Origin: Eledone cirrhosa
Taxonomy: Eukaryota
Direction: 5' to 3'
DNA: 64,000 nucleotides
Assembly (NCBI GenBank): GCA_964016885.1
Contig: OZ024741.1
Location: 42,842,001-42,906,000 of the forward strand
In this document: in pieces, positions 1 to 64,000 of the stretch
Position numbering within the stretch: the stretch's first letter is position 1
Layout: every line of letters begins with the position of its first letter
Notes under the pieces: generated by a model
What the model saw: the letters and a program-made list of their open reading frames with translations, nothing else
The model's database searches: none
What the model was told of the DNA's origin: nothing
Made by a program: the position numbers and the translations under genes

Positions 1-443
1 AAAAGAAGATAACAGATCTCCATCTTGCATTAAATGCTAAAAGCATATGTTAGAGGTAACATAATGGCTGAATTACTTCTATGAAGTAATTACTAAAATG
101 CAGTATATGGGTGACGCTAAAGTTATTAAATCTACACACACTGGCTGGAGCCAAGACGTTGTGTCCTTAAATAAACTGTCTGTTTTTCTGACAGCTTCAG
201 CCCTCAATGGCTGAAACATTGTGTAATAACAATTGTAACTGAATACTTTAACAGTTATTAGAAGGAAATAAAATAACGTCGGCAATTCATATGCAAATTG
301 CAGTTTTAATGTTCTGTCTTAACTAAACTCGTTGAAATAATGGGTTATGTACACACGCACGCCCACACACACACACATATACATATATGCATAGAGATAT
401 AAAACGCTACACTGTATATCTGTCCATCTCGCTTACTCTCTCT

Positions 444-654
<211 letters not shown>

Positions 655-744
655 AGAAGGTTCAATAAGTCCGAAGAAAACTGGTGAGAGTAGCAAAGTC
701 AGCACTCGATGTAACACCTCCACTTTGTTCTTATAATATATAAA

Positions 745-1461
745 TACAGTAAAGGAGGCAGAGGAGTTGATGCAGTGGGTGGAGACTGTGTCGAGAGTGT
801 GGGGTTGAGAATGAATAACATGAAGACAAAGTATCTGATAGATAACTTTAAGAAGCCAGAGAAGATTATAAATGTAGGCAGGAAGCTGCTAGAGTTGGTT
901 GAGTAATTCCTGTATCTGGGAGCAAAGATTGGAAACACAGAGGATGATGTGGTTGAGAGGAAGAGAAAAGCCTGGGCGGCATGTCACAGTTTGAGATCGG
1001 TGTGAAAGTCGCACTTTCGTAAAGATCTGAAGTTCCGTCGCTTCGTTGCTGTAGTGGAGTCTGTGCTACCGTACGGGTTTGAGACTTGGACACTGACCAA
1101 GACACTCACTCAGATGGTGGATGGGTGCTACATGAGAATGCTGAGGATAGCTCTGAACATTAATCAGTGTGCACTGAAGATGAAGAACTCAGATCTGTAT
1201 GGGAGCCTTCCAAAAGTCACCTCGAAATTAATACAAAGGAGAATGAGACATGTTCACCGAAATTCAGAGTTAACACTGCACCCAGTGCTCCAGTGGGAGC
1301 CCCTGGACGGACACGCTAGAAGATGGAGAACCAGATTCACATATATTGATGCCATAAGGACGGACACTGGTCTCCCGGAGACACAGGTCATGGCGGCGAT
1401 GATGAAGGACAGAGACCGCTGGAGAGGACTCGTCCATGGATCTCGGGAATTTTACACACCC
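745..1461 (+). mobile_element. 5'-truncated, decayed RTE-clade LINE 3' fragment ending in (CA)n
   Basis: ESVLPYGFETWTLTK...MLRIALNI...RWRGLV resembles the post-RT C-terminus of RTE-like LINEs; YLGAKIG-like residues upstream; frameshifted. Confidence 0.75.
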
Positions 1462-1488
1462 TACACACACACACACACACACACACAT

Positions 1489-1564
<76 letters not shown>

Positions 1565-1695
1565 GCAAAAGTTCTAATTAAAATTGTTGGGATACAACAA
1601 GTAAATATTTTTATAACTGATATAAAGCACTCGACAAGTATTTGGAGTAGATATGCGATTTTAATAAATGGAAACTATATTTATAAAACCATATC

Positions 1696-1760
1696 TATTT
1701 CATTATACATATTTCAGGGATACCAAATTAAATTATGGTATGCCTTCATCAGACAAAATA
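1696..1760 (-). ncRNA. Type I hammerhead ribozyme, left arm of AT-rich PLE
   Basis: Minus strand: TATTTTGT-CTGATGA-AGGCATACCA/TGGTATCCCT stem II-GAAA-TATGTATA-ATGAAATA (stem I with 2 GU pairs). Confidence 0.8.
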
Positions 1761-3533
1761 CAATATATAACAGTTTTACAAATAAGCTTTGACGTACCCT
1801 TTTAAAATGCGACCATTATTTTTGGAAGCCATCTGGATAGGGAATTGTTTATATTATTTTAATAAGTCTTAGTGTTAAGGACAATTAGAAAAAGACGGAG
1901 AGAAAGAAAAAAGACGGAGAGAGAGAAAAAAGAAAAGAAAAAAAACGTGGAGAAATATCGGAGAGAGAGAAATGCATGGAGAAAAAAGGACGAGATAAAT
2001 AAAGACAGCAGGAAGGAAGAAATAAGAAAACAGAGGAAAGCAACAGAGAGATATCAAATCATCAGACAGATAGAAAAGCTCAAGAGAGAGAAATAATATA
2101 TAGAGAGAGGGGGAGATAATGAAAACTTTACGTCTTGTCATATTAAGTTGAGTTAACAATTTATATGAAATGAATAATAAAAATATAAATATTAATATTC
2201 ATGAATGGAACATAAATATATAATATGAGAAATTAAACATTGTTTAATAATGAATATATGTTTAGTTTAAAAATTGAGATCAATGTACTAAAATTTGAGT
2301 TTAAGCATCCAAAATGTACACATTGCTAGAGAAACCACTATCTTACGGCAAAGATACGCAAATATATATATATATATATATATATATACGCACATCCTGA
2401 AAACAGAAGTTATATCTACTCAAGCCTACAATATAGACATACAAAACACAAATGATTTCTCTTAATCACTGCTATATATTCCTTGTATTATAAAAAGTTC
2501 ACAGCATATATACATAAATATATACGATTAACATTCATGCATTCATATATACGATTACCATTCATGCATTTAACATTCAGTTAAAATTATGCATATCTGC
2601 AATCAAAACTGCGTGGGTAGGCATGCACACACATAACTCTCACCCACACACATACATATATATATATATACACATACACATATGTATAAATAAATATTTG
2701 CGTGCGTCTTCACCAATTGTTAGACCCGCATCACTCATGTACACATACAGACAGATATACAATCATAAAAAACCTATAACACTTTTATATGCATGTTAAT
2801 ACACACATACATATTTGTATAGAGATAATCAAATATCAATATATTACTAAAGGATTATACTTTGGAAATATAATTATAACAATATAAATTTAAAATACCA
2901 AAGGATTATATTTTGGAAATACAATTATATCAGTATAGTCTAAAGGACAAACGAATTCTAAAAATATCAAACATTAAATATCTTTAAAACACTATAGAGT
3001 ATCTTAAGTTAAAATAATATGTTTCATATATTTAGTATAGAAATTTATCCTACGTATATTTCAATCAAGATATTGAAAGGGTAGACTTATGAAAATTAAG
3101 AGAAGCTATCAGAATCAAAACAAACCTAATAAAAATAAAAATAAAAATAAAAATAAAAATAAAAATAAAAATAAAAATAAAAATAAAAATAAAAATAAAA
3201 ATAAAAATAAAAATAAAAATAAAAATAAAAATAAAAATAAATATTATATCAATATAATTTAAAAATTTAAAAATTTAAAAAGTTTAAAAAATATATAGAT
3301 TTAAAAATTTAAAAAATTTAAAAAAGCCAAGGATTCTACAGATATCGTTATATTTAGTATAGAAATTTATCTTACGTATATTTTATTTAAGACATTGAAA
3401 GTATAGACATTTTAGAGTAGTTTATTATATCTATGTTTATATTTAGGAAGAAAATTTAAAAAGAAAAAGGTGAAGGAATCTAATGATTTATCGACAGGTT
3501 TCATATATTAACTAAATTACTTAATTAATTATA

Positions 3534-4300
3534 CTACATTTTAAATTTATATTTATATTTAAACGTTGAGTTCAATCTATGTCTGCAGCAACTGAATAAA
3601 TTATTCCTTAAATTAAGGGAATTTTTGGACTTTAAAATAAAGAATATTTCTTCAATACAAAGATCACAATTTTCTGAAGAGGAATTAAAAGGAGTAGCTT
3701 TGAAATAATATTCCAAGTCATCGAATATTTAACATTATCTCGTTTTAGGTCCCATAGTAGGCTAGATAACGAAGTTGAAGATTTTTTGTTTCGATCTGTG
3801 AAAGAATTTTTATGATTATTGAAGCGAAATTTAAATTCTGTAGAGGTAGAACCAACATAGTTAAATTAATTTAAATTAGTTTTAACATTACAATTGTACA
3901 CTACATTTTTAGCTAAGCAGTTGTTATTTAACGGACAGTTAGATTTATTTCTACAGTTACAGTTATTCAATTGAATATTGCTTGGGTTATTATTGGTATT
4001 TTGGTTAGGTTTTAAGTTTCTATTATTAATTCTATTAATATTTTGAGCTAAATTTTTGGTGGACGAGTAAGTTAATTTTATAGTATGTCCATTAAAAATT
4101 GAGTAATATTTATGTGTTCTAGGGAAGCGTTTGTCAAGAGCTTTAAAGAATAGTTTAGCAATAGGGGTTTTAATATTTAGTGAGAAAGGGGGAGCAAACC
4201 ATAATATATTTCTAGTTCTATTTCTTTTTCGGCTTTTGGAATTATTGTAAAGTTTTCTATTATAGTTGTTAAAGTTGTTACCATAATTAAAATTGTTATT
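3534..4300 (-). pseudogene. Naiad-type linker/GIY-YIG remnant (left arm)
   Basis: IIWFAPPFS..IAKLFF..HTIKLTYS..CNC..CPL; stops and frameshift; parallels the C-terminal part of the intact ORF at 7955-10108. Confidence 0.85.
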
Positions 4301-4344
4301 ATTTTGGTTAGTTTGCTTATTATTATTATTATCGATGTATTTAA

Positions 4345-4856
4345 TTTAGTACAAAATATTAATAGAATTAATGATAGAAACTTAAAACCTAACCAAAATA
4401 CCAATAATAACCCAAGCAATATTCAATTGAATAACTGTAACTGTAGAAATAAATCTAACTGTCCGTTAAATAACAACTGCTTAGCTAAAAATGTAGTGTA
4501 CAATTGTAATGTTAAAACTAATTTAAATTCATTTAACTATGTCGGTTCTACCTCTACAGAATTTAAATTTCACTTCTAAAAAATTCTTTCACAGATCCAA
4601 ACAAAAAATCTTCAACTTCGCTATCTAGCCTACTATGGGACCTAAAACGAGATAATGTTAAATATTCGATGACTTGGAATATTATTTCAAAGCTACTCCT
4701 TTTAATTCCTCTTCAGAAAATTGTGATCTTTGTATTGAAGAAATATTCTTTATATTAAAGTCCAAAAATTCCCTTAATTTAAGGAATAATTTATTCAGTT
4801 GCTGCAGACATAGATTGAACTCAACGTTTAAATATAAATATAAATTTAAAATGTAG
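4345..4856 (+). pseudogene. Naiad-type GIY-YIG remnant (right arm)
   Basis: ORFs 4304-4579 and 4674-4856 are the inverted copy of the left arm. Confidence 0.85.
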
Positions 4857-6623
4857 TATAATTAATTAAGTAATTTAGTTAATATATGAAACCTGTCGAT
4901 AAATCATTAGATTCCTTCACCTTTTTCTTTTTAAATTTTCTTCCTAAATATAAACATAGATATAATAAACTACTCTAAAATGTCTATACTTCCAATGTCT
5001 TAAATAAAATATACGTAAGATAAATTTCTATACTAAATATAAGGATATCTGTAGAATACGTGGCTTTTTTAAATTTTTTAAATTTTTAAATTTTTTAAAC
5101 TTTTAAATTTTTTAAATTTTTAAATTTTTAAATTTTTTTAATTTTTTTAACTTTTTAAATTTTTAAATTTTTAAATTATATTGATATAATATTTATTTAA
5201 CTTTTATTTTTATTTTTATTTTTATTTTTATTTTTATTTTTATTTATAAGGTTTGTTTTGATTCTGATAGCTTCTCATAATTTTCATAAGTTTACCCTTT
5301 CAATATCTTGATTGAAATATACGTAGGATAAATTTCTATGCTAAATATATGAAACATATTATTTTAACTTAAGATACTCTATAGTGTTTTAAAGATATTT
5401 AATGTTTTGATATTTCTAGAATTCGTTTGTCCTTTAGACTATACTGATATAATTGTATTTCCAAAATATAATCCTTTGGTATTTTAAATTTATATTGTTA
5501 TAATTATATTTCCAAAGTATAATCCTTTAGTAATATATTGATATTTGATTATCTCTATACAAATATGTATGTGTGTATTAACATGCATATAAAAGTGTTA
5601 TAGGTTTTTTTATGATTGTATATCTGTCTGTATGTATACATGAGTGATGCGGGTCTAACAATTGGTGAAGACGCACGCAAATATTTATTTATACATGTGT
5701 ATGTGTATATATATATATGTATATGTATGTGTGTGGGTGAGAGTTATGTGTGTTCATGGCTACCCACGCAGTTTTGATTGCAGATATGCATAATTTTAAC
5801 TGAATGTTAAATGCATGAATGGTAATCGTATATATGAATGCATGAATGTTAATCGTATATATTTATGTATATATACTGTGAACTTTTTATAACACAAGGA
5901 ATGTATAGCAGTGATTAAGAGAAATCATTTGTGTTTTGTATGTCTATATTGTAGGCTTGAGTAGATATAACTTCTGTTTTCAGGATGTGCGTATATATAT
6001 ATTTGTGTATCTTTGCCGTAAGATAGTGGTTTCTCTAGCAATGTGTACATTTTGGATGCTTAAACTCAAATTTTAGTACATTGATCTCAATTTTTAAACT
6101 AAACATATATTCATTATTAAACAATGTTTAATTTCTCATATTATATATTTATGTCCCATTCATGAATATTAATATTTATATTTTTATTATTCATTTCATA
6201 TAAATTGTTAACTCAACTTAATATGACAAGACGTAAAGTTTTCATTATCTTCCCCTCTCTCTATATATTATTTCTCTCTCTTGAGCTTTTCTATCTGTCT
6301 GATGATTTGATATCTCTCCGTTGCTTTCCTCTGTTTTTCTTATTTCTTCCTTTTTTCTTTTTTCTTTCCTTCCTCCTGTCTTTATTTACCTCTTCCTTTT
6401 TTCTCCATGCATTTCTCTCTCTCCGATATTTCTCCACTTTTTTTTCTTTTTCTTTTTTCTCTCTCTCCGTCTTTTTTCTTTCTCTCCGTCTTTTTCTAAC
6501 TGTCCTTAACACTAAGACTTATTAAAATAATATAAACAATTCATTATCCAGATGGCTTCCAAAAATAATGGTCGCATTTTAAAAGGGTACGTCAAAGCTT
6601 ATTTGTAAAACTGTTATATATTG

Positions 6624-6688
6624 TATTTTGTCTGATGAAGGCATACGATAATTTAATTTGGTATCCCTGAAATATGTATAATGAAATA
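6624..6688 (+). ncRNA. Type I hammerhead ribozyme, right arm of AT-rich PLE
   Basis: CTGATGA 6632-6638, stem II 6639-6668, GAAA 6669-6672, minimal near-palindromic stem III, AUA triplet, stem I TATTTTGT/ATGAAATA. Confidence 0.8.
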
Positions 6689-6762
6689 GATATGGTTTTA
6701 TAAATATAGTTTCCATTTATTAATATCGTATATATATATATATATATATAGGAACCAGTAAG

Positions 6763-6856
6763 ACCCCGACAGCTGAGCTCAAGCCGTTTCGACGGCTAAT
6801 TCTGGACTAAATGAACATTTATCCTGGTATTTAAATAGCCGATCTTCTCAAGGGGT
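6763..6856 (-). ncRNA. Type I hammerhead ribozyme (U3-A8 core variant, long stem II)
   Basis: Minus strand: ACCCC-TTGAGAA-GA(T)CGGCTA...TAGCCGTC-GAAA-CGGC-TTGAGCTCA-GCTG-TC|GGGGT; predicted GUC cleavage between 6768 and 6767. Confidence 0.85.
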
Positions 6857-7954
6857 AATTCCATATATGGTCAAAGTGATTGTCAAAAATCAGTAGTAAT
6901 TCTGTGGTTGCAAATTAGTAGGGGAGGTGGTGGCTAAACCTGCCAGTAGGAGAAAGAGGGGAGGGGGTGGAGTAGACCCAATCAAGCGTTGGTAGTGCCA
7001 GCTACAGCTGGGCATGAGGTCAAAGAAGATACAGGGGAGGGGGAGGGGGAGGAAGTCGGAACGGTAGGTAGAACAATGGTGGGTAGAAATAGGAAAGAAA
7101 AAATACTGAGAGTGAAGAAAAGCAAATAAGTGTAAAGAAAAAATTAAATTCTACGACCTAGGTGTCAGGCTATTGTTAGGCGAGAATAAAATAAAGAAAG
7201 AAAGAAAGAAGTAAATAAATAAATAAATAAATAAATAAGGAAATACGTAAAAGAACTAGGTGGGACGAATTAGGCAAGGACCCTTTTAAGAGGTATAAGT
7301 ACGTAAATGATACGGTGACTGGTCAACAAAAGGGGCCAAAATACTAAAGAGACTACCACGAAATAAACAATAAAGGTTTCCATCCCGGGCCAGCAACGAC
7401 CCAGTGCAGCAAAGTGAACTTGTACGACATAATAATTCTGAGTCCCGAGAAAAATATATACTAATGCTAACTCTAAAAGATCTAAAACAAGCTACATGAA
7501 AGTTCGTACGAAATAAAGGTAGAATACGGAGAAATAAGTTCAGAATCCACCCCGCCCAGAAGAAAAGCGAAGCAAGAAATACTGAAACGAAAAAATAAGG
7601 CATAAGTGCCACTAAGAAATATAGAGGGCACAGAGAATAGTGGGAGCGGTCGGAAAAGGGGGGCAAGTATCCGGGGTCTAAGCCAACTGCTATAAAGGGC
7701 GGCGTCCGCCAAATCTATCAAAGACTAGGGGAGGGGGGAGTGGGGGTACTAAGGCTACATGGGGCCAAAGGGCAGCCTCGGGTGGGCGAGAAAAGACGCC
7801 GACAAAGGAGAAGAGCTGGGGTAGAAGGACAAAGGAGAGAGGGGGGAAGGAAATAAAGGATGCGATAAAAGAATACAAAGAAGATCTTACGTCTTCCTTG
7901 GCAAGCAGGGGTTACCCATTGCAAAATCGGCAACTGGGGTGTTATAGCCCTAGT

Positions 7955-10108
7955 CTACCCCCCCGGGTCATTATGGGGTTTGAGGGCGAGGTAAGTCCTA
8001 CGCAATCTATGTTTACATGCAGTAACCAGTTCATCTTTCTTGTTTAGGAGTTGGTCCGTCGAAAACAGCATTTGTAAAGTTTCCTCCGAGCATAAATTGC
8101 ACGGACGGCGTCCTCCCGTGTAAGAATTGGCTCTGGACAGTAATCTCCAAGTGAGATCATAGGTGATGTTGTTGTCCTTGAGGTCCCATATGTGGCCCGA
8201 AAGTGTAGTGGCGTGACGCCGGGCCGGGTTTCGGAAGGTATGTCTATGTTGGTATAGCCGGGTCTTGAAGTCACATGCGGTAAGTCCTATATAGGCTTTG
8301 TTGGAGGTATCCGTCCTCACGTTGCACTGGTAGATCACATTACGGTCTCTGCATCTATTGTCGAGTGGGCAAATAGATCTATCCGGGCAGTTACACCTCC
8401 TGGTCGGTTCTCCACTGCTATTTAGGTTATTTCTGCCATCGGGGTTGAGTTTTTTGTTGTTAGAGGAGACGATGTTTTGTGCGAAGTTTGGTGTAGTGCT
8501 GTAAGAGAGTTTGATGGTATTTTTGTTAATTATGTTGTGGTAGCGGTGTTGTAATGGGAAGTGTTTTTCAATGAGCCTAAAGAATAGTTTCCCGATGGGA
8601 GTAGTCACCTCTGCGTTGTGGGGAGGATTGAACCATGTTACATTGCGTGAGCGGCGGTGTCTCCTGCTGGTTCCGCTAATGGGATCTGGACAGTAGGATA
8701 TTTCCTCCCGGAAACCACTCCGCTTGAGGGCCTGGTTGTAATAAGGCGCATGTTCATCGAATATCCGCTCATTAGCTGACAAACGGGATATGCGGAGGGA
8801 GATGTTTTTGACCAGGTTGTTTGTGATGTTCCTAGGATGGTTTGATCGGCGGTGGATGTAGTGCAGATTGTCATTAGGTTTCCTGTATGGGTAGTACAGG
8901 TCGTTTTCGAGGTCGAGGGTTACGTCCAGGAAGTTTACTCGGGTCAGGGACGTTTGTAGGGTTATTTTAAATCCCCAGTCGCGGAAGAATCTGATTAATT
9001 GTTTCCGGACCCGATCTGTACTACTGGGGTTGTACCCTTTAAGGGTAAGGAGCCCATCATCACGGTACAATCCACCACCGAATGCAGGAAACATATCAGT
9101 GAGTTTGGCTATTAGGAATAATCCTATAAGATCAGTGACCTCCGCCGAATCCGTGGCGCCCATGCTGACGTCGAAGGGTGAGTCGGGAGCTCTTTTTATC
9201 CATTTAGAGTCGTCAAAGAGTAAGACTGTCTTCCTGGCGTGGAGGATGATTTTTCTTTCCTGGTCGGTGATGGGCACGAGTGTTTCGGCGAAGTCCAAGG
9301 CGGCAGTAAGTAGCGGTAAGGTGATTGAAGCATAGTAGCTCTCTATGTCGAACTGTATGAATTTAGTTTCTCGTTTATCCTCCATATTGCTGAACCAGGA
9401 GATTACTTCCTGGGTGTTGATCCATAGGCTAAGTCGGGTGTGTTGCTTGACTTTTGGTATCACGCGGTCTAGGATTTTTTTGCTGATTCTCCCTATGTCG
9501 GACTTCGTTGGGTTAATAAGCCTGATGGAGGGTTTACGGTCAAAATCGGATTTATGGTCCTTCAGTGTGAAGTATGGTGTCCGTGGGTCTAGAGGTTCCG
9601 TGCGGTCGGCGACCCCGAGGCTGGAGGTGATTTGTTGTCCATCTCGATTTATGTCCTCAATGCAAGAGTGGTTGGCCTTTTTATAGGTGGAGTTTAGGCT
9701 GCTCCTGATCAGTGTGTGGTATCTGTCAGGGTTGACAAAGTATAGGTTCCCAGTTTTATCCGAATGCACCATGATGTCATTTGTGTTATCATACTCTGTT
9801 AAGTTGCTACGGAGTTTTTGTAGGAATCGGTTGTGTCTGGGTTTAAATTTAATGTTCTTGACCAGTTGGAAGAGGTCATTCTCGAAGGGTGCGAGCAAGG
9901 GGTTCAGGGGCGGAGATTTGTAGGTAATAAATCCGAATCTCTCCTTGGTGCCGAAGTCTTGGTTGTCGCAATATCTGTCATAGAAAAAAGTTCTCCATCT
10001 AAGTCTTTTCGCAAATAGATCAATTTTTTGCGTGAGCATCCGAAGGTAAAGTTTTTTCGGTGGGATTGGGATGTTCTTGGTAGAGAAGTCAATGTTGTGT
10101 TTTCGCAT
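7955..10108 (-). CDS. PLE polyprotein: reverse transcriptase + C-terminal GIY-YIG endonuclease (Naiad-like), 717 aa from first ATG
   Basis: FSTKNIPIP..KRLRWRTFF N-terminus; FIQFDIESYY, VSMGA, LYRDDGL, VNFLDVTL RT motifs; CNC..CPL..VIY..YIG..R..HR..CNLC.EE..LLN..CKHR endonuclease. Open frame extends to 10255; first ATG at 10108. Confidence 0.93.
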   Translation of the reverse strand: MRKHNIDFSTKNIPIPPKKLYLRMLTQKIDLFAKRLRWRTFFYDRYCDNQDFGTKERFGFITYKSPPLNPLLAPFENDLFQLVKNIKFKPRHNRFLQKLRSNLTEYDNTNDIMVHSDKTGNLYFVNPDRYHTLIRSSLNSTYKKANHSCIEDINRDGQQITSSLGVADRTEPLDPRTPYFTLKDHKSDFDRKPSIRLINPTKSDIGRISKKILDRVIPKVKQHTRLSLWINTQEVISWFSNMEDKRETKFIQFDIESYYASITLPLLTAALDFAETLVPITDQERKIILHARKTVLLFDDSKWIKRAPDSPFDVSMGATDSAEVTDLIGLFLIAKLTDMFPAFGGGLYRDDGLLTLKGYNPSSTDRVRKQLIRFFRDWGFKITLQTSLTRVNFLDVTLDLENDLYYPYRKPNDNLHYIHRRSNHPRNITNNLVKNISLRISRLSANERIFDEHAPYYNQALKRSGFREEISYCPDPISGTSRRHRRSRNVTWFNPPHNAEVTTPIGKLFFRLIEKHFPLQHRYHNIINKNTIKLSYSTTPNFAQNIVSSNNKKLNPDGRNNLNSSGEPTRRCNCPDRSICPLDNRCRDRNVIYQCNVRTDTSNKAYIGLTACDFKTRLYQHRHTFRNPARRHATTLSGHIWDLKDNNITYDLTWRLLSRANSYTGGRRPCNLCSEETLQMLFSTDQLLNKKDELVTACKHRLRRTYLALKPHNDPGG

Positions 10109-10293
10109 GGTGCGGGTGAAATGAATTGAGCTTAGCGGAAAAGTCTGGATACGGCGTGGTAGGGTCGGAAAGTGCTCTACTACGGGAGTAGGAGCTAGAT
10201 AACGAAGGAAATGTGGTAAGGAACCAGGTGGACCATAACGCACCAAAGTACTCAATACTTGAGGTAGTAGAGTGGGTAATAGGAACCAGTAAG

Positions 10294-10387
10294 ACCCCGA
10301 CAGCTGAGCTCAAGCCGTTTCGACGGCTAATTCTGGACTAAATGAACATTTATCCTGGTATTTAAATAGCCGATCTTCTCAAGGGGT
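10294..10387 (-). ncRNA. Second copy of the U3-A8 hammerhead (upstream pLTR)
   Basis: Same sequence as 6763-6856, 3531 bp away. Confidence 0.85.
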
Positions 10388-11485
10388 AATTCCATATATG
10401 GTCAAAGTGATTGTCAAAAATCAGTAGTAATTCTGTGGTTGCAAATTAGTAGGGGAGATGGTGGCTAAACCTGCCAGTAGGAGAAAGAGGGGAGGGGGTG
10501 GAGTAGACCCAATCAAGCGTTGGTAGTGCCAGCTACAGCTGGGCATGAGGTCAAAGAAGATACAGGGGAGGGGGAGGGGGAGGAAGTCGGAACGGTAGGT
10601 AGAACAATGGTGGGTAGAAATAGGAAAGAAAAAATACTGAGAGTGAAGAAAAGCAAATAAGTGTAAAGAAAAAATTAAATTCTACGACCTAGGTGTCAGG
10701 CTATTGTTAGGCGAGAATAAAATAAAGAAAGAAAGAAAGAAGTAAATAAATAAATAAATAAATAAATAAGGAAATACGTAAAAGAACTAGGTGGGACGAA
10801 TTAGGCAAGGACCCTTTTAAGAGGTATAAGTACGTAAATGATACGGTGACTGGTCAACAAAAGGGGCCAAAATACTAAAGAGACTACCACGAAATAAACA
10901 ATAAAGGTTTCCATCCCGGGCCAGCAACGACCCAGTGCAGCAAAGTGAACTTGTACGACATAATAATTCTGAGTCCCGAGAAAAATATATACTAATGCTA
11001 ACTCTAAAAGATCTAAAACAAGCTACATGAAAGTTCGTACGAAATAAAGGTAGAATACGGAGAAATAAGTTCAGAATCCACCCCGCCCAGAAGAAAAGCG
11101 AAGCAAGAAATACTGAAACGAAAAAATAAGGCATAAGTGCCACTAAGAAATATAGAGGGCACAGAGAATAGTGGGAGCGGTCGGAAAAGGGGGGCAAGTA
11201 TCCGGGGTCTAAGCCAACTGCTATAAAGGGCGGCGTCCGCCAAATCTATCAAAGACTAGGGGAGGGGGGAGTGGGGGTACTAAGGCTACATGGGGCCAAA
11301 GGGCAGCCTCGGGTGGGCGAGAAAAGACGCCGACAAAGGAGAAGAGCTGGGGTAGAAGGACAAAGGAGAGAGGGGGGAAGGAAATAAAGGATGCGATAAA
11401 AGAATACAAAGAAGATCTTACGTCTTCCTTGGCAAGCAGGGGTTACCCATTGCAAAATCGGCAACTGGGGTGTTATAGCCCTAGT

Positions 11486-12211
11486 CTACCCCCCCGGGTC
11501 ATTATGGGGTTTGAGGGCGAGGTAAGTCCTACGCAATCTATGTTTACATGCAGTAACCAGTTCATCTTTCTTGTTTAGGAGTTGGTCCGTCGAAAACAGC
11601 ATTTGTAAAGTTTCCTCCGAGCATAAATTGCACGGACGGCGTCCTCCCGTGTAAGAATTGGCTCTGGACAGTAATCTCCAAGTGAGATCATAGGTGATGT
11701 TGTTGTCCTTGAGGTCCCATATGTGGCCCGAAAGTGTAGTGGCGTGACGCCGGGCCGGGTTTCGGAAGGTATGTCTATGTTGGTATAGCCGGGTCTTGAA
11801 GTCACATGCGGTAAGTCCTATATAGGCTTTGTTGGAGGTATCCGTCCTCACGTTGCACTGGTAGATCACATTACGGTCTCTGCATCTATTGTCGAGTGGG
11901 CAAATAGATCTATCCGGGCAGTTACACCTCCTGGTCGGTTCTCCACTGCTATTTAGGTTATTTCTGCCATCGGGGTTGAGTTTTTTGTTGTTAGAGGAGA
12001 CGATGTTTTGTGCGAAGTTTGGTGTAGTGCTGTAAGAGAGTTTGATGGTATTTTTGTTAATTATGTTGTGGTAGCGGTGTTGTAATGGGAAGTGTTTTTC
12101 AATGAGCCTAAAGAATAGTTTCCCGATGGGAGTAGTCACCTCTGCGTTGTGGGGAGGATTGAACCATGTTACATTGCGTGAGCGGCGGTGTCTCCTGCTG
12201 GTTCCGCTAAT
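11486..12211 (-). pseudogene. 5'-truncated duplicate of the PLE ORF (GIY-YIG part)
   Basis: Translation identical to the C-terminal 217 aa of 7955-10108. Confidence 0.92.
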
Positions 12212-12387
12212 GAAGATCGGCTATTTAAATACCAGGATAAATGTTCATTTAGTCCAGAATTAGCCGTCGAAACGGCTTGAGCTCAGCTGTCGGGGTCTTA
12301 CTGGTTCCTATTACCCACTCTACTACCTCAAGTATTGAGTACTTTGGTGCGTTATGGTCCACCTGGTTCCTTACCACATTTCCTTCG

Positions 12388-12436
<49 letters not shown>

Positions 12437-12560
12437 TATAAATGATATATGACAGGATATATCAATTAAGAAACAAACTAATATGTTGCACATGTATACA
12501 GAACCAATAATATGCAAATTTAAATACAAACTCTCGGGCGTTAAATGATCTCTACTCTCA

Positions 12561-12715
12561 TAGGCATTCTGAGTTCAAATCCTGCCAAGGTTTGCTTTGC
12601 CCTTCATCCTTATGGGGTCGATGAAATAAAGTACCAGTAATGCACTGGAGTCCATTTACCGACTTTGCCCTCCCCTAAAATTGCTGGTTTTGTGCCTTTA
12701 TTGGAAACCATTATT
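12561..12715 (+). mobile_element. tRNA-derived SINE family A, partial
   Basis: GAGTTCAAATCC B-box, ...GGGGTCGATGAAATAAAGTACCAG..., GAAACCATTATT tail; a further partial copy at ~13196-13300. Confidence 0.75.
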
Positions 12716-13618
12716 AGAGCGTCGGAGAAATGTGCAGCAGCATAAACCATTATTATTACTTCGATGTATTTACATGCTGGAATTTTAAAAGGCATACTGT
12801 GCGCTAATGTGTGAGCAGATCTATTTCCAGTAACGTTTTCTTTACTGAAACTATGTGGCTACTCAATTCTAACGTTAGCGAGGTGTTCGTATGACTACGA
12901 CTATAACCAACGAATCACTGACGACAATGACACCTCGCTTGTTAATAACAAATTACCCCTCGCTGACCTAGATATGACAGGCTGTTGACTGAGATGCTGT
13001 GTAGTTATAGCATGAATGAATGATGTTTGACTCACTAATATTAATAACAAAACAAATATTATTTTTTCTTTAACGCAAGTATAATATCCGTTCGAAAGTT
13101 AATGGTAAAACCCCTGGAATGATCTGCAACAAGTTTAGCAGACCACTCCACCATAGAACCAATAAATATATATCAGTATATCATATAAAACAACAATCCC
13201 GCCGAGGTTAACTTTGCCTTCATCCTTACGGGGTCGATAAAATAAAGTACCAGTAATGTACTGGGTAATTTCTGGCCTTGTGCCAAACGTAAAAACAATT
13301 ATATCATATAAAACAACGAAATCTGGTTACATCAATTAAAACTCCTGAAAGATTGTCTCAGTTTTTCAAATTCTCAGAGATTCAACATGAAAGAACGTAT
13401 GACATGGCTGATATTTTCAATTACAGGTATAGTCCATCCGATGAGATTTTAGGTCCCGTTTACTCAATTTCATTCGCAAGACTTGAGTCTTTGACCCCGA
13501 GCTATGTTAAATCAATCATGCTGAAGAAGCCATACAGTGAGATCGAACTAGTTCAGGACTAACTGTGAATGCACTTAGATATTTCATTTCTAAAGCATAG
13601 GCCTAGATAAAGATCATT

Positions 13619-13790
13619 TTGGCAGTATCGGTAGAGGGTCGGACGCCATGCTTTGACGCATAGAATTACGGCCCTTGGCATTCTGAGTTCAAATCCCACC
13701 AAGGTTAACTTTGCCTTTCATCCTTACGGGGTCGATAAAATAAAGTACCAGTAATGTACTGGCCTTGTACCAAAAGTAGAAACAATTATT
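13619..13790 (+). mobile_element. tRNA-derived SINE family A
   Basis: TGGCAGTATCGG A-box-like, GAGTTCAAATCC B-box, body as in the other copies, GAAACAATTATT tail. Confidence 0.82.
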
Positions 13791-14601
13791 TTGTGGAAGA
13801 GTAGCAGTTGTCCATGTATGTAAATCTCAATCCACGACACTAATATTGTCCAGAGGAAAGATACAGTTCATACAGATTGGCATGAGTGATGTCGCAGGTG
13901 AACTCAGAGCCGAAATAGATACCGCAAGGCATCATGCCCAACGTTCTATCAATTGGCCTATCCATCGCACTAGACAGGATTGATGCGCTGTTTATCAATC
14001 TATCCGAAAGAATAAAACCGAGGTTGACCTCCGCTTTGATTTGAACTCAAAACGCAGCACAACTGTAAAAATAGTTCTAAGCATTCTACCTGATTTAATT
14101 ACTCCGTTATTTCACTACCTATACATTGATAAGGTAGAGTGCAAACATATATTGATAAGGAAGAGTGTTTTGAGAATTAGACATATCGTAAGATAAAAAT
14201 GCACAAGCATTTCTAGCATAAATATTCTTCTACATTCGAGAATATTTCTGTAATATATAAAATATTCTAGAAATAAAAGTAAGAGGTTCTTCTGAATATA
14301 ACCCTCTGGGTATGTATTTTCTAGTTGATTTGAATACAAAAAAAGCAATTTGTGCAGATGGAATGGCAGAATTGATATTGTTTTAGACATTTTCGAAGTC
14401 GTCAAATCTAAATCTATCTATATATACATATACCTGTGTGTGTATGTACGTGTGTGTGTGTGTGTGCGTGTGTGAGTAGTGGCGTGAAATCACAATCGTA
14501 CAGATAGCGCATTTGTCTTGTTACGTAGATTTATCAATATAGAGAAAGGCATAACAAGAAGAGACAGAGACAGAAAGAAAGAGAGAGGGAGAAAGAAAGA
14601 A

Positions 14602-14661
<60 letters not shown>

Positions 14662-14883
14662 GCATAGAAATGGACATACTGATACAGATAGATAGACGAC
14701 AGAAAAATAGAAAGGTAGTTAAAAAGAAAGATAGAAATACATACATACATTTCCGTTAATTTGCGTGAGTGCAAATGATATAAAACTTGTACCATATCAT
14801 CGTTAATGTCGGAAATGTATTTGCAAACTGGGCAATTTTATGAAAACTGTAAGGAAACAAATTGAGGTTTTGGTAATAAGCTG

Positions 14884-15138
<255 letters not shown>

Positions 15139-16798
15139 GTAAGAGACGATCTGGACCTCTTAAACCACCTCCCCAAACATGTCAACAACGATACTATTAT
15201 TGTGTCTTTCGATGTAGTGAATTTCTACACAACGATCCCACACCAATACGGACTAGAAGCAATAGGATTCTGGCTAGAGAAATATCCCAATGAGATACCT
15301 GACAGAATAGAAAAAAGCTTCATCACCGAGGGATTAAAATTCATCTTACAGAACAACTTTTTTGATTTCTGTGGCAATACTTACAAGCAAATATCGGGGA
15401 CTGCGATGGGTACAAAAGCCGCTCCAACTTATGCCAACTTAGTCATGGCATACTTAGAAGTCCAGATATATGAACAGTCAAAATCAAAATACGGATTGAA
15501 CATCCACAAATATTTATCAGAGAATTGGAAACGCTACTTGGATGATTGCCTCATTCTTTGGTCCCACACACTCGACCAACTGAAGGATTTCAAAAACTTA
15601 ATAAACGGCATCAATAACCACATCCAATTCACAATGGAATACAGCCAAGATCAACTCCCATTTCTGGACATCTTAATCTAAAAAAAGACATAAATATCGA
15701 AACTGACATACACTACAAACCAACAGATTCCAAACAATATCTGCTATTCACCTCCAACCATCCAAAGCACACAAAGACGAACATTCCTTTTAACCTAGCA
15801 AGAAGAATCTGCACAATTGTCTCCAATTATGAAACGCGAAATAAAAGACTTCAAGAATTAAAGGAAATTCTACTCGAGAGAGAGTACCCACTATTACTAA
15901 TAAATAATGGAATAGAAAAGGCTAAAGCAATAGGCATTGATGAATTACGGAAACAGAAACAAATTCAAGGTACGTCCAATATTCTATCATATATCTCAAC
16001 ACACAATCCAAGAAATGCGGAAGCTTACAATACTATTCACAAGAACATCCCACTACTAAAACAAAACCCAAGAATGAAAAAAGCCCTTGAAACACACAAA
16101 ATAACCAAAAGCAAAAGACAACCAAAATCACTGAAAACATTACTCACCAATGCCAAATTACCTACCACAAACCCACAACCAAGTATAAAAAAATGTGGTG
16201 GCTCTAATTGTGGAACCTGCACTCACCTCATTGAAGGCAACACGTATATATTTAAATCAGGACAAAATTTTACTGTAAAAAATCACTTCACTTGCTCATC
16301 AAAAAATCTAATTTATGTCATTAAATGTAAAGGATCAATGAAGATTATATAGGACAAACTAAACTCACACTCAGAAACAGAATGACAGTTCATCGCCAAC
16401 AATTACGAGATCCAACCACGAGACAGATACCACTAAGTGCATATCTAGACATTTGCGCAAGTAATAAGACACCCAAATTCCAAGTCTTCCCATTTTACCT
16501 TTGCGCTAACAATACAACAGAACAAATACGCATAAATAAGGAAAATATGTTTATTCAAAAATACAGACCAGTATTAAATATGGTTTAATATACATTATGT
16601 CAACACCATAACATGACATACACACACACACACACACACATAACACCTTCTAATTTAGAGAATAAAAACCCGAACTAAATAAACCTTAACATACGTTTGC
16701 ACTGACAATACAACAGAACAAATACGAATAAGTAAGGAAAATATGTTCATTCAAAAATATTCCTACTAAAAGAATCATTTTCCTACACACACACACAC

Positions 16799-16843
<45 letters not shown>

Positions 16844-17083
16844 TCTTCATCTTAACATGCTAACCATACTCCCACACACATAACACCCATACACACACAT
16901 AACAAACCCCACACCCACAACTCCCTCCGCCATTTATACTAATAGGACCACTTTCCTACACACATATACACACACAAAATATATATTCTCTCCATCTTAA
17001 CATACTCGCACACACACACATAACACCCATATACACACACACACAACTCCCTCCCCCATTTCTACTAATAGAATCATCTTCCA

Positions 17084-17094
<11 letters not shown>

Positions 17095-17128
<34 letters not shown>

Positions 17129-17750
17129 CAAGCACACAAATAAACACATATCTTTACTTCAATAGAAAATCTGAACTCTGACACCCCAGCGAACTAACCA
17201 TATTCACTGAACCAGAACAAATCTCCCAATCCCATTTCTCTTGACCACTATCTTTCCCTTGTCATAACATTCTCTATAAAGGCTACAGAATAGATTTCCA
17301 AATAAGGGCGCGAAAATGTAATGAAAACTTGTTCACGTGACAGCCAAATTTCATTTATAACCAATCAAATCACGTTTATTTAAAAAAAGCCTTCGTGAGC
17401 CACCTTTTTTTAAAGTAAAAAAATTCAAACACACACACAACACACACACACACAAGCACACAAATAAACATACATATCTTTACTTCCTTTATTCAATAGA
17501 AAATCTGAATTCTGACACCCCAGCGAACTAACCATATTCACTGAACCAGAACAATTCTCCCATCCCTTTCTCTTGACCGTTATCTTTCACTTATCATAAA
17601 ATTCTCTAAACAGGTTACAGAATGGATTTCCAAATAAGGGCACGAAAATTTAATGAAAACTTGTTCACGTGACAGCCATAATTTCATTTATAACCAGCCA
17701 AAATAAGCCTTCGTGAGGTCCTTTTTTCAAGTAAAAAGAAATTCAAACAC
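17095..17750 (+). repeat. ~330-bp diverged tandem duplication inside the PLE 3'UTR
   Basis: CAATAGAAAATCTGAA..CTGACACCCCAGCGAACTAACC..GAAAACTTGTTCACGTGACAGCC occurs twice. Confidence 0.85.
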
Positions 17751-17964
17751 TCATATATGAAAAAACAACCTGTGACAAACCCCCCTCTTATTTGAAGAAC
17801 TATTGTAACGCGAACTGGCGCAACATTTATTATAATTATTGACAAACCAATCAAATTACTTCTCGAAAAACCTGGCATTTCGAGCCACTTTTTCCATATA
17901 AAACAAGTAATATTCAGAGACCAACCAGATGTGAGAAAAACCACAGACCCTCCATCTCAAATCA

Positions 17965-18002
17965 CCTTTTGAAAAGCAGAAGAACTGCGAAACCGGTAAA
18001 GG
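17965..18002 (+). ncRNA. Minimal type I hammerhead (U3-A8 variant)
   Basis: CCTT-TTGAAAA-GCAG AAGAA CTGC-GAAA-CCGG-TA|AAGG; palindromic ACCGGT stem III, GUA triplet. Confidence 0.8.
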
Positions 18003-18132
18003 AACCAAATAAATATATATATTTAAAAAAAAATAAGACTCCAGTTGCATTTTCGATTTCATCTCTTTTTCTTTATACTTTCACTCGTGTAGGACACCTC
18101 GGTTATTTTTCAATTTGTAAAAAAAACCTCAC

Positions 18133-18208
<76 letters not shown>

Positions 18209-19000
18209 TTCGTTTCTGAATTTGTTTAGCAAGATTCTTTATCTGAAAACGCGCGTTGAAACCGATATTGTTATACTTTGGGAGGGTCATGTTGCCAATA
18301 AGAAACACACGCACCAGTTACTTTCACTTCAATTTATCATAAATTAAATTTATAAATTTAGGAATTTATAAATATCCGGTTGGTTGGTTGGTTCAACAAC
18401 CAGACGATTGTTCATATATTGTCAAAGTTCTTTCGTCACACATTCTGTGACCTCTTCAGTGACTGGGGATTCTTTTCTTTGTTTTTGTGCCTCTCCTTTG
18501 TTCTGTCCTACGCCATCTTGTTTTTGTGTGTGTTGTGTGGTTAGTTTGCGCATGTGTTACATCCGGGTGTCTGTGTGTGTTTATATTTGTTTATTTATTT
18601 GTTTATTTACATGTTACTGGTTGGTTGTTTTTTCTATGTGTGTGTGTGTTTTCATTTTGTCCTTAATTGTAAGTTGTGATGTTGCTATTCCATACATGCT
18701 TTCTATTTAATTTTGGTTGGAGTTCATTTATGTTTATTGCCTCTGTGATTTATCTAAACATTTTTTTTTATTTTTTATTTTCATTTTTTTTACCTGTTTC
18801 AGCCATCCGGCTGAGACCGCGTATTTTCTGTGTGTAGATTCTATTTTTATTTCTATGTTCTCTAATTTACCCTTATTTTAGCATGTTGGCAGAGTACAGA
18901 TGATTCTTTACTATCTTGAAGCTCTCGCCAGTGTTCATTTATCCGTTCTCCTATACTACGTGCTGTCTCACCTATGTATACTATATTCTTATCTCTATAT
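18209..19000 (-). mobile_element. Decayed PLE 3' end (GIY-YIG tail + pLTR)
   Basis: Minus strand reads KNIVYIGETARSIGERINEH and ITEAININELQPKLNRK; hammerhead at 18421-18463. Confidence 0.8.
18421..18463 (-). ncRNA. Minimal type I hammerhead (slightly degenerate)
   Basis: GTCA-CTGAAGA-G-GTCACA GAATG TGTGAC-GAAA-GAAC-TT-TGAC. Confidence 0.7.
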
Positions 19001-19235
19001 AGATGGGAGCGTGGCTTTTTTCCTGTTGCCGCCGTCGCCGTGGTGGTGTCATCGCTAGTCTTGTTGTTGTTATTGGTGTTACCAATGGCTTAATACTGAC
19101 ATAGATGATACCACCGCTACTGCGACGAACGGGATAGGTGATGGGCGGTGTTGGTGTTTGTTGTCGTTGTCATTGTTGTTGTTACTCTTTATGGTCATGG
19201 TGATTGATACCACCAACTCTGTGTACCCACCTACC

Positions 19236-19553
19236 TAGGGAGTGGAGGTCAGAGGAGAACATCGCTGATCCGCGATGTTCTCCTCCCACCTCCACTTCCT
19301 AACTGGCGCGAGCGCGTTGGCAGTCAGCTGAAGACATGGGCAGCGACGATCAAGGAGGACCTCTCCGAACTCTCAGGTCCGCAGGTGGTCGGCCTGCGCC
19401 GATGGAACCGTGACTGGCTCGCTATCTCCAGTGACCTAGCCCGGGACCGTCGTGCGTCGGCTGCCATGGTTCGGGATGCCGTGAGGACAAGGGAAGAAGC
19501 TGGCTAAACCCGTCCAGGGTGAATGTCGACACAAGTACAAGTACAAGTAAGTA
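19236..19553 (+). mobile_element. Short RTE-type 3' end with (CAAGTA)n tail and 5' fold-back
   Basis: Reads GSQLKTWAATIKEDL..DW..DLARDR; CAAGTA repeats at the 3' end; GGAGAACATCGC/GCGATGTTCTCC inverted repeat at the 5' end. Confidence 0.65.
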
Positions 19554-20307
19554 CCTCTAAACTCCTTTGTATTGCTTTGGCGTTATCGTTGTTTACGATC
19601 AACAGGGTGGTACCGTCACTACGAATACTACGACCTGTATACACGACGCTGGTCTGTGTTTTTGCTGTTGATGTCGTTTGTTGCTGTTGTCGTTGTAAGT
19701 GTTTTTACTGTAGCTGTTGTTTTACTTGTTGTTGTCAATAGGGTGATGGTAACAGCACGACTATTGCGACCAGTGTGAATAACTTTGGTCGGCGGTTTGA
19801 TGTTATTGTCATTGTTGTTGTGTAGTTGTCATTGTCGTTGTTGTTGTCTATAGATGTCCGTCGACTAAATGTATACCCCACCCCCCTCAGAGCTCCTTGT
19901 GTTCCTTCAACTATCTACTGGGTTTTGGTTGCACACAATTCTTCGTTCTTTTCGTCTTTTTTCGGTGATAGCTTTTTCTAACAAATACGACGGCTGGCAA
20001 ACCCTTCAAGGAACTCATATGTATCCTGGGCGTACAGGCATTAGGATGTGTGTTTTCCTGCCATTGACATATCAAATATAACGATTTTCATCTGAAGAAA
20101 CCGTTCTCTTAACCAACAGCTAATGCATGAAGGACATCTCGATTGCATGGAGAACCGTAGAAATAATTATTATGATTAAACGATATATGTAACCTCAGCG
20201 TCTTATTTTATTATTTTTATAAATTTCTCCATCGTAACTAAAACAACGATTGATGAGAGCTTTCTCCTGCTTACTCCTGTTTTTACCAAAGCAATCTTAT
20301 CCGAACA

Positions 20308-20348
<41 letters not shown>

Positions 20349-20350
<2 letters not shown>

Positions 20351-20552
20351 AAAAAGTATGACCCCGGCGGCAGAGCTCAAACCGTTTCGACGGCTATTTC
20401 TGGACTAGAAATAGTAATCCAGAAATAGCCGTCGAAACGGCTTGAGCTCTGCCGTCGGTGTCATACTTTTTCCTATTACCCACTCTACTACCCTAAGTAT
20501 TGAGTACTCTGGTGCGTTATGGTCCATCTGGTTACTTACCACATCTCCTTCG

Positions 20553-20555
<3 letters not shown>
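20349..20555 (+). mobile_element. Fold-back mini-insertion of the Naiad pLTR/tail family in (TA)n
   Basis: Similar to 12260-12390; first ~57 bp is the inverted copy of ~20417-20475. Confidence 0.85.
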
Positions 20556-20600
<45 letters not shown>

Positions 20601-20949
20601 GTAAGTTTGAAGAACAGTCAGATTAAATATATCTAATTTTTCTTCTCCCTAGTCCGTAGAAATTAACTAGATAAGTAATCATTTAAACGGAGCTAAGTTT
20701 AAAATGTAACTTCGAAGAAATAACAGATAAATTATACAGATTATCCCCCGCGAGGAACAGTCAGATAAAATTTACCCTGTCTTTCTTCTTAGCCCGTAGA
20801 AATTAACTAGACAAATAATCAATTAAACGGAGTTATATAGCTCTGATTAATAATTATTTGCTTAATTAATTTTTTCATTGAGCCACACTGTGGCTCGTAT
20901 ATGTATCTGTGACTATGTCTAAATATATACCTATATATCCCTATGAATT

Positions 20950-20981
<32 letters not shown>

Positions 20982-21587
20982 GTAGTTGTGTAACTAATCC
21001 ATTTATCGGTTAGTTTCACAACTGAGTGGTTGTTTAATTGGTAATTGTCAAAGCTTTTTAGTCACACAGACTGTCACCTTATAGGCCCGTAAACATAGCG
21101 CTTGACTTAAGAAACATTGATAACATTTGAAATGTGCCTGTCTCAACGAGCCTTTGTTCACTTTATCCCTCTACGATTTTCTCAACTATTATTTATAGTC
21201 ATCGTCTATTATCCTGGCCATTTGCGTACTTACATACTCATCCTTCAAATTTTCCTAAAGCTTCTTCAGTCCACCCTATTTGTTTATATACATATAAAGT
21301 TGAAACCTGTTCCAATCCCGGAGGCTCATCGGTCTGGAGTTTCTCCTAGGTATAATCAGTGTTTAAGTGACTGAGAGTATAAAACTCCCTCCTAGTCCAT
21401 TGTAAAGTTAACAACCAGCTACAGCTGCTGGTATTCATTGTAAATTTATTTGACTGATATGAAGTATTTTGATCAAGAACATATTACGTTTACCGTTCCA
21501 GAAAGACACGACACAACTATCTTAAAACCATTAGGCTGCGCGCCTTCACACACATATATACACACACAAACACGCACACACATACTC

Positions 21588-21625
<38 letters not shown>

Positions 21626-21635
21626 TATTCTATAT

Positions 21636-21790
21636 CAGGGGTCCCTAACCTTTTGGGTCCACGGGTCGGATAGCCATGGAGCAACGGCTCCGCGGGCCGG
21701 ATGCGCAATTAATACTACTTATATACAAATAAGTAATCATTTATTTATCCCTTATGTTAGATTTGAAACAAAATTCAATATTGATACTTA
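21636..21790 (+). mobile_element. Probable hAT (Charlie-like) terminal fragment
   Basis: Begins CAGGGGTCCCTAACC and contains GCGGGCCGGAT, as in hAT MITE ends; no matching 3' TIR seen. Confidence 0.45.
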
Positions 21791-22865
21791 GAGCTGTTCC
21801 AGGCAGAAAAATACATTTAAACATTGTTTTATTCGGCAATATCGACAGATCGGGTGCGAATTTATATATATAATATATGTGTGTGTATGTGGGGGGGGGG
21901 GGGGGGGTGTATGTATGTATGTGTGTGTGTGTGGAGATAGAAAGAGAGTAGAGAGAGTATAAACATATCGAATAATATAGAATCTATATTATTCGATATG
22001 TTTATACTCTCTCTCTCTACTCTCTCTCTACTCTCTCTCTCTCTACACACACACTTACACACACACATATATACATACATACATACATACATACACACAC
22101 ATAACCACACACACACACTTACTTATATATATGTATGTAAAACGCTTGATATAGCAGGAAGAGGGTCTTAACATTTCGGACGCTAGTCCTTAATCAGAAG
22201 AAAGAATGAGAAATAAGATAGATTAAGGGGACGGGCGAGTTGCAATTGGAAAAAATGTCTTTAGATAAAAATAACAGGTCCATTCATGTTGACATCTCTT
22301 GGAAAACTGTTGGTGTTGGTGTTTTGTGTAGCCAAGTATAAAGTGATTGGACAGATCTGTGAGGAAAAGCAGGACTGTCCAGTTTTCTTCATATGTAGCA
22401 CCATGTCTATTAATAAAAGTCATTTAATGTCTATCAATAATATGTCATTTCCAAATTTGGCTACTGTTCCTAGCAGATAAAGTGACCTTGTGAAACATTT
22501 AAATGTCTCTAAGTCTAAATTTATTCCCTTCATGTTGTGTAATCTTCCTCTAAGCAGCTTGATTGCTATGAAATATTGATGATGAGATGCATTACAGAGA
22601 AGGCTCAAACATGTACGAGAGGTTATTTGTCATTATATCACAGTTTCTGGTATTTCTAATCAGAATTAGATATTCTGCACGACCATTTACCAAAAGTATA
22701 TTTCTTAATTCTTCACACAAATATATATATATATATGTGTGTGAGTGTGTGTGAGTGTGTATATGTGTGTGTGAGTGAGTGAGTGAGTGAGTGAGTGAGT
22801 GTGTGTGTGTGTGTGTGTCTGTGTGTGTGTGTGTGTGTATAACGTAGTATCAGCTAATATATAAT

Positions 22866-23052
22866 TGTTTCTACTTTAGGCACAAGGCCAGCAATTACCC
22901 AGTGCATTACTGGTACTTTATTTTATCGACCCCGTAAGGATGAAAGGCAAAGTCAACCTCGACGGGATTTGAACTCAGATCGTAAAGGGACGTAACTATG
23001 CTGGAAAGCATGGCGTCCGACCCTCTACCGATACTGCCAATCCACCACCCCA
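22866..23052 (-). mobile_element. Full-length tRNA-derived SINE family A with 17-bp TSD
   Basis: TSD ATCAGCTAATATATAAT at 22849-22865 and 23053-23069; A- and B-box-like motifs on the minus strand. Confidence 0.9.
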
Positions 23053-23749
23053 ATCAGCTAATATATAATGCTCTTGTGTACGTCATGCAAAGGGAGTTAA
23101 CTCATCTGTGTTTCAGTAAACATATATAAATATATACATATACATAAACATATACATTATACAAAATAAGGATTACATACACGCACATCTATGTGATGAG
23201 TATGGTAGGAAGGGGGCTGTGACAAAATATAGAAAACAGACAACAGTGTTAGCTACACCTGTGTTACTCATACATATAAATGCATACGTATGCACACACA
23301 CACGCACACACACACACACACATATGTGTGTGCATGTAATAATTATTTTCCCTGAGTCTGTTTTCATGTATGTTTGTGTAGATGTGTGTGTATGTAATAA
23401 TTATTTTTAACTAGTGTTCTTAGATTGGCTACACATTTGTGAGTGTATGTGAGTGAGTGTTTGTGTGTGTGAGTGTATGTGTGTGAGTGTTTGTGTGTGT
23501 GAGTGCATGTGAGAGTGAGTGTTTGTGTCTATGTGTTGTTCAAGGAGCCAAGTCACTAGCAATATCGAAATATATTAAAATTATCAAGAATATAAAATGA
23601 CCGCAGATGAAAGCTATATACAAATACTCATCTACCCTTTAGCCGTCATTTTTGACGGCATGGGGCCAGCTAGTAGTTGATAGTAGTTAACCTGAAGCAT
23701 TGTAGGATATGTTATAATTGATGAAAACTTCAGAAAGCCTTAACACTGT

Positions 23750-23788
<39 letters not shown>

Positions 23789-23921
23789 ATATTTTGGGAG
23801 GGTCATGTTGCCAATAAGAAACACACAAATTCAGAAACGAAATATATATATAAGTATTGAAATTTCCGTTGGAAACAGAAAAGGTCATAGAAGTGAAGAG
23901 TGCTCTATGTAAGTATCAGAG

Positions 23922-23970
<49 letters not shown>

Positions 23971-25028
23971 TATTGTAAAATCCTTGGTTCAGTTAGGTAT
24001 ATTTGAAAAAAAAGGAAAATAATGACTTCACTTGCAGGTCTAAATAATTTTATTTAATTTAATAATATTATAATATTATATTATGAGTTGGTAGAATATT
24101 ATAAAATTTAATCAAATTATTTTGAACTACAAGTGAAGTAATTCTTTTACTTTTTTTCAAATATATATGTATATATAAAATATATATATGTATATATATA
24201 TACATATGTATATATATATATATCAGTTCTGGGTAGATCGAAAATCCTGTTGAAAAACTGAATCCTCCGTTCGATCATGAATACCACGAGCTTGCCAGTC
24301 ACGTAAGTCTGATATTTGATTTCGGATTCAAAGAAACACTTTAAACGATTAATCGTTTGATTTGTCCAGGTGTATTTTTCTCAACCTGTTAGTTCTATCG
24401 TTCATTTGGTATAGTATTGTGTGTTAGATTTGCCTACCACAATGTTCGATTTGTCAAGGTATTTAAACGTATGTTATTACTCTAAGGCCCTAACTTATCG
24501 AGTGCTTTGCTAACTCATCTTTTCATATAAGTAGACCGAATTTACTTGCATCAGGAATCTGGGTCTCAAAAAATAAATATGGTATTTATAGCTCTCTTCA
24601 GGTGGTAGGAGAGGGTAGGGAGTGGGATCGGTAGAGGTCATTGGTTGATAGAAAAGGGAATTCATTAAAAGCTAATTCTTTAAAGCTATAATTTATATTT
24701 AGAGTAACAAAGGCAGAAAGAATTCTATAAACAAGTTCAGAATGGGATGCCACACCTTATTTTTAAGTTTCTCTTAAGCTAACAATGCCTATATTTCAGG
24801 TGTCTATAAGATCGTTGGGGGTCAGTCAGGGTTGATGGATTTAAAGAAAAGGGAAATTCTTTAAAAGCTAATTTTTTAAGGTTCTACTTAGAGGGAAAAG
24901 GCCTAGAGAATTCTAAAGACCAGTTCAAAATATTGAGTGCCTATCATACCATTATCTTCAAGTATCTCTTAAGCTATATTCCAAATGTCAACAGACACAT
25001 TCAGAAACACACACATTCACCCCCCCCC

Positions 25029-25029
<1 letters not shown>

Positions 25030-25080
<51 letters not shown>

Positions 25081-25155
25081 CATACACACATGTACACACA
25101 CATATATATATATATATATACATATACACATATATATATATACATACACACATGT

Positions 25156-25252
<97 letters not shown>

Positions 25253-25297
25253 CATATATATATGCATATATATATACATATACATACATACACACAT

Positions 25298-25338
<41 letters not shown>

Positions 25339-25447
25339 TACACATATACATATATATATACATATACACACATACACACATACATACATATACATACATA
25401 CACACACATATATATATACATATATACACATATACACGTATGCATAT

Positions 25448-25494
<47 letters not shown>

Positions 25495-25707
25495 CTTATA
25501 CACAGATACACACATACATACATACATACATATACACATACATATATACACATATATACATATATATATAAATATATTTACATATATATATATATATATA
25601 CAAATATATATACATATATACACATATATACACACACATATATACACACATATACATATATATACACTCATACACATATATATATACACACACACACACA
25701 TATATAT

Positions 25708-25741
<34 letters not shown>

Positions 25742-25970
25742 GCATAAAAATTACATGAATCAAAGTTCTGTTTAAATCATTTATTTGCTTACAATTGTTT
25801 CTTTTCTATATATGTGTGTATATATATATGTGTGTATGTATGTATATGCATGTATGTGTGTATGTGTGTATATGTATATATATATATGTGTATGTGTATA
25901 GTATATATATGTGTATATGTATATGTGTGTATGTATGTATATGTATACATATATATATATATATATATTA
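25030..25970. repeat. Long compound (TA)n/(CA)n/(TG)n microsatellite field
   Basis: Direct repeat runs; ORFs are low-complexity artefacts. Confidence 0.97.
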
Positions 25971-26867
25971 CACAAAGAGATGTGTGTAAAGAATTATTAC
26001 GAGTGTTTTTACCGTTACTGTATAGGAAATTCTCTATTTCTTCTTTGAGCTAATACTATTATTATTATTACAGTGGACTGCGGAATACTCTTAATTCCGA
26101 TCTTTGTATACTTAATGAGCTCCAATTTGTTGATCTAATAAATTCGAATGGTTGGGCTGCACTTTCTAGTGTCTTCCCCTATCCATGAGAGCCGTTATTT
26201 GATGCAAAAAACACGTGATTTCGCCCTACTCTGGCCAGGGTGTCTATTAGCAATCTCTCTATCCATGAGGTTAGATGTGTAGTGTTCAATGCTCGCATTT
26301 GCTGACTGAGGATCCTGTGACCTGATACTTCACATATAGGTGGTGAAATGAAGCGAGATTCGTATCAGCAAAATATAGTTATAAGGTTTGTGATTTAAAA
26401 CTAATCCAGAGATTTGATTCTGAATTGGTTTTTTTCTATTTAATTGTTAACCTGTACATATTGTTCCCTATACAGTAACGGTAAAAACACTCGTAATAAT
26501 TCTTTACACACATCTCACTGTGTAACACACTTCTCTTTGTGTAATATATACTTGCATTTGAGCTCAGAAGGAAATTCTCTATTTCTTCTTTGCGCTAATA
26601 CTCTTATTATTATTACAGTGAACTGCGGAATAGAAGGTGTTAAATGTATATCCTAGGATACCGATTTCGATTTTTAAGATTATCAAGGAAAATGTGATAC
26701 AATTTATGTACGGTTTTCTATGATATGACCACCTTAGTTATCAATGGAGGATGACAGTCTATTCTTACTAACACGAATATGATGTGTCGAAGATATTACA
26801 TACATACAAACATAAATACATACACAAAAACACACACACATACATAGTCACACACACTGCCCTCTCC

Positions 26868-26905
<38 letters not shown>

Positions 26906-26911
<6 letters not shown>

Positions 26912-27049
26912 TAATAAAAACAATGAAATAAAAACAAAGCACAACTTCCTTATATTAAAAAATTCATCATTTTACGATCGTAAAATGAAGAATTTTTTAA
27001 TATAAGGAACTTGTGCTTTGTTTTTATTTCATTGTTTTTATTAATTTAT
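26906..27049. repeat. 144-bp near-perfect palindrome (probable PLE fold-back end)
   Basis: Centred on TACGATCGTA (26977/26978); adjoins (TA)n. Confidence 0.85.
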
Positions 27050-27201
27050 CTTGACTCTGTTTTCCTATGATTTTGATCGAAAATTTTTGAACGCATCTTC
27101 TTCTTTTCATGATATTTGAATTACATTGAGTACTTCATACGGCTTGGACACTACCATATATTTTGGTAGATTTATCTACATATATATATATTTATATATA
27201 T

Positions 27202-27410
27202 GAAAAGATTCAGGACCGAGACGGCAGAGCTGAGCTCCGGTCGTTTCGACAGCTAGATCCGAACTCTTCGAATCTAGGTGTCGAATCGACCGGGGCTCAT
27301 CCGTGGGGTTCGTGAATTTTTTCATATTACCCACTCCACTGCCCTAAGCATCGAGTACTCTGGTACGTTACGGTCCGCCTGGTATCTTACCACACCCTCT
27401 TTGTTGTTCA
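27202..27410 (+). mobile_element. Diverged fold-back mini-insertion of the Naiad pLTR/tail family
   Basis: ATTACCCACTCCACTGCCCTAAGCATCGAGTACTCTGG tail similar to 12310-12390; inverted 5' half. Confidence 0.75.
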
Positions 27411-27632
27411 TCTATCTATCTCTGGGATGGACACACGCGTATAACTTGCTGAGTAAGTTCTGTTTAAATTTCTATAGAAATTCTTGTCTGATAACTTTAA
27501 ATTTTGTACCATTTTGTAGAGGGACTGCCAGGTCAAACTTTGATCTGGTCAGTCTCTCAAAATATTCTACGCCTTTAGGCGAAATAGTTAAAAAAAAAGT
27601 TTTTTCTTGTTGAAAAGTCAATATTTTTTTAA

Positions 27633-29414
27633 ATGGCCGAAGCTTCTTCACCAAAATTCGAAGGAGGAAAGGGGAAGATGAACTTACAGCTTCCCCCTGC
27701 CACTGTCACAGTAGCAGAGGTCAAGAAGATAGGTCAGCCAGAGGAAGAATTCTCTCCACCTGTTAACCGACAACTTGACGTTACCATGGCAACAACCCAA
27801 AGAACCAACAGCAACAACAACAACAATGCGACGGTAGAAAACAACACCAATAACAATAACAATAACAACAACAAGACCAATAACGGTGACAACAACAACA
27901 ATGATAACAACAACACCACCAACGACAACAACAACACAAACAAACAAAATTTCTCCTTCGCCGAGACGACAAGGAAAACCCTCGACTATCTGCCAGTAGA
28001 TATAACAAAAGCGAAGGAGCTACTGGCGGATGCGAAAAAATATATAGTGTACGGGGAAAATGGTTCATTCACAATCCATTCCCCCCCGGAACTAAAAAGC
28101 CAGAGACTCCTAAACACGGTCATGTTTAGGACAATCTCGAACAAAAGTAAAAAACCAGCTCAACCATCACAGAGCGAGATAGAGCTGGTTTTAAAAGACG
28201 TCATGAAGGACATCACCTTCATTCAGAAGGATAGACTCTACGGGAGTCTATCCATTCTCATGAAGGACAGGGACACAGCAGTGAAACTGTCCATCAAACC
28301 AATCACATCCACCGCATACACCTTCTACCCTACGTACATGGGTAGAAGAACACAAAAAATAAAAATCCACACCATCCTGCCGATTATGGACATATGGTGG
28401 GTTTTGACAGGTCTTCTGGACCTGGAGGATGACATGCTGGTGTCCATGGGAAAGGCATCGGGTGACGCGTTCAGTGGAACGAGCCTCGAACTTGTAGTTC
28501 AAATGAGGCCCGAAAGGATCGCCCAGATCCCTGAACGCGTCATACTGGATGATCTAACCTTCATCAACATTACCGTTGAGGGTAGACGGCCCTCGTGTTA
28601 CCTCTGCGGAACCAGAGGTCACCTGAGGGCTGTCTGTCCCCAACTTAATAAGAAAACCCCAATCCTGCCTACACCACCAACAACTGCACAACCAACACAA
28701 TCACCACAACAACCACTACAAAAACAACCACCACAGCTCAAACCAAAACAAAACAATGTCCAACCCATCCCCTCCACTCAAAAAACAAAAACAATTTCCA
28801 AAACACCCGTACCGCAAACACAACCCGAAAATATACCCCTCCCCTCCAACGCGGAAGATGACCCTAGTTCGTCGTCAGACGAGGAGGAGCACTTCCACAC
28901 AATCAAAAGAAAAAAAAGAAAACACACCTCAGACACACAAATGAAAAAAACCCCTCCCCAAAACATAACACTGACACCAACACAAAAGAGCTCACAACAG
29001 CAAACAAAAAACACCACACAAAAACAAAAACATGCATACACATACATAAATACAAGAAACAAAAAACTGTTAAACATTGTGTACAACAACAATCTAATAA
29101 AAACACAAGGGCCTAACTTCACCCAGGCAGGGGATTTCCCCCACCTCAAAATGATTAAGGCCCCACAGGACACCTATAAAACTTTAAAAAACAATTTTAA
29201 AGAGGACGTGGGTCCCCCCTGCGTCGGGCCCATTAACCGAGTCCTCCTAAAAAACTATCCCACCCCCTCCCCAAACACCCTCACAACTCCAAGCTCCCCA
29301 ACCACACAACACACTGATGTCCCCACACTTCCACAAACCACCACCCCACCCAACAACCCATCCCCCACCCTAATGGAAATTGTGCAGCCCGATACCCGGG
29401 ACGCAGAGAGGTAA
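27633..29414 (+). CDS. LINE ORF1 protein (Asn-rich N-terminus, CCHC zinc knuckle, P/Q/T-rich tail)
   Basis: 593 aa; CYLCGTRGHLRAVC knuckle; aligns by eye with ORF1 of copies 2 and 3 (YP.YMG.R, MWW.L). Confidence 0.9.
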   Translation: MAEASSPKFEGGKGKMNLQLPPATVTVAEVKKIGQPEEEFSPPVNRQLDVTMATTQRTNSNNNNNATVENNTNNNNNNNNKTNNGDNNNNDNNNTTNDNNNTNKQNFSFAETTRKTLDYLPVDITKAKELLADAKKYIVYGENGSFTIHSPPELKSQRLLNTVMFRTISNKSKKPAQPSQSEIELVLKDVMKDITFIQKDRLYGSLSILMKDRDTAVKLSIKPITSTAYTFYPTYMGRRTQKIKIHTILPIMDIWWVLTGLLDLEDDMLVSMGKASGDAFSGTSLELVVQMRPERIAQIPERVILDDLTFINITVEGRRPSCYLCGTRGHLRAVCPQLNKKTPILPTPPTTAQPTQSPQQPLQKQPPQLKPKQNNVQPIPSTQKTKTISKTPVPQTQPENIPLPSNAEDDPSSSSDEEEHFHTIKRKKRKHTSDTQMKKTPPQNITLTPTQKSSQQQTKNTTQKQKHAYTYINTRNKKLLNIVYNNNLIKTQGPNFTQAGDFPHLKMIKAPQDTYKTLKNNFKEDVGPPCVGPINRVLLKNYPTPSPNTLTTPSSPTTQHTDVPTLPQTTTPPNNPSPTLMEIVQPDTRDAER

Positions 29415-29438
29415 GTGCCTTTTCTCTTCACCACCAAC

Positions 29439-32400
29439 ATGGCTATGCTAAGAGTAGGCTGTTTAAATGCGCGTGGCCTGGGCTCAACTTGGAAGCAAGC
29501 AATGCTTCTAAATGACCTCAGGTCACAACGTATAGATGTGATGGTTATTTGCGAGGCCCGGATCAGCAACGTGCGACAGCTGGCCCCCACCTTTGATGAC
29601 TTTGAGATGCACGCATCTCTCTGTCAGCCTGGAGGTGGGGGTGGAGTTGTCGTTCTGCTGCAAAAACATCTGGGTCTCGCAACACAGATGGTACATTTGG
29701 ACCCGGAGGGTCGACTAGTGGTTCTGGACCTTGGCAGTGGTAAAGGCGGAGCGTTTAGGTTGGTAGCCGCCTACGGCCCTTTCGGGTCAATGCGGCCGGA
29801 CTTCTTCCATCGTCTGGAGACTTTTCTAGGGACGTCCCGCTCCTTGCTATTAGTGGGGGACTGGAATGGTATCCTAGATGCACGCTGGGACTACGTAGGG
29901 GCCTGCCCCGATAGAGAGGGGTGTAATAGCCTCAAAGGGTTAATCGGTCGATTTGACCTGGCCGATAGATATCGACTAGATTTTCCGACTGCGCCAACCT
30001 GGACTTGGGCAAATCGTAGCGGATCATCTAGGTCGTACCTAGATAGGTTCTTAGTTAGAATTAAGGATAAGGACTTTTTAAGTTGTCCAAAAATGCGCAT
30101 TGTTGGCTATTCAGACCACAAATTAGTGACCTGCATGGTCAACCTTGACAGAACTCATAGACAGGGCCCCGGTTACTGGAAGCTCAACTTGTCCTTGCCG
30201 GCAAGTAGAGCCTACAGGAATCGGATTAGTACGTTAGTTAAGGAACGGTTGACTGGAGCGATCGTCAACAGCAGGTGGTGGGTATCTCTAAAGAGAGAGA
30301 TTAGAGTAGTCTCGATAGAATTTAGTAAGGGTCTAGCTGCGGATAGGAATAGGAAGGAAAGGGAGCTAATAGATAGAGTAGAAGAGGCAATTAGAAGCGG
30401 CGACGTGGCCAGAGTGCTAGCGTCGAGAACGGCTTTGAGCCAGTTTTTCGACGCGAAGCACGAAGGCTGCGTTGTCCGAAGTAAAATACGTGCTCTAGGG
30501 AACGAGGGGACCAAAGCTGTTAGCTGGGCCCGCGTGACAGAGGCCAACAGTGGAACTAAATCCACCATCCGGTCTTTGCGAGACCTGGATGGACGGGCGA
30601 TTCTTGAGCCTAAGCAGATGTGTGAGGCCTTTCAAAGGCACTTTGCCCGACTGTTCGGGAGGGGCGGGGAGCCGGTTGGGAACGTGGACTTCGGTCCATA
30701 CCTCGACGGCCTGCCGCGCCTCTCGGACAGGGAGGCGAAGTCCTGCGAGGAGCCGATTTCGGCCGCTGAGATAGAGGACGTGCTGAGCCAATGCGGCAAA
30801 CGCAAATCCCCGGGTCTCGATGGTCTTCCTTACGAATTATATCTAGCTATGCCGGACTTGTTCCCCGATCTCCTCGAGGCGGTCTACTGCAACTGGCAAC
30901 AGAACGGGAGAATTCCCTGTACTGTGACCAAGGGCGTAGTCACGCTAGTGAGGAAGGACGAGAACAAGGGGGACGAAATAAGTAACTTCAGGCCCATAAC
31001 ACTGCTAAATACAGAGTTACAGATTTTGGCCAAGGTGCTAGCAAAGAGGTTGGCGCTTGTCGTGGGCAACCTGGTGGGAGATGCGCAGACATGCGCTATC
31101 CCGTCCAGGTCCATCCATGACAACCTCCACCTCATGCGATACATCATAGAGAGGGTTGGGAACGAACCCGGCTTTGGTGGGGCTCTGATCAACTTGGATC
31201 AATCTAAGGCGTTCGATAGGGTCGACCATGGTTACCTGGATGCGGTGCTAGCGGCGGCAGGCTTCGGACCCGTTTTCAGGGGCTGGATCACTGCTATGCA
31301 CAGCAGCCGCATCTGCTCTAGGGTCAAGGTGAACGGCTACCTCTCGGAGCCGTTCAAAATCGCGCGGTCCATCCGACAAGGGTGCCCTCTCTCCTCCCTT
31401 CTGTATGTATTGACTCTCGAGCCACTACTGCGGAAGTTGGAGTTGTTGCAGGGCATCCCTTTGGAACCGGGATTGCGGAAAGCGGTGTCGGCCTACGCCG
31501 ATGACGTGACAGTAATGGTGTCGACGGCCTCCGAAATCGAGGCGGTCGGCACCTTACTGGAGGAGTACGAAAAGTTCACAGGGGCTAAGCTGAACCGGGA
31601 CAAGTCGATCGGTTTGCAACTCGGCACGTGGAGGGGCAGACCGATGCCCTCCGATAGCGTCGTCGGACGCTGGACGGAGGGCCCGGTGAAGTTGCTCGGG
31701 GTCTGGTTCGGACCGGACCTCCAGGTGGAGAAAAACTGGGCGGAGGTTACGAACAGAGTGTTTGCACTGACCCAGAAGTGGGCCAGTTGCAAACTATCCC
31801 TGAAAGGTCGGGCGGAGGTGGCGAACACCTACATAGCGTCCGTCATCTACTACCGCCTGACCGTAGTGCCCTGCCCAAGGGAAACCCTCACCAAGATGGA
31901 GCGCGCGCTCTTCCAATTCCTTTGGAAGAGGCGGGCTCCTATGGTGAGGAGATCCATCTGCTGTCAACACCCTTCGAAAGGAGGGCTGGGGATGCCGTGG
32001 CTAATGATGCGTAAACACGCATTAAGGCTACGGCACCTCTACGTATTCCTCACCGGACAACCGGTGTGGGCCTCGTTTGTGAGACGAACCTTTCCCAGAC
32101 TCGTCTCACTCACCGAGCTGCAATCCTGGGTCAAGCAAAGACCGAGAAAACTGGGCGCCTGGCACACTGAGTGTGCCCAGGCGCTCACCGCCCTCTGGCA
32201 GGCGGATCCGGTTATCAGTGGAGACTCCACCGCAACATTCTATAGAGGGCTGGTACGCAGCAGGTGCGACGACGCCCTCGGAGAAGCCCTAGACATGGAG
32301 GAGGACGAACTGGCCAGCCTTTTCGGTAGGACATTCAGCCCGGGACCTATGGACAACTTCCAGAAGTCCCTGGCCTGGCAGTGCTACCGAGGGGCTTTAC

Positions 32401-32876
32401 CCGTTCGAGAAAGGCTCTACAGACACGGGCGCCCGGGTAGGGACCCCGCCAAAAAGATCTGTCCCAGATGCGTGTGCGACGAGGAAACCGTTGCACACGC
32501 ATTAGTACACTGCTCGGGCGTAGCCGATCTGTGGGGCTATGTCGAACAACTGCTGTCAAGGGTGGGACCGATCCGGTTGACCACCGAGTCTATTGTAATG
32601 ATCAAGCCGCCTCCCCCCTTCAAAGATGAAGCAGAGGCGGTGTTTCTGTGCGTAATAGCCATGGCGAAAGAGGTTGTATGGTGGACGCGTCTGAAAGGAC
32701 TGAGGTCGGGCACCTTTCTCTCTGGCCAACAACTGGTCCGTTTCTTCCGATATCATTTCGGAAGAAGGATCAGGATGGAGAGAGAGGTGCTGCACCCCAG
32801 CCGTTTCTATGAAAGATGGGTGAAAGTGGCGAGAATGGCCCGTGTGAATGGGCCTTCACTCTACATCAGACTATAG
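29439..32876 (+). CDS. LINE ORF2: APE endonuclease + reverse transcriptase + C-terminal Cys motif
   Basis: LNARGL, GDWN, YLDR, SDH (APE); KSPGLDG, NFRPITLLN, DQSKAFDRV, QGCPLS, AYADD (RT); CPRC..ETVAHALVHC. ATG in CCAACATGG at 29439. Confidence 0.96.
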   Translation: MAMLRVGCLNARGLGSTWKQAMLLNDLRSQRIDVMVICEARISNVRQLAPTFDDFEMHASLCQPGGGGGVVVLLQKHLGLATQMVHLDPEGRLVVLDLGSGKGGAFRLVAAYGPFGSMRPDFFHRLETFLGTSRSLLLVGDWNGILDARWDYVGACPDREGCNSLKGLIGRFDLADRYRLDFPTAPTWTWANRSGSSRSYLDRFLVRIKDKDFLSCPKMRIVGYSDHKLVTCMVNLDRTHRQGPGYWKLNLSLPASRAYRNRISTLVKERLTGAIVNSRWWVSLKREIRVVSIEFSKGLAADRNRKERELIDRVEEAIRSGDVARVLASRTALSQFFDAKHEGCVVRSKIRALGNEGTKAVSWARVTEANSGTKSTIRSLRDLDGRAILEPKQMCEAFQRHFARLFGRGGEPVGNVDFGPYLDGLPRLSDREAKSCEEPISAAEIEDVLSQCGKRKSPGLDGLPYELYLAMPDLFPDLLEAVYCNWQQNGRIPCTVTKGVVTLVRKDENKGDEISNFRPITLLNTELQILAKVLAKRLALVVGNLVGDAQTCAIPSRSIHDNLHLMRYIIERVGNEPGFGGALINLDQSKAFDRVDHGYLDAVLAAAGFGPVFRGWITAMHSSRICSRVKVNGYLSEPFKIARSIRQGCPLSSLLYVLTLEPLLRKLELLQGIPLEPGLRKAVSAYADDVTVMVSTASEIEAVGTLLEEYEKFTGAKLNRDKSIGLQLGTWRGRPMPSDSVVGRWTEGPVKLLGVWFGPDLQVEKNWAEVTNRVFALTQKWASCKLSLKGRAEVANTYIASVIYYRLTVVPCPRETLTKMERALFQFLWKRRAPMVRRSICCQHPSKGGLGMPWLMMRKHALRLRHLYVFLTGQPVWASFVRRTFPRLVSLTELQSWVKQRPRKLGAWHTECAQALTALWQADPVISGDSTATFYRGLVRSRCDDALGEALDMEEDELASLFGRTFSPGPMDNFQKSLAWQCYRGALPVRERLYRHGRPGRDPAKKICPRCVCDEETVAHALVHCSGVADLWGYVEQLLSRVGPIRLTTESIVMIKPPPPFKDEAEAVFLCVIAMAKEVVWWTRLKGLRSGTFLSGQQLVRFFRYHFGRRIRMEREVLHPSRFYERWVKVARMARVNGPSLYIRL

Positions 32877-33163
32877 GTGAGGAAGATGAAAGACCAAGGG
32901 AGCACCCCTTCTCTGTGCTCCTGAGGAGAAGGGTTGCACACTTTTTTCGGGGGTGTGTGCGACCCCCCAAGGCGCCTCCTCTCTATTGAGGATTTTGTTA
33001 AAAATTTTATTTTTTGTTATATCTTATTTTATTTTTATATTTTGTTATTGCCTCCTCCTTATTGAGGACGCCTTTTTGTGTAAACTCCCCCCTTTGTACT
33101 TGTCCCACTTTTGATGCCCTAGTGGCAAATAAAAGAAATATATCTATCTATCTATATATATAT

Positions 33164-33197
<34 letters not shown>

Positions 33198-35130
33198 TAG
33201 TGAAAAAGAACAAAGGAACTATTATGACATTATAACAAGTTTATTGCCGACAGCCGTTTCGTCCGACCCCATGGTGGGACTTATCAAGGCATATAACATG
33301 TGATTGCAAGATCATTGTTTACATCAACGTATCACTCAAGGCTAGCAGTTTGAAATTGTTGTATACATCAGCAACTCCGCTTTAAGGGGGGCTCTTTTAT
33401 ATTAGTTGTCGGGGTCAGGGATTGAAGTTTAAAAATTAGACAAAAATATATAATTCACGCATCAACATTAAACCAAGAGACTTGGGGTCCCGTAGAAGCA
33501 CCTCAGAAAATCCCTCAATGAATGCATAAAGCTTATAGGCTCCAATACACCTATTAGTCTAGAAGAAAATTAAGAGGCTAATAAAATAAGAAAATAAAAA
33601 TATAAAGTTTCCCTAAAAAATATATAGAGAGTTCCTATGAAATTACTTCTAGAGAAAAAAAGCTTTTCCGAAAGAAAACCTTCTTCCCCCGAGATCACGT
33701 TTACAAAATTCAGAAAACTGAATTGAAAACTAGGTTGAAAGAAACTAATCAATTAGAGGTTAATTCAGAGAGCCTTCCATAAATCTCTCAGAAAAGGCCC
33801 CTTTACTATTTCCAATAGGAACTTCTTCCGAGAGACCCTTCGAAGAATTAAAATTTTAGAGAGCCTTTGAGGATAAATATAAAAACGAATTGAGGAAAAT
33901 TATACATTAAAAGTTAAAAATTAAAAATTATGGTATTTGGGATATCCGAGGAATTTTCAAAGGGCTGCTTCAACAGATACAACTTAGGCATAATAGGTAC
34001 AATAATCTAAGCAATTTAAGCAATTTAATTAGGGAGCAATTCAAGGAGTTTATCAAGTTGGGCAAGATTAAAGAAAGTGGTAACTAAGAAAATACATAAG
34101 CAAAAAGACAATAATCATAAAATGTATCTTTAAGAAGGTACAAGGTAGCTTCAGTGATCTAACCCTGTATTATCACAAATAAACATTCCAAAATTATTGA
34201 TACAGGATTAAAAATTATTACAAAATCATTACAAAATTACCACAAAATCATTACAAAATTATCAAATCATCACAAAATTACCACAAAATCATTACAAAAC
34301 TATCAAATTATCATAAAATTATCGCAAAATTATTACAAAATCATCATAAAATTATTGCAAAAATATAACAGGATGAACATTACTGGTGACCGTGTGGGCG
34401 CGATATCCATTCTGCCTATGCAGTCCCTGCACAACTCCAGGCACGATATCCACTAGGCGTAAGCAGTCATCTGCATAGCTCCAGGCGCAGCTGGTCTTGT
34501 TTAAACGTTCATAGATCACCCGGGGTTCACTATTATCTGCGTGGACTCTCTGGGAGATGTACCTGTGGATCTAATAGCCAGTGGTTGCCGGATGTGGTCC
34601 GTTCGATCCTTTAGTTTCAGGGGTTGAACGCTTTCGCGATAGACGAGCCTGCTGGTTCTAAGTCCAAGGTTTCGCCACGCATGATGTATTGGTCCACATG
34701 CTATATCGTTAAAGAACCAGTGTGGATTTGACTGGGGTGGTATATTACGAACTCCAAGTCCACACGCGACTGGTCAAAAGCGAAGGGCTGTCCTCTCTAT
34801 GTTTGCTGTATGGGTCGTTCTCAGCTTAGATGGTGGTCGTGTTATCCATATTCCGTCAGCCCTGTATATTCAAGACAGATCAGGGTATGTATTTGCGGGT
34901 ATGGTCCTGCGTCTACGTTATCCAGAGGGTCTCGCTTGTGGTATTTTCAAGTTTGCATGTCATCTCCCGGTTAAGACTGCGCATGCTTCGGTGAATCTCA
35001 AGTATGGAATCTTAGGGTATCATATTACACGGGGTGACCAGCATAGAGCTTAACTAGCTACCGTCACATATTTGGTAAGTCAGACGTGATCATCGCGATT
35101 CACATACGTCCTACCATACATCTTACTTAT
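33198..35130 (-). mobile_element. Probable PLE 3' remnant (long 3'UTR + hammerhead) between (TA)n tracts
   Basis: Hammerhead near the 3' end; a weak ILEIHRSMRSLNRE PLE-like C-terminal motif near 34960-35010; ~11-bp ATTACAAAATC tandem repeats at 34225-34365. Confidence 0.55.
33245..33291 (-). ncRNA. Type I hammerhead (U3-A8 variant)
   Basis: TGCC-TTGATAA-GTCC..GGAC-GAAA-CGGCTG-TC|GGCA. Confidence 0.82.
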
Positions 35131-35441
35131 ATATATATATATATATATTACGGGTATATATGCATACATACATACATGCTTGGATACATACATATATACA
35201 TTATTTGTGCGTGAGAGGCATTATGTGTGCAAAATTCAAAAAAAGCTTATTCAAAATGGCGGCGAATAAATGTCTGATAGAAAGAAAGAAAGAAACGACG
35301 AATGCAGTACTGTAAATATAGGAGTGAGAAATCATTTAAAGATAATTGAGTGATAGCTGAAACATGTTAATCGTTTTTAGAGAAATTTTTCGTACAATTG
35401 GAAAGCTTTAATGATTTTAACACAATGCTTATCTTACTCTT

Positions 35442-35447
35442 TTGTGT

Positions 35448-35490
<43 letters not shown>

Positions 35491-35501
35491 ATATATATAT
35501 G

Positions 35502-35575
<74 letters not shown>

Positions 35576-35590
35576 AATATGTATATATAT

Positions 35591-35635
<45 letters not shown>

Positions 35636-35654
35636 AATATGTATATATATACAC

Positions 35655-35701
<47 letters not shown>

Positions 35702-35736
35702 TATATATACATATATATATATATACATATATAAAC

Positions 35737-35829
<93 letters not shown>

Positions 35830-35848
35830 AATATGTATATATATACAC

Positions 35849-35895
<47 letters not shown>

Positions 35896-35930
35896 TATAT
35901 ATACATATATATATATATACATATATAAAC

Positions 35931-36004
<74 letters not shown>

Positions 36005-36005
36005 G
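35442..36005. repeat. Compound (TG)n/(TA)n/(CA)n microsatellite with higher-order repeat units
   Basis: ACACACAAATATGTATATATATACAC unit recurs three times. Confidence 0.96.
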
Positions 36006-36348
36006 TAAACTAAGATTCACTCTCATCCCTCTGGGCAAACCATAGAATAGGAAATTATAAAATGAATTCCAGTTCGAAAAATTTAGATAATTCAACATTT
36101 AAATATTTGAATATGAAAATGAAATACTATATAATAAACTAGTTAAAATATATCATAATAACTTTACATCTCCTCCGTTCGTCTGTCATACAAATTCTTC
36201 GTTCTGTCAATAGCATTCTAAAATCTTTTTATTTACATTTCAAGATAATCTCGAGGACAGAACTTAAGATATATCGTGGACAGAAAAATGTTCTCAGCAC
36301 TCTCTGGCATCGGTTCTATCTCTATCTGACTGGGCTGAATTTGTCTCA

Positions 36349-36400
<52 letters not shown>

Positions 36401-36516
36401 TTTCTGAATTTGTTTAGCAAGATTCTTTATCTGAAAACGTGTGTTGAAACCGATATTATTGGCAACATGACCCTCCCAACCCAAAGTATAACAATATATA
36501 TGTATATCAACCACAT

Positions 36517-36556
<40 letters not shown>

Positions 36557-36560
<4 letters not shown>

Positions 36561-36825
36561 ATGTGGTTGACGCCTGAGACAAAAAGACTATAATATACAG
36601 AAGTAGATTGACCCAGTGAAACTCCAGAATAACAAGACTCACTATTCAGCCTTAATAAATGAATATGCATATCCTCCATCTCAATGCTTCTTTTGAAAAT
36701 CATAAGAACTGTGAAACAGGTAAAGTAAATAAATATTCTTAAAAGACTCCAGTTGCATTTTCAATTTCTTTTCCTTATATATTTTTACCCGTGTGGGACA
36801 TTCTTTTAAATATCCTTTTTTTTCT
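36557..36825 (+). mobile_element. Decayed pLTR remnant of the Neptune-type family
   Basis: CCTCCATCTCAA..CTTTTGAAAA..AAGAACTGTGAAACAGGTAAAG..AAGACTCCAGTTGCATTTTC matches 17949-18060; hammerhead degenerate. Confidence 0.75.
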
Positions 36826-38760
36826 TATTATATATATATGTGTCCTAGTGTGTGTGCGTGCGCTCGTGCGTGTGGCGTGTGTGTGTGTGTGATTGCGTGT
36901 ATGTGTTTGTGTGTATTTGTGTTAGGATGGATACGTAAGAGCGATATAGTGATCTGTCATGGGTATTTGTATTTTAAACCTGGCGGAGCCTATCACATTC
37001 CACGTGTGAACTCAGCCGATGTTTCCAGAGATCGAGAAAGAGGTTGAGAGGAAGTGAGAAAGAACTATAAAGGAAGAACCGACTCCAGTACTTCACAGGC
37101 ACTTTTAACTGCCTCGAAAACAGGATAAGTAAACTCAGGGTACAGAAATCCGGAAAGTATTCCATCTGATGTTCAAACAATTCTACCAATTCACCGCCTT
37201 TCACACACACAAACACTTACACCCCTCCACACACACATATATATATATATGCATAAATTGTCAATACGTCTGACATATATTAAGGCAAGGTGGTAATATA
37301 TGACGGAGGTAGTGTAAGGGTACACCACCTTGCCCGATCTCTCAGGAATAGTTTCCTTTCGGCTAGTTTCTGTGTGAAAGTGGTCAGTTTGATTTCGGTG
37401 ACACCCAGAGCATCTTCGAGAAGTAGATAGGTATTTACAAAAGAGGGAAGACTCAGGTTGGGGGGAAAACAGCTATCGTTGTCTTATTAAGTGTGTGTGT
37501 GTTGATGTCCTCTCTCTTTCCATCACTGCCTCCATCTCTCTCACTCTCCCCTCTCTCTCACTATTATATGGTTGATGTCCTCTTTCTATCACTCACTGCC
37601 CCCGACTCTCTCTCCCTCAGCTTCTCTCACTATTAGATCGTTGATATTTTCTTTCTTTCACTCACTACCCCCGATTCTCCCACTCTACCCCTCTCTCACT
37701 CTCCCCCTCTCTCACTCTTTTCATCTCCCTCACTATCCCCATCTCTCTCATTCTCCCCATCTCTCACTATTATATGGTTGATGTCCTCTCTCTTTCACTC
37801 ACTGCCTCCGATTCTGTTGCTCTCCCCATTTCTCACTATTATATACAAATAGGAGCCCACGCGCTGGCCACCCCGTGGTCCTGGCGAATATAATAGAGAA
37901 ATCGTTTCCCCGGAGGACAGTGAGGAAAACGTGTTGGAAGAGCCATTCCAGGGCTTTCGTGAAATGAAGCGCAAGATTCTTGCGTGGTATTTCAGGATTG
38001 TGAAGTGTTGTGTAGTCTGTCTGACTTGGAGCCGCAAAATGATTATCATAAATAACGGACGTGCTTCTACAGTTGTTGCTGTTACTATTATTCCAATTGT
38101 CTTCCTTCCAGTTCATGATGTTCGTGATGCTGTTGTTATTGCATCTGTTATTGCTGTTGTTTTTCTTTTTAATTCCTCATCTGTGTTGTTATTTTCATTA
38201 ACTCCAAACTAAAGCAAATTTAATAAATCTGTCCTTAGATCAATGTAGTTAAAATTTCAATGTTTTCAATAGATTGCTTTTATAATTTACTTTTAATTTT
38301 TGTCAACAATCTCAAACATAATATACTACTGTGTCTATTGATACAGTTAGACAGACAGTGAAAACCAACAACGTAAAAACAACAAAAATTACTTCAATAA
38401 TTGTTTAAAAAAAGCATAAAATATCAACACAAAATATAAGGGAACAAATAAAAGCAAGAATGACTATTAATTGAGTTGACTATGAATATATACACTGAAT
38501 TTTTATCAACTGAAGAAGTGGGGGAGAGCAGTGAAAGCTTAGTCTTGGCAATTATATTTTACGTTTGTTTTCTTTTAATCATTTATTGACGTGTTTTCAT
38601 GACTACATTCTTACTAGGTTGTTGAATATATTATTGGCATATAGCATAGTCAGATATAAAATACTTTTTGCGACTTGGAAACACATTTGAAGCAATGTAA
38701 ATCATTGATTATACTTTTGGCAGAAGGCCAGTAATTACGCCAGAGCATTATTGGATAGGG

Positions 38761-38985
38761 AAGGTTCGTGGCTGTGTGGTTACAGAATTGGATTCGCAAT
38801 CGTAAGGTTGTGAGTTCGATTCCTGGACCGGGCGATGCGTTATGTCCTTCAGCAAGACACTTTATTTCACGTTCCTCCTTCTACCTGAAGTTGCGACTAA
38901 TAGATAACATTAGCAATTGGAAAGAGGGACGGAAACATTGTTTCCTCGGTCCGATTCGACGAAAGTCGATCGACTGTTGATTATT
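38761..38985 (+). mobile_element. tRNA-derived SINE family B
   Basis: GTGGCTGTGTGG A-box, GAGTTCGATTCC B-box, TGTCCTTCAGCAAGACACTT core-like segment, 3' TCGAC-GAAA-GTCGA hairpin. Confidence 0.85.
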
Positions 38986-38987
38986 GG

Positions 38988-39372
38988 TGAAAGGTGAAAG
39001 GCAAAATTAACCTCGGTGGGATTTGAACTCAGAACGTACAGGGACATAAACCTATGCTGAAATGCATGGTGTCTGACGCTCTACCGACACTGCCAATCCA
39101 CAATGCTGCTGTTTCAGCTGCTGTTGCTACTGCTACTGCTGCCGCTGCTATTACTACTACTACTACTACTACTACTAATAATAATAATAATAATAATAAT
39201 TGTTTCTACTTTAGGCACAAGGCCAGAAATTACCCAGTGCATTACAGGTACTTTATTTTATCGACCCCGTAAGGATGAAAGGCAAAGTCAACCTCGGTGG
39301 GATTTGAACTCAGATCGTAAAGGGACGTAACTATGCTGGAAAGCATGGCGTCCGACCCTCTACCGATACTGA
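38988..39372 (-). mobile_element. Two SINE family A copies (38988-39100 partial; 39198-39372)
   Basis: Near-identical to 22866-23052; separated by (CTG)/(CTA)/(TAA) repeats. Confidence 0.85.
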
Positions 39373-39462
39373 TTTAGGCACAAGGCCGGTAATTTTGGGG
39401 GAGGCGAAAGTAGACCCGTAAGGATGAATGGCAACGCTTACTTGGTCTCCAACGTGTAGTGC

Positions 39463-39560
39463 TCACCGGTAGCACAGCCCGGCCAGGGATGCCTGGAAAT
39501 CGTCCATAGTCCCAGGCTCGAAGATTCTGCGGAAAACACTGGTCAGTTCGATTTCTCTCC
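39463..39560 (-). pseudogene. Small fragment of L1/Tx1 ORF2
   Basis: ELTSVFRRIFEPGTMDDFQASLAGLCYR matches the ORF2 C-terminal region of copies 2 and 3. Confidence 0.8.
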
Positions 39561-39847
39561 GAGAAGGTTGTAACCTGAAGCTATGATACATGTATACATA
39601 CACACTTAAAACACTGTATGAGCTTTGACACGCATGGAAACCTAGCTTGGAATTACAGGACAAGAGAAGGCAACACATCAATGCAGCAGCTGTAGTTGCA
39701 GAAGAAGAAGAAGAAGAAGAAGAAGAAGAAGAAGAAGAAGAAGAAGAAGAAGAAGAAGAAGGTTATGAGGATTTTGACGATAGTATCTATGACGGCGATG
39801 GTGCTGATGGTGTTGTTGACGCGGGTGATGATGATGATAAGTAATAA

Positions 39848-40937
39848 TGGTGAAGAAAAAATGTGGACAACATAAGGATATCTTCTAGAAATGAGGATGC
39901 ACTGGCAGTCTGAAAGAAATACACAGGATATCAATAATAAAAGAATATCCTGGACAGGACTTAAGCAAGCCGATTTGAAGTGTGCCACTGAAGGGCTTAT
40001 ACTTGCAGCACAAGACAAAGCTTTTGCTACTAATTCGGTGAAGTATCGACAGTCGATTGACTTTTCGTCAAATCGGACCGAGGAAACAATGTTTCCGCTC
40101 CTCTTTCCAAATGCTAATACTATCTATCGGTCGCATCTCCAGGTAGAAGGAGCAACGTGAAATAAAGTGTCTTGCTCAAGGAGATAACACATCGCCCAGT
40201 CCAGGAATTGATCTCACAATCTCACGATTGCGAATCCAATTCTCTAACCAGTCAGCCACGTGCCTTCGGTGAAGTATAGCATCTATAAATTGTTGACATT
40301 CAGAAAAGCAAACTTTGAAAAATATTTAGGAAATGTAGCCCAAATAGTAAGTGGACGAGAAAGCCTTGTGCAAAAAGAATACAAGCGCTGACTTGATAAA
40401 GTCTGTTTGTAACTTCATTAGCTGTTGTGTCGTAAATACCAATAAGAGGTAACAGTGAATTGGAATAAATATGTGTCTTGTAGACTACTGCAGAAAATGG
40501 GAAAGCAACAATATTCTGGGATTATGATTTTCATAATCCCAGCGGACATTGTCACATTGAACAAGAAAGACAAATACTGTCAGATCATAGAAGTGGCCAT
40601 ACTAAATGACTTGAATATTGTGGAAAAAGAGGCTGAGAAGATCACCAAGTGCTCTGAATTGAAAGTGGAGATGAAAACACAGTTTCGAATGAAAGAGGAT
40701 AATATGGAAATGATACCAGTTGTGATTGGTGAATTAGAGTCAATCCCTTTGGAACTTCAAGACATCTTAAAGCCGTTGGGAATACAATGCAAGATTGGTG
40801 TGATAAAAACGCCAGCCTTGATAAGCACAGCGCTCATTTTAAGGAGTGTATTGTCTGCTTGAAATCCTTGTGGTAACTTGACAGATGACTAAATACTTCG
40901 GTGTATTAATCATCTACACTGCGTCACAAAGTTATTG
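39848..40937 (+). mobile_element. Old 5'-truncated Dong/R4-type RLE LINE, interrupted by SINE B
   Basis: LKCATEGLILAAQD, decayed PD..E..K RLE, IPVVIG..LILRSVL; TAA-like flanks. Confidence 0.8.
40047..40264 (-). mobile_element. tRNA-derived SINE family B with 13-bp TSD
   Basis: TSD TTCGGTGAAGTAT at 40034-40046 and 40265-40277; reverse complement of the 38761-38985 family. Confidence 0.92.
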
Positions 40938-43510
40938 TAATAAGAATAACAACCAGAATAAACATACGAAAGAAATGACGACGGTGGCAGCGGCGGAACG
41001 ACGACGACGACGACGAAGAAGAAGAAGAAGAAGGCAGGTGATGAGAATTATAATATTGATGACGGGGGTGACGGTGGTGTTGAGGCAGGTGACGATGATG
41101 AGAACATAACACACAAAATGAAAGGAAACATTCAAAAGTAATATATTAGACGCATAATATTATCTAAATAAGAAATAAAAGCAAAAGATAGAGAAGGTAA
41201 TTGGTGCTAATAATATTCTAGATGTCATTGTAATGAATTATAACTGCACCATTCTTAACTGTTAACTAAATGAATTACCATGCCTGATATGTAAGCAAGA
41301 AAAAATATTGATTCGATTTAAAAACATCTCCCACTAGCTGACATAGACACATTGTATTTATAATGAATGCAGTGTGTTGATATGTGTCTTCTGTAACTAG
41401 AATCGTATTTTAAAATACACGTGGTTTGACAGAAAAATATATGTATTTGAAAAAAATGGGCGAAACAAATAAACGTGTCTATAAAACATAGACAAAAGGA
41501 AATATGAAATATTTTTACTGTCTTCAAGAAAACCAACACACACAATGCTGGCTGCATTAATAGACATCTCTGGACATAATTGATAACAATAGAAACTCTT
41601 TCAAAGTATGTTCTAAATAATATAACATTGCAAAATATTATAATCATCGTACATCTTGATTTTGTCAAGTAATATCCATTATGGAGACGATCGTTATCTA
41701 ACAAGTAGATGACAAAAAGCGAATTCACACAATAGGAATCACATGACTAAAGAATTTATATTGAAGGGACTCTTTTATTTCGACTAAATCACTCACAAAA
41801 GTATCTAATAAACATATCACACGTGTCATACTAAGGACCTTAAATGAATACAGAAATAATAAGAAAACGAAGAATTAGTGAAAACTACATCAAAGTGCAA
41901 TGTGGCTATTATAATGGAATGTTATATCATACAGGCACACCATAATTGGAGAAAGATTTGAGAAAATGGTAGTTACACATACATTATCAAATACACCCAG
42001 TTACACCTTACATTCTCAGAAGGATGAAAGTTTAATGACAGGGCTCTGTAATCATTGAAGCAAATCACTACACGAGGATTCAGAAGCCACACATGAAACA
42101 AACCAAACATAGATGCAACAAATTTTAATACGTTTTCAGGTAAAAGCAATAAGTATCAGTTTTTATTATATGGCCATCTCAATATTCCGTAGGAAACAAC
42201 AATCAGTAGAAGAACATACAAGTAGTAAATTTATTTGAAGATGTTCCTACTAATGTATATTATCTCAAAATAATATTGGACTTGAAGAGAAAGCAAATAC
42301 TAACGACTCAACTAAAATTTATGGAATACATATAAAGGCTGTAGTGAACCATAGAAAATGTGTCGCTAGAAATAAATATAATTTCAAAGAAAAATCTACT
42401 TAGATACATTTATAAGAGGAACTATCTCCAGTGTTGAAGCAGTAAACCAAGGCGGTTAGTAAGGTGTTATAAAATCAATTTCTACCTTTAGTACAAGGCC
42501 GCACATTGTAGGAAGTGCTGTAAAGATTGATGTATATATTTTATTAATCTAAGGATTGTTGGTATAGTCATCTTAGTTGAGATTTGACCGTCAACACTTT
42601 AAAGGCAAATGTAAATACTGCAATGCATTGTGTTTCGTACTCAACAACATTTATAGTGGTTATAATTTTAAAATAATACAACTATTAAGAAGAAATCGCT
42701 ACATCAACAAATCTTACTTGTGCAAAAAAAACAAAAATCAAAAAAATAAAACACGCACATACACACATACACACAATTATAAAAAGGAAACAGTGTGCAA
42801 AGTAAGAAGCTAGATTGAAAGACAAATACATTTGTTGATGTAGAGAGAAATATGCAAACAAAATTAAAATATTGAAATTAAGTTACAAATAAAAAATGAA
42901 GTTTTGGAAGTGTATAAGGTTAAAACAGAGAGATAGAGAGTGTGAGAGACAGAGGAAGTGAGCGAGGGATATGTAGAAGGATAGTTAGATAAAGATTTAA
43001 AAAATACAAAAACATCAAATCTTGTTTAAACACGAAATGTTTCAAAGAAATTAAAAAAAACACATTTCACTGAAGCTTAGCTAAATCAAAGAGTGAGTAA
43101 AGAATCACCACTACAAACAGGAACACAAGAAATAGAGTATAACGTGTTGGGTTAGAGTAAAAAGCTTTCCCTGCTGCCAAGGAGAATTTAGCATAAATGT
43201 AAAGAACAGTAACGGTGAAGTATAGCAATCGATTGAGATATATTTTAGGGGCAAAAGACATACAGAGATACAGATACACATAGAGATACACAGAAGTATT
43301 ACATTAATAAAACAAACCGGACATACACAGATAGAACATGCAAACAAACTAGTGACAATTAAATAAACGTATAAATGAATAAACAGATAAATATATGAAA
43401 CTAGATAAATAAATAAATAAATAAAAACACACAAACACAAACGCAAACCCGAATATAACGCATGCGCAGCCCAAGTACACAGCTCATAAACACAAGATGG
43501 TATTATCTAA

Positions 43511-43735
43511 CTATCTCGCTCGGGATACACCCCTGGGTTTCCTGCTTGTTGGTTTTGTCAGTAACATCTGTCCAGCGATTAATTCCTGAGACATTCTAAC
43601 CACAGACCCATAGTATCGGAGTTGTGATCTCTCCGTCTCTACCTGGAGGGACTCTCTGATATCCGAACTACGTACTCTATCGAGTAACGTTACTCCAAAT
43701 ACCATTCGGTATAAAAAGCGGGAAAGGTTCCTAAA
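43511..43735 (-). mobile_element. RTE-clade LINE 3' fragment
   Basis: GVTLLDRVRSSDIRESLQVE..ERSQLRYYGSVVRM..RKPRG. Confidence 0.75.
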
Positions 43736-44399
43736 AACCACAAGTCAAAAAAGAAAAGAAACCTCAACCTCAACCTCAGCTCCATCATCTCATTTCTCTA
43801 CACTTATACGGGAGTACAAAACATGGTTTAGTGCAACATATTAGTAGCAATCTGACAGAGTTGTGAGAACCACGTATAGAATTATTTGCGGCATGTGTTA
43901 CGTTCAAATATTGCCGAGGTCAACTTGCCTTTCCTCATTTCCGAATCAATACTGAGGTCGATATAACTGACTTCGCTTCCACCCAAAACATGTCGAAAAT
44001 TGAAAACCATTATTAGATAATATGAATATAACCATATGAAAATACAATAGATGATATAATCTAAAATATAGACAGCATATTGCCAGTGCGGTTAGTGCTT
44101 CGAATAGAATATTTTGAGGTATCCATTCCAGCTCATTAAGTACCTTTAGCTCTCATCATTTTGGTGTCGTTAAAAAATGTACCAATTCAGTACTGAGATT
44201 GATTGGTTTTTTTCTTCTTCTTCCTCCATCTCTCTCGTTTTCGCCTTCTTTCTATCTCTCTTTTCTCTAGAAGAATTCAGATGTGGTCATTCCTTGAGAT
44301 ATATGGGTTTTTCCAGGTTTACAATGCCCAAGACAGTTTTTACTTCATAATGGTGCCTCTGCGATTTAATCAGGAGTTAAGAACGAAAGAAAGAATAAT

Positions 44400-44585
44400 T
44401 GTTTCTACTTTTGGCACAAGGCCAGCAATTATCCCAGTGCAGTAGCGCTGCTTTATTTTATCGACCCCGTAGGGATGAAAGGCAAATTTAACCTCGGCGG
44501 GATTTGAACTTAGAACGTAAAGAACCATAACTCTATGCTGAAAAGCATGGTGCCTGACGCTCTACCGATACTGCAAATCCCCACC
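44400..44585 (-). mobile_element. SINE family A with imperfect TSD
   Basis: Flanked by AAAGAAAGAATAAT / AAAGAAGGAATAAT. Confidence 0.85.
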
Positions 44586-45350
44586 AAAGAAGGAATAATG
44601 TAAGCTGATAATAGTAATGAGGATATATAATTTAATAGTGCAGTGTTGAAATACTTGTTGGAAACTCCGTCCGTTTGAAGAAATGTACTTCAATGTTGAG
44701 TAGGAAATGGAAGAGTAATAGAAATAATGATGAACAGGTACGTGACCTAGTGGTGGAATGTAGCGTGGAACTTAACCAGATTTGATATGTGTTAAACGAG
44801 TGAAAGTACAAATCGCTCTCCCATGTTGACAGGACACTATTGCGTCACACAACGAACCACTTATAATAATTTTCTGTCGTGAGAACTGAAGAAATACAAA
44901 ATTAAGTGCCTAGCTCAAAGATACAACTTATTATCTACCCACGAATGTAGTATAATCATGAGCCCAATACATTTGGCCACGAGCCATTGCATTAATAAAA
45001 GACTACAAGAATAAGCATAATAACCTAGATTTATTTTAAGGTGTTACATTCAAGCATAGTGTTAGAATTGCACATCCACACACTATATATGAACGACTAT
45101 GGACATATACACATATAAATAATGTCACAGGACTTTCACACATAGGAAAAAGTGTAAATATATGAGGATATAAAAATCTGTATGCCTGCTTTTGCAAAGT
45201 TTTATCGAGGCATCATAATAAATGTCATATGAAAATGAAAATGATAAAAACAGTTTAAAAACTACAGGCACTCATTACTACTCTCCATTATATAGTCAAA
45301 ACACGTATTGTAAATAACACTGTAATAATAATAATAATAATAATAATAAT

Positions 45351-48300
45351 GATTTCATTTATTGGCCACAAGGGCCGACATATAGAGGACAATACAACAG
45401 ACTGGGACAGTGGGGTTTTACAGAAAAATCGAGTAAACAATATGAATAACAATAACAAAGTATCAATAACAAAGTAACAATAAAGTAACAATAAAATTAC
45501 AAGAAAAAATTCCCAAATATGAGGGATGACCACCTAGGGTTCGATCAGGTACCCCACCAGTCCTGAACTACCCGACGCTTTGAGAGCACCCTGGAAGGGC
45601 ACCCCTCAAATTTACCTACCTATAGCCGCATGATCAGAGTAGGCCCACTCACACGGGCCATTCTAGCCACATTCACCCACCATTCAGCAAATGTACTGGC
45701 GGGCAGCACTTCTCTCTCCACTCTCACCTTCCTTTCCAAGTGAAACTTGAAAAAGTTGATGAGGGATTGGCCGAAGAGAAAAGTGTCTGTCTTCAATCCT
45801 TTCAACCTCGTCGACCATACAACCTCTTTCGCTACTGCCACCAGACAGAGGAAAATTGCCTGCCCTTCCTGGCCAAAAGAAGGCGGCGGGTCGATTTTCA
45901 CTATGGACTCGGCCGATAGCCGGATCCGTTCTACACGCGACAACAGCTGTTCAACATAACTCCACAAGTCAGTAATGCAGGGACACTGGACGAGTGCGTG
46001 CAGAACGGTTTCGTCGCTCTGTGCGCATCTCGGGCAGGTCCGTCTGACAGCACTTCCGTTCCTGTAGAGTTTATCTCGAACCGGCAGTGCCCCCCGGTAA
46101 CACTGCTAAGCGAGGGATTTTTGAAAATTATCCATCGTCCCCGGCTCAAAAGTCCTCCGGTACAGACTGGTTAGTTCGACTTCGTTGACTCCCAGAGCCT
46201 CTCCGAGTGCGTCGTCGCACTTGCCCACCACTAATCTTCTATAGAACTCGAGAGTGGAAGTTCCACTGACCTCATTGCCCGCTTGGTCGAGGGCAGTGAG
46301 TGCCTGGCAACATTCCAGATGCCAGTCACCCAGTCTCGGTCTCTTCTTGACCCAAGACTGCAGCTCAGTCAAAGAAACGAGCTGCGGAAAGGCCCGTCTG
46401 ACAAACGGCGACCACATCTGTTCACCGTTTAGGCAGAATATCTGGAGACGCCGCAGCCTCAGCGCGTGCCTGCACATCATTAGCCACGGCATGCCCAGCC
46501 CTCCACGTAGAGGGTGCTGGCAGCAGATGGACCGCCTCACCAGCGGAACCTGACCCCTCCACAAAAATTTGAAGAGGAGACGCTCCAAAATGACGAGGCG
46601 CGAACGGGAGCAAGAGACGACGGTCAGACGGTAGTAGATGACGGACGCGATGTACGCGTTCGCCACCTCCGCCCGACCTTTCAGTGATAGCTTCATCCCA
46701 GCCCATTTCTGGGTGAGACTGGCTACCCTGCCCGTCACCTCGTCCCAATTCTTATCCACCTGGAGGTCTGGCTCGAACCAAACCCCTACAACTTTACCAG
46801 TCCGTCCGTCCAGCGCCTAACGACGCTGTTAGACGGCATGGACATGCCTCTCCAGGTGCCGAGTTGCAAGCCCACCGACTTTTCCGGGTTAAGTTTTGCT
46901 CCCGTCAACCTTTCATATTCCTCCAATAAGTTGCCGACCACCTCGATTTCTGAGGTGTCCGACACCATCACTGTGATGTCGTCCGCATAAGCCGACACAG
47001 CCTTTCCGCGTCCCGGTTCGAGCGGGATGCCCTGCAACAGCTCCAGCTTCCGCAGTCATGGCTCGAGAGTCATTACGTACAGAAGGGAGGAGAGAGGGCA
47101 CCCTTGACGGACCGATCGGGAGACCTGAAACGGTTCCGAGAGGTGGCCATTAATTTTGACCATCGAGCAGGTGCCGCTGTGCATTGCAGCGATCCAGCTT
47201 CTGAAGACGGGGCCGAAGCCAGCCGCCTCGAGGACAGCCTCCAGGTACCGATGGTCGACCCTATCGAATGCTTTCGATTTATCTAAATTGATCAGAGCCC
47301 CACCGAAGCCAGGTTTACACCCTACCCTGTCTATGATGTATCGCATTAAGTGGAGGTTGTCGTGTATGGACCTGGTTGGGATTGCGCAAGTTTGCGCCTC
47401 CCCAACCAACTCCCCGACGACAAGCGCCAACCTCTTCGCTAACACCCTGGTTGAGTAGAGTTATGGGCCTGAAATTGTCTAATGTGTCCCTCTTGTTCTC
47501 GTCTTTCCGTATCAGCATCACTACGCCCCGGCTCACAGAACTGGGAATACTCCCGTTTTGCTGCCAGTTGCAGTAGAGAGCTTCGAGGAGATTGGAGAAC
47601 AAGTCTGGCATATTTACGTAAAGCTCGTAGGGCAGACCATCCAAACCGGGTGACTTGTGCCTTATGCAGCTGATAAGGGCATCCTGAATCTCGGCTGAAG
47701 TAATTGGCCTTTCGCAGCGCCCAGCGTCAGCCGTCGAGAGTTGCGGCAAGCCATCGAGGTAGGGACTGAAGTCCGCCACCATCTCTGACCCGCCACCTCC
47801 CCCGAACAACCGAGCAAAATGTTGGCGAAAGGCCTCACACATCCTCTTGGAATCGCTCAGCTCGAGCCCGTCTCGGTTCGTCAAAGACCGAATCGTGGTT
47901 TTATTACCACGCTGCGCCTCTGCCACGCGGGCCCATCGAACAGCTTTGGTTCCCTCGTTTCTCAGAGCACGCGCCTTAGCTCTGACAATGCAACCTTCGT
48001 GTTTCGCATTGAAGAAATGGTCTAATGCCATTCTCGCCGCTAGCACGTCAGTTGCAATACCACTACCAATAGCATCGTCTAACTTATCTTCCAACTCCCC
48101 CTCCTTTCTATTTTTCTCTAACGCTACTTCTTTGCTAAACTCTATCGACATTACTCTAATCTCTCTTTTGAGAGCCCCCCAGCATCTATTGTTGACGACT
48201 CCCCCTGTCAACTTTTTCTTAACTAAATTGTTGACCTGGTCCCTGTAAGCCTTACGTGCCAGAAATGACATGTTTAGCTTCCAGTAACCAGGTCCTAACC

Positions 48301-51186
48301 TACGCGTCTTATCTAGGTCGACCATACAGATCACACACTTGTGATCTGAATAGGCGACCGTTTCAAAACGTGGACAGCTTACACTATTTCTGTCTATTTT
48401 CCTAATTAATATCCTGTCTATATACGATCTAGATGACCCTATGCGGTTAGCCCAGGTCCACACTGGCGCATTAGGGAAATTTAGTCGGTACCTGTCAGAC
48501 AGTTGGAACTGGCTGATCAGGTTCTTGAGGCTTTTGCACCCCCCGCTCCTATCGGATACTCCCACACAGTCCCAGCGTGCGTCTAAGATGCCGTTCCAGT
48601 CCCCCGCTAACAGTAAAGGGCGAGACGTACCCAGAAAGGCATCCAGGCGTCTAAAGAAGTCCGGCCGTCCTGCCCCAGTAGGAGCATAGACGGCCACCAG
48701 TCTAAAGGCACCACCTTCGTTATTGTTCACGTCCAGGACCACCAACTTCCTCCGGTTCCCGGAAGATCGACCTTACCTCGAGATCCAGGCCTTTCCTAAA
48801 CAGCACTGCCACCCCGCCTCCCATTCCCGGCCGGCTAACAGATGCAAAGATCTGATACTTGTTCAAAATGGGGGCTAGTGCGCGCGTGTCGGAAATCCTG
48901 GTATCGTTGACGGCAATTACATCCATTTCTATAAACCTGAGGTCGTTGAGCAGGTGACCCTGCTTCCAGGACGATCCCAGGCCTCGAACATTTAAACATC
49001 CTACTCTTAATACGGCCATGTTGGCAGGTTAAAAGGAGAGAGGGGAAGGTTTACTTACCTTCCGGGCTCTTGTGAAGGTCGGGTTGTTTGACCACCATAG
49101 TTGGTGGGGTTTCTTTTGGGAACCCTTTTAAAAGTCTTGAAGTGGGTTTTACGTTCGGGGTTCCCACGTCCCGAGGAAAGCTGTCTCGTATTTCTTTGAA
49201 TATATCGAGCGACATTCGCACCAGAATCAAATCTTCCGGCACGCGAAATGTGCTCGATTTAAAAATTTTCCCCTCTTTTTGTATATTTTCACTTCGTGCT
49301 ACGAGGGCCATCACTTCCTTGTTGGCCCTCCTGACGAGCACGAAGTTTTGTAAGTTTTCTTGGTGTGATTTTATTGTTTGCGTGGTTGTGGTGGTGATGG
49401 TTTTGGTGGTGTTGTTTCGGTTGTATCTGTGTTTGTTGTGAGTGTGGTGTCTGTGGTTTCAGATGTTTGTGTGTATATTTGTTCTTGCGTCTGTTTAGGT
49501 TGTTTGCGTTTAGGGGATTCTGGTGATGGTGATGGTGGTGTTGATGTTGGTGTTATTGGAGAGATGTTTGCGTGGGTGGTCTCTGCGTTTTTTTATTGTG
49601 GGTGATTTTTGTGCTTTGGTGATTTTGGTAGATGAGGGGACTGTGTCTGTAAGTGTGTCTGTATGTATGTTTATGGTTTTATTGGTGTGTGTATTTTTGG
49701 GGGGAGGCGGAATTTGACAGCTTTCCTCGTTTCCCCCCCTGGGTGGTCAATGCTGGTGGTGGTCTTTCTATTGGTGTTGTTGGTGGTTTTTCCGGTGCTG
49801 GAGTTGGTTGTGGGCCTCGCCCCGGCGTCGGCAGCAGTGGAGCCTTCCGACCCTTACCTCTTTCAGCAGTTGAGGGAAGAAGGCTCGCAAATGGGATTTT
49901 TCCCCACAAAGAAAACACTGCGGCCTTTTGCCTTCGGTCATAATGTTAATGACCGTCCCATACTAAAGGCGGATGTGGTCCGGGATTGTCTTCACATTCT
50001 CGAGCCTCATCTGGAGAAGGATCTCCAGGTCAACCCCGGACCAGTCCTCTCTGGCCGTTCTGGTCACTTCTATAGGGACGGTATCCGTCCCCTCCACAAT
50101 CACACATCCCAGAAGCCACCACATGTCAAGTCCTGGTGGGATTCTGGGAATGCGGAGACGGGCCGTTCTTTTTCCCATGTGGGAGGGGTACATTATGACC
50201 TTGCTGGTTTTGCACTGAGTCATAGCGTGTTTCATAGCGAGGGCTTCTGACTTGAACAACACCGAAATGGTGCCGTACTGTCTGCCCCTCTCTATGTATT
50301 CGGTGTCTTCTCTGATGCACCTCAGCGCGACTTCGACATCTGCTTGTGGGATTAAAGCTGCCCTTTTGGTTTGTGCTGAGATGCATCTATAATGCACCGT
50401 TCTGCGCCCCACTGCCTCAATAGCTTCTAGCGGGACAGTTAAGTTGGCCCAGGTTTGCTCTTGCTTGATGAGCTTCCATACCTGGGCCAACTTTTCATCT
50501 TTATTTGAGAGGTTCATGTTGAAGCATGGCCTCTTTTTTGCTGCTGCCGCAGCGAAGGTGTTCTTCTTATTTTCGTTGGGGGTGTTGTTGTCGTTGTCGT
50601 TGTTCTTGTTGGTTTTGTTGTTATCACTTTCGCTGTTATCATTGTTGTCTTTGTTGCCACCGTTGTTCTCGGTGCAGTTGGTATTGTTGGTATTGGTGTT
50701 GTCGCTATTTGTTTTCATGTTAGTGGTGTTGATATTGTTATTGATTTGTCATTTTTTTTTGTTATCTGTATTTTCGTTGTCGCTGTTACTGTCATGTTTT
50801 TCAAAATTAGAGTTCTCATTGGTATCATTGGTGTCTTTGTTTACATTGTTTGTGGTGGTGTTTGTGTTATAAATTTGTGTTAATTTCGCTGTAGCGCTCC
50901 TCTCAACTTCCACGTCGTTGTTGCACGACAGCAGAAATATAGCTGGGGTGGGGGTGGGGTGAATGGGGGGGGGGCTCAGCCGTGTTTCTTTTTTCTCCGT
51001 AAATGTTTTAACATGTAAACAAAATTCAAATATTTGGGCCAAAAGGCCCAAATATACTTTCCCCTTCACAGGGCAATGTCTAAGGGCTTATATCCCTTAC
51101 ACAACAAGAAATATTTAACAACAAATAATGTTTACAGGCAAATAAAGCGACTTACTGGGAGCGAGCAAAATACGTCCGCTTAGACC
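45351..51186 (-). mobile_element. Full-length L1/Tx1-type LINE, copy 2 (ORF1 and ORF2 broken by frameshifts and stops)
   Basis: ORF2 pieces 45620-49019 closely match copy 3; ORF1 pieces 49051-50970; (TAA)n at both ends; AATAAA before the tail. Confidence 0.94.
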
Positions 51187-51233
<47 letters not shown>

Positions 51234-51234
<1 letters not shown>

Positions 51235-54200
51235 GGGACCAGAACCAACTGGACGAAAGAATTGAATAGAACTGTTATGCAATGTTACCTGAAGAGTAAC
51301 CCCAAGGAGAAAGGCTATAGGAAAAGGATGCATAACATCTGGAACGAGATTGGTACATTTAAATTAAATGAACAAAAACTGGCCGGGCAGGCTCGAGTAA
51401 TAAGAACTAATGGGTGAATAAGCGAGCTGGAACTGAAGGAACTGGGCAGAGAGATTAGCTTGGAGATGGAGGGTGGAGTATGCCAGGCAGACGAGCCAGT
51501 GGGAAATAAGGTGAAGAGGTCGAGAGAACGCAGGAACCACCCGAAACAGACAATGATCTGAATGCTGAGATAGATAATACCTGGAACAGAGATACGGCCA
51601 CTGAGGGGATGAATGCTGACGGGCTAGGACAAGATTTGGTAGATATCCTAAACTTAGTGGTAGATGAATTGAACAATGATAGTGGGAGACCTATGAAGCT
51701 AAGATTTGTAGACAGGAAAAAGTTAAAAGAAACAACAGCTAAGGTAAACAAAGTCATCCCATAACTTGAGGCGAGGAGCCTTCACCAGTGCAACAATATC
51801 CTCAAAGCAACAGCAAATACGGTGAGGAAACTACTTGGTATAAAAGCGAGAGGAAACAACAGACAAGAAAGAGCAGAGCCCTGGTGGAAGAAACGACTGA
51901 GTGGTCAAATCAGGGAAATGAAAAATGACATTGGAAAGATTGAGTCCCTACTGAATGGGACACTAAAAAACATAGACACTAAAAATAGACTGGAAATAAA
52001 GTACAAAACTAGGAGGAAAAAGCTAAATATTATCATAGAGGAACTGAAGCAACGCATTGTAGCAAAATGTTCAAAAATCAGGCGATACGAGAACAGAGTC
52101 AGCCAGTATAGACAGAACCACATGTTCGACAACAACCAGATGCTGTTTGGACAGCTTGAAGGGAAAGAAAGAGGCAACGACTTGATCCCTGAGGCGGAAC
52201 AAACTAAAACATTCTGGAGAGGAATATGGGAGCAGGATGTTAAACATAATGACCAGGCAGTGTGGATTGAGACAGTACAGAAGGAGATCAGTGAACAGGC
52301 ACGCCAACAAACTGATTTGAGTATCACAGTTGAAACTCTTAAGGGGCAGGCCAAAAAACTAACCTACTGGAAATCACCTGGCCCAGATGGTGTGCAGGGG
52401 TATTGGATTAAAAACATAACATCCCTCCACCCGAAACTGACAACCATGTTCAATGACTGCTTGATGTCAGGTGAGGTACCAGAGTGGTTGACAAAAGGTA
52501 CCACAGTTCTGATAATGAAAGACCGAATCAAGGGTAATGATGTTACCAACTATAGACCTATCAGATGTCTGTCCGTAATGTGGAAACTGTTCACAAGCAT
52601 TATGTCTGAGGAAATCTACCATCACCTCCACACAAACAACTTGTTACCGGACGAACAGAAAGGATGCCGAAAGAAGTCACGCGGTACAAAGGTCCAGTTA
52701 CTTATTGATAAGATGGTAATGAGGAATTGCAAGAGGAGACACACTGGTCTTGCCATGGGATGGATAGACTACAAAAAGGCATTTGACAAGGTGCCTCATT
52801 CTTGGATCACCAAAAGCCTAGAGATCTTCAAGGTGGCAGATAACATCAGACAGTTGTTGGGCAAAAGTATGAAGTCCTGGAAAACAGAGTTAAAATCAGC
52901 TGGAGAATCCTTGGGAGGCGTGACGATCAAGAGAGGTATCTTCCAAGGAGATAGTCTGTCCCCTCTGTTTTTTGTCCTTGCTCTGATGCCTCTGACCAGT
53001 GTACTGCGAAAAGTGAGAGCAGGATACAGGTTGGGAAAGGGAGGGCTTGCCATCAATCACCTCCTCTTCATGGACGATCTTAAGCTCTTCGGGAAGAGTG
53101 AGAAGGAGTTGGATGTGCTTGTTGACACTGTCCGTATTTTCAGCAATGATATATGTATGCAATTTGGTATTAGTAAGTGTGGAGTCATTGTGATGAGGAG
53201 GGGTAAGTTGAGCAGAAGTAACGGAATCCAGATACCAACAGGTGAGATGATAAAGGAAATTGACTCTGAAGAAGGATACAAGTATTTGGGCGTTCTGGAG
53301 GCTGATGACATCAAGTACAGAAAAATGAAGGAATTGATAAGAACTGAATAGCTTCGGAGAGTAAGGAGCGTATTAAAATCACATCTGAACAGTAGGAATG
53401 CCATAAGTGCAGTAAATTCCCGAGCTGTGTCTATTATTAGGTACAGTGCGGGAATTCTGAGATGGAATGTTGCTGAACAAAAAGAAATGGATAGGAAGAC
53501 TAGGAAGCTATTGACTCTCTACAATATGTTCCACAAGAGGAGTGATGTCGATAGACTCTACTTAAGGAGATCTGAGGGTGGAAGAGTTCTTATCAGCATA
53601 GAGGACTGTGTTCAGATGGAGAAAAACAACCTACACAAATACGTGACTGATAGTAAGGAGCCAATGCTCAGAGCTGTACTGAAGGAGGGGACAATAGGCC
53701 AGGGGATGTCCATGGAGGAAATAACATTAAGGAGAAAGAGCAGCCTTCAGGAAAAATCCCTTCATAGTACCTTCTTTGAGAAAACTGAATTTAGAGATCC
53801 ACAGACATGGAACTGGTTGAAAAGAGAAGACCTTAAAAAGGCTACAGAAGGAATGTTAATGGCTGTGCAGGAGCAGGCCCTCAAAACGAAGTGGTTGAAA
53901 CACCACATTTACAAGGAGGAGGCTAGCCCACTGTGCACGATCTGTGGAGAGAGAGAGGAGACTGTGGCTCACATTGTATCCGAGTATAAACACCTAGCCC
54001 AGACTCACTATAAGGGCTGGAGACATGATGTGATGGGCAGGGTGATCCACTGGCACCTATGCAAAGTAAACAATTGACCACATTCTGAGAAGTGGTATGA
54101 GCATAAGCCAGAGGCGGTGATAGAAAACGATCAATTGAAGGTGCTGTGGGATTTTAGGATACAGACGGACAAGAAACTGGAACACAATAGACCTGACCTG

Positions 54201-54582
54201 GTGGTTGTGGACAAAGTAAAAAGATCGTGCCTGATTGTGGATGTGGCCTGCCCATTCGACACGAGAGTGCAAGAGAAGGAGAGGGAGAAAATTAACCGAT
54301 ACCAGGACTTAAAGTGGGAGGTAAAAAGGATTTGGAAATGCCATGAAGTCAAAGTGATCCCGATTGTTATAGGCGCACTAGGGACTATCTCCAAAGGTTT
54401 CCAGGGATGGTTAAAGAAAATTGGCCCCTTCACGCTTTTTGGAACGCTTCAAAAGGCATGCTTGCTGGGAACAGCAAGAACCCTCCGATACGTCCTGAAT
54501 ATCTGAGGCTGCAGGTAGTGGCTTGATATTCATCTCATCAAACTTTCCAGTTAACTAACATCAATGACTGAGACTCAAAGAG
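51234..54582 (+). mobile_element. Dong/R4-clade non-LTR retrotransposon (RT + restriction-like endonuclease), pseudogenised
   Basis: KSPGPDG, DYKKAFDKVPH, GIFQGDSLSP, HLLFMDDLKL, CxxC..H, RPD..D..K RLE; in-frame stops at 53351 and 54077; flanked by (TAA)n, the known Dong target. Confidence 0.93.
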
Positions 54583-54856
54583 TAATAACAATAATAATAA
54601 TAATGATTTCATTTATTGGCCACAAGGGCCGACATATAGGGGACAACACAATAGACAGGGACAGTGGGGGTTTACATAGAGATCGAGTAAGTATAAATAA
54701 CAAAATACAAAATAACAATAAAAATACAACAATGAAAGTTCCCCAATAAGAGGGATCACCACCCAGGGTTGACTCAAGCACCCCACCAGTCCTGAGCCAC
54801 CCGACGCTCCTAGGGCACCCGGGAAGGGCACCCCTCTCCTTCTCGAATTCACCAGC

Positions 54857-57800
54857 CTACAGGCGCATGATCAGAGTAGGCCCACTCACGCGGGCCATTC
54901 TCGCCACATTCACCCACCTTTCAGTAAATGTACTGGGGGGCAGCACTTCTCTCTCCACCCTGACCTTCCTTTCCAAGTGAAACTTGAAGAAGTTGATGAG
55001 GGATTGGCCGAAGAGAAAAGTGTCTGTCTTCAGTCCTTTCAACCTGGTCCACCATGCAACCTCTTTCGCTACTGCCACCAGGCAGAGGAAAATTGCCTGC
55101 CCTTCCTGGCCAAAAGAAGGCGGCGGGTCAATCTTCACTATGGACTCGGACGATAGCCGGATCCGTTCTACACGCGACAATAGCTGTTCGACATAACCCC
55201 ACAAGTCAGCAATGCACGGACACTGGACGAGTGCGTGCAGAACGGTTTCGTCGCTCTGCGCGCATCTCGGGCAGGTTCGTCTGACAGCACTTCCGTGCCT
55301 GTAGAGTTTATCCCGAACCGGCAGCGCCCCCCGGTAGCACTGCCAAGCGAGGGATTTCTGGAAGTTATCCATCGTCCCCGGCTCGAAAGTCCTCCGGAAC
55401 ATACTGGTCACTTCTACTTCGTTGACGCCCAGAGCCTCTCCTAGTACGTCATTGCACTTGCCCTCCACTAATCCTCTATAGAAATCTTGAGTGGAAGTTC
55501 CACTGACCGCATTGCCCACCTTGCAGAGTGCAGTGAGCGCCTGGCAACATTCCAGATGCCAGTCGCCCAGTCTCGGTCTCTTCTTGACCCAGGACTGCAG
55601 CTCAGTCAAAGAGATGAGCTGCGGAAAGGCCCGTCTAACAAACGGCGACCACACCTGTTCACCGTTTAGGCAAAATATCTGGAGATGTCGCAGCCTCAGC
55701 GCATGTCTGCGCATCATTAGCCACGGCATGCACAGCCCTCCACGAAGAGGGTGCTGGCAGCAGATGGACCGCCTCACCAACGGGACCCGTCCCCTCCACA
55801 AAAATTTGAAAAGGAGCCGTTCCAAATTGGCGAGGCGTGGACGGGGGCAAGGCACGACGGTCAGGCGGTAGTAGATGACGGACGCGATGTACGCGTTCGC
55901 CACCTCCGCCCGCCCTTTCAGTGATAGCTTTCTCTCAGCCCATTTCTGGGTGAGGTTGGCTATCCTGCTCGTCACCTCGTCCCAATTCTTATCCACCTGG
56001 AGGTCTGGTCCGAACCAAACCCCGAGCAACTTTACCGGTCCGTCTGTCCAGCGCCCAACGACGCTGTTGGACGGCATGGACTTGCCTCTCCAGGTGCTGA
56101 GCTGCAAGCCCACCGACTTTTCCGGGTTAAGTTTTGCTCCCGTCAACCTTTCATATTCCTCCAAATGGGTGCGGATCACCTCGATTTCCGAGGTGTCCGA
56201 CACCATCACGGTGATGTCGTCCGCATAAGCGGACGCAGCCTTTCTACGTCCCGGTTCGAGCGGGATGCCCTTCAACAACTCCAGCTTCCGCAGTAGAGGC
56301 TCAAGAGTCAATACGTACAGAAGTGAGGAGAGAGGGCACCCTTGACGGACCGATCGAGAGATCTGAAACGGTTCCGAGAGGTGGCCATTAACTTTGACCA
56401 CCGAGCAGATGCCGCTGTACATTGCAGCGATCCAGCTTCTGAAGACGGGGCCGAAGCCAGCCGCCTCGAGGACAGCCTCCAAGTACCGATGGTCGACCCT
56501 ATCGAATGCTTTCGATTGATCTAAATTGATCAGAGCCCCACCGAAGCCAGGTTTGCACCCAACCCTCTCTATGATGTATCGCATGAGGTGGAGGTTGTCG
56601 TGTATGGACCTGGTCGGGATTGCGCAAGTTTGCGCCTCCCCAACCAAATCTTTGACGACAAGCGCCAACCTTTTCGCTAACACCTTGGCCAAAATCTTAA
56701 ACTCTGTGTTGAGCAGGGTTATGGGCCTGAAATTATCTAGTGTGTCCCTCTTGTTCTCGTCTTTCCTTATCAGCGTCACTACGCCACGGCTCACAGAACT
56801 GGGAATGCTCCCGTTCTGCTGCCAGTTGCAGTAGAGCGCTTCGAGGAGATCGGAGAACAAGTCTGGCATATTTACGTAAAGCTCGTAGGGCAGACCATCC
56901 AAACCGGGTGACTTGCGACTCGAGCAGCCGACAAGGGCGTCCTGAATTTCTACTGATGTTATCGGCTCTTCGCAGCGCTCAGCGTCGGCCGTCGAGAGGC
57001 GTGGCAAGCCGTCGAGGTAGGGACTGAAGTCCGCCGCCGTCTCCGACTCACCCATCCTCCCGAACAATCGAGCAAAGTGCTGGCGAAATGCCTCACACAT
57101 CTGCTTGGAATCGCTCAGTTCGTGTCCATCTCGATCCGTCAAAGACTGAATTGTGGTTTTATTTCCACGCTGCGTCTCTGCAAAGCGAGCCCATCGGGCA
57201 GCTTTGGTTCCCTCGTTCCTCAGAGCACGCGCCTTAGCTCTGACAATGCAACCTTCGTGTTTCGCATTGAAGAAATGGTCTAGTGCCATTCTCGCCGCTA
57301 GCACGTCTGTTGCAATGCCACTACAAATAGCCTCGTCTAACTTAGCTATCAGCCCCTCCTCCTTTCTATTTTTCTCTATTGCTACTTCTTTGCTAAATCC
57401 TATCGAGGTTGCTCTAATCTCTCTTTTGAGTGCCCCCCACCACCTGTTGTTGACAACCCCCCCTGTCAACTTTTGCTTAACTAAGTTGTTGACCCGGTCC
57501 CTGTAAGCTTTACGTGCCGGAAACGACATGTTTAGCTTCCAGTAGCTAGGTCCTAACCTACGTGTCTTATCTAGGTCGACCATACAGATCACAAGCTTGT
57601 GATCTGAATAGGCAACCGTTTTAAAATGTGGACATCCTACACTATTTCTATCTCTTTTCCTAATGAAAATCCTATCTATGTACGATCTAGATGACCCTAT
57701 GCGATTGGTCCAGGTCCATACTGGCGCATTAGGGAAATCTAGTCGGTACCTGTCAGACAGTTGAAACTGGCTGATCAGGTACTTGAGGCTTTTGCACCCC

Positions 57801-58276
57801 CCGCTCCTATCAGATACTCCCACACAATCCCAGCGTGCTTCTAAGATGTCATTCCAATCCCCTATTAACAGTAAAGGGCGAGACGTAAGCAGAAAGTTTT
57901 CCAGGCGCCTAAAGAAGTCCGGCCGACCGGCCCCAGTAGGGGCGTAGACGGCCACCAGTCTAAAGGCACCACCTTCGCTATTGCTCACGTCCAGGACCAC
58001 CAACTTTCCGTCAGGATCCCGGAAGATTGACCTTACCTCGAGATCCAGACATTTCCTAAACAGCACAGCCACTCCACCTCCCATTCCCGGCCGACTAACA
58101 GATGCAAAGATCTGATAATCGTCGAAAATCGGCGCCAGTGCGCGTGTGTCGGAAATTCTGGTCTCGCTGATGGCAATTACATCCATTCCTAGTGACCTGA
58201 GGTCGTTGAGCAAGTGACCTTGCTTCCAGGGCGACCCCAGGCCACGAACATTTAAACTTCCTACTCTTATGGCCAT
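54857..58276 (-). CDS. LINE ORF2 APE-RT, 1139 aa
   Basis: All APE/RT motifs present (GDWN, SDH, QGCPLS, AYADD); several conserved Gly residues substituted relative to copy 1. Confidence 0.95.
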   Translation of the reverse strand: MAIRVGSLNVRGLGSPWKQGHLLNDLRSLGMDVIAISETRISDTRALAPIFDDYQIFASVSRPGMGGGVAVLFRKCLDLEVRSIFRDPDGKLVVLDVSNSEGGAFRLVAVYAPTGAGRPDFFRRLENFLLTSRPLLLIGDWNDILEARWDCVGVSDRSGGCKSLKYLISQFQLSDRYRLDFPNAPVWTWTNRIGSSRSYIDRIFIRKRDRNSVGCPHFKTVAYSDHKLVICMVDLDKTRRLGPSYWKLNMSFPARKAYRDRVNNLVKQKLTGGVVNNRWWGALKREIRATSIGFSKEVAIEKNRKEEGLIAKLDEAICSGIATDVLAARMALDHFFNAKHEGCIVRAKARALRNEGTKAARWARFAETQRGNKTTIQSLTDRDGHELSDSKQMCEAFRQHFARLFGRMGESETAADFSPYLDGLPRLSTADAERCEEPITSVEIQDALVGCSSRKSPGLDGLPYELYVNMPDLFSDLLEALYCNWQQNGSIPSSVSRGVVTLIRKDENKRDTLDNFRPITLLNTEFKILAKVLAKRLALVVKDLVGEAQTCAIPTRSIHDNLHLMRYIIERVGCKPGFGGALINLDQSKAFDRVDHRYLEAVLEAAGFGPVFRSWIAAMYSGICSVVKVNGHLSEPFQISRSVRQGCPLSSLLYVLTLEPLLRKLELLKGIPLEPGRRKAASAYADDITVMVSDTSEIEVIRTHLEEYERLTGAKLNPEKSVGLQLSTWRGKSMPSNSVVGRWTDGPVKLLGVWFGPDLQVDKNWDEVTSRIANLTQKWAERKLSLKGRAEVANAYIASVIYYRLTVVPCPRPRLANLERLLFKFLWRGRVPLVRRSICCQHPLRGGLCMPWLMMRRHALRLRHLQIFCLNGEQVWSPFVRRAFPQLISLTELQSWVKKRPRLGDWHLECCQALTALCKVGNAVSGTSTQDFYRGLVEGKCNDVLGEALGVNEVEVTSMFRRTFEPGTMDNFQKSLAWQCYRGALPVRDKLYRHGSAVRRTCPRCAQSDETVLHALVQCPCIADLWGYVEQLLSRVERIRLSSESIVKIDPPPSFGQEGQAIFLCLVAVAKEVAWWTRLKGLKTDTFLFGQSLINFFKFHLERKVRVEREVLPPSTFTERWVNVARMARVSGPTLIMRL

Positions 58277-58305
58277 GCTGGCAGGATGAATGGGAGAGGA
58301 AAGGT

Positions 58306-60214
58306 TTACTTACCTTCCGGGGTCTTGTGAAGGTCGGGTGGTTCGACCTCCATGGTTTGTGGGGTTTCTTTTGGGAACCCCTTTAATAGTCTTGACGTGG
58401 GTTTTACGTTCGGGGTTCCCACATCCCGAGGAAAGCTCTTTCGAATTTCTTTGTATGAAGCGAGCGACATTCGCATCAGAAGCAAATTATCTGGTACGCG
58501 AAATGTGCTCGCTTCAAATGTTTCCCCGTCTTTTTCGATGTTTGTGCTTCGTGCTACATGGGCCATCAATTCCTTGTTGGCCCTTCTGGCAAGCACGAAG
58601 TTTTTAATGTTTTGTTGCTCGGGTTTTATTTGTTCGTGTGATTGTGGTGGTGATAGCTTTGTTAGTGTTGTTTCTATTGTGTCTGCGTTTGTTGTGGGTG
58701 GGGTGTCTGTAGTTTCTGATGTTTGTGTGTCTATTTGTTCTTGTGTCTGTTTAGCTTGTTTGCGTTTGGGGGATTTTGGTGGTTGTGTTGGTGATGCTGT
58801 GGGGAAAATGTTTGTGTGGGTGGTGTGTGTATTTTTTTTTGTGGGGGTGTTTGTGCTTTGTGGATTTCTTTTTTTTTTGTGTTTTGTTTTTTGTATTTTG
58901 GGGGACTTTGGTTTTCCCTCATCTTCACTGCTGGAGGATGAGGGGTCTGTGGCTGTGAGCGTGTTTGTGTCTGAGTGAGTGTTTATGTTCTTGTTCGTGT
59001 GTGTATTTTGGGGGGGAGGGGGAATGGGAGAGCTTTCCTCGTTTCCCCCCTGGGTGTGCAATTTTGGTGGTTCCATTGTTGACGGTGTTGCTGGTGGTCC
59101 TTGTCCCGGCGTCGCCAGCAGTGGAATCTTTCGACCCCTTGCGCTTTTCGGCAGTTGAGGGCAGAAGGCTCGCAAGTGTGTCGTTTCCCCACAAAGGAAA
59201 CAATGCGGCCTTTTGCCCTCAGTCATTATATGCAACACCCTCCCGTTTTGGAGGCGGATGTGGTCCGGGATTGCTTTTACGTTTTCGGGTCTGATTTGGA
59301 GCAGTATCTCCAGATCAACCCCGGACCAGTCGTCCCTGGCAGTTCTCGTTGCCTCTACCGGGACTGTATCCGTTCCTTCCACGATTACGCAACCCAGGAG
59401 CCACCACATATCAAGTCCTGGTGGAATCCTGGGAATGCGCACACGTGCTATTCGTTTTCCCATGTGGGAGGGGTACATTATAACCTTGCTGGTTTTGCAA
59501 GGGGTCATTGAATGCTTCACAGCGAGGGCTTCAGACTTGAACAGCACCAAAACGGTGCCGTATTGCCTGCCCCTCTCTATGAAGTCTGTGTCCTCTCTGA
59601 TGTATTTCAGTGCGGCTTCTATATCAGCTTGGGCGATTATCGCTGCCCTCTTTGTCTCTACTGAGATGCATCTGAAATGCACCGTTCTTTTTTCCACTGC
59701 CTCAATGGCTTCTGCCGGGACAGTTAAGTTTGCCCAGGTCTGCTCTTGATTTATGATTTTCCAGGCCTGGGCCAACTTTTCCTCTCTGTTGGTTAAGTCG
59801 ATGCTGTAGCATGGTCTCCTTTTAGCCGCTGCCACAGCAGCGAAGGTGTTCTTGTTGGTGTTGTCACTGTTGTTGTTCTTGTTGGTGTTGCTGCTGCTAT
59901 TGCTGTTGTTGTTCTCCCCTGTGTCGTTCTCCCTCTGTGCTGTTGGCCTTGTTGGTGCTGTTGCTGTCGCTACTATTACTCTCTGTGCTGTTCGTTTTGT
60001 TGGTGCTCTCGCTATTACCACCTTCTGCGCTGTTCGGCTTGTTGGTGTTGGTGTTGTCGCTGTTACCACCTTCCGCGCCGCTCGGCCCGTTGGTGCTGGC
60101 ACTGTCGCTGCTCACATTCGTGCTGGTGGCGCTCCTCGCCTCACCTCTCCTCTCAACGCTCAAGTCGCCGTTGCACGACAGCAGACCCGCCTCTAGGGGG
60201 CGTGGCTCCGCCAT
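58306..60214 (-). pseudogene. LINE ORF1 with a single frameshift near 59930
   Basis: The likely start MAEPRPLEAGLLSCNGD (60214) matches copy 2 LLSCNND; the CFLCGETTHLRAFC knuckle is in the 58306-60102 frame. Confidence 0.85.
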
Positions 60215-60939
60215 GTTTTTTTGAGAAAAAAATTATTTTTTTTTTTTTTCAAAATAAAGTTCAAATATTTGGGCCAAAAGGCCCAAATATTATGAGTTAT
60301 TCCTTCACAGGATACAAATTAATGTCTTATAATGCTTCAGCGGTACAAAAAATAAACAATTCTCTACAATTAATCCTCAAAAAATTGCTTACTCACGGAG
60401 CTTCAAAAAACGTACATCCACTTTCGTCAATAATAATAATAATAGCAACAACAACAGCAGCAGCAGAAGTAGTAGTAGTAGTAGTAGTTCTAGTAGTAGT
60501 AGTAGTAGTAGTAGTAGTTCTAGTAGTAGTAGTAGTAGTAGTTCTAGTAGTAGTAGTAGTAGTAGTAGTAGTAACACTGGAAATAATATTGAACTTCATA
60601 TCTTTAACTCTCTTTAACCTTTATTTCCCTTCAACATTCCCCAGTATCAAGAATGCAACAGTAAAAGTAAAAACTACAAACAACGCAATACTTTCAATTT
60701 CGACATGAAACTTAACCACTCCTTACAATGACAGGAAGCACATACTTTGTTTGTTTCACCGAAGTAACTATATTACCAAGAACGTGGTGTGTATGAAATA
60801 TTGGCACCAAACTAATGATTTAGTTTCACATTCCATTCCATAGTATTCATGTGGAAGATCACTTCAGTTATCATCATCATTATCAACATCATCATTGTTA
60901 TCATTATTATTATGATTATTATTATGATTTGTGACATAC

Positions 60940-61085
60940 AGTTACGACACTTTAAGTTCTGAGTTCAAATCCCGCCAAGGTTAGCTTTGTCTCTCATCCA
61001 TCCATCCATCGATAAAATAAAGTACCAGTAATGCACTGAGTAATTGCTGGCCTTGTGCCAATAGTAGAAACAATTATTACTATTA
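60940..61085 (+). mobile_element. SINE family A, 5'-decayed
   Basis: B-box and tail GGCCTTGTGCCAATAGTAGAAACAATTATT. Confidence 0.82.
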
Positions 61086-61850
61086 TTATCGATCATCAAT
61101 ACCTGGCAGCAATCCTCAAGGAAGCTGAGTTGTAGGCCTTTGTGAGAGAATGGATCACTGCAATGCACAGTGGCATCTATTAAGTAGCAGGGTAGCCAAT
61201 CTCATCAAGAAAAGGGTCGGGAGAAAACTACCACTGAAAGGTCTGGCAGAGGTGGTGAAGGCGTACATCTGGCCCGTCATCTACTACTGATTGACTGTCG
61301 TACTGTGTTCCAGACCCCGTCTGACTCTACTGGAGCGTTTGATTTTTCCCTTTTTGTGGAAATGACACTCTCCACTCATCAGGCGCTCGATTTGCAGTCA
61401 ACACCCGTTGCGTGGGGCCATGGATATGTGGTGGCTGATGAATTGCAAACATGCACTGAGGCTACATCGTCTTCAGCTTTTCCATGAGATTAAACAGGTG
61501 TCGTTACCAATTGCTAGACACATATTTCCGCGGCTCGTCTCCTTGACCAAACTACAGTCCTGAGTCAAGCGCAGACCGAGACTGGATGCCTTGTATCTGA
61601 AATGTCATCAGTCACTCACAGTCTTATACTAGTCGGAAAATGCTGTCAGTTAAAATTCAACGTTAGAATCCTATAGGGGACTAGGAGTGGGCAAGTGCAA
61701 CGACGTTCTCGGGGAGATTCTAGGCTTCGACAAGAATGAACTAGCCAGTCTCTTCTGGAGGACTCTTGGTCAGGGGCCCATGGATAACTTCCAGAAATCC
61801 CCTGCCTGGTAATATGTTCCCGGGAAAATCTGTCGGTTTCAGACAAACTG
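61086..61850 (+). pseudogene. Heavily decayed L1/Tx1 ORF2 fragments
   Basis: Nucleotide similarity to ORF2 segments (GATCACTGCAATGCACAG, CTGAAAGGTCTGGCAGAGGTGG, ATGGATAACTTCCAGAAATCC). Confidence 0.8.
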
Positions 61851-61929
61851 GAGAATTCAAAAGAGTCCCTTCCTCTCTCTGGCACTCTTTCACTCTCCCC
61901 TTATCTTCTAACTGAAATTAACAACTTAA

Positions 61930-62150
61930 CCCTTTAGCATTTAAACCGGCCATATCCGGCCAGAATTCTCTCGCCTCTTTCTGTTTAAACAGGCCATAAC
62001 TGGCTGCTTATACTTATTTTAAGATATTGTTCTCAAAATAAATAATATCAAAATCTCATAGATTCGATATTATGTGTGATAATTATGTGAGGTAAAGCCT
62101 TTGCTGTGAAAATACTATAGTAAATATAGAGTAATCTAAATGCTAAAGGG
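61930..62150. mobile_element. piggyBac-type MITE (221 bp)
   Basis: TTAA TSDs (61926-61929, 62151-62154) and perfect 14-bp TIRs CCCTTTAGCATTTA/TAAATGCTAAAGGG. Confidence 0.88.
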
Positions 62151-63241
62151 TTAAAGGAAACTAAAAGAAAGCAAAGAACCCAATTTTCCAGGTCGGGCCG
62201 AGGAAACTTCTTCTATTCGTCTTTTCATTGCTGATACTATCACTCGTTTGCAACTCCTGACAGAAGCTTCATAGATATTCCAGTGTCATGAAGCGGGATT
62301 TTAACTCAAAACCCTCAGAGACGCAATATGTAACTTTCAGAAATTCTGCTAATCCAGGGTCTTGAACTGACGCCTTATTTATCGACTCCAAAACTATGTA
62401 AAGTAAAGTTGGCTACTCTAGGGTTTGAATTAGAACATAGATGGTCATAACAAATACTGCAAAATATTTTTTGTCACACAAACTATTATGCCTACTCATC
62501 GCAATCCTCATTTTTGAAATGACTGAGGCTGGATTCATACTTTATGCGTAAATCATCCAGCATCTGTTGCATATGAATTTCCTTTAGTTGCACATTCTAA
62601 AAGAAATGAGATTGGAAAAAAGACGATACTGAGCTAACGGTGTGAGAAGTATTTATACGAAATTTCATTTAAGAACTGAAAACCGAGCCACGGCATGAAT
62701 GAAAGTAGGGACATAAATAATGTGTCGTTTTAGATGAAAAGCAAAGATAAGTAAATTAGAACAAACGTAAGTTAGCCATATTTATGAATTCATTACCAAG
62801 CTATGGAACTGACACTGTAGCTAAAGTTAGAAAGGAGTAGCATAGACATATAAATAATTAAATAGAGCTAAATACAAGAGGGAAAATGCAAGGTCACAGG
62901 TACCAATGCAGCATCTGTTCTGGTAATATGTTATAATTATAATGTTCTCAAGTGGGAACTTATTTAATTATTTAAAAAGGAGAAAACAAGAAATATATTT
63001 ATTATCACATGTCCAACCTAACACATATTATTTTTACTACAATTACAGGGCTTCTTGACGATTTCTGAAGCGTAAAACATTCTTATAGAATACTGTATAC
63101 CTACAAAATATGTAAGCAAAATGTATCCAGTGAAAAATAAAACAAGCATAGAAAATATGAACAAAAAATATGAACAATTGTTTCTGTTAACAAACAATGT
63201 ACGTAGCCGAATTCTGAGACTTTTAAGCGTTGAGAATATAT

Positions 63242-63321
<80 letters not shown>

Positions 63322-63467
63322 TAAAATAACAGATTAATGTTTAAGCAAAGAATCGCTGCTTTCACCCTTAACGGGATATTCTGAAACTAACAAAGTCAAT
63401 CTGTAAACGCAGAAGTGGATATTTCAAAAAACGTTGCAACCGAAGGAAAACAGGAAGACGATACTTT

Positions 63468-63752
63468 GGTTCGTGGAAACGTTCGCTGGCAAAGAACGGG
63501 AAAAAAAACGAATATAATACGTCATTAATAGGAGCGGTGAAAACAATTACGCGCAAAGAGAGAACCACGTTTATGGTATAAAAGAGGTCGTAGACTAATG
63601 TTCTCTTAGGTGGTTCATAGAGACGTTCTCTGGCAATAAACGAAAAAAAACGAAGATAATACGTCATATGTGGAGCGTGGAGAACAATAGCACGCAAAGA
63701 CAAAACCACGTAAATGGTATAGCAGAAGTCGCAGACTAAAATTCTAATTAGG
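63468..63752. repeat. Two diverged ~144-bp tandem units
   Basis: GGTTC..ACGTTC.CTGGCAA..AATACGTCAT..GGAGCG..CGCAAAGA..ACCACGT..ATGGTATA..AGACTAA occurs twice. Confidence 0.8.
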
Positions 63753-64000
63753 AGACCGAATGAATCTCCGCTACAGAGTTAAGGACAAAGTAAATAAATA
63801 CAATACAGAAGTAATCGAAATAAATAAATACATACACGCAAACAAATACGTACATACACAAGCATATGCAAAACACTTACCATAGGTATACAAAGCCACG
63901 TACATATAAATATGTGTGTGTGTGTATGCGTGTATACAAATAAATAAATAATTATATAAACATATATAAATAAATAAATACGTATATAACAAGCGCACAC

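Follow-up and report, generated by a model that had tools for sequence, protein, structure and literature searches.

Conserved 5′ splice-site motifs at three positions in L1/Tx1-group LINEs of Eledone cirrhosa, with a possible ORF1-only spliced mRNA

In the accepted view, a LINE expresses both ORF1p and ORF2p from a single unspliced bicistronic RNA (PMC5860796). The window analysed here, a 64,000-nucleotide stretch of the Eledone cirrhosa genome, raises the question of whether some of these elements also carry selected splice signals, and what such signals would do. The original prediction was that three LINE copies in the window share a short 5′UTR intron at a conserved position, retained in genomic copies, and that this implies separate pools of mRNA and genomic RNA. 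The sequences support a U1/5′ splice-site signal near the 5′ end that has been selected and kept in genomic copies, and donors of the same kind recur at two further positions.

The three copies, A, B and C, are full-length LINEs of the L1/Tx1 group. Copy A (27422..33141, + strand) lies in a (TATC)n microsatellite and has both ORFs intact. Its 12-bp target duplication (27410-27421 on the 5′ side, 33142-33153 on the 3′ side, +) moves its start from the predicted 27421 to 27422, while the starts given for B (51186) and C (60428) hold. Copy B (45351..51186, − strand) has both ORFs interrupted. Copy C (54605..60428, − strand) has an intact ORF2 (54857-58276) and an ORF1 with one frameshift (58306-60214). 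B and C both sit in (TTA)n, where the repeats hide any target duplication; all three copies are thus in microsatellites, in a window that is itself microsatellite-rich (n=3). B and C are 85% identical across 5.5 kb; over ORF2, A shares 71-73% identity with them. ORF1 of A (27633..29414, +) encodes 593 aa with a single CX2CX4HX4C knuckle, which is present in 7/7 ORF1s and corresponds to the CCHC of Tx1-type ORF1s. ORF2 of A (29439..32876, +) encodes 1145 aa comprising an APE endonuclease, a reverse transcriptase (RT) and a zinc-binding C-terminus. The Pfam families PF03372, PF00078 and PF13966 are matched in A and C, with zf-RVT under its cut-off in A, and the top PDB match of ORF2 is L1 ORF2p (E = 4e-58, compared with 1e-22 for R2). 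The atlas neighbours of ORF1 are zf-CCHC/RRM proteins (0.90-0.92); ORF1 has no match in Pfam, so the RRM is a lead only. With two ORFs, an ORF2 of this composition, a target-site duplication and a 3′ AATAAA, the anatomy is that of the L1 group and is Tx1-like, an assignment set by anatomy, with a tree that contains no named Tx1 references. The nearest named ORF1 relatives among the matches listed are from Argonauta hians and three Octopus species.

Other repeats share the window. A fourth, more diverged member of the family (65-70% identical) is an internal fragment of ORF2 only (61186-61849, −), and a broken RT-encoding LINE, which we take to be RTE-like, lies between B and C (51918-54077, +). 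An RT-like ORF of 717 aa (7955-10108, −) has a GIY-YIG-like end and no Pfam match, and is presumably Penelope-like; tied to it is a 1.9-kb duplication (6748-8681, repeated at 10279-12212) with 99.9% identity. An Rfam scan of the window gave 129 matches at E<=5 and zero at gathering score; nothing is listed for the three 5′UTRs, and no snRNA, spliced-leader or ribozyme match appears. Heads derived from U2 or SL RNA, which to our eye the B/C hairpin and the T-run of C resemble, were dropped, as A, B and C do not share a common 5′ end and the Rfam scan shows nothing there.

The donor nearest the start, D1, is a GTRAGT about 32 nt from the 5′ end of all three copies, as predicted. It is GTAAGT at +32 in A (27453..27458, +) and in B (51150..51155, −), and GTGAGT at +33 in C (60391..60396, −), where it overlaps a GTAAGC at +37. 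Positions +1 to +6 fit the U2-type GT donor consensus in 3/3 copies. The exon side is weak, the −1 base being non-G in A, B and C, and D1 lies outside the top seven U1 matches of each copy. GTRAGT occurs 75 times in the window and two to four times per element. In 20,000 Markov resamplings for each copy, the chance of finding it at +29..+42 is 0.0056 (A), 0.0047 (B) and 0.0029 (C), and that of finding it anywhere in the UTR is 0.12, 0.11 and 0.06, respectively; since the copies are homologous, these figures do not represent three independent events. A tract rich in T follows the donor, as had also been proposed, the T content of the segment being 0.42-0.49 against 0.23-0.31 upstream and 0.31-0.36 downstream.

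The predicted pairing of D1 is 0.91 in A, 0.84 in B and 0.94 in C, and the fraction of 60 shuffled sequences with pairing as high is 0.08, 0.15 and 0.03. Folding is clearly above that of shuffles only in C and in three near-identical types of the relative lineage described below; at four of nine D1 sites of relatives pairing is not above shuffles, so masking of D1 is not general. In the 5′UTRs of three relatives (L003, L029 and L023), a perfect inverted repeat of ~14 bp has D1 as one of its arms, with a pairing probability of 1.0 that 0/60 shuffles reach, and this predicted structure is a possible splice-site mask. Several smaller features accompany D1. By eye, a motif led by GGA(T/C) recurs 20-31 nt upstream in both lineages, in the three window copies and in several of the types found among the relatives; a number of relatives have it as GGATTAC, which L023 repeats three times, and it is possibly a core-promoter or transcription-factor site. 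Very short upstream ORFs begin within the first 32 nt at 27427 (A, five codons) and 60417 (C, four codons), while B has no such ORF in its first 32 nt. Past the candidate acceptors there are stable hairpins (27520-27590, 51029-51054 and 60264-60291); the folding z of the whole UTR is −3.3 to −3.9, and a hairpin is likewise present in the corresponding region of the relatives' UTRs.

The sequence around D1 is less uniform than its position. The three 5′UTRs had been described as otherwise dissimilar, which is wrong for B and C: these align upstream of the segment (z=3.3 against shuffles) and downstream of it (z=9.2; 71/91 aligned bases), while the ‘intron’ segment itself gives z=1.6. Flanks that align around a segment that does not would fit an intron or a spacer. 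The lengths of the candidate introns, 67, 76 and 71 nt in A, B and C, are as predicted, and the endpoints are present in the sequence. The acceptors named for them fared unequally. In A, a branch-like CTGAT (27488-27492), a T tract and a TAG (27488..27519 in all, +) make a fair candidate that ranks 6/67 among YAGs, with 13/19 pyrimidines. In B (51080..51098, −), the first AG past the tract is an AAG at 51096 (+60), and the named TAG at 51080 is weak, with 7/19 pyrimidines and another AG just upstream. In C (60326..60337, −), both 60335 (+62) and the named 60326 are AAG. A branch-like motif, a pyrimidine tract and a YAG occur together in A and do not do so at the named sites of B and C, whose AG/ACATT sequences are out of register and non-homologous in the B/C alignment. 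The score used for acceptors is a plain pyrimidine count rather than a species-trained model. Nor is a short intron of 67-76 nt conserved among the relatives, whose candidate introns after D1 range from ~64 to >260 nt. Of the 12 5′UTRs examined, the four of GTAAGA type (4/4) have TTTCAG/G behind a T tract and six more carry a YAG close to the start codon; in the remaining two, a YAG is absent beyond 40 nt past D1.

A second shared site, unnoticed in the original prediction, lies at the ORF1 stop. This donor, D2, reads AG/GTAAGT in 3/3 copies and is followed by a pyrimidine tract. It spans the ORF1 stop in A (29409..29416, GT at 29411, +; phase 2) and is the best U1 match of 281 GT sites. In B it falls in the last ORF1 codons (49053..49060, GT at 49058, −; phase 1; rank 2 of 317 GT sites), and in C (58308..58315, GT at 58313, −; phase 1) it is the best of 293, the ranking being by complementarity to the U1 5′ end from locus L040. 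AG/GTAAGT occurs once in each of A, B and C, where 0.07-0.09 per element is expected, and three of its five occurrences in the window are D2 sites; the chance of D2 is ~1e-5 per base. The stop codon is inside the hexamer in A, after it in B and C, and entirely before D2 in the relatives, where the donor lies wholly past the stop in a 14-nt spacer. With D2 in phase 2 in A, in phase 1 in B and C, and beyond the stop in the relatives, a coding constraint does not account for it. It is also predicted to be more open than D1, with a pairing probability of 0.32-0.36 in A, B and C against 0.84-0.94. A phase-1 AG/GTAAGT forces C-terminal residues that are seen in two further, diverged ORF1s at 30-33% identity, one ending in EGKS and the other in QGK. 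Of 29 proteins inspected among those listed of 478 matches, seven window-side ORF1s that carry the C-terminal domain were picked by eye, and these two are among the seven. Searches for ORF1 homologues among 8000 candidates and among 16 gave no matches.

When D2 is joined to the ORF2 stop, the length of ORF1 is unchanged in 3/3 copies, and among 107 aligned AGs, of which 42 are YAG, no AG other than that of the ORF2 stop has this property; the per-copy background of AGs that keep the length is 11/266, 16/257 and 13/267. This result carries little weight, because the donor-like bases after that AG in A and B, with GTRA, bring a stop, so the unchanged position of the stop is partly automatic and was downgraded as strong proof of ORF2 skipping. 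Two other uses of D2 and the spacer were rejected. An in-frame ORF1-ORF2 fusion through D2 needs introns of 36-58 nt and, by eye, a different AG in each copy; an ORF2-only mRNA needs a spacer acceptor, which is found only in C (rank 1/76), A and B having AAC there.

ORF2 ends at YTAG/G in A, B and C, which makes the stop itself a candidate acceptor, and in A and B a third donor, D3, follows directly. The sequence is TAG/GTGAGG in A (32874..32882, GT at 32877, +), a YAG/G acceptor candidate with D3 at U1 rank 3 of 281. In B it is TAG/GTAGGT (45614..45622, GT at 45619, −), with an acceptor candidate of rank 10/73 and D3 at U1 rank 1 of 317. The TAG/G of C (54857..54859, −) is an acceptor candidate of rank 4/76 with a branch-like motif 15 nt upstream; C has no D3 consensus at the ORF2 stop, and the distal 3′UTR acceptor is likewise missing. 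That distal candidate stands in A at 33122 (33120..33133, +), with rank 2/67, 246 nt from D3 and close to the terminal AATAAA (33128), and in B as a CAG (45402..45404, −) 218 nt from D3. No poly(A) tail is present in A, B or C, none having an A run >4 past its terminal AATAAA. There are 0-4 AATAAA per ORF1, about as composition predicts, and 0-1 per ORF2.

How far these donors extend beyond the window can be judged from a second lineage. A scan of genome contigs with the ORF2 alignment found 46 loci, of which 42 entered the counts and four (L040, L041, L045 and L046; 27-31% identical) were considered separately. The 42 are on contigs filed under one bacterial MAG, evidently host contamination, and counts were de-duplicated by contig position. 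These loci (L001-L039 and L042-L044, contigs CAXXMW01) are head-to-tail arrays of eukaryotic LINEs with a period of ~6.4-6.9 kb, in which 5′UTR and ORF1 types are swapped between units, an unusual tandem cluster for a LINE. A scan of six loci for tRNAs found none. The relatives are 41% identical to the window copies in ORF2 and 23-28% in ORF1; they comprise a few subfamilies from one assembly, with ORF2 ~93% identical, and count as one independent lineage.

Across this deep split the donors keep their places. D1 is present at 43/45 junctions, in diverged 5′UTR types. At 32/45 junctions it reads AAAA/GTAAGT, 56-70 nt past the AATAAA of the previous unit, which by estimate corresponds to about +33 to +47 counted from where the unit begins; at 11/45 it is GTAAGA, 105-135 nt past that AATAAA. 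It is missing after L009, where the next unit is 5′-truncated, and at L034. D2 is found at 60/60 ORF1 ends anchored by motif and at 60/60 anchored by the ORF2 start (60/61 with L034). D3, as G/GTRAGT, is found at 43/43 motif-anchored ORF2 ends (44/44 with L034), 14 nt past the position of the ORF2 stop, and its hexamer varies only at R. In 5/43 relatives the ORF2 stop, with its AG, is lost and ORF2 ends within the D3 donor. D2 and D3 both rank within the top five U1 matches in 5/5 units. The top-scoring acceptor of the whole unit is a 3′UTR site in 5/5 units; it matches a pattern 237-263 nt past D3 in 14/17 distinct 3′UTRs, and in the remaining 3/17 a YAG is seen by eye. A T- or pyrimidine-rich tract follows each of the D1 sites tested (12/12), and such tracts also come after the D2 sites of the window and the D3 sites of the relatives. 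As a whole, donors are better conserved than acceptors. At the unit ends, no A run >4 follows the terminal AATAAA (45/45).

L034 is a divergent unit, missed by both anchor motifs, that has D3 and lacks D1 and D2. It groups with the arrays and not outside both lineages (tree support 100/97), so the layout is either dispensable there, having been lost, or was gained twice. Apart from L034, and from D3 in C, the donor motifs are retained in every full-length genomic copy seen. Among the loci considered separately, L040 (29% identical) has no D2 and the ORF2 end of L041 has no D3 consensus. U1-related sequence also turns up elsewhere. One relative subfamily has a perfect 11/11 U1 match within ORF1 (L015:2467), and L040 has a complete U1 snRNA copy (L040:2095-2287) before a distant L1/Tx1-like element (ORF2 29% identical) and a 5′-truncated copy (L040:9067-9225) directly past the AATAAA and short A run of the same element, 159 bp being duplicated exactly. 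The sequence suggests either that the element inserted into a U1 target and made a very long duplication, or that it carries U1 as its head.

The best explanation, to which we give an even chance, is that D1, D2 and D3 are three 5′ splice sites under selection and that inefficient splicing yields an ORF1-only mRNA. From the motifs we infer that U1 snRNP binds all three sites and that splicing occurs there. D1 lies just downstream of where the internal promoter is presumed to be; D2 marks the ORF1 stop, and D3 the ORF2 stop or the bases directly after it. In part of the transcripts D2 would be joined to the TAG/G of the ORF2 stop or to a 3′UTR acceptor, removing ORF2 and leaving an mRNA for a full-length or near full-length ORF1p. 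D1 and D3 would define short UTR introns that are inefficiently used, D1 having its weak exon side and often lying in a stem. RNA that escapes splicing would be the sole source of ORF2p and, by cis preference, also the template. Genomic copies would keep all the introns because the unspliced RNA is the template, and this would cover the 3′UTR intron too, whose loss would spare the promoter. On the unspliced RNA, U1 would silence cryptic AATAAA sites within ORF1, which is A-rich, and may silence the terminal AATAAA too, giving a read-through RNA that ends in the target repeat and has no poly(A); speculatively, such a block would fit the lack of poly(A) in 45/45 unit ends. The arrangement would work like the gag-end U1 site of the Ty1/Copia element EVD, but in a LINE. 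Beyond EVD as well, U1 near a poly(A) site inhibits polyadenylation. A more ambitious form of this reading, a retrovirus-like splicing programme in which ORF2 is the intron of a dedicated ORF1-only mRNA and the template escapes D1-D3 and the poly(A) site, is more tentative; U1 at D3 would then place the read-through target repeat at the end of the template, where it primes site-specific insertion. Spliced retrocopies were looked for at 61 ORF1 ends, 44 ORF2 ends and 45 junctions and none was found, the loci having been selected for ORF2, so that ORF1-only copies would be visible only in flanks; none of the 29 matches inspected is an ORF1 protein with the spliced-form C-terminus.

Binding of U1 with little splicing might account for much of the same evidence, and we regard it as possible though on the unlikely side. 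D1 would boost the internal promoter and shield ORF1 from early polyadenylation, D2 would shield ORF2, and D3 would block polyadenylation at the element's own site, letting the template run on into the target repeat. That donors are conserved far beyond acceptors, that no spliced copies or proteins turned up in the loci and matches inspected, and that 45/45 unit ends lack a poly(A) tail all suit such a role, as do the splicing-independent function of U1 demonstrated in EVD (PMC5580714) and the conserved donor of human L1 5′UTRs that are mostly unspliced (PMC5860796). It leaves the acceptors of the relatives unaccounted for, however, since a textbook 3′UTR acceptor is kept (rank 1 in 5/5 units; 17/17 3′UTRs) along with the T-tract TTTCAG/G of 4/4 GTAAGA-type 5′UTRs, and with 0-1 AATAAA per ORF2 there is little for D2 to shield. 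Motifs unrelated to splicing are improbable. On that reading D1 would be a DNA site for the promoter or a transcription factor and D2 and D3, which contain TAA, would be contexts for termination or re-initiation. Downstream core-promoter elements lie at +28 to +33, the distance of D1, whose weak exon side also agrees with such a site, and D2 and D3 are always at stop codons. The conserved donor of human L1, SD97, lies in a RUNX3 site and offers a precedent (PMC5860796). Against this, an identical 8-mer stands in three different relations to the ORF1 frame, D3 varies just at the A/G position that splice sites tolerate, and the pyrimidine-rich tracts recur behind D1 (12/12), D2 (window) and D3 (relatives); two or three explanations would be needed where a splice donor covers all three sites.

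The original prediction of one conserved 67-76 nt 5′UTR intron, spliced at the named acceptors in the manner of Penelope, now appears quite unlikely. The conserved position of D1, the branch motif and good acceptor of A, the conserved-diverged-conserved pattern of B and C and the 75-bp intron that begins 46 bp past the start of Penelope (PMC2377424) all speak for it, but the acceptors of B and C are weak and non-homologous, the length varies among relatives, and D2 and D3 are left out. The alternative offered with that prediction, a U1 site that serves promoter or anti-termination control, may still hold. Least credible is chance, or neutral inheritance of AT-rich hexamers: GTRAGT is found 75 times in the window and two to four times per element, and the copies are related, yet the position-specific odds are <0.6% for D1 and ~1e-5 per base for D2, and the motifs persist where the flanking UTRs fail to align and ORF1 is 23-37% identical.

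The reading of D1-D3 as inefficiently used splice donors can be set beside several known systems, as far as the parts of the cited papers drawn on here describe them. In EVD, a Ty1/Copia element of Arabidopsis, a spliced short RNA gives the structural protein and the unspliced RNA gives the enzymes and the genome; U1 also represses premature termination, inhibiting a poly(A) site to which it is close, and the quality of the donor outweighs that of the acceptor (PMC5580714). The likeness to the Ty1/Copia shGAG system lies in a conserved donor for U1 where the first ORF ends, predicted here from sequence. EVD is an LTR gag-pol element with a short intron coupled to early termination, experimentally shown, whereas the window element is a LINE with separate ORFs, a putative intron that comprises the whole of ORF2 (~3.45 kb) and two extra donors. 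Penelope of D. virilis has its 5′UTR intron in the promoter region; it is kept in genomic copies with conserved splice sites, and its deletion kills the reporter protein and not the RNA (PMC2377424). D1 alone resembles this short retained intron. Penelope-like elements form a class of their own, having a single ORF, a GIY-YIG nuclease and mostly spliced transcripts; here there are two ORFs and an APE nuclease, the LINE anatomy also excludes the Copia group, the acceptor is unconserved, and two further donors accompany D1.

Human L1 is closer in anatomy. Its 5′UTR donor SD97 is conserved and seldom used, the acceptors vary, and RNA structure has been proposed to mask it; it is kept for the RUNX3 site, splicing is harmful and ~2% of full-length copies are spliced (PMC5860796). 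Cis preference is established in human L1, and its 5′UTR-spliced RNAs still retrotranspose in cis (PMC5860796). Since they do, 5′UTR splicing by itself would not part mRNA from template; separate mRNA and genomic RNA pools stay plausible for the window elements, with D2 as their better basis. The part of that source used here reports no ORF1- or ORF2-stop donor for human L1 (PMC5860796). The Tx1 elements Kibi and Koshi and the crocodilian families share two ORFs, an APE-RT ORF2, a zinc-knuckle ORF1 and insertion into microsatellites (PMC4494074); their targets are (TC)n or (TTC)n, while the window copies lie in (TTA)n and (TATC)n, and internal splice sites are not described in the portion consulted (PMC4494074). 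Drosophila TART is likewise a non-LTR element with spliceosomal introns, but these are in antisense transcripts, whereas the signals described here are on the sense strand at ORF boundaries (PMC1636488). A literature search with most subscription papers and Repbase reports outside its reach found no L1/Tx1 element with conserved ORF-boundary donors and, within the same limits, no ORF1-only spliced mRNA reported for the group; the portions used of PMC9341512, PMC5203782 and bioRxiv 2020.06.13.149070 contain nothing on ORF-boundary donors.

L1-Tx1 elements have recently been active in O. vulgaris, where the portion of the account used here gives 13 families and 421 insertions (PMC13282606). For the ratio of ORF1p to ORF2p and the choice of template in LINEs, the ORF1-stop donor offers a specific alternative, an ORF1-only spliced mRNA. 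If the splice-donor reading is true, intron retention would reach past the Penelope-like elements, in convergence with Ty1/Copia. Strong donors on the sense strand also predict chimeric splicing into host genes. The retrovirus-like programme, if true, would mean that ORF1p is supplied in trans while ORF2p still prefers its own RNA in cis, and would jointly explain the excess of ORF1p, the retention of introns and the missing poly(A) tails.

Follow-up and report, generated by a model that had tools for sequence, protein, structure and literature searches.

The element and its copies

The window (the whole stretch of 64,000 nucleotides that was analysed) holds three copies of a Tx1-like LINE, whose features are as follows.

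27422..33140, forward strand: copy 1, full-length Tx1-like LINE of family A1, both ORFs open
27453..27519, forward strand: 5'UTR intron-like unit of 67 nt with GTAAGT, T-rich body, branch-like pentamer, pyrimidines and TAG; candidate intron
27633..29414, forward strand: ORF1, 593 aa, with conserved central domain, CCHC knuckle, conserved C-terminal domain and P/T-rich tail
29408..29416, forward strand: 5' splice-site motif, junction 29410/29411, in ORF1 phase 2 and overlapping the ORF1 stop
29417..29438, forward strand: pyrimidine-rich inter-ORF spacer; the distance from donor to ORF2 start is 25-47 nt across families
29439..32876, forward strand: ORF2, 1145 aa, with APE endonuclease, RT and zf-RVT, wholly within the proposed intron
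32852..32869, forward strand: preferred candidate acceptor, a pyrimidine tract and CAG, rank 5 of 263 AGs; splicing here would leave ORF1 reading in frame into the final ORF2 codon and its stop
32874..32876, forward strand: second candidate acceptor, the ORF2 TAG, rank 16 of 263; would give a protein identical to unspliced ORF1p
32877..33140, forward strand: 3'UTR with purine-rich start, GC hairpins, T-rich stretch and poly(A) signal at 33128-33133
45350..51186, reverse strand: copy 2, family B, degraded; 5'UTR donor at 51155, ORF1-end donor at 49058 (phase 1), ORF2 TAG at 45620-45622
54604..60428, reverse strand: copy 3, family B; 5'UTR donor at 60396, ORF1-end donor at 58313 (phase 1), ORF2 TAG at 54857-54859

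Both ORFs are broken in copy 2, while copy 3 has an open ORF2 (58276-54857) and an ORF1 (about 60214-58306) with a single frameshift near its start. The element is placed among the L1/Tx1 LINEs by its ORF2, which carries an APE endonuclease at the N-terminus, an RT and a zinc finger at the C-terminus, and ORF1 is a separate reading frame with an invariant CCHC knuckle as nucleic-acid-binding motif. Exo_endo_phos and RVT_1 score above the Pfam cut-off, zf-RVT does so in copy 3 but not in copy 1, and the best PDB match of ORF2 is human L1 ORF2p (E 4e-48). No match came from a Pfam search of copy 1 ORF1, nor from searches of the 90% protein set with the ORF1 C-terminus. In a quick RT tree, built with no mammalian L1, the octopod and ENA proteins, grouped together at 100, join the Tx1 group with an SH-aLRT of 90, below the mark of 95. 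Like Tx1-clade LINEs (Xenopus Tx1, P0113), the element combines an APE-RT-zinc-finger ORF2 and a CCHC ORF1 with simple-repeat targets and tails; Kibi and Koshi are microsatellite-targeting members of that clade. The 5' flanks and tails are (ATT)n in families B, D and F and (ATCT)n/(GTCT)n in A, E, G and H, copy 1 lies in an (ATCT)n/(TA)n repeat, and family C insertions come after a minisatellite.

The 3.0-Gb octopod genome holds 13,769 RT-motif hits of this clade, and the ORF1-end 19-mer of copy 1 is common to 1,475 genome copies, a count that takes in the sister family A2. The Tx1-like LINE is young, abundant and highly successful in octopod genomes, and L1-Tx1 is listed as active in Octopus vulgaris (PMC13282606). 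A search for families more distant than those sampled found none. The region 32830-33135 folds with z = -2.74. The Octopus sinensis model XP_036364761.1 has a tail of the purine-rich type, like the start of the family F 3'UTR, and no close family for it was found in the searched genome (best 38%; six loci checked were of D type).

The donor motif at the end of ORF1

A reading of the window from its letters (the sequence-only reading) had described a perfect donor at the ORF1 end of all three copies, which was reproduced, with the register differing between phase 2 in copy 1 and phase 1 in copies 2 and 3. It had counted these copies as about two independent lineages; the conservation spans far more than two. 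Of 69 ORF1/ORF2 borders sampled, 65 have exact G/GTRRGT, and every one of the 11 family groups is represented, as are ORF1 phases 0, 1 and 2. Among families that differ at 40-50% of fourfold sites, positions -1, +1, +5 and +6 are invariant and only A-to-G at +3/+4, which is U1-compatible, recurs. Scored with an approximate matrix against the 260-307 GT sites of each family representative, the donor comes first or shares first place in all 11. In 56,536 nt from the rest of the elements its 7-mer turns up 16 times, which is about 0.03 times per 90 nt, and the motif is present in one and lacking in 49 of 50 distant L1-type outgroup elements. Conservation independent of reading frame strongly supports a function as donor, and what appears to be under selection is a consensus 5' splice site of the kind expected for a U2-type intron.

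If the motif instead arose as a by-product, either of the ORF1 stop or of the way translation of ORF2 is coupled to it, the spliceosome would have no role. The stop codon does supply positions +2 to +4 in phase 2, the spacer is short and pyrimidine-rich, and a family E ORF2 that starts without AUG makes coupling signals plausible. In phases 1 and 0, however, the motif does not form the stop and yet persists; positions -1, +1, +5 and +6 do not change between families; its variation follows the pattern of U1 pairing; and a like motif stands in the 5'UTR. In family E the donor lies 12 codons upstream of the ORF1 stop, and from this position and the occurrence of the donor in all phases it follows that neither coding nor the stop explains the motif. 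A by-product is very improbable.

Distant ORF1 proteins, for which the comparison is of protein sequence only, end in Gly-Lys-stop or Gly-Arg-stop in 3 of 19 hits, and an Argonauta ORF1 protein ends in Gly-Lys-Ser-stop. Such ends are the encoding expected from a phase-1 donor.

The second intron-like unit, in the 5'UTR, measures 50-95 nt across copies and is retained in 48 of 48 copies checked. In families E, G2 and H its branch and AG signals go beyond those of shuffled sequences (0, 1 and 4 of 200 as good), whereas family C has no YAG behind the motif and 125 of 200 shuffles are as good. The 5'UTR motif is mostly without an exonic AG. Complete donor-branch-AG units in the 5'UTR were counted in favour of splicing, and their retention in all 48 copies against it.

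Candidate acceptors and the restored stop

When the donor is joined in silico to the end of ORF2, introns of 3466 nt (29411-32876), 3439 nt (49058-45620) and 3457 nt (58313-54857) are removed and the stop returns at the same codon in each of the three copies, as the sequence-only reading had it; its alternative AG at 32869 in copy 1 also ends cleanly. Its statement that all ORF2s end in TAG followed by G is correct for the three window copies but not for the clade, since family F and some B and G copies have A or T after the TAG, and family D ends in TAA. This is just the kind of related family that had been named as evidence against the proposal, and it is large: family D makes up 21 of 80 sampled loci, and its ORF2 stop is TAA in 18 of 18 sampled ends, with the donor kept.

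Consider then where a stop is met downstream of the junction. Within three codons past the ORF2 TAG, a stop is found in the native phase of the donor in 13 of 17 subfamily groups and in 6 of 34 cases for the other phases (label-permutation p 0.001), where the 17 groups and the three-codon threshold were chosen after seeing the data and the groups are not independent, with perhaps 4-5 independent events among them. With the first non-GAG AG as acceptor, the numbers are 15 of 17 and 12 of 34 (p 0.008).

For copy 1 and its sisters, the TAG scores lower than a CAG 7 nt before it, and in copy 1 it is unlikely to be the acceptor of choice. Families B, F, H and E have no AG at -7 but a phase-matched stop after TAG, while A2, L094/L270 and phase-2 G have no matched stop but an AG at -7, a distribution that suggests compensation. 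The letters after TAG vary in B (five variants) and F (three variants) with the phase-1 stop kept; it is lost in one F copy (L252) and in single copies elsewhere. Eight of 11 representatives have an AG at 0 or -7 that stands at rank 1-13 among about 260, and acceptor ranks are good in 9 of 11 families.

In family F the TAG ranks 60 of 267, and in phase-1 G a better-scoring CAG would add 44-45 codons. As acceptors family D offers only a GAG at -13, ranked 191-226, an AAG at +7, which would mostly add 64-76 codons, or a strong 3'UTR CAG, which would add 19; it also keeps a phase-1 stop, for which splicing would find no use. The set of branch point, pyrimidine tract and YAG at the ORF2 end is good in A, C, E, G and H and weak in B and F, and D lacks it there; across the families compared, no branch point is both clean and conserved. 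Synonymous constraint in the last 15 ORF2 codons is unexceptional (0.74 against 0.64; rank 227 of 1,125 windows). The acceptor is less secure than the donor.

If the donor were spliced mainly to other acceptors, be they internal ORF2 sites, the 3'UTR CAG of D or downstream host exons, ORF1 mRNAs would still be made, and their tails would vary. In 10 of 11 representatives there are internal AGs that score above the terminal ones, some of them at homologous positions; the top acceptor of family D is in its 3'UTR, and the ORF1p tail is a low-complexity, variable sequence. This account would leave the terminal phase matching without an explanation, nor could any retrocopy be confirmed in which the donor is joined to another site, and we regard it as improbable. 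Two other arrangements were rejected. A short intron fusing ORF1 to ORF2 would have only the 25-47 nt before the ORF2 start, in which AGs are not conserved, and the frame of ORF2 with respect to the donor is not constant. An acceptor for ORF2 alone, ahead of its AUG, is present in G and some B but absent in A, C and D.

The search for spliced copies and a proposed two-RNA scheme

ORF1-only retrocopies lacking exactly the proposed interval, which the sequence-only reading had suggested seeking, were not found among thousands of copies. The counts were 0 of 21 deviant copies in family A (against 1,475 normal), 0 of 308 in C, 0 of 8 hits in B, 0 of 2 in G/I/J, none in E, none in D (nor among the 100 of 114 listed) and 0 against 2,358 with a wide pattern. 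These searches cover A, B, C, D, E and G/I/J other than phase-1 G, and within them neither precise intron loss, as in SpIREs, nor ORF1-only copies, as in HAL1, were found; the family F search is at chance level (1,210 against 1,141). Five candidates (L032, L033, L044, L272, L273) are unspliced point variants, and L275, 24 nt of a family D ORF1 end that stops at the donor, lies inside an RTE-like repeat with collinear flanks and was not counted as a spliced chimera. Spliced RNA would keep the 3'UTR, yet no spliced retrocopies were found. When assembled contigs from four runs of unrecorded type were compared with 27960-33135, the predicted joint was not among the 15 joints listed, beside which there are 129 more. 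Summed contig depth across the donor falls in run X4 and rises in X1; contig depth cannot rank gene parts, and with the run type unrecorded neither trend was taken as evidence.

Absence of spliced copies also fits a scheme in which the two motifs serve U1 as landing pads and no splicing takes place. They would then block premature cleavage and polyadenylation in the A-rich ORF1 and aid transcription, and the ORF2-end features would be inherited coincidences. The donor is much better conserved than any acceptor and is kept in family D without TAG, a poly(A) hexamer stands 313-345 nt upstream of it in 8 of 12 representatives (ORF1s hold 0-7), the 5'UTR motif mostly lacks exonic AG and, in family C, the YAG, and U1 has the same role in EVD (PMC5580714). 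ORF2, downstream of the donor, has just 0-2 hexamers, however, and U1 pads leave unexplained the phase matching and the compensatory pattern at -7, as well as the branch and AG signals in the 5'UTR units of E, G2 and H. Pads without splicing we hold to be unlikely, though the leading alternative; EVD uses both, so that the two roles are not exclusive (PMC5580714).

The reading we favour, as somewhat more probable than not, is that copia-like alternative splicing gives an ORF1-only mRNA while unspliced RNA retrotransposes. One transcript would give two RNAs. U1 snRNP would bind the strong, conserved donor motif at the ORF1 end, and in part of the transcripts the spliceosome would join it to a moderate acceptor at the ORF2 end, removing about 3.46 kb; the acceptor would be the CAG 7 nt before the end of the stop in A/C/G/I/J/K and the TAG itself in B/F/H/E. 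The product would be an ORF1-only mRNA of about 2.25 kb with its stop in the last exon and a short 3'UTR, and the reading frames put its predicted protein end within 0-3 codons of the normal one. ORF2p would come from the intron-retaining 5.7-kb RNA, probably through termination-reinitiation. Cis preference would make this RNA the sole template for new genomic copies, and that would be why they keep the intron. Removal of all of ORF2, as originally proposed, is partly supported: the conserved donor and, indirectly, the phase match and the acceptors that rank well in 9 of 11 families speak for it, and the TAA of family D, the low standing of the TAG as acceptor in copy 1 and the missing ORF1-only retrocopies against it.

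The 5'UTR unit may, on weaker grounds, leave in the same mRNA class. A fuller, retrovirus-like programme, where mRNA spliced free of both the 5'UTR mini-intron and ORF2 makes ORF1p, intron-retaining RNA serves ORF2p and retrotransposition, and the acceptor has evolved together with the phase of the donor, across several frameshifts and from a time before the Argonauta lineage branched off, is possible but more tentative.

In Drosophila copia, splicing reportedly yields gag mRNA. The plant Ty1/copia elements EVD (PMC5580714) and BARE1 (PMC3735527) make a spliced shGAG RNA. The likeness to EVD, here predicted from sequence, would lie in a strong conserved donor, a weaker acceptor, a splice that gives structural-protein mRNA and unspliced RNA that gives the enzymes; those elements differ in being one-ORF LTR elements with a short intron coupled to premature polyadenylation (PMC5580714). 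The octopod LINE has two ORFs, its whole 3.4-kb ORF2 is the candidate intron, and the normal poly(A) site would be used. Penelope-like elements retain spliceosomal introns in their copies, but belong to another class (GIY-YIG endonuclease), and their intron does not enclose the enzyme gene.

Human L1, another L1-clade RNA with donors and acceptors (functional there, predicted here), some of them in the 5'UTR, is spliced in SpIREs (PMC5860796) and SpORF2 (PMC2896524) so that 5'UTR or ORF1 is lost, events described as inhibitory dead ends that leave genomic copies (PMC5860796). In the parts of these sources consulted, no L1 splice removes ORF2 while restoring the ORF1 stop, and the octopod case differs further in signals that look selected and in that no spliced copies were found. 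The open-access main texts searched likewise yielded no such arrangement for L1/Tx1 elements, as had been supposed; the main text of PMC13282606 does not mention splicing, nor do the Tx1-clade passages searched describe a splice arrangement. HAL1 elements have ORF1 without ORF2. Such half-L1s are separate genomic elements (PMC8535693), and octopod ORF1-only copies were sought and not found.

By analogy with Gag over Pol in Ty1/copia, the effect of splicing would be an excess of ORF1p over ORF2p, and a function in setting this stoichiometry may be suggested on that ground. The excess in LINEs is usually explained by inefficient reinitiation. If the fuller programme is true, the octopod element would be the first LINE to carry its enzyme gene as an intron that is under selection and regulated. 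Use of splicing by a LINE for the ORF1p:ORF2p balance would be a convergence with copia and retroviruses. Host splicing factors would have direct on/off control of a young and highly successful octopod element, and ORF1 reads as a measure of activity in cephalopod RNA-seq would need another interpretation. Even if the motifs were U1 pads, a LINE with a pair of conserved U1 sites would represent a new, testable cis-acting design.

Families and genomic setting

The three copies in the window belong to the non-LTR retrotransposons; their ORF2 has an APE-RT-zinc-finger architecture, and its best solved relative is human L1 ORF2p. Copy 1 (27422-33140, +) is intact, copy 2 is degraded and copy 3 has a single early ORF1 frameshift. 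Among named relatives, the nearest come from Argonauta hians for ORF2 (63%) and from Octopus species for ORF1, and on this basis the host is regarded as an octopod. In a quick tree only, the clade is joined to Xenopus Tx1 at an SH-aLRT of 90, below the 95 mark, and the Argonauta ORF2 is placed with family D (support 94), so that the families may predate the split from the Argonauta lineage. The RT motif occurs 13,769 times in the 3.0-Gb genome, and the 40 best genomic matches to the ORF1/ORF2 border of copy 1 are about 100% identical, from which follows that its family is young.

A first sample of 80 loci, out of the first 100 listed RT-motif matches, covers the first 24 Mb of contig C1 and is not random, since the 20 omitted matches were mostly of the copy-1 type; a second holds 52 further loci picked for diversity. 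Together with the copies in the window they fall into 11 groups (A1, A2, B, C, D1, D2, E, F, G1, G2 and H), beyond which subfamilies I, J, K and F2 occur. Distant groups have 63-72% of ORF2 residues in common and only 50-59% of fourfold sites. At L090, L094, L122 and L125, 5'UTR/ORF1 parts are exchanged between families, with B-type 5'UTRs on D2 and F bodies and A1-type on G1.

Head-to-tail arrays with 5.5-7 kb spacing, single-family or mixed, are found on C1 (4.22-4.26, 17.00-17.02 and 21.47-21.49 Mb, and others); they arise as new copies integrate into the simple-repeat tails left by older ones. Family C copies stand behind a ~47-nt minisatellite and, among the matches listed, cluster towards contig ends or in few blocks; their target differs from that of sister families. 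The window further contains:

1648-6736 and 6748-12394: long inverted repeat (~2.4-kb arms, 94%) and 1.9-kb direct repeat (99.9%), with an enclosed 784-codon ORF that gave no match in a Pfam search
51765-54077, 14866-16352 and 61186-61849 (+): RT-bearing LINE remnants and one decayed fragment of the Tx1-like clade

The donor at the end of ORF1

The sequence-only reading placed ORF2 in an intron reaching from the ORF1 stop to the ORF2 stop, and its coordinates and in-silico joins are correct for all three copies. When 14 5'-truncated elements are subtracted from 83, the donor motif is present in 66 of the remaining 69, and in the exact form G/GTRRGT in 65 of 69; the three elements without the motif are one deletion, one point change and one truncated copy.

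Position of the donor in the ORF1 reading frame
Phase 2: A, C, D, H, I, J, K and part of G
Phase 1: B, F and part of G2
Phase 0: E, 12 codons upstream of the stop

Family-level changes are confined to A-to-G at +3 or +4, where U1 tolerates G. By an approximate matrix, the donor ranks first among 260-307 GT sites in nine of 11 representatives and joint first in two. Among 50 distantly related L1-type elements from metagenomes (24-43% identity), only one has the motif 45 nt or less from the ORF1 stop. At the protein level, three of 19 distant ORF1 matches terminate in Gly-Lys-stop or Gly-Arg-stop, and that of Argonauta in Gly-Lys-Ser-stop; such ends are what a phase-1 donor would encode. The donor is secure, and selection very probably acts on a U1-type site at the end of ORF1. 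Families D and F have a second consensus donor ~310 nt into ORF2, within the endonuclease codons; in D2 and F its score equals that of the donor at the ORF1 end.

Wherever the 5' end of a family could be reached, a donor-like hexamer occurs 29-98 nt into the element. Behind it come a T-rich stretch, in many cases a pentamer resembling a branch point, and an AG ~60-67 nt further on:

27453-27519 (+): intron-like unit of copy 1, by sequence features

The 5'UTRs are of about four dissimilar types, yet the unit is common to all these families and present in 48 of 48 sampled copies with a recognisable 5'UTR (46 with the motif, two point-changed). Against 200 dinucleotide shuffles, with A1 and L094 outside the scoring, it does well in E, G2 and H (0, 1 and 4 shuffles as good) and modestly in A2, B-c3 and F (11-13), and does not stand out in B-c2 (47), D2 (51) and C (125).

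The proposed acceptor at the end of ORF2

That ORF2 always ends in TAG holds for the window copies and nine of 11 groups, and fails in D1 and D2, which have TAA at 18 of 18 ends. A, C, G, I, J and K have a CAG, replaced in G1 by AAG, at -7 relative to the stop's end; it immediately follows a pyrimidine tract and is in frame for phase-2 donors. In copy 1 this CAG, previously regarded as the alternative to TAG, ranks 5 and TAG 16 of 263; since it scores higher, CAG is the likelier acceptor there.

Rank of the best terminal acceptor
E 1; C 2; G2 2; A2 3; A1 5; H 8; G1 10; B 13
Poor: F 60; D 34-46

AGs inside ORF2 outrank terminal ones in 10 of 11 representatives, and the last 15 ORF2 codons show ordinary synonymous conservation (rank 227 of 1,125). 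In 17 groups, stops at most three codons past the acceptor were counted in the donor's native phase and in the other phases. The native phase has such a stop in 13/17 groups against 6/34 other phases when TAG is the acceptor, in 15/17 against 12/34 for the first non-GAG AG, and in 17/17 against 14/34 for any AG up to 15 nt away (permutation p 0.001-0.008), which is suggestive only, because the groups are related and were defined post hoc. The distribution looks compensatory: where the -7 AG is absent, a phase-matched stop follows TAG, and lineages in which this stop has been lost carry the -7 AG. Family D agrees with the phase rule solely via a GAG, and its best-scoring candidate acceptor is a 3'UTR CAG that would add 19 codons; in phase-1 G, CAG would lengthen ORF1 by 44-45 codons. 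These two families, like the higher-scoring internal AGs and the ordinary synonymous conservation, count against an acceptor at the ORF2 end.

GC-rich hairpins at 32897-32990 and in homologous 3'UTRs, with arms changing jointly between families, are a possible ORF2p recognition signal.

Splicing or U1 binding alone

The motifs, their conservation and their reading frames are direct observations. A splice that removes ORF2 stands at roughly even odds. U1 would bind the donor, which would be joined to one of the acceptors at the ORF2 end, and unspliced RNA would be copied preferentially in cis, leaving ORF1p in excess. Splicing would rid the mRNA of a 3.7-kb pseudo-3'UTR, and its stop would still lie in the last exon, so that by the general rules of NMD its stability should be favoured.

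The chief rival is that U1 binds without splicing. It has a precedent in the Arabidopsis copia element EVD, in passages of PMC5580714, and is to some extent supported by the poly(A) hexamers that eight of 12 representatives carry 313-345 nt upstream of the donor; the two processes can coexist. ORF1-only retrocopies, proposed earlier as a check on splicing, did not appear in any search. In family A all 21 deviant matches are unspliced, against 1,475 normal ones; spliced copies number 0 among 8 matches in B (matches, not the family total) and 0 of 308 in C, with none among the matches listed for D and none in a genome search for G/I/J. A wide pattern gave 0 spliced against 2,358 unspliced; in an in-silico control it recovers 12/13 C, 8/9 E and 2/3 A2 elements, and zero of A1, G2, H, B and F. 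These results limit spliced copies to well below 1 in 1,000. RNA lacking ORF2 depends on mobilization in trans, an inefficient process in L1, and the missing copies therefore weaken the splice model without excluding it.

At locus L275 (271-294), 24 nt identical to the D2 ORF1 end, stopping at the donor, replace 9 nt of an RTE-like repeat copy, in one of 85 copies among the matches listed; a template switch or a cDNA patch are candidates. A spliced form may have been annotated in the Octopus sinensis ORF1 gene model XP_036364761.1, whose final residues are like the beginning of the family F 3'UTR. In family E (L073, L077, L084, L088, L089, L105, L108, L109, L117 and L118) ORF2 is open for ~1,157 codons; AUG is missing at the usual start and ATA overlaps the ORF1 stop in 10 of 10 copies, which suggests AUG-independent reinitiation.

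If ORF2 is removed by splicing, the mechanism would parallel shGAG splicing in plant copia elements, although the LINE does not belong to copia. In human L1 the segments spliced out are the 5'UTR or ORF1, according to passages of PMC5860796 and PMC2896524. No LINE whose ORF2 forms a selected intron was found described in the open-access literature, supplements aside, in agreement with the sequence-only reading, which knew of none for L1/Tx1. The element itself is an ordinary Tx1-like one, and its splice-signal design is unusual and well conserved.
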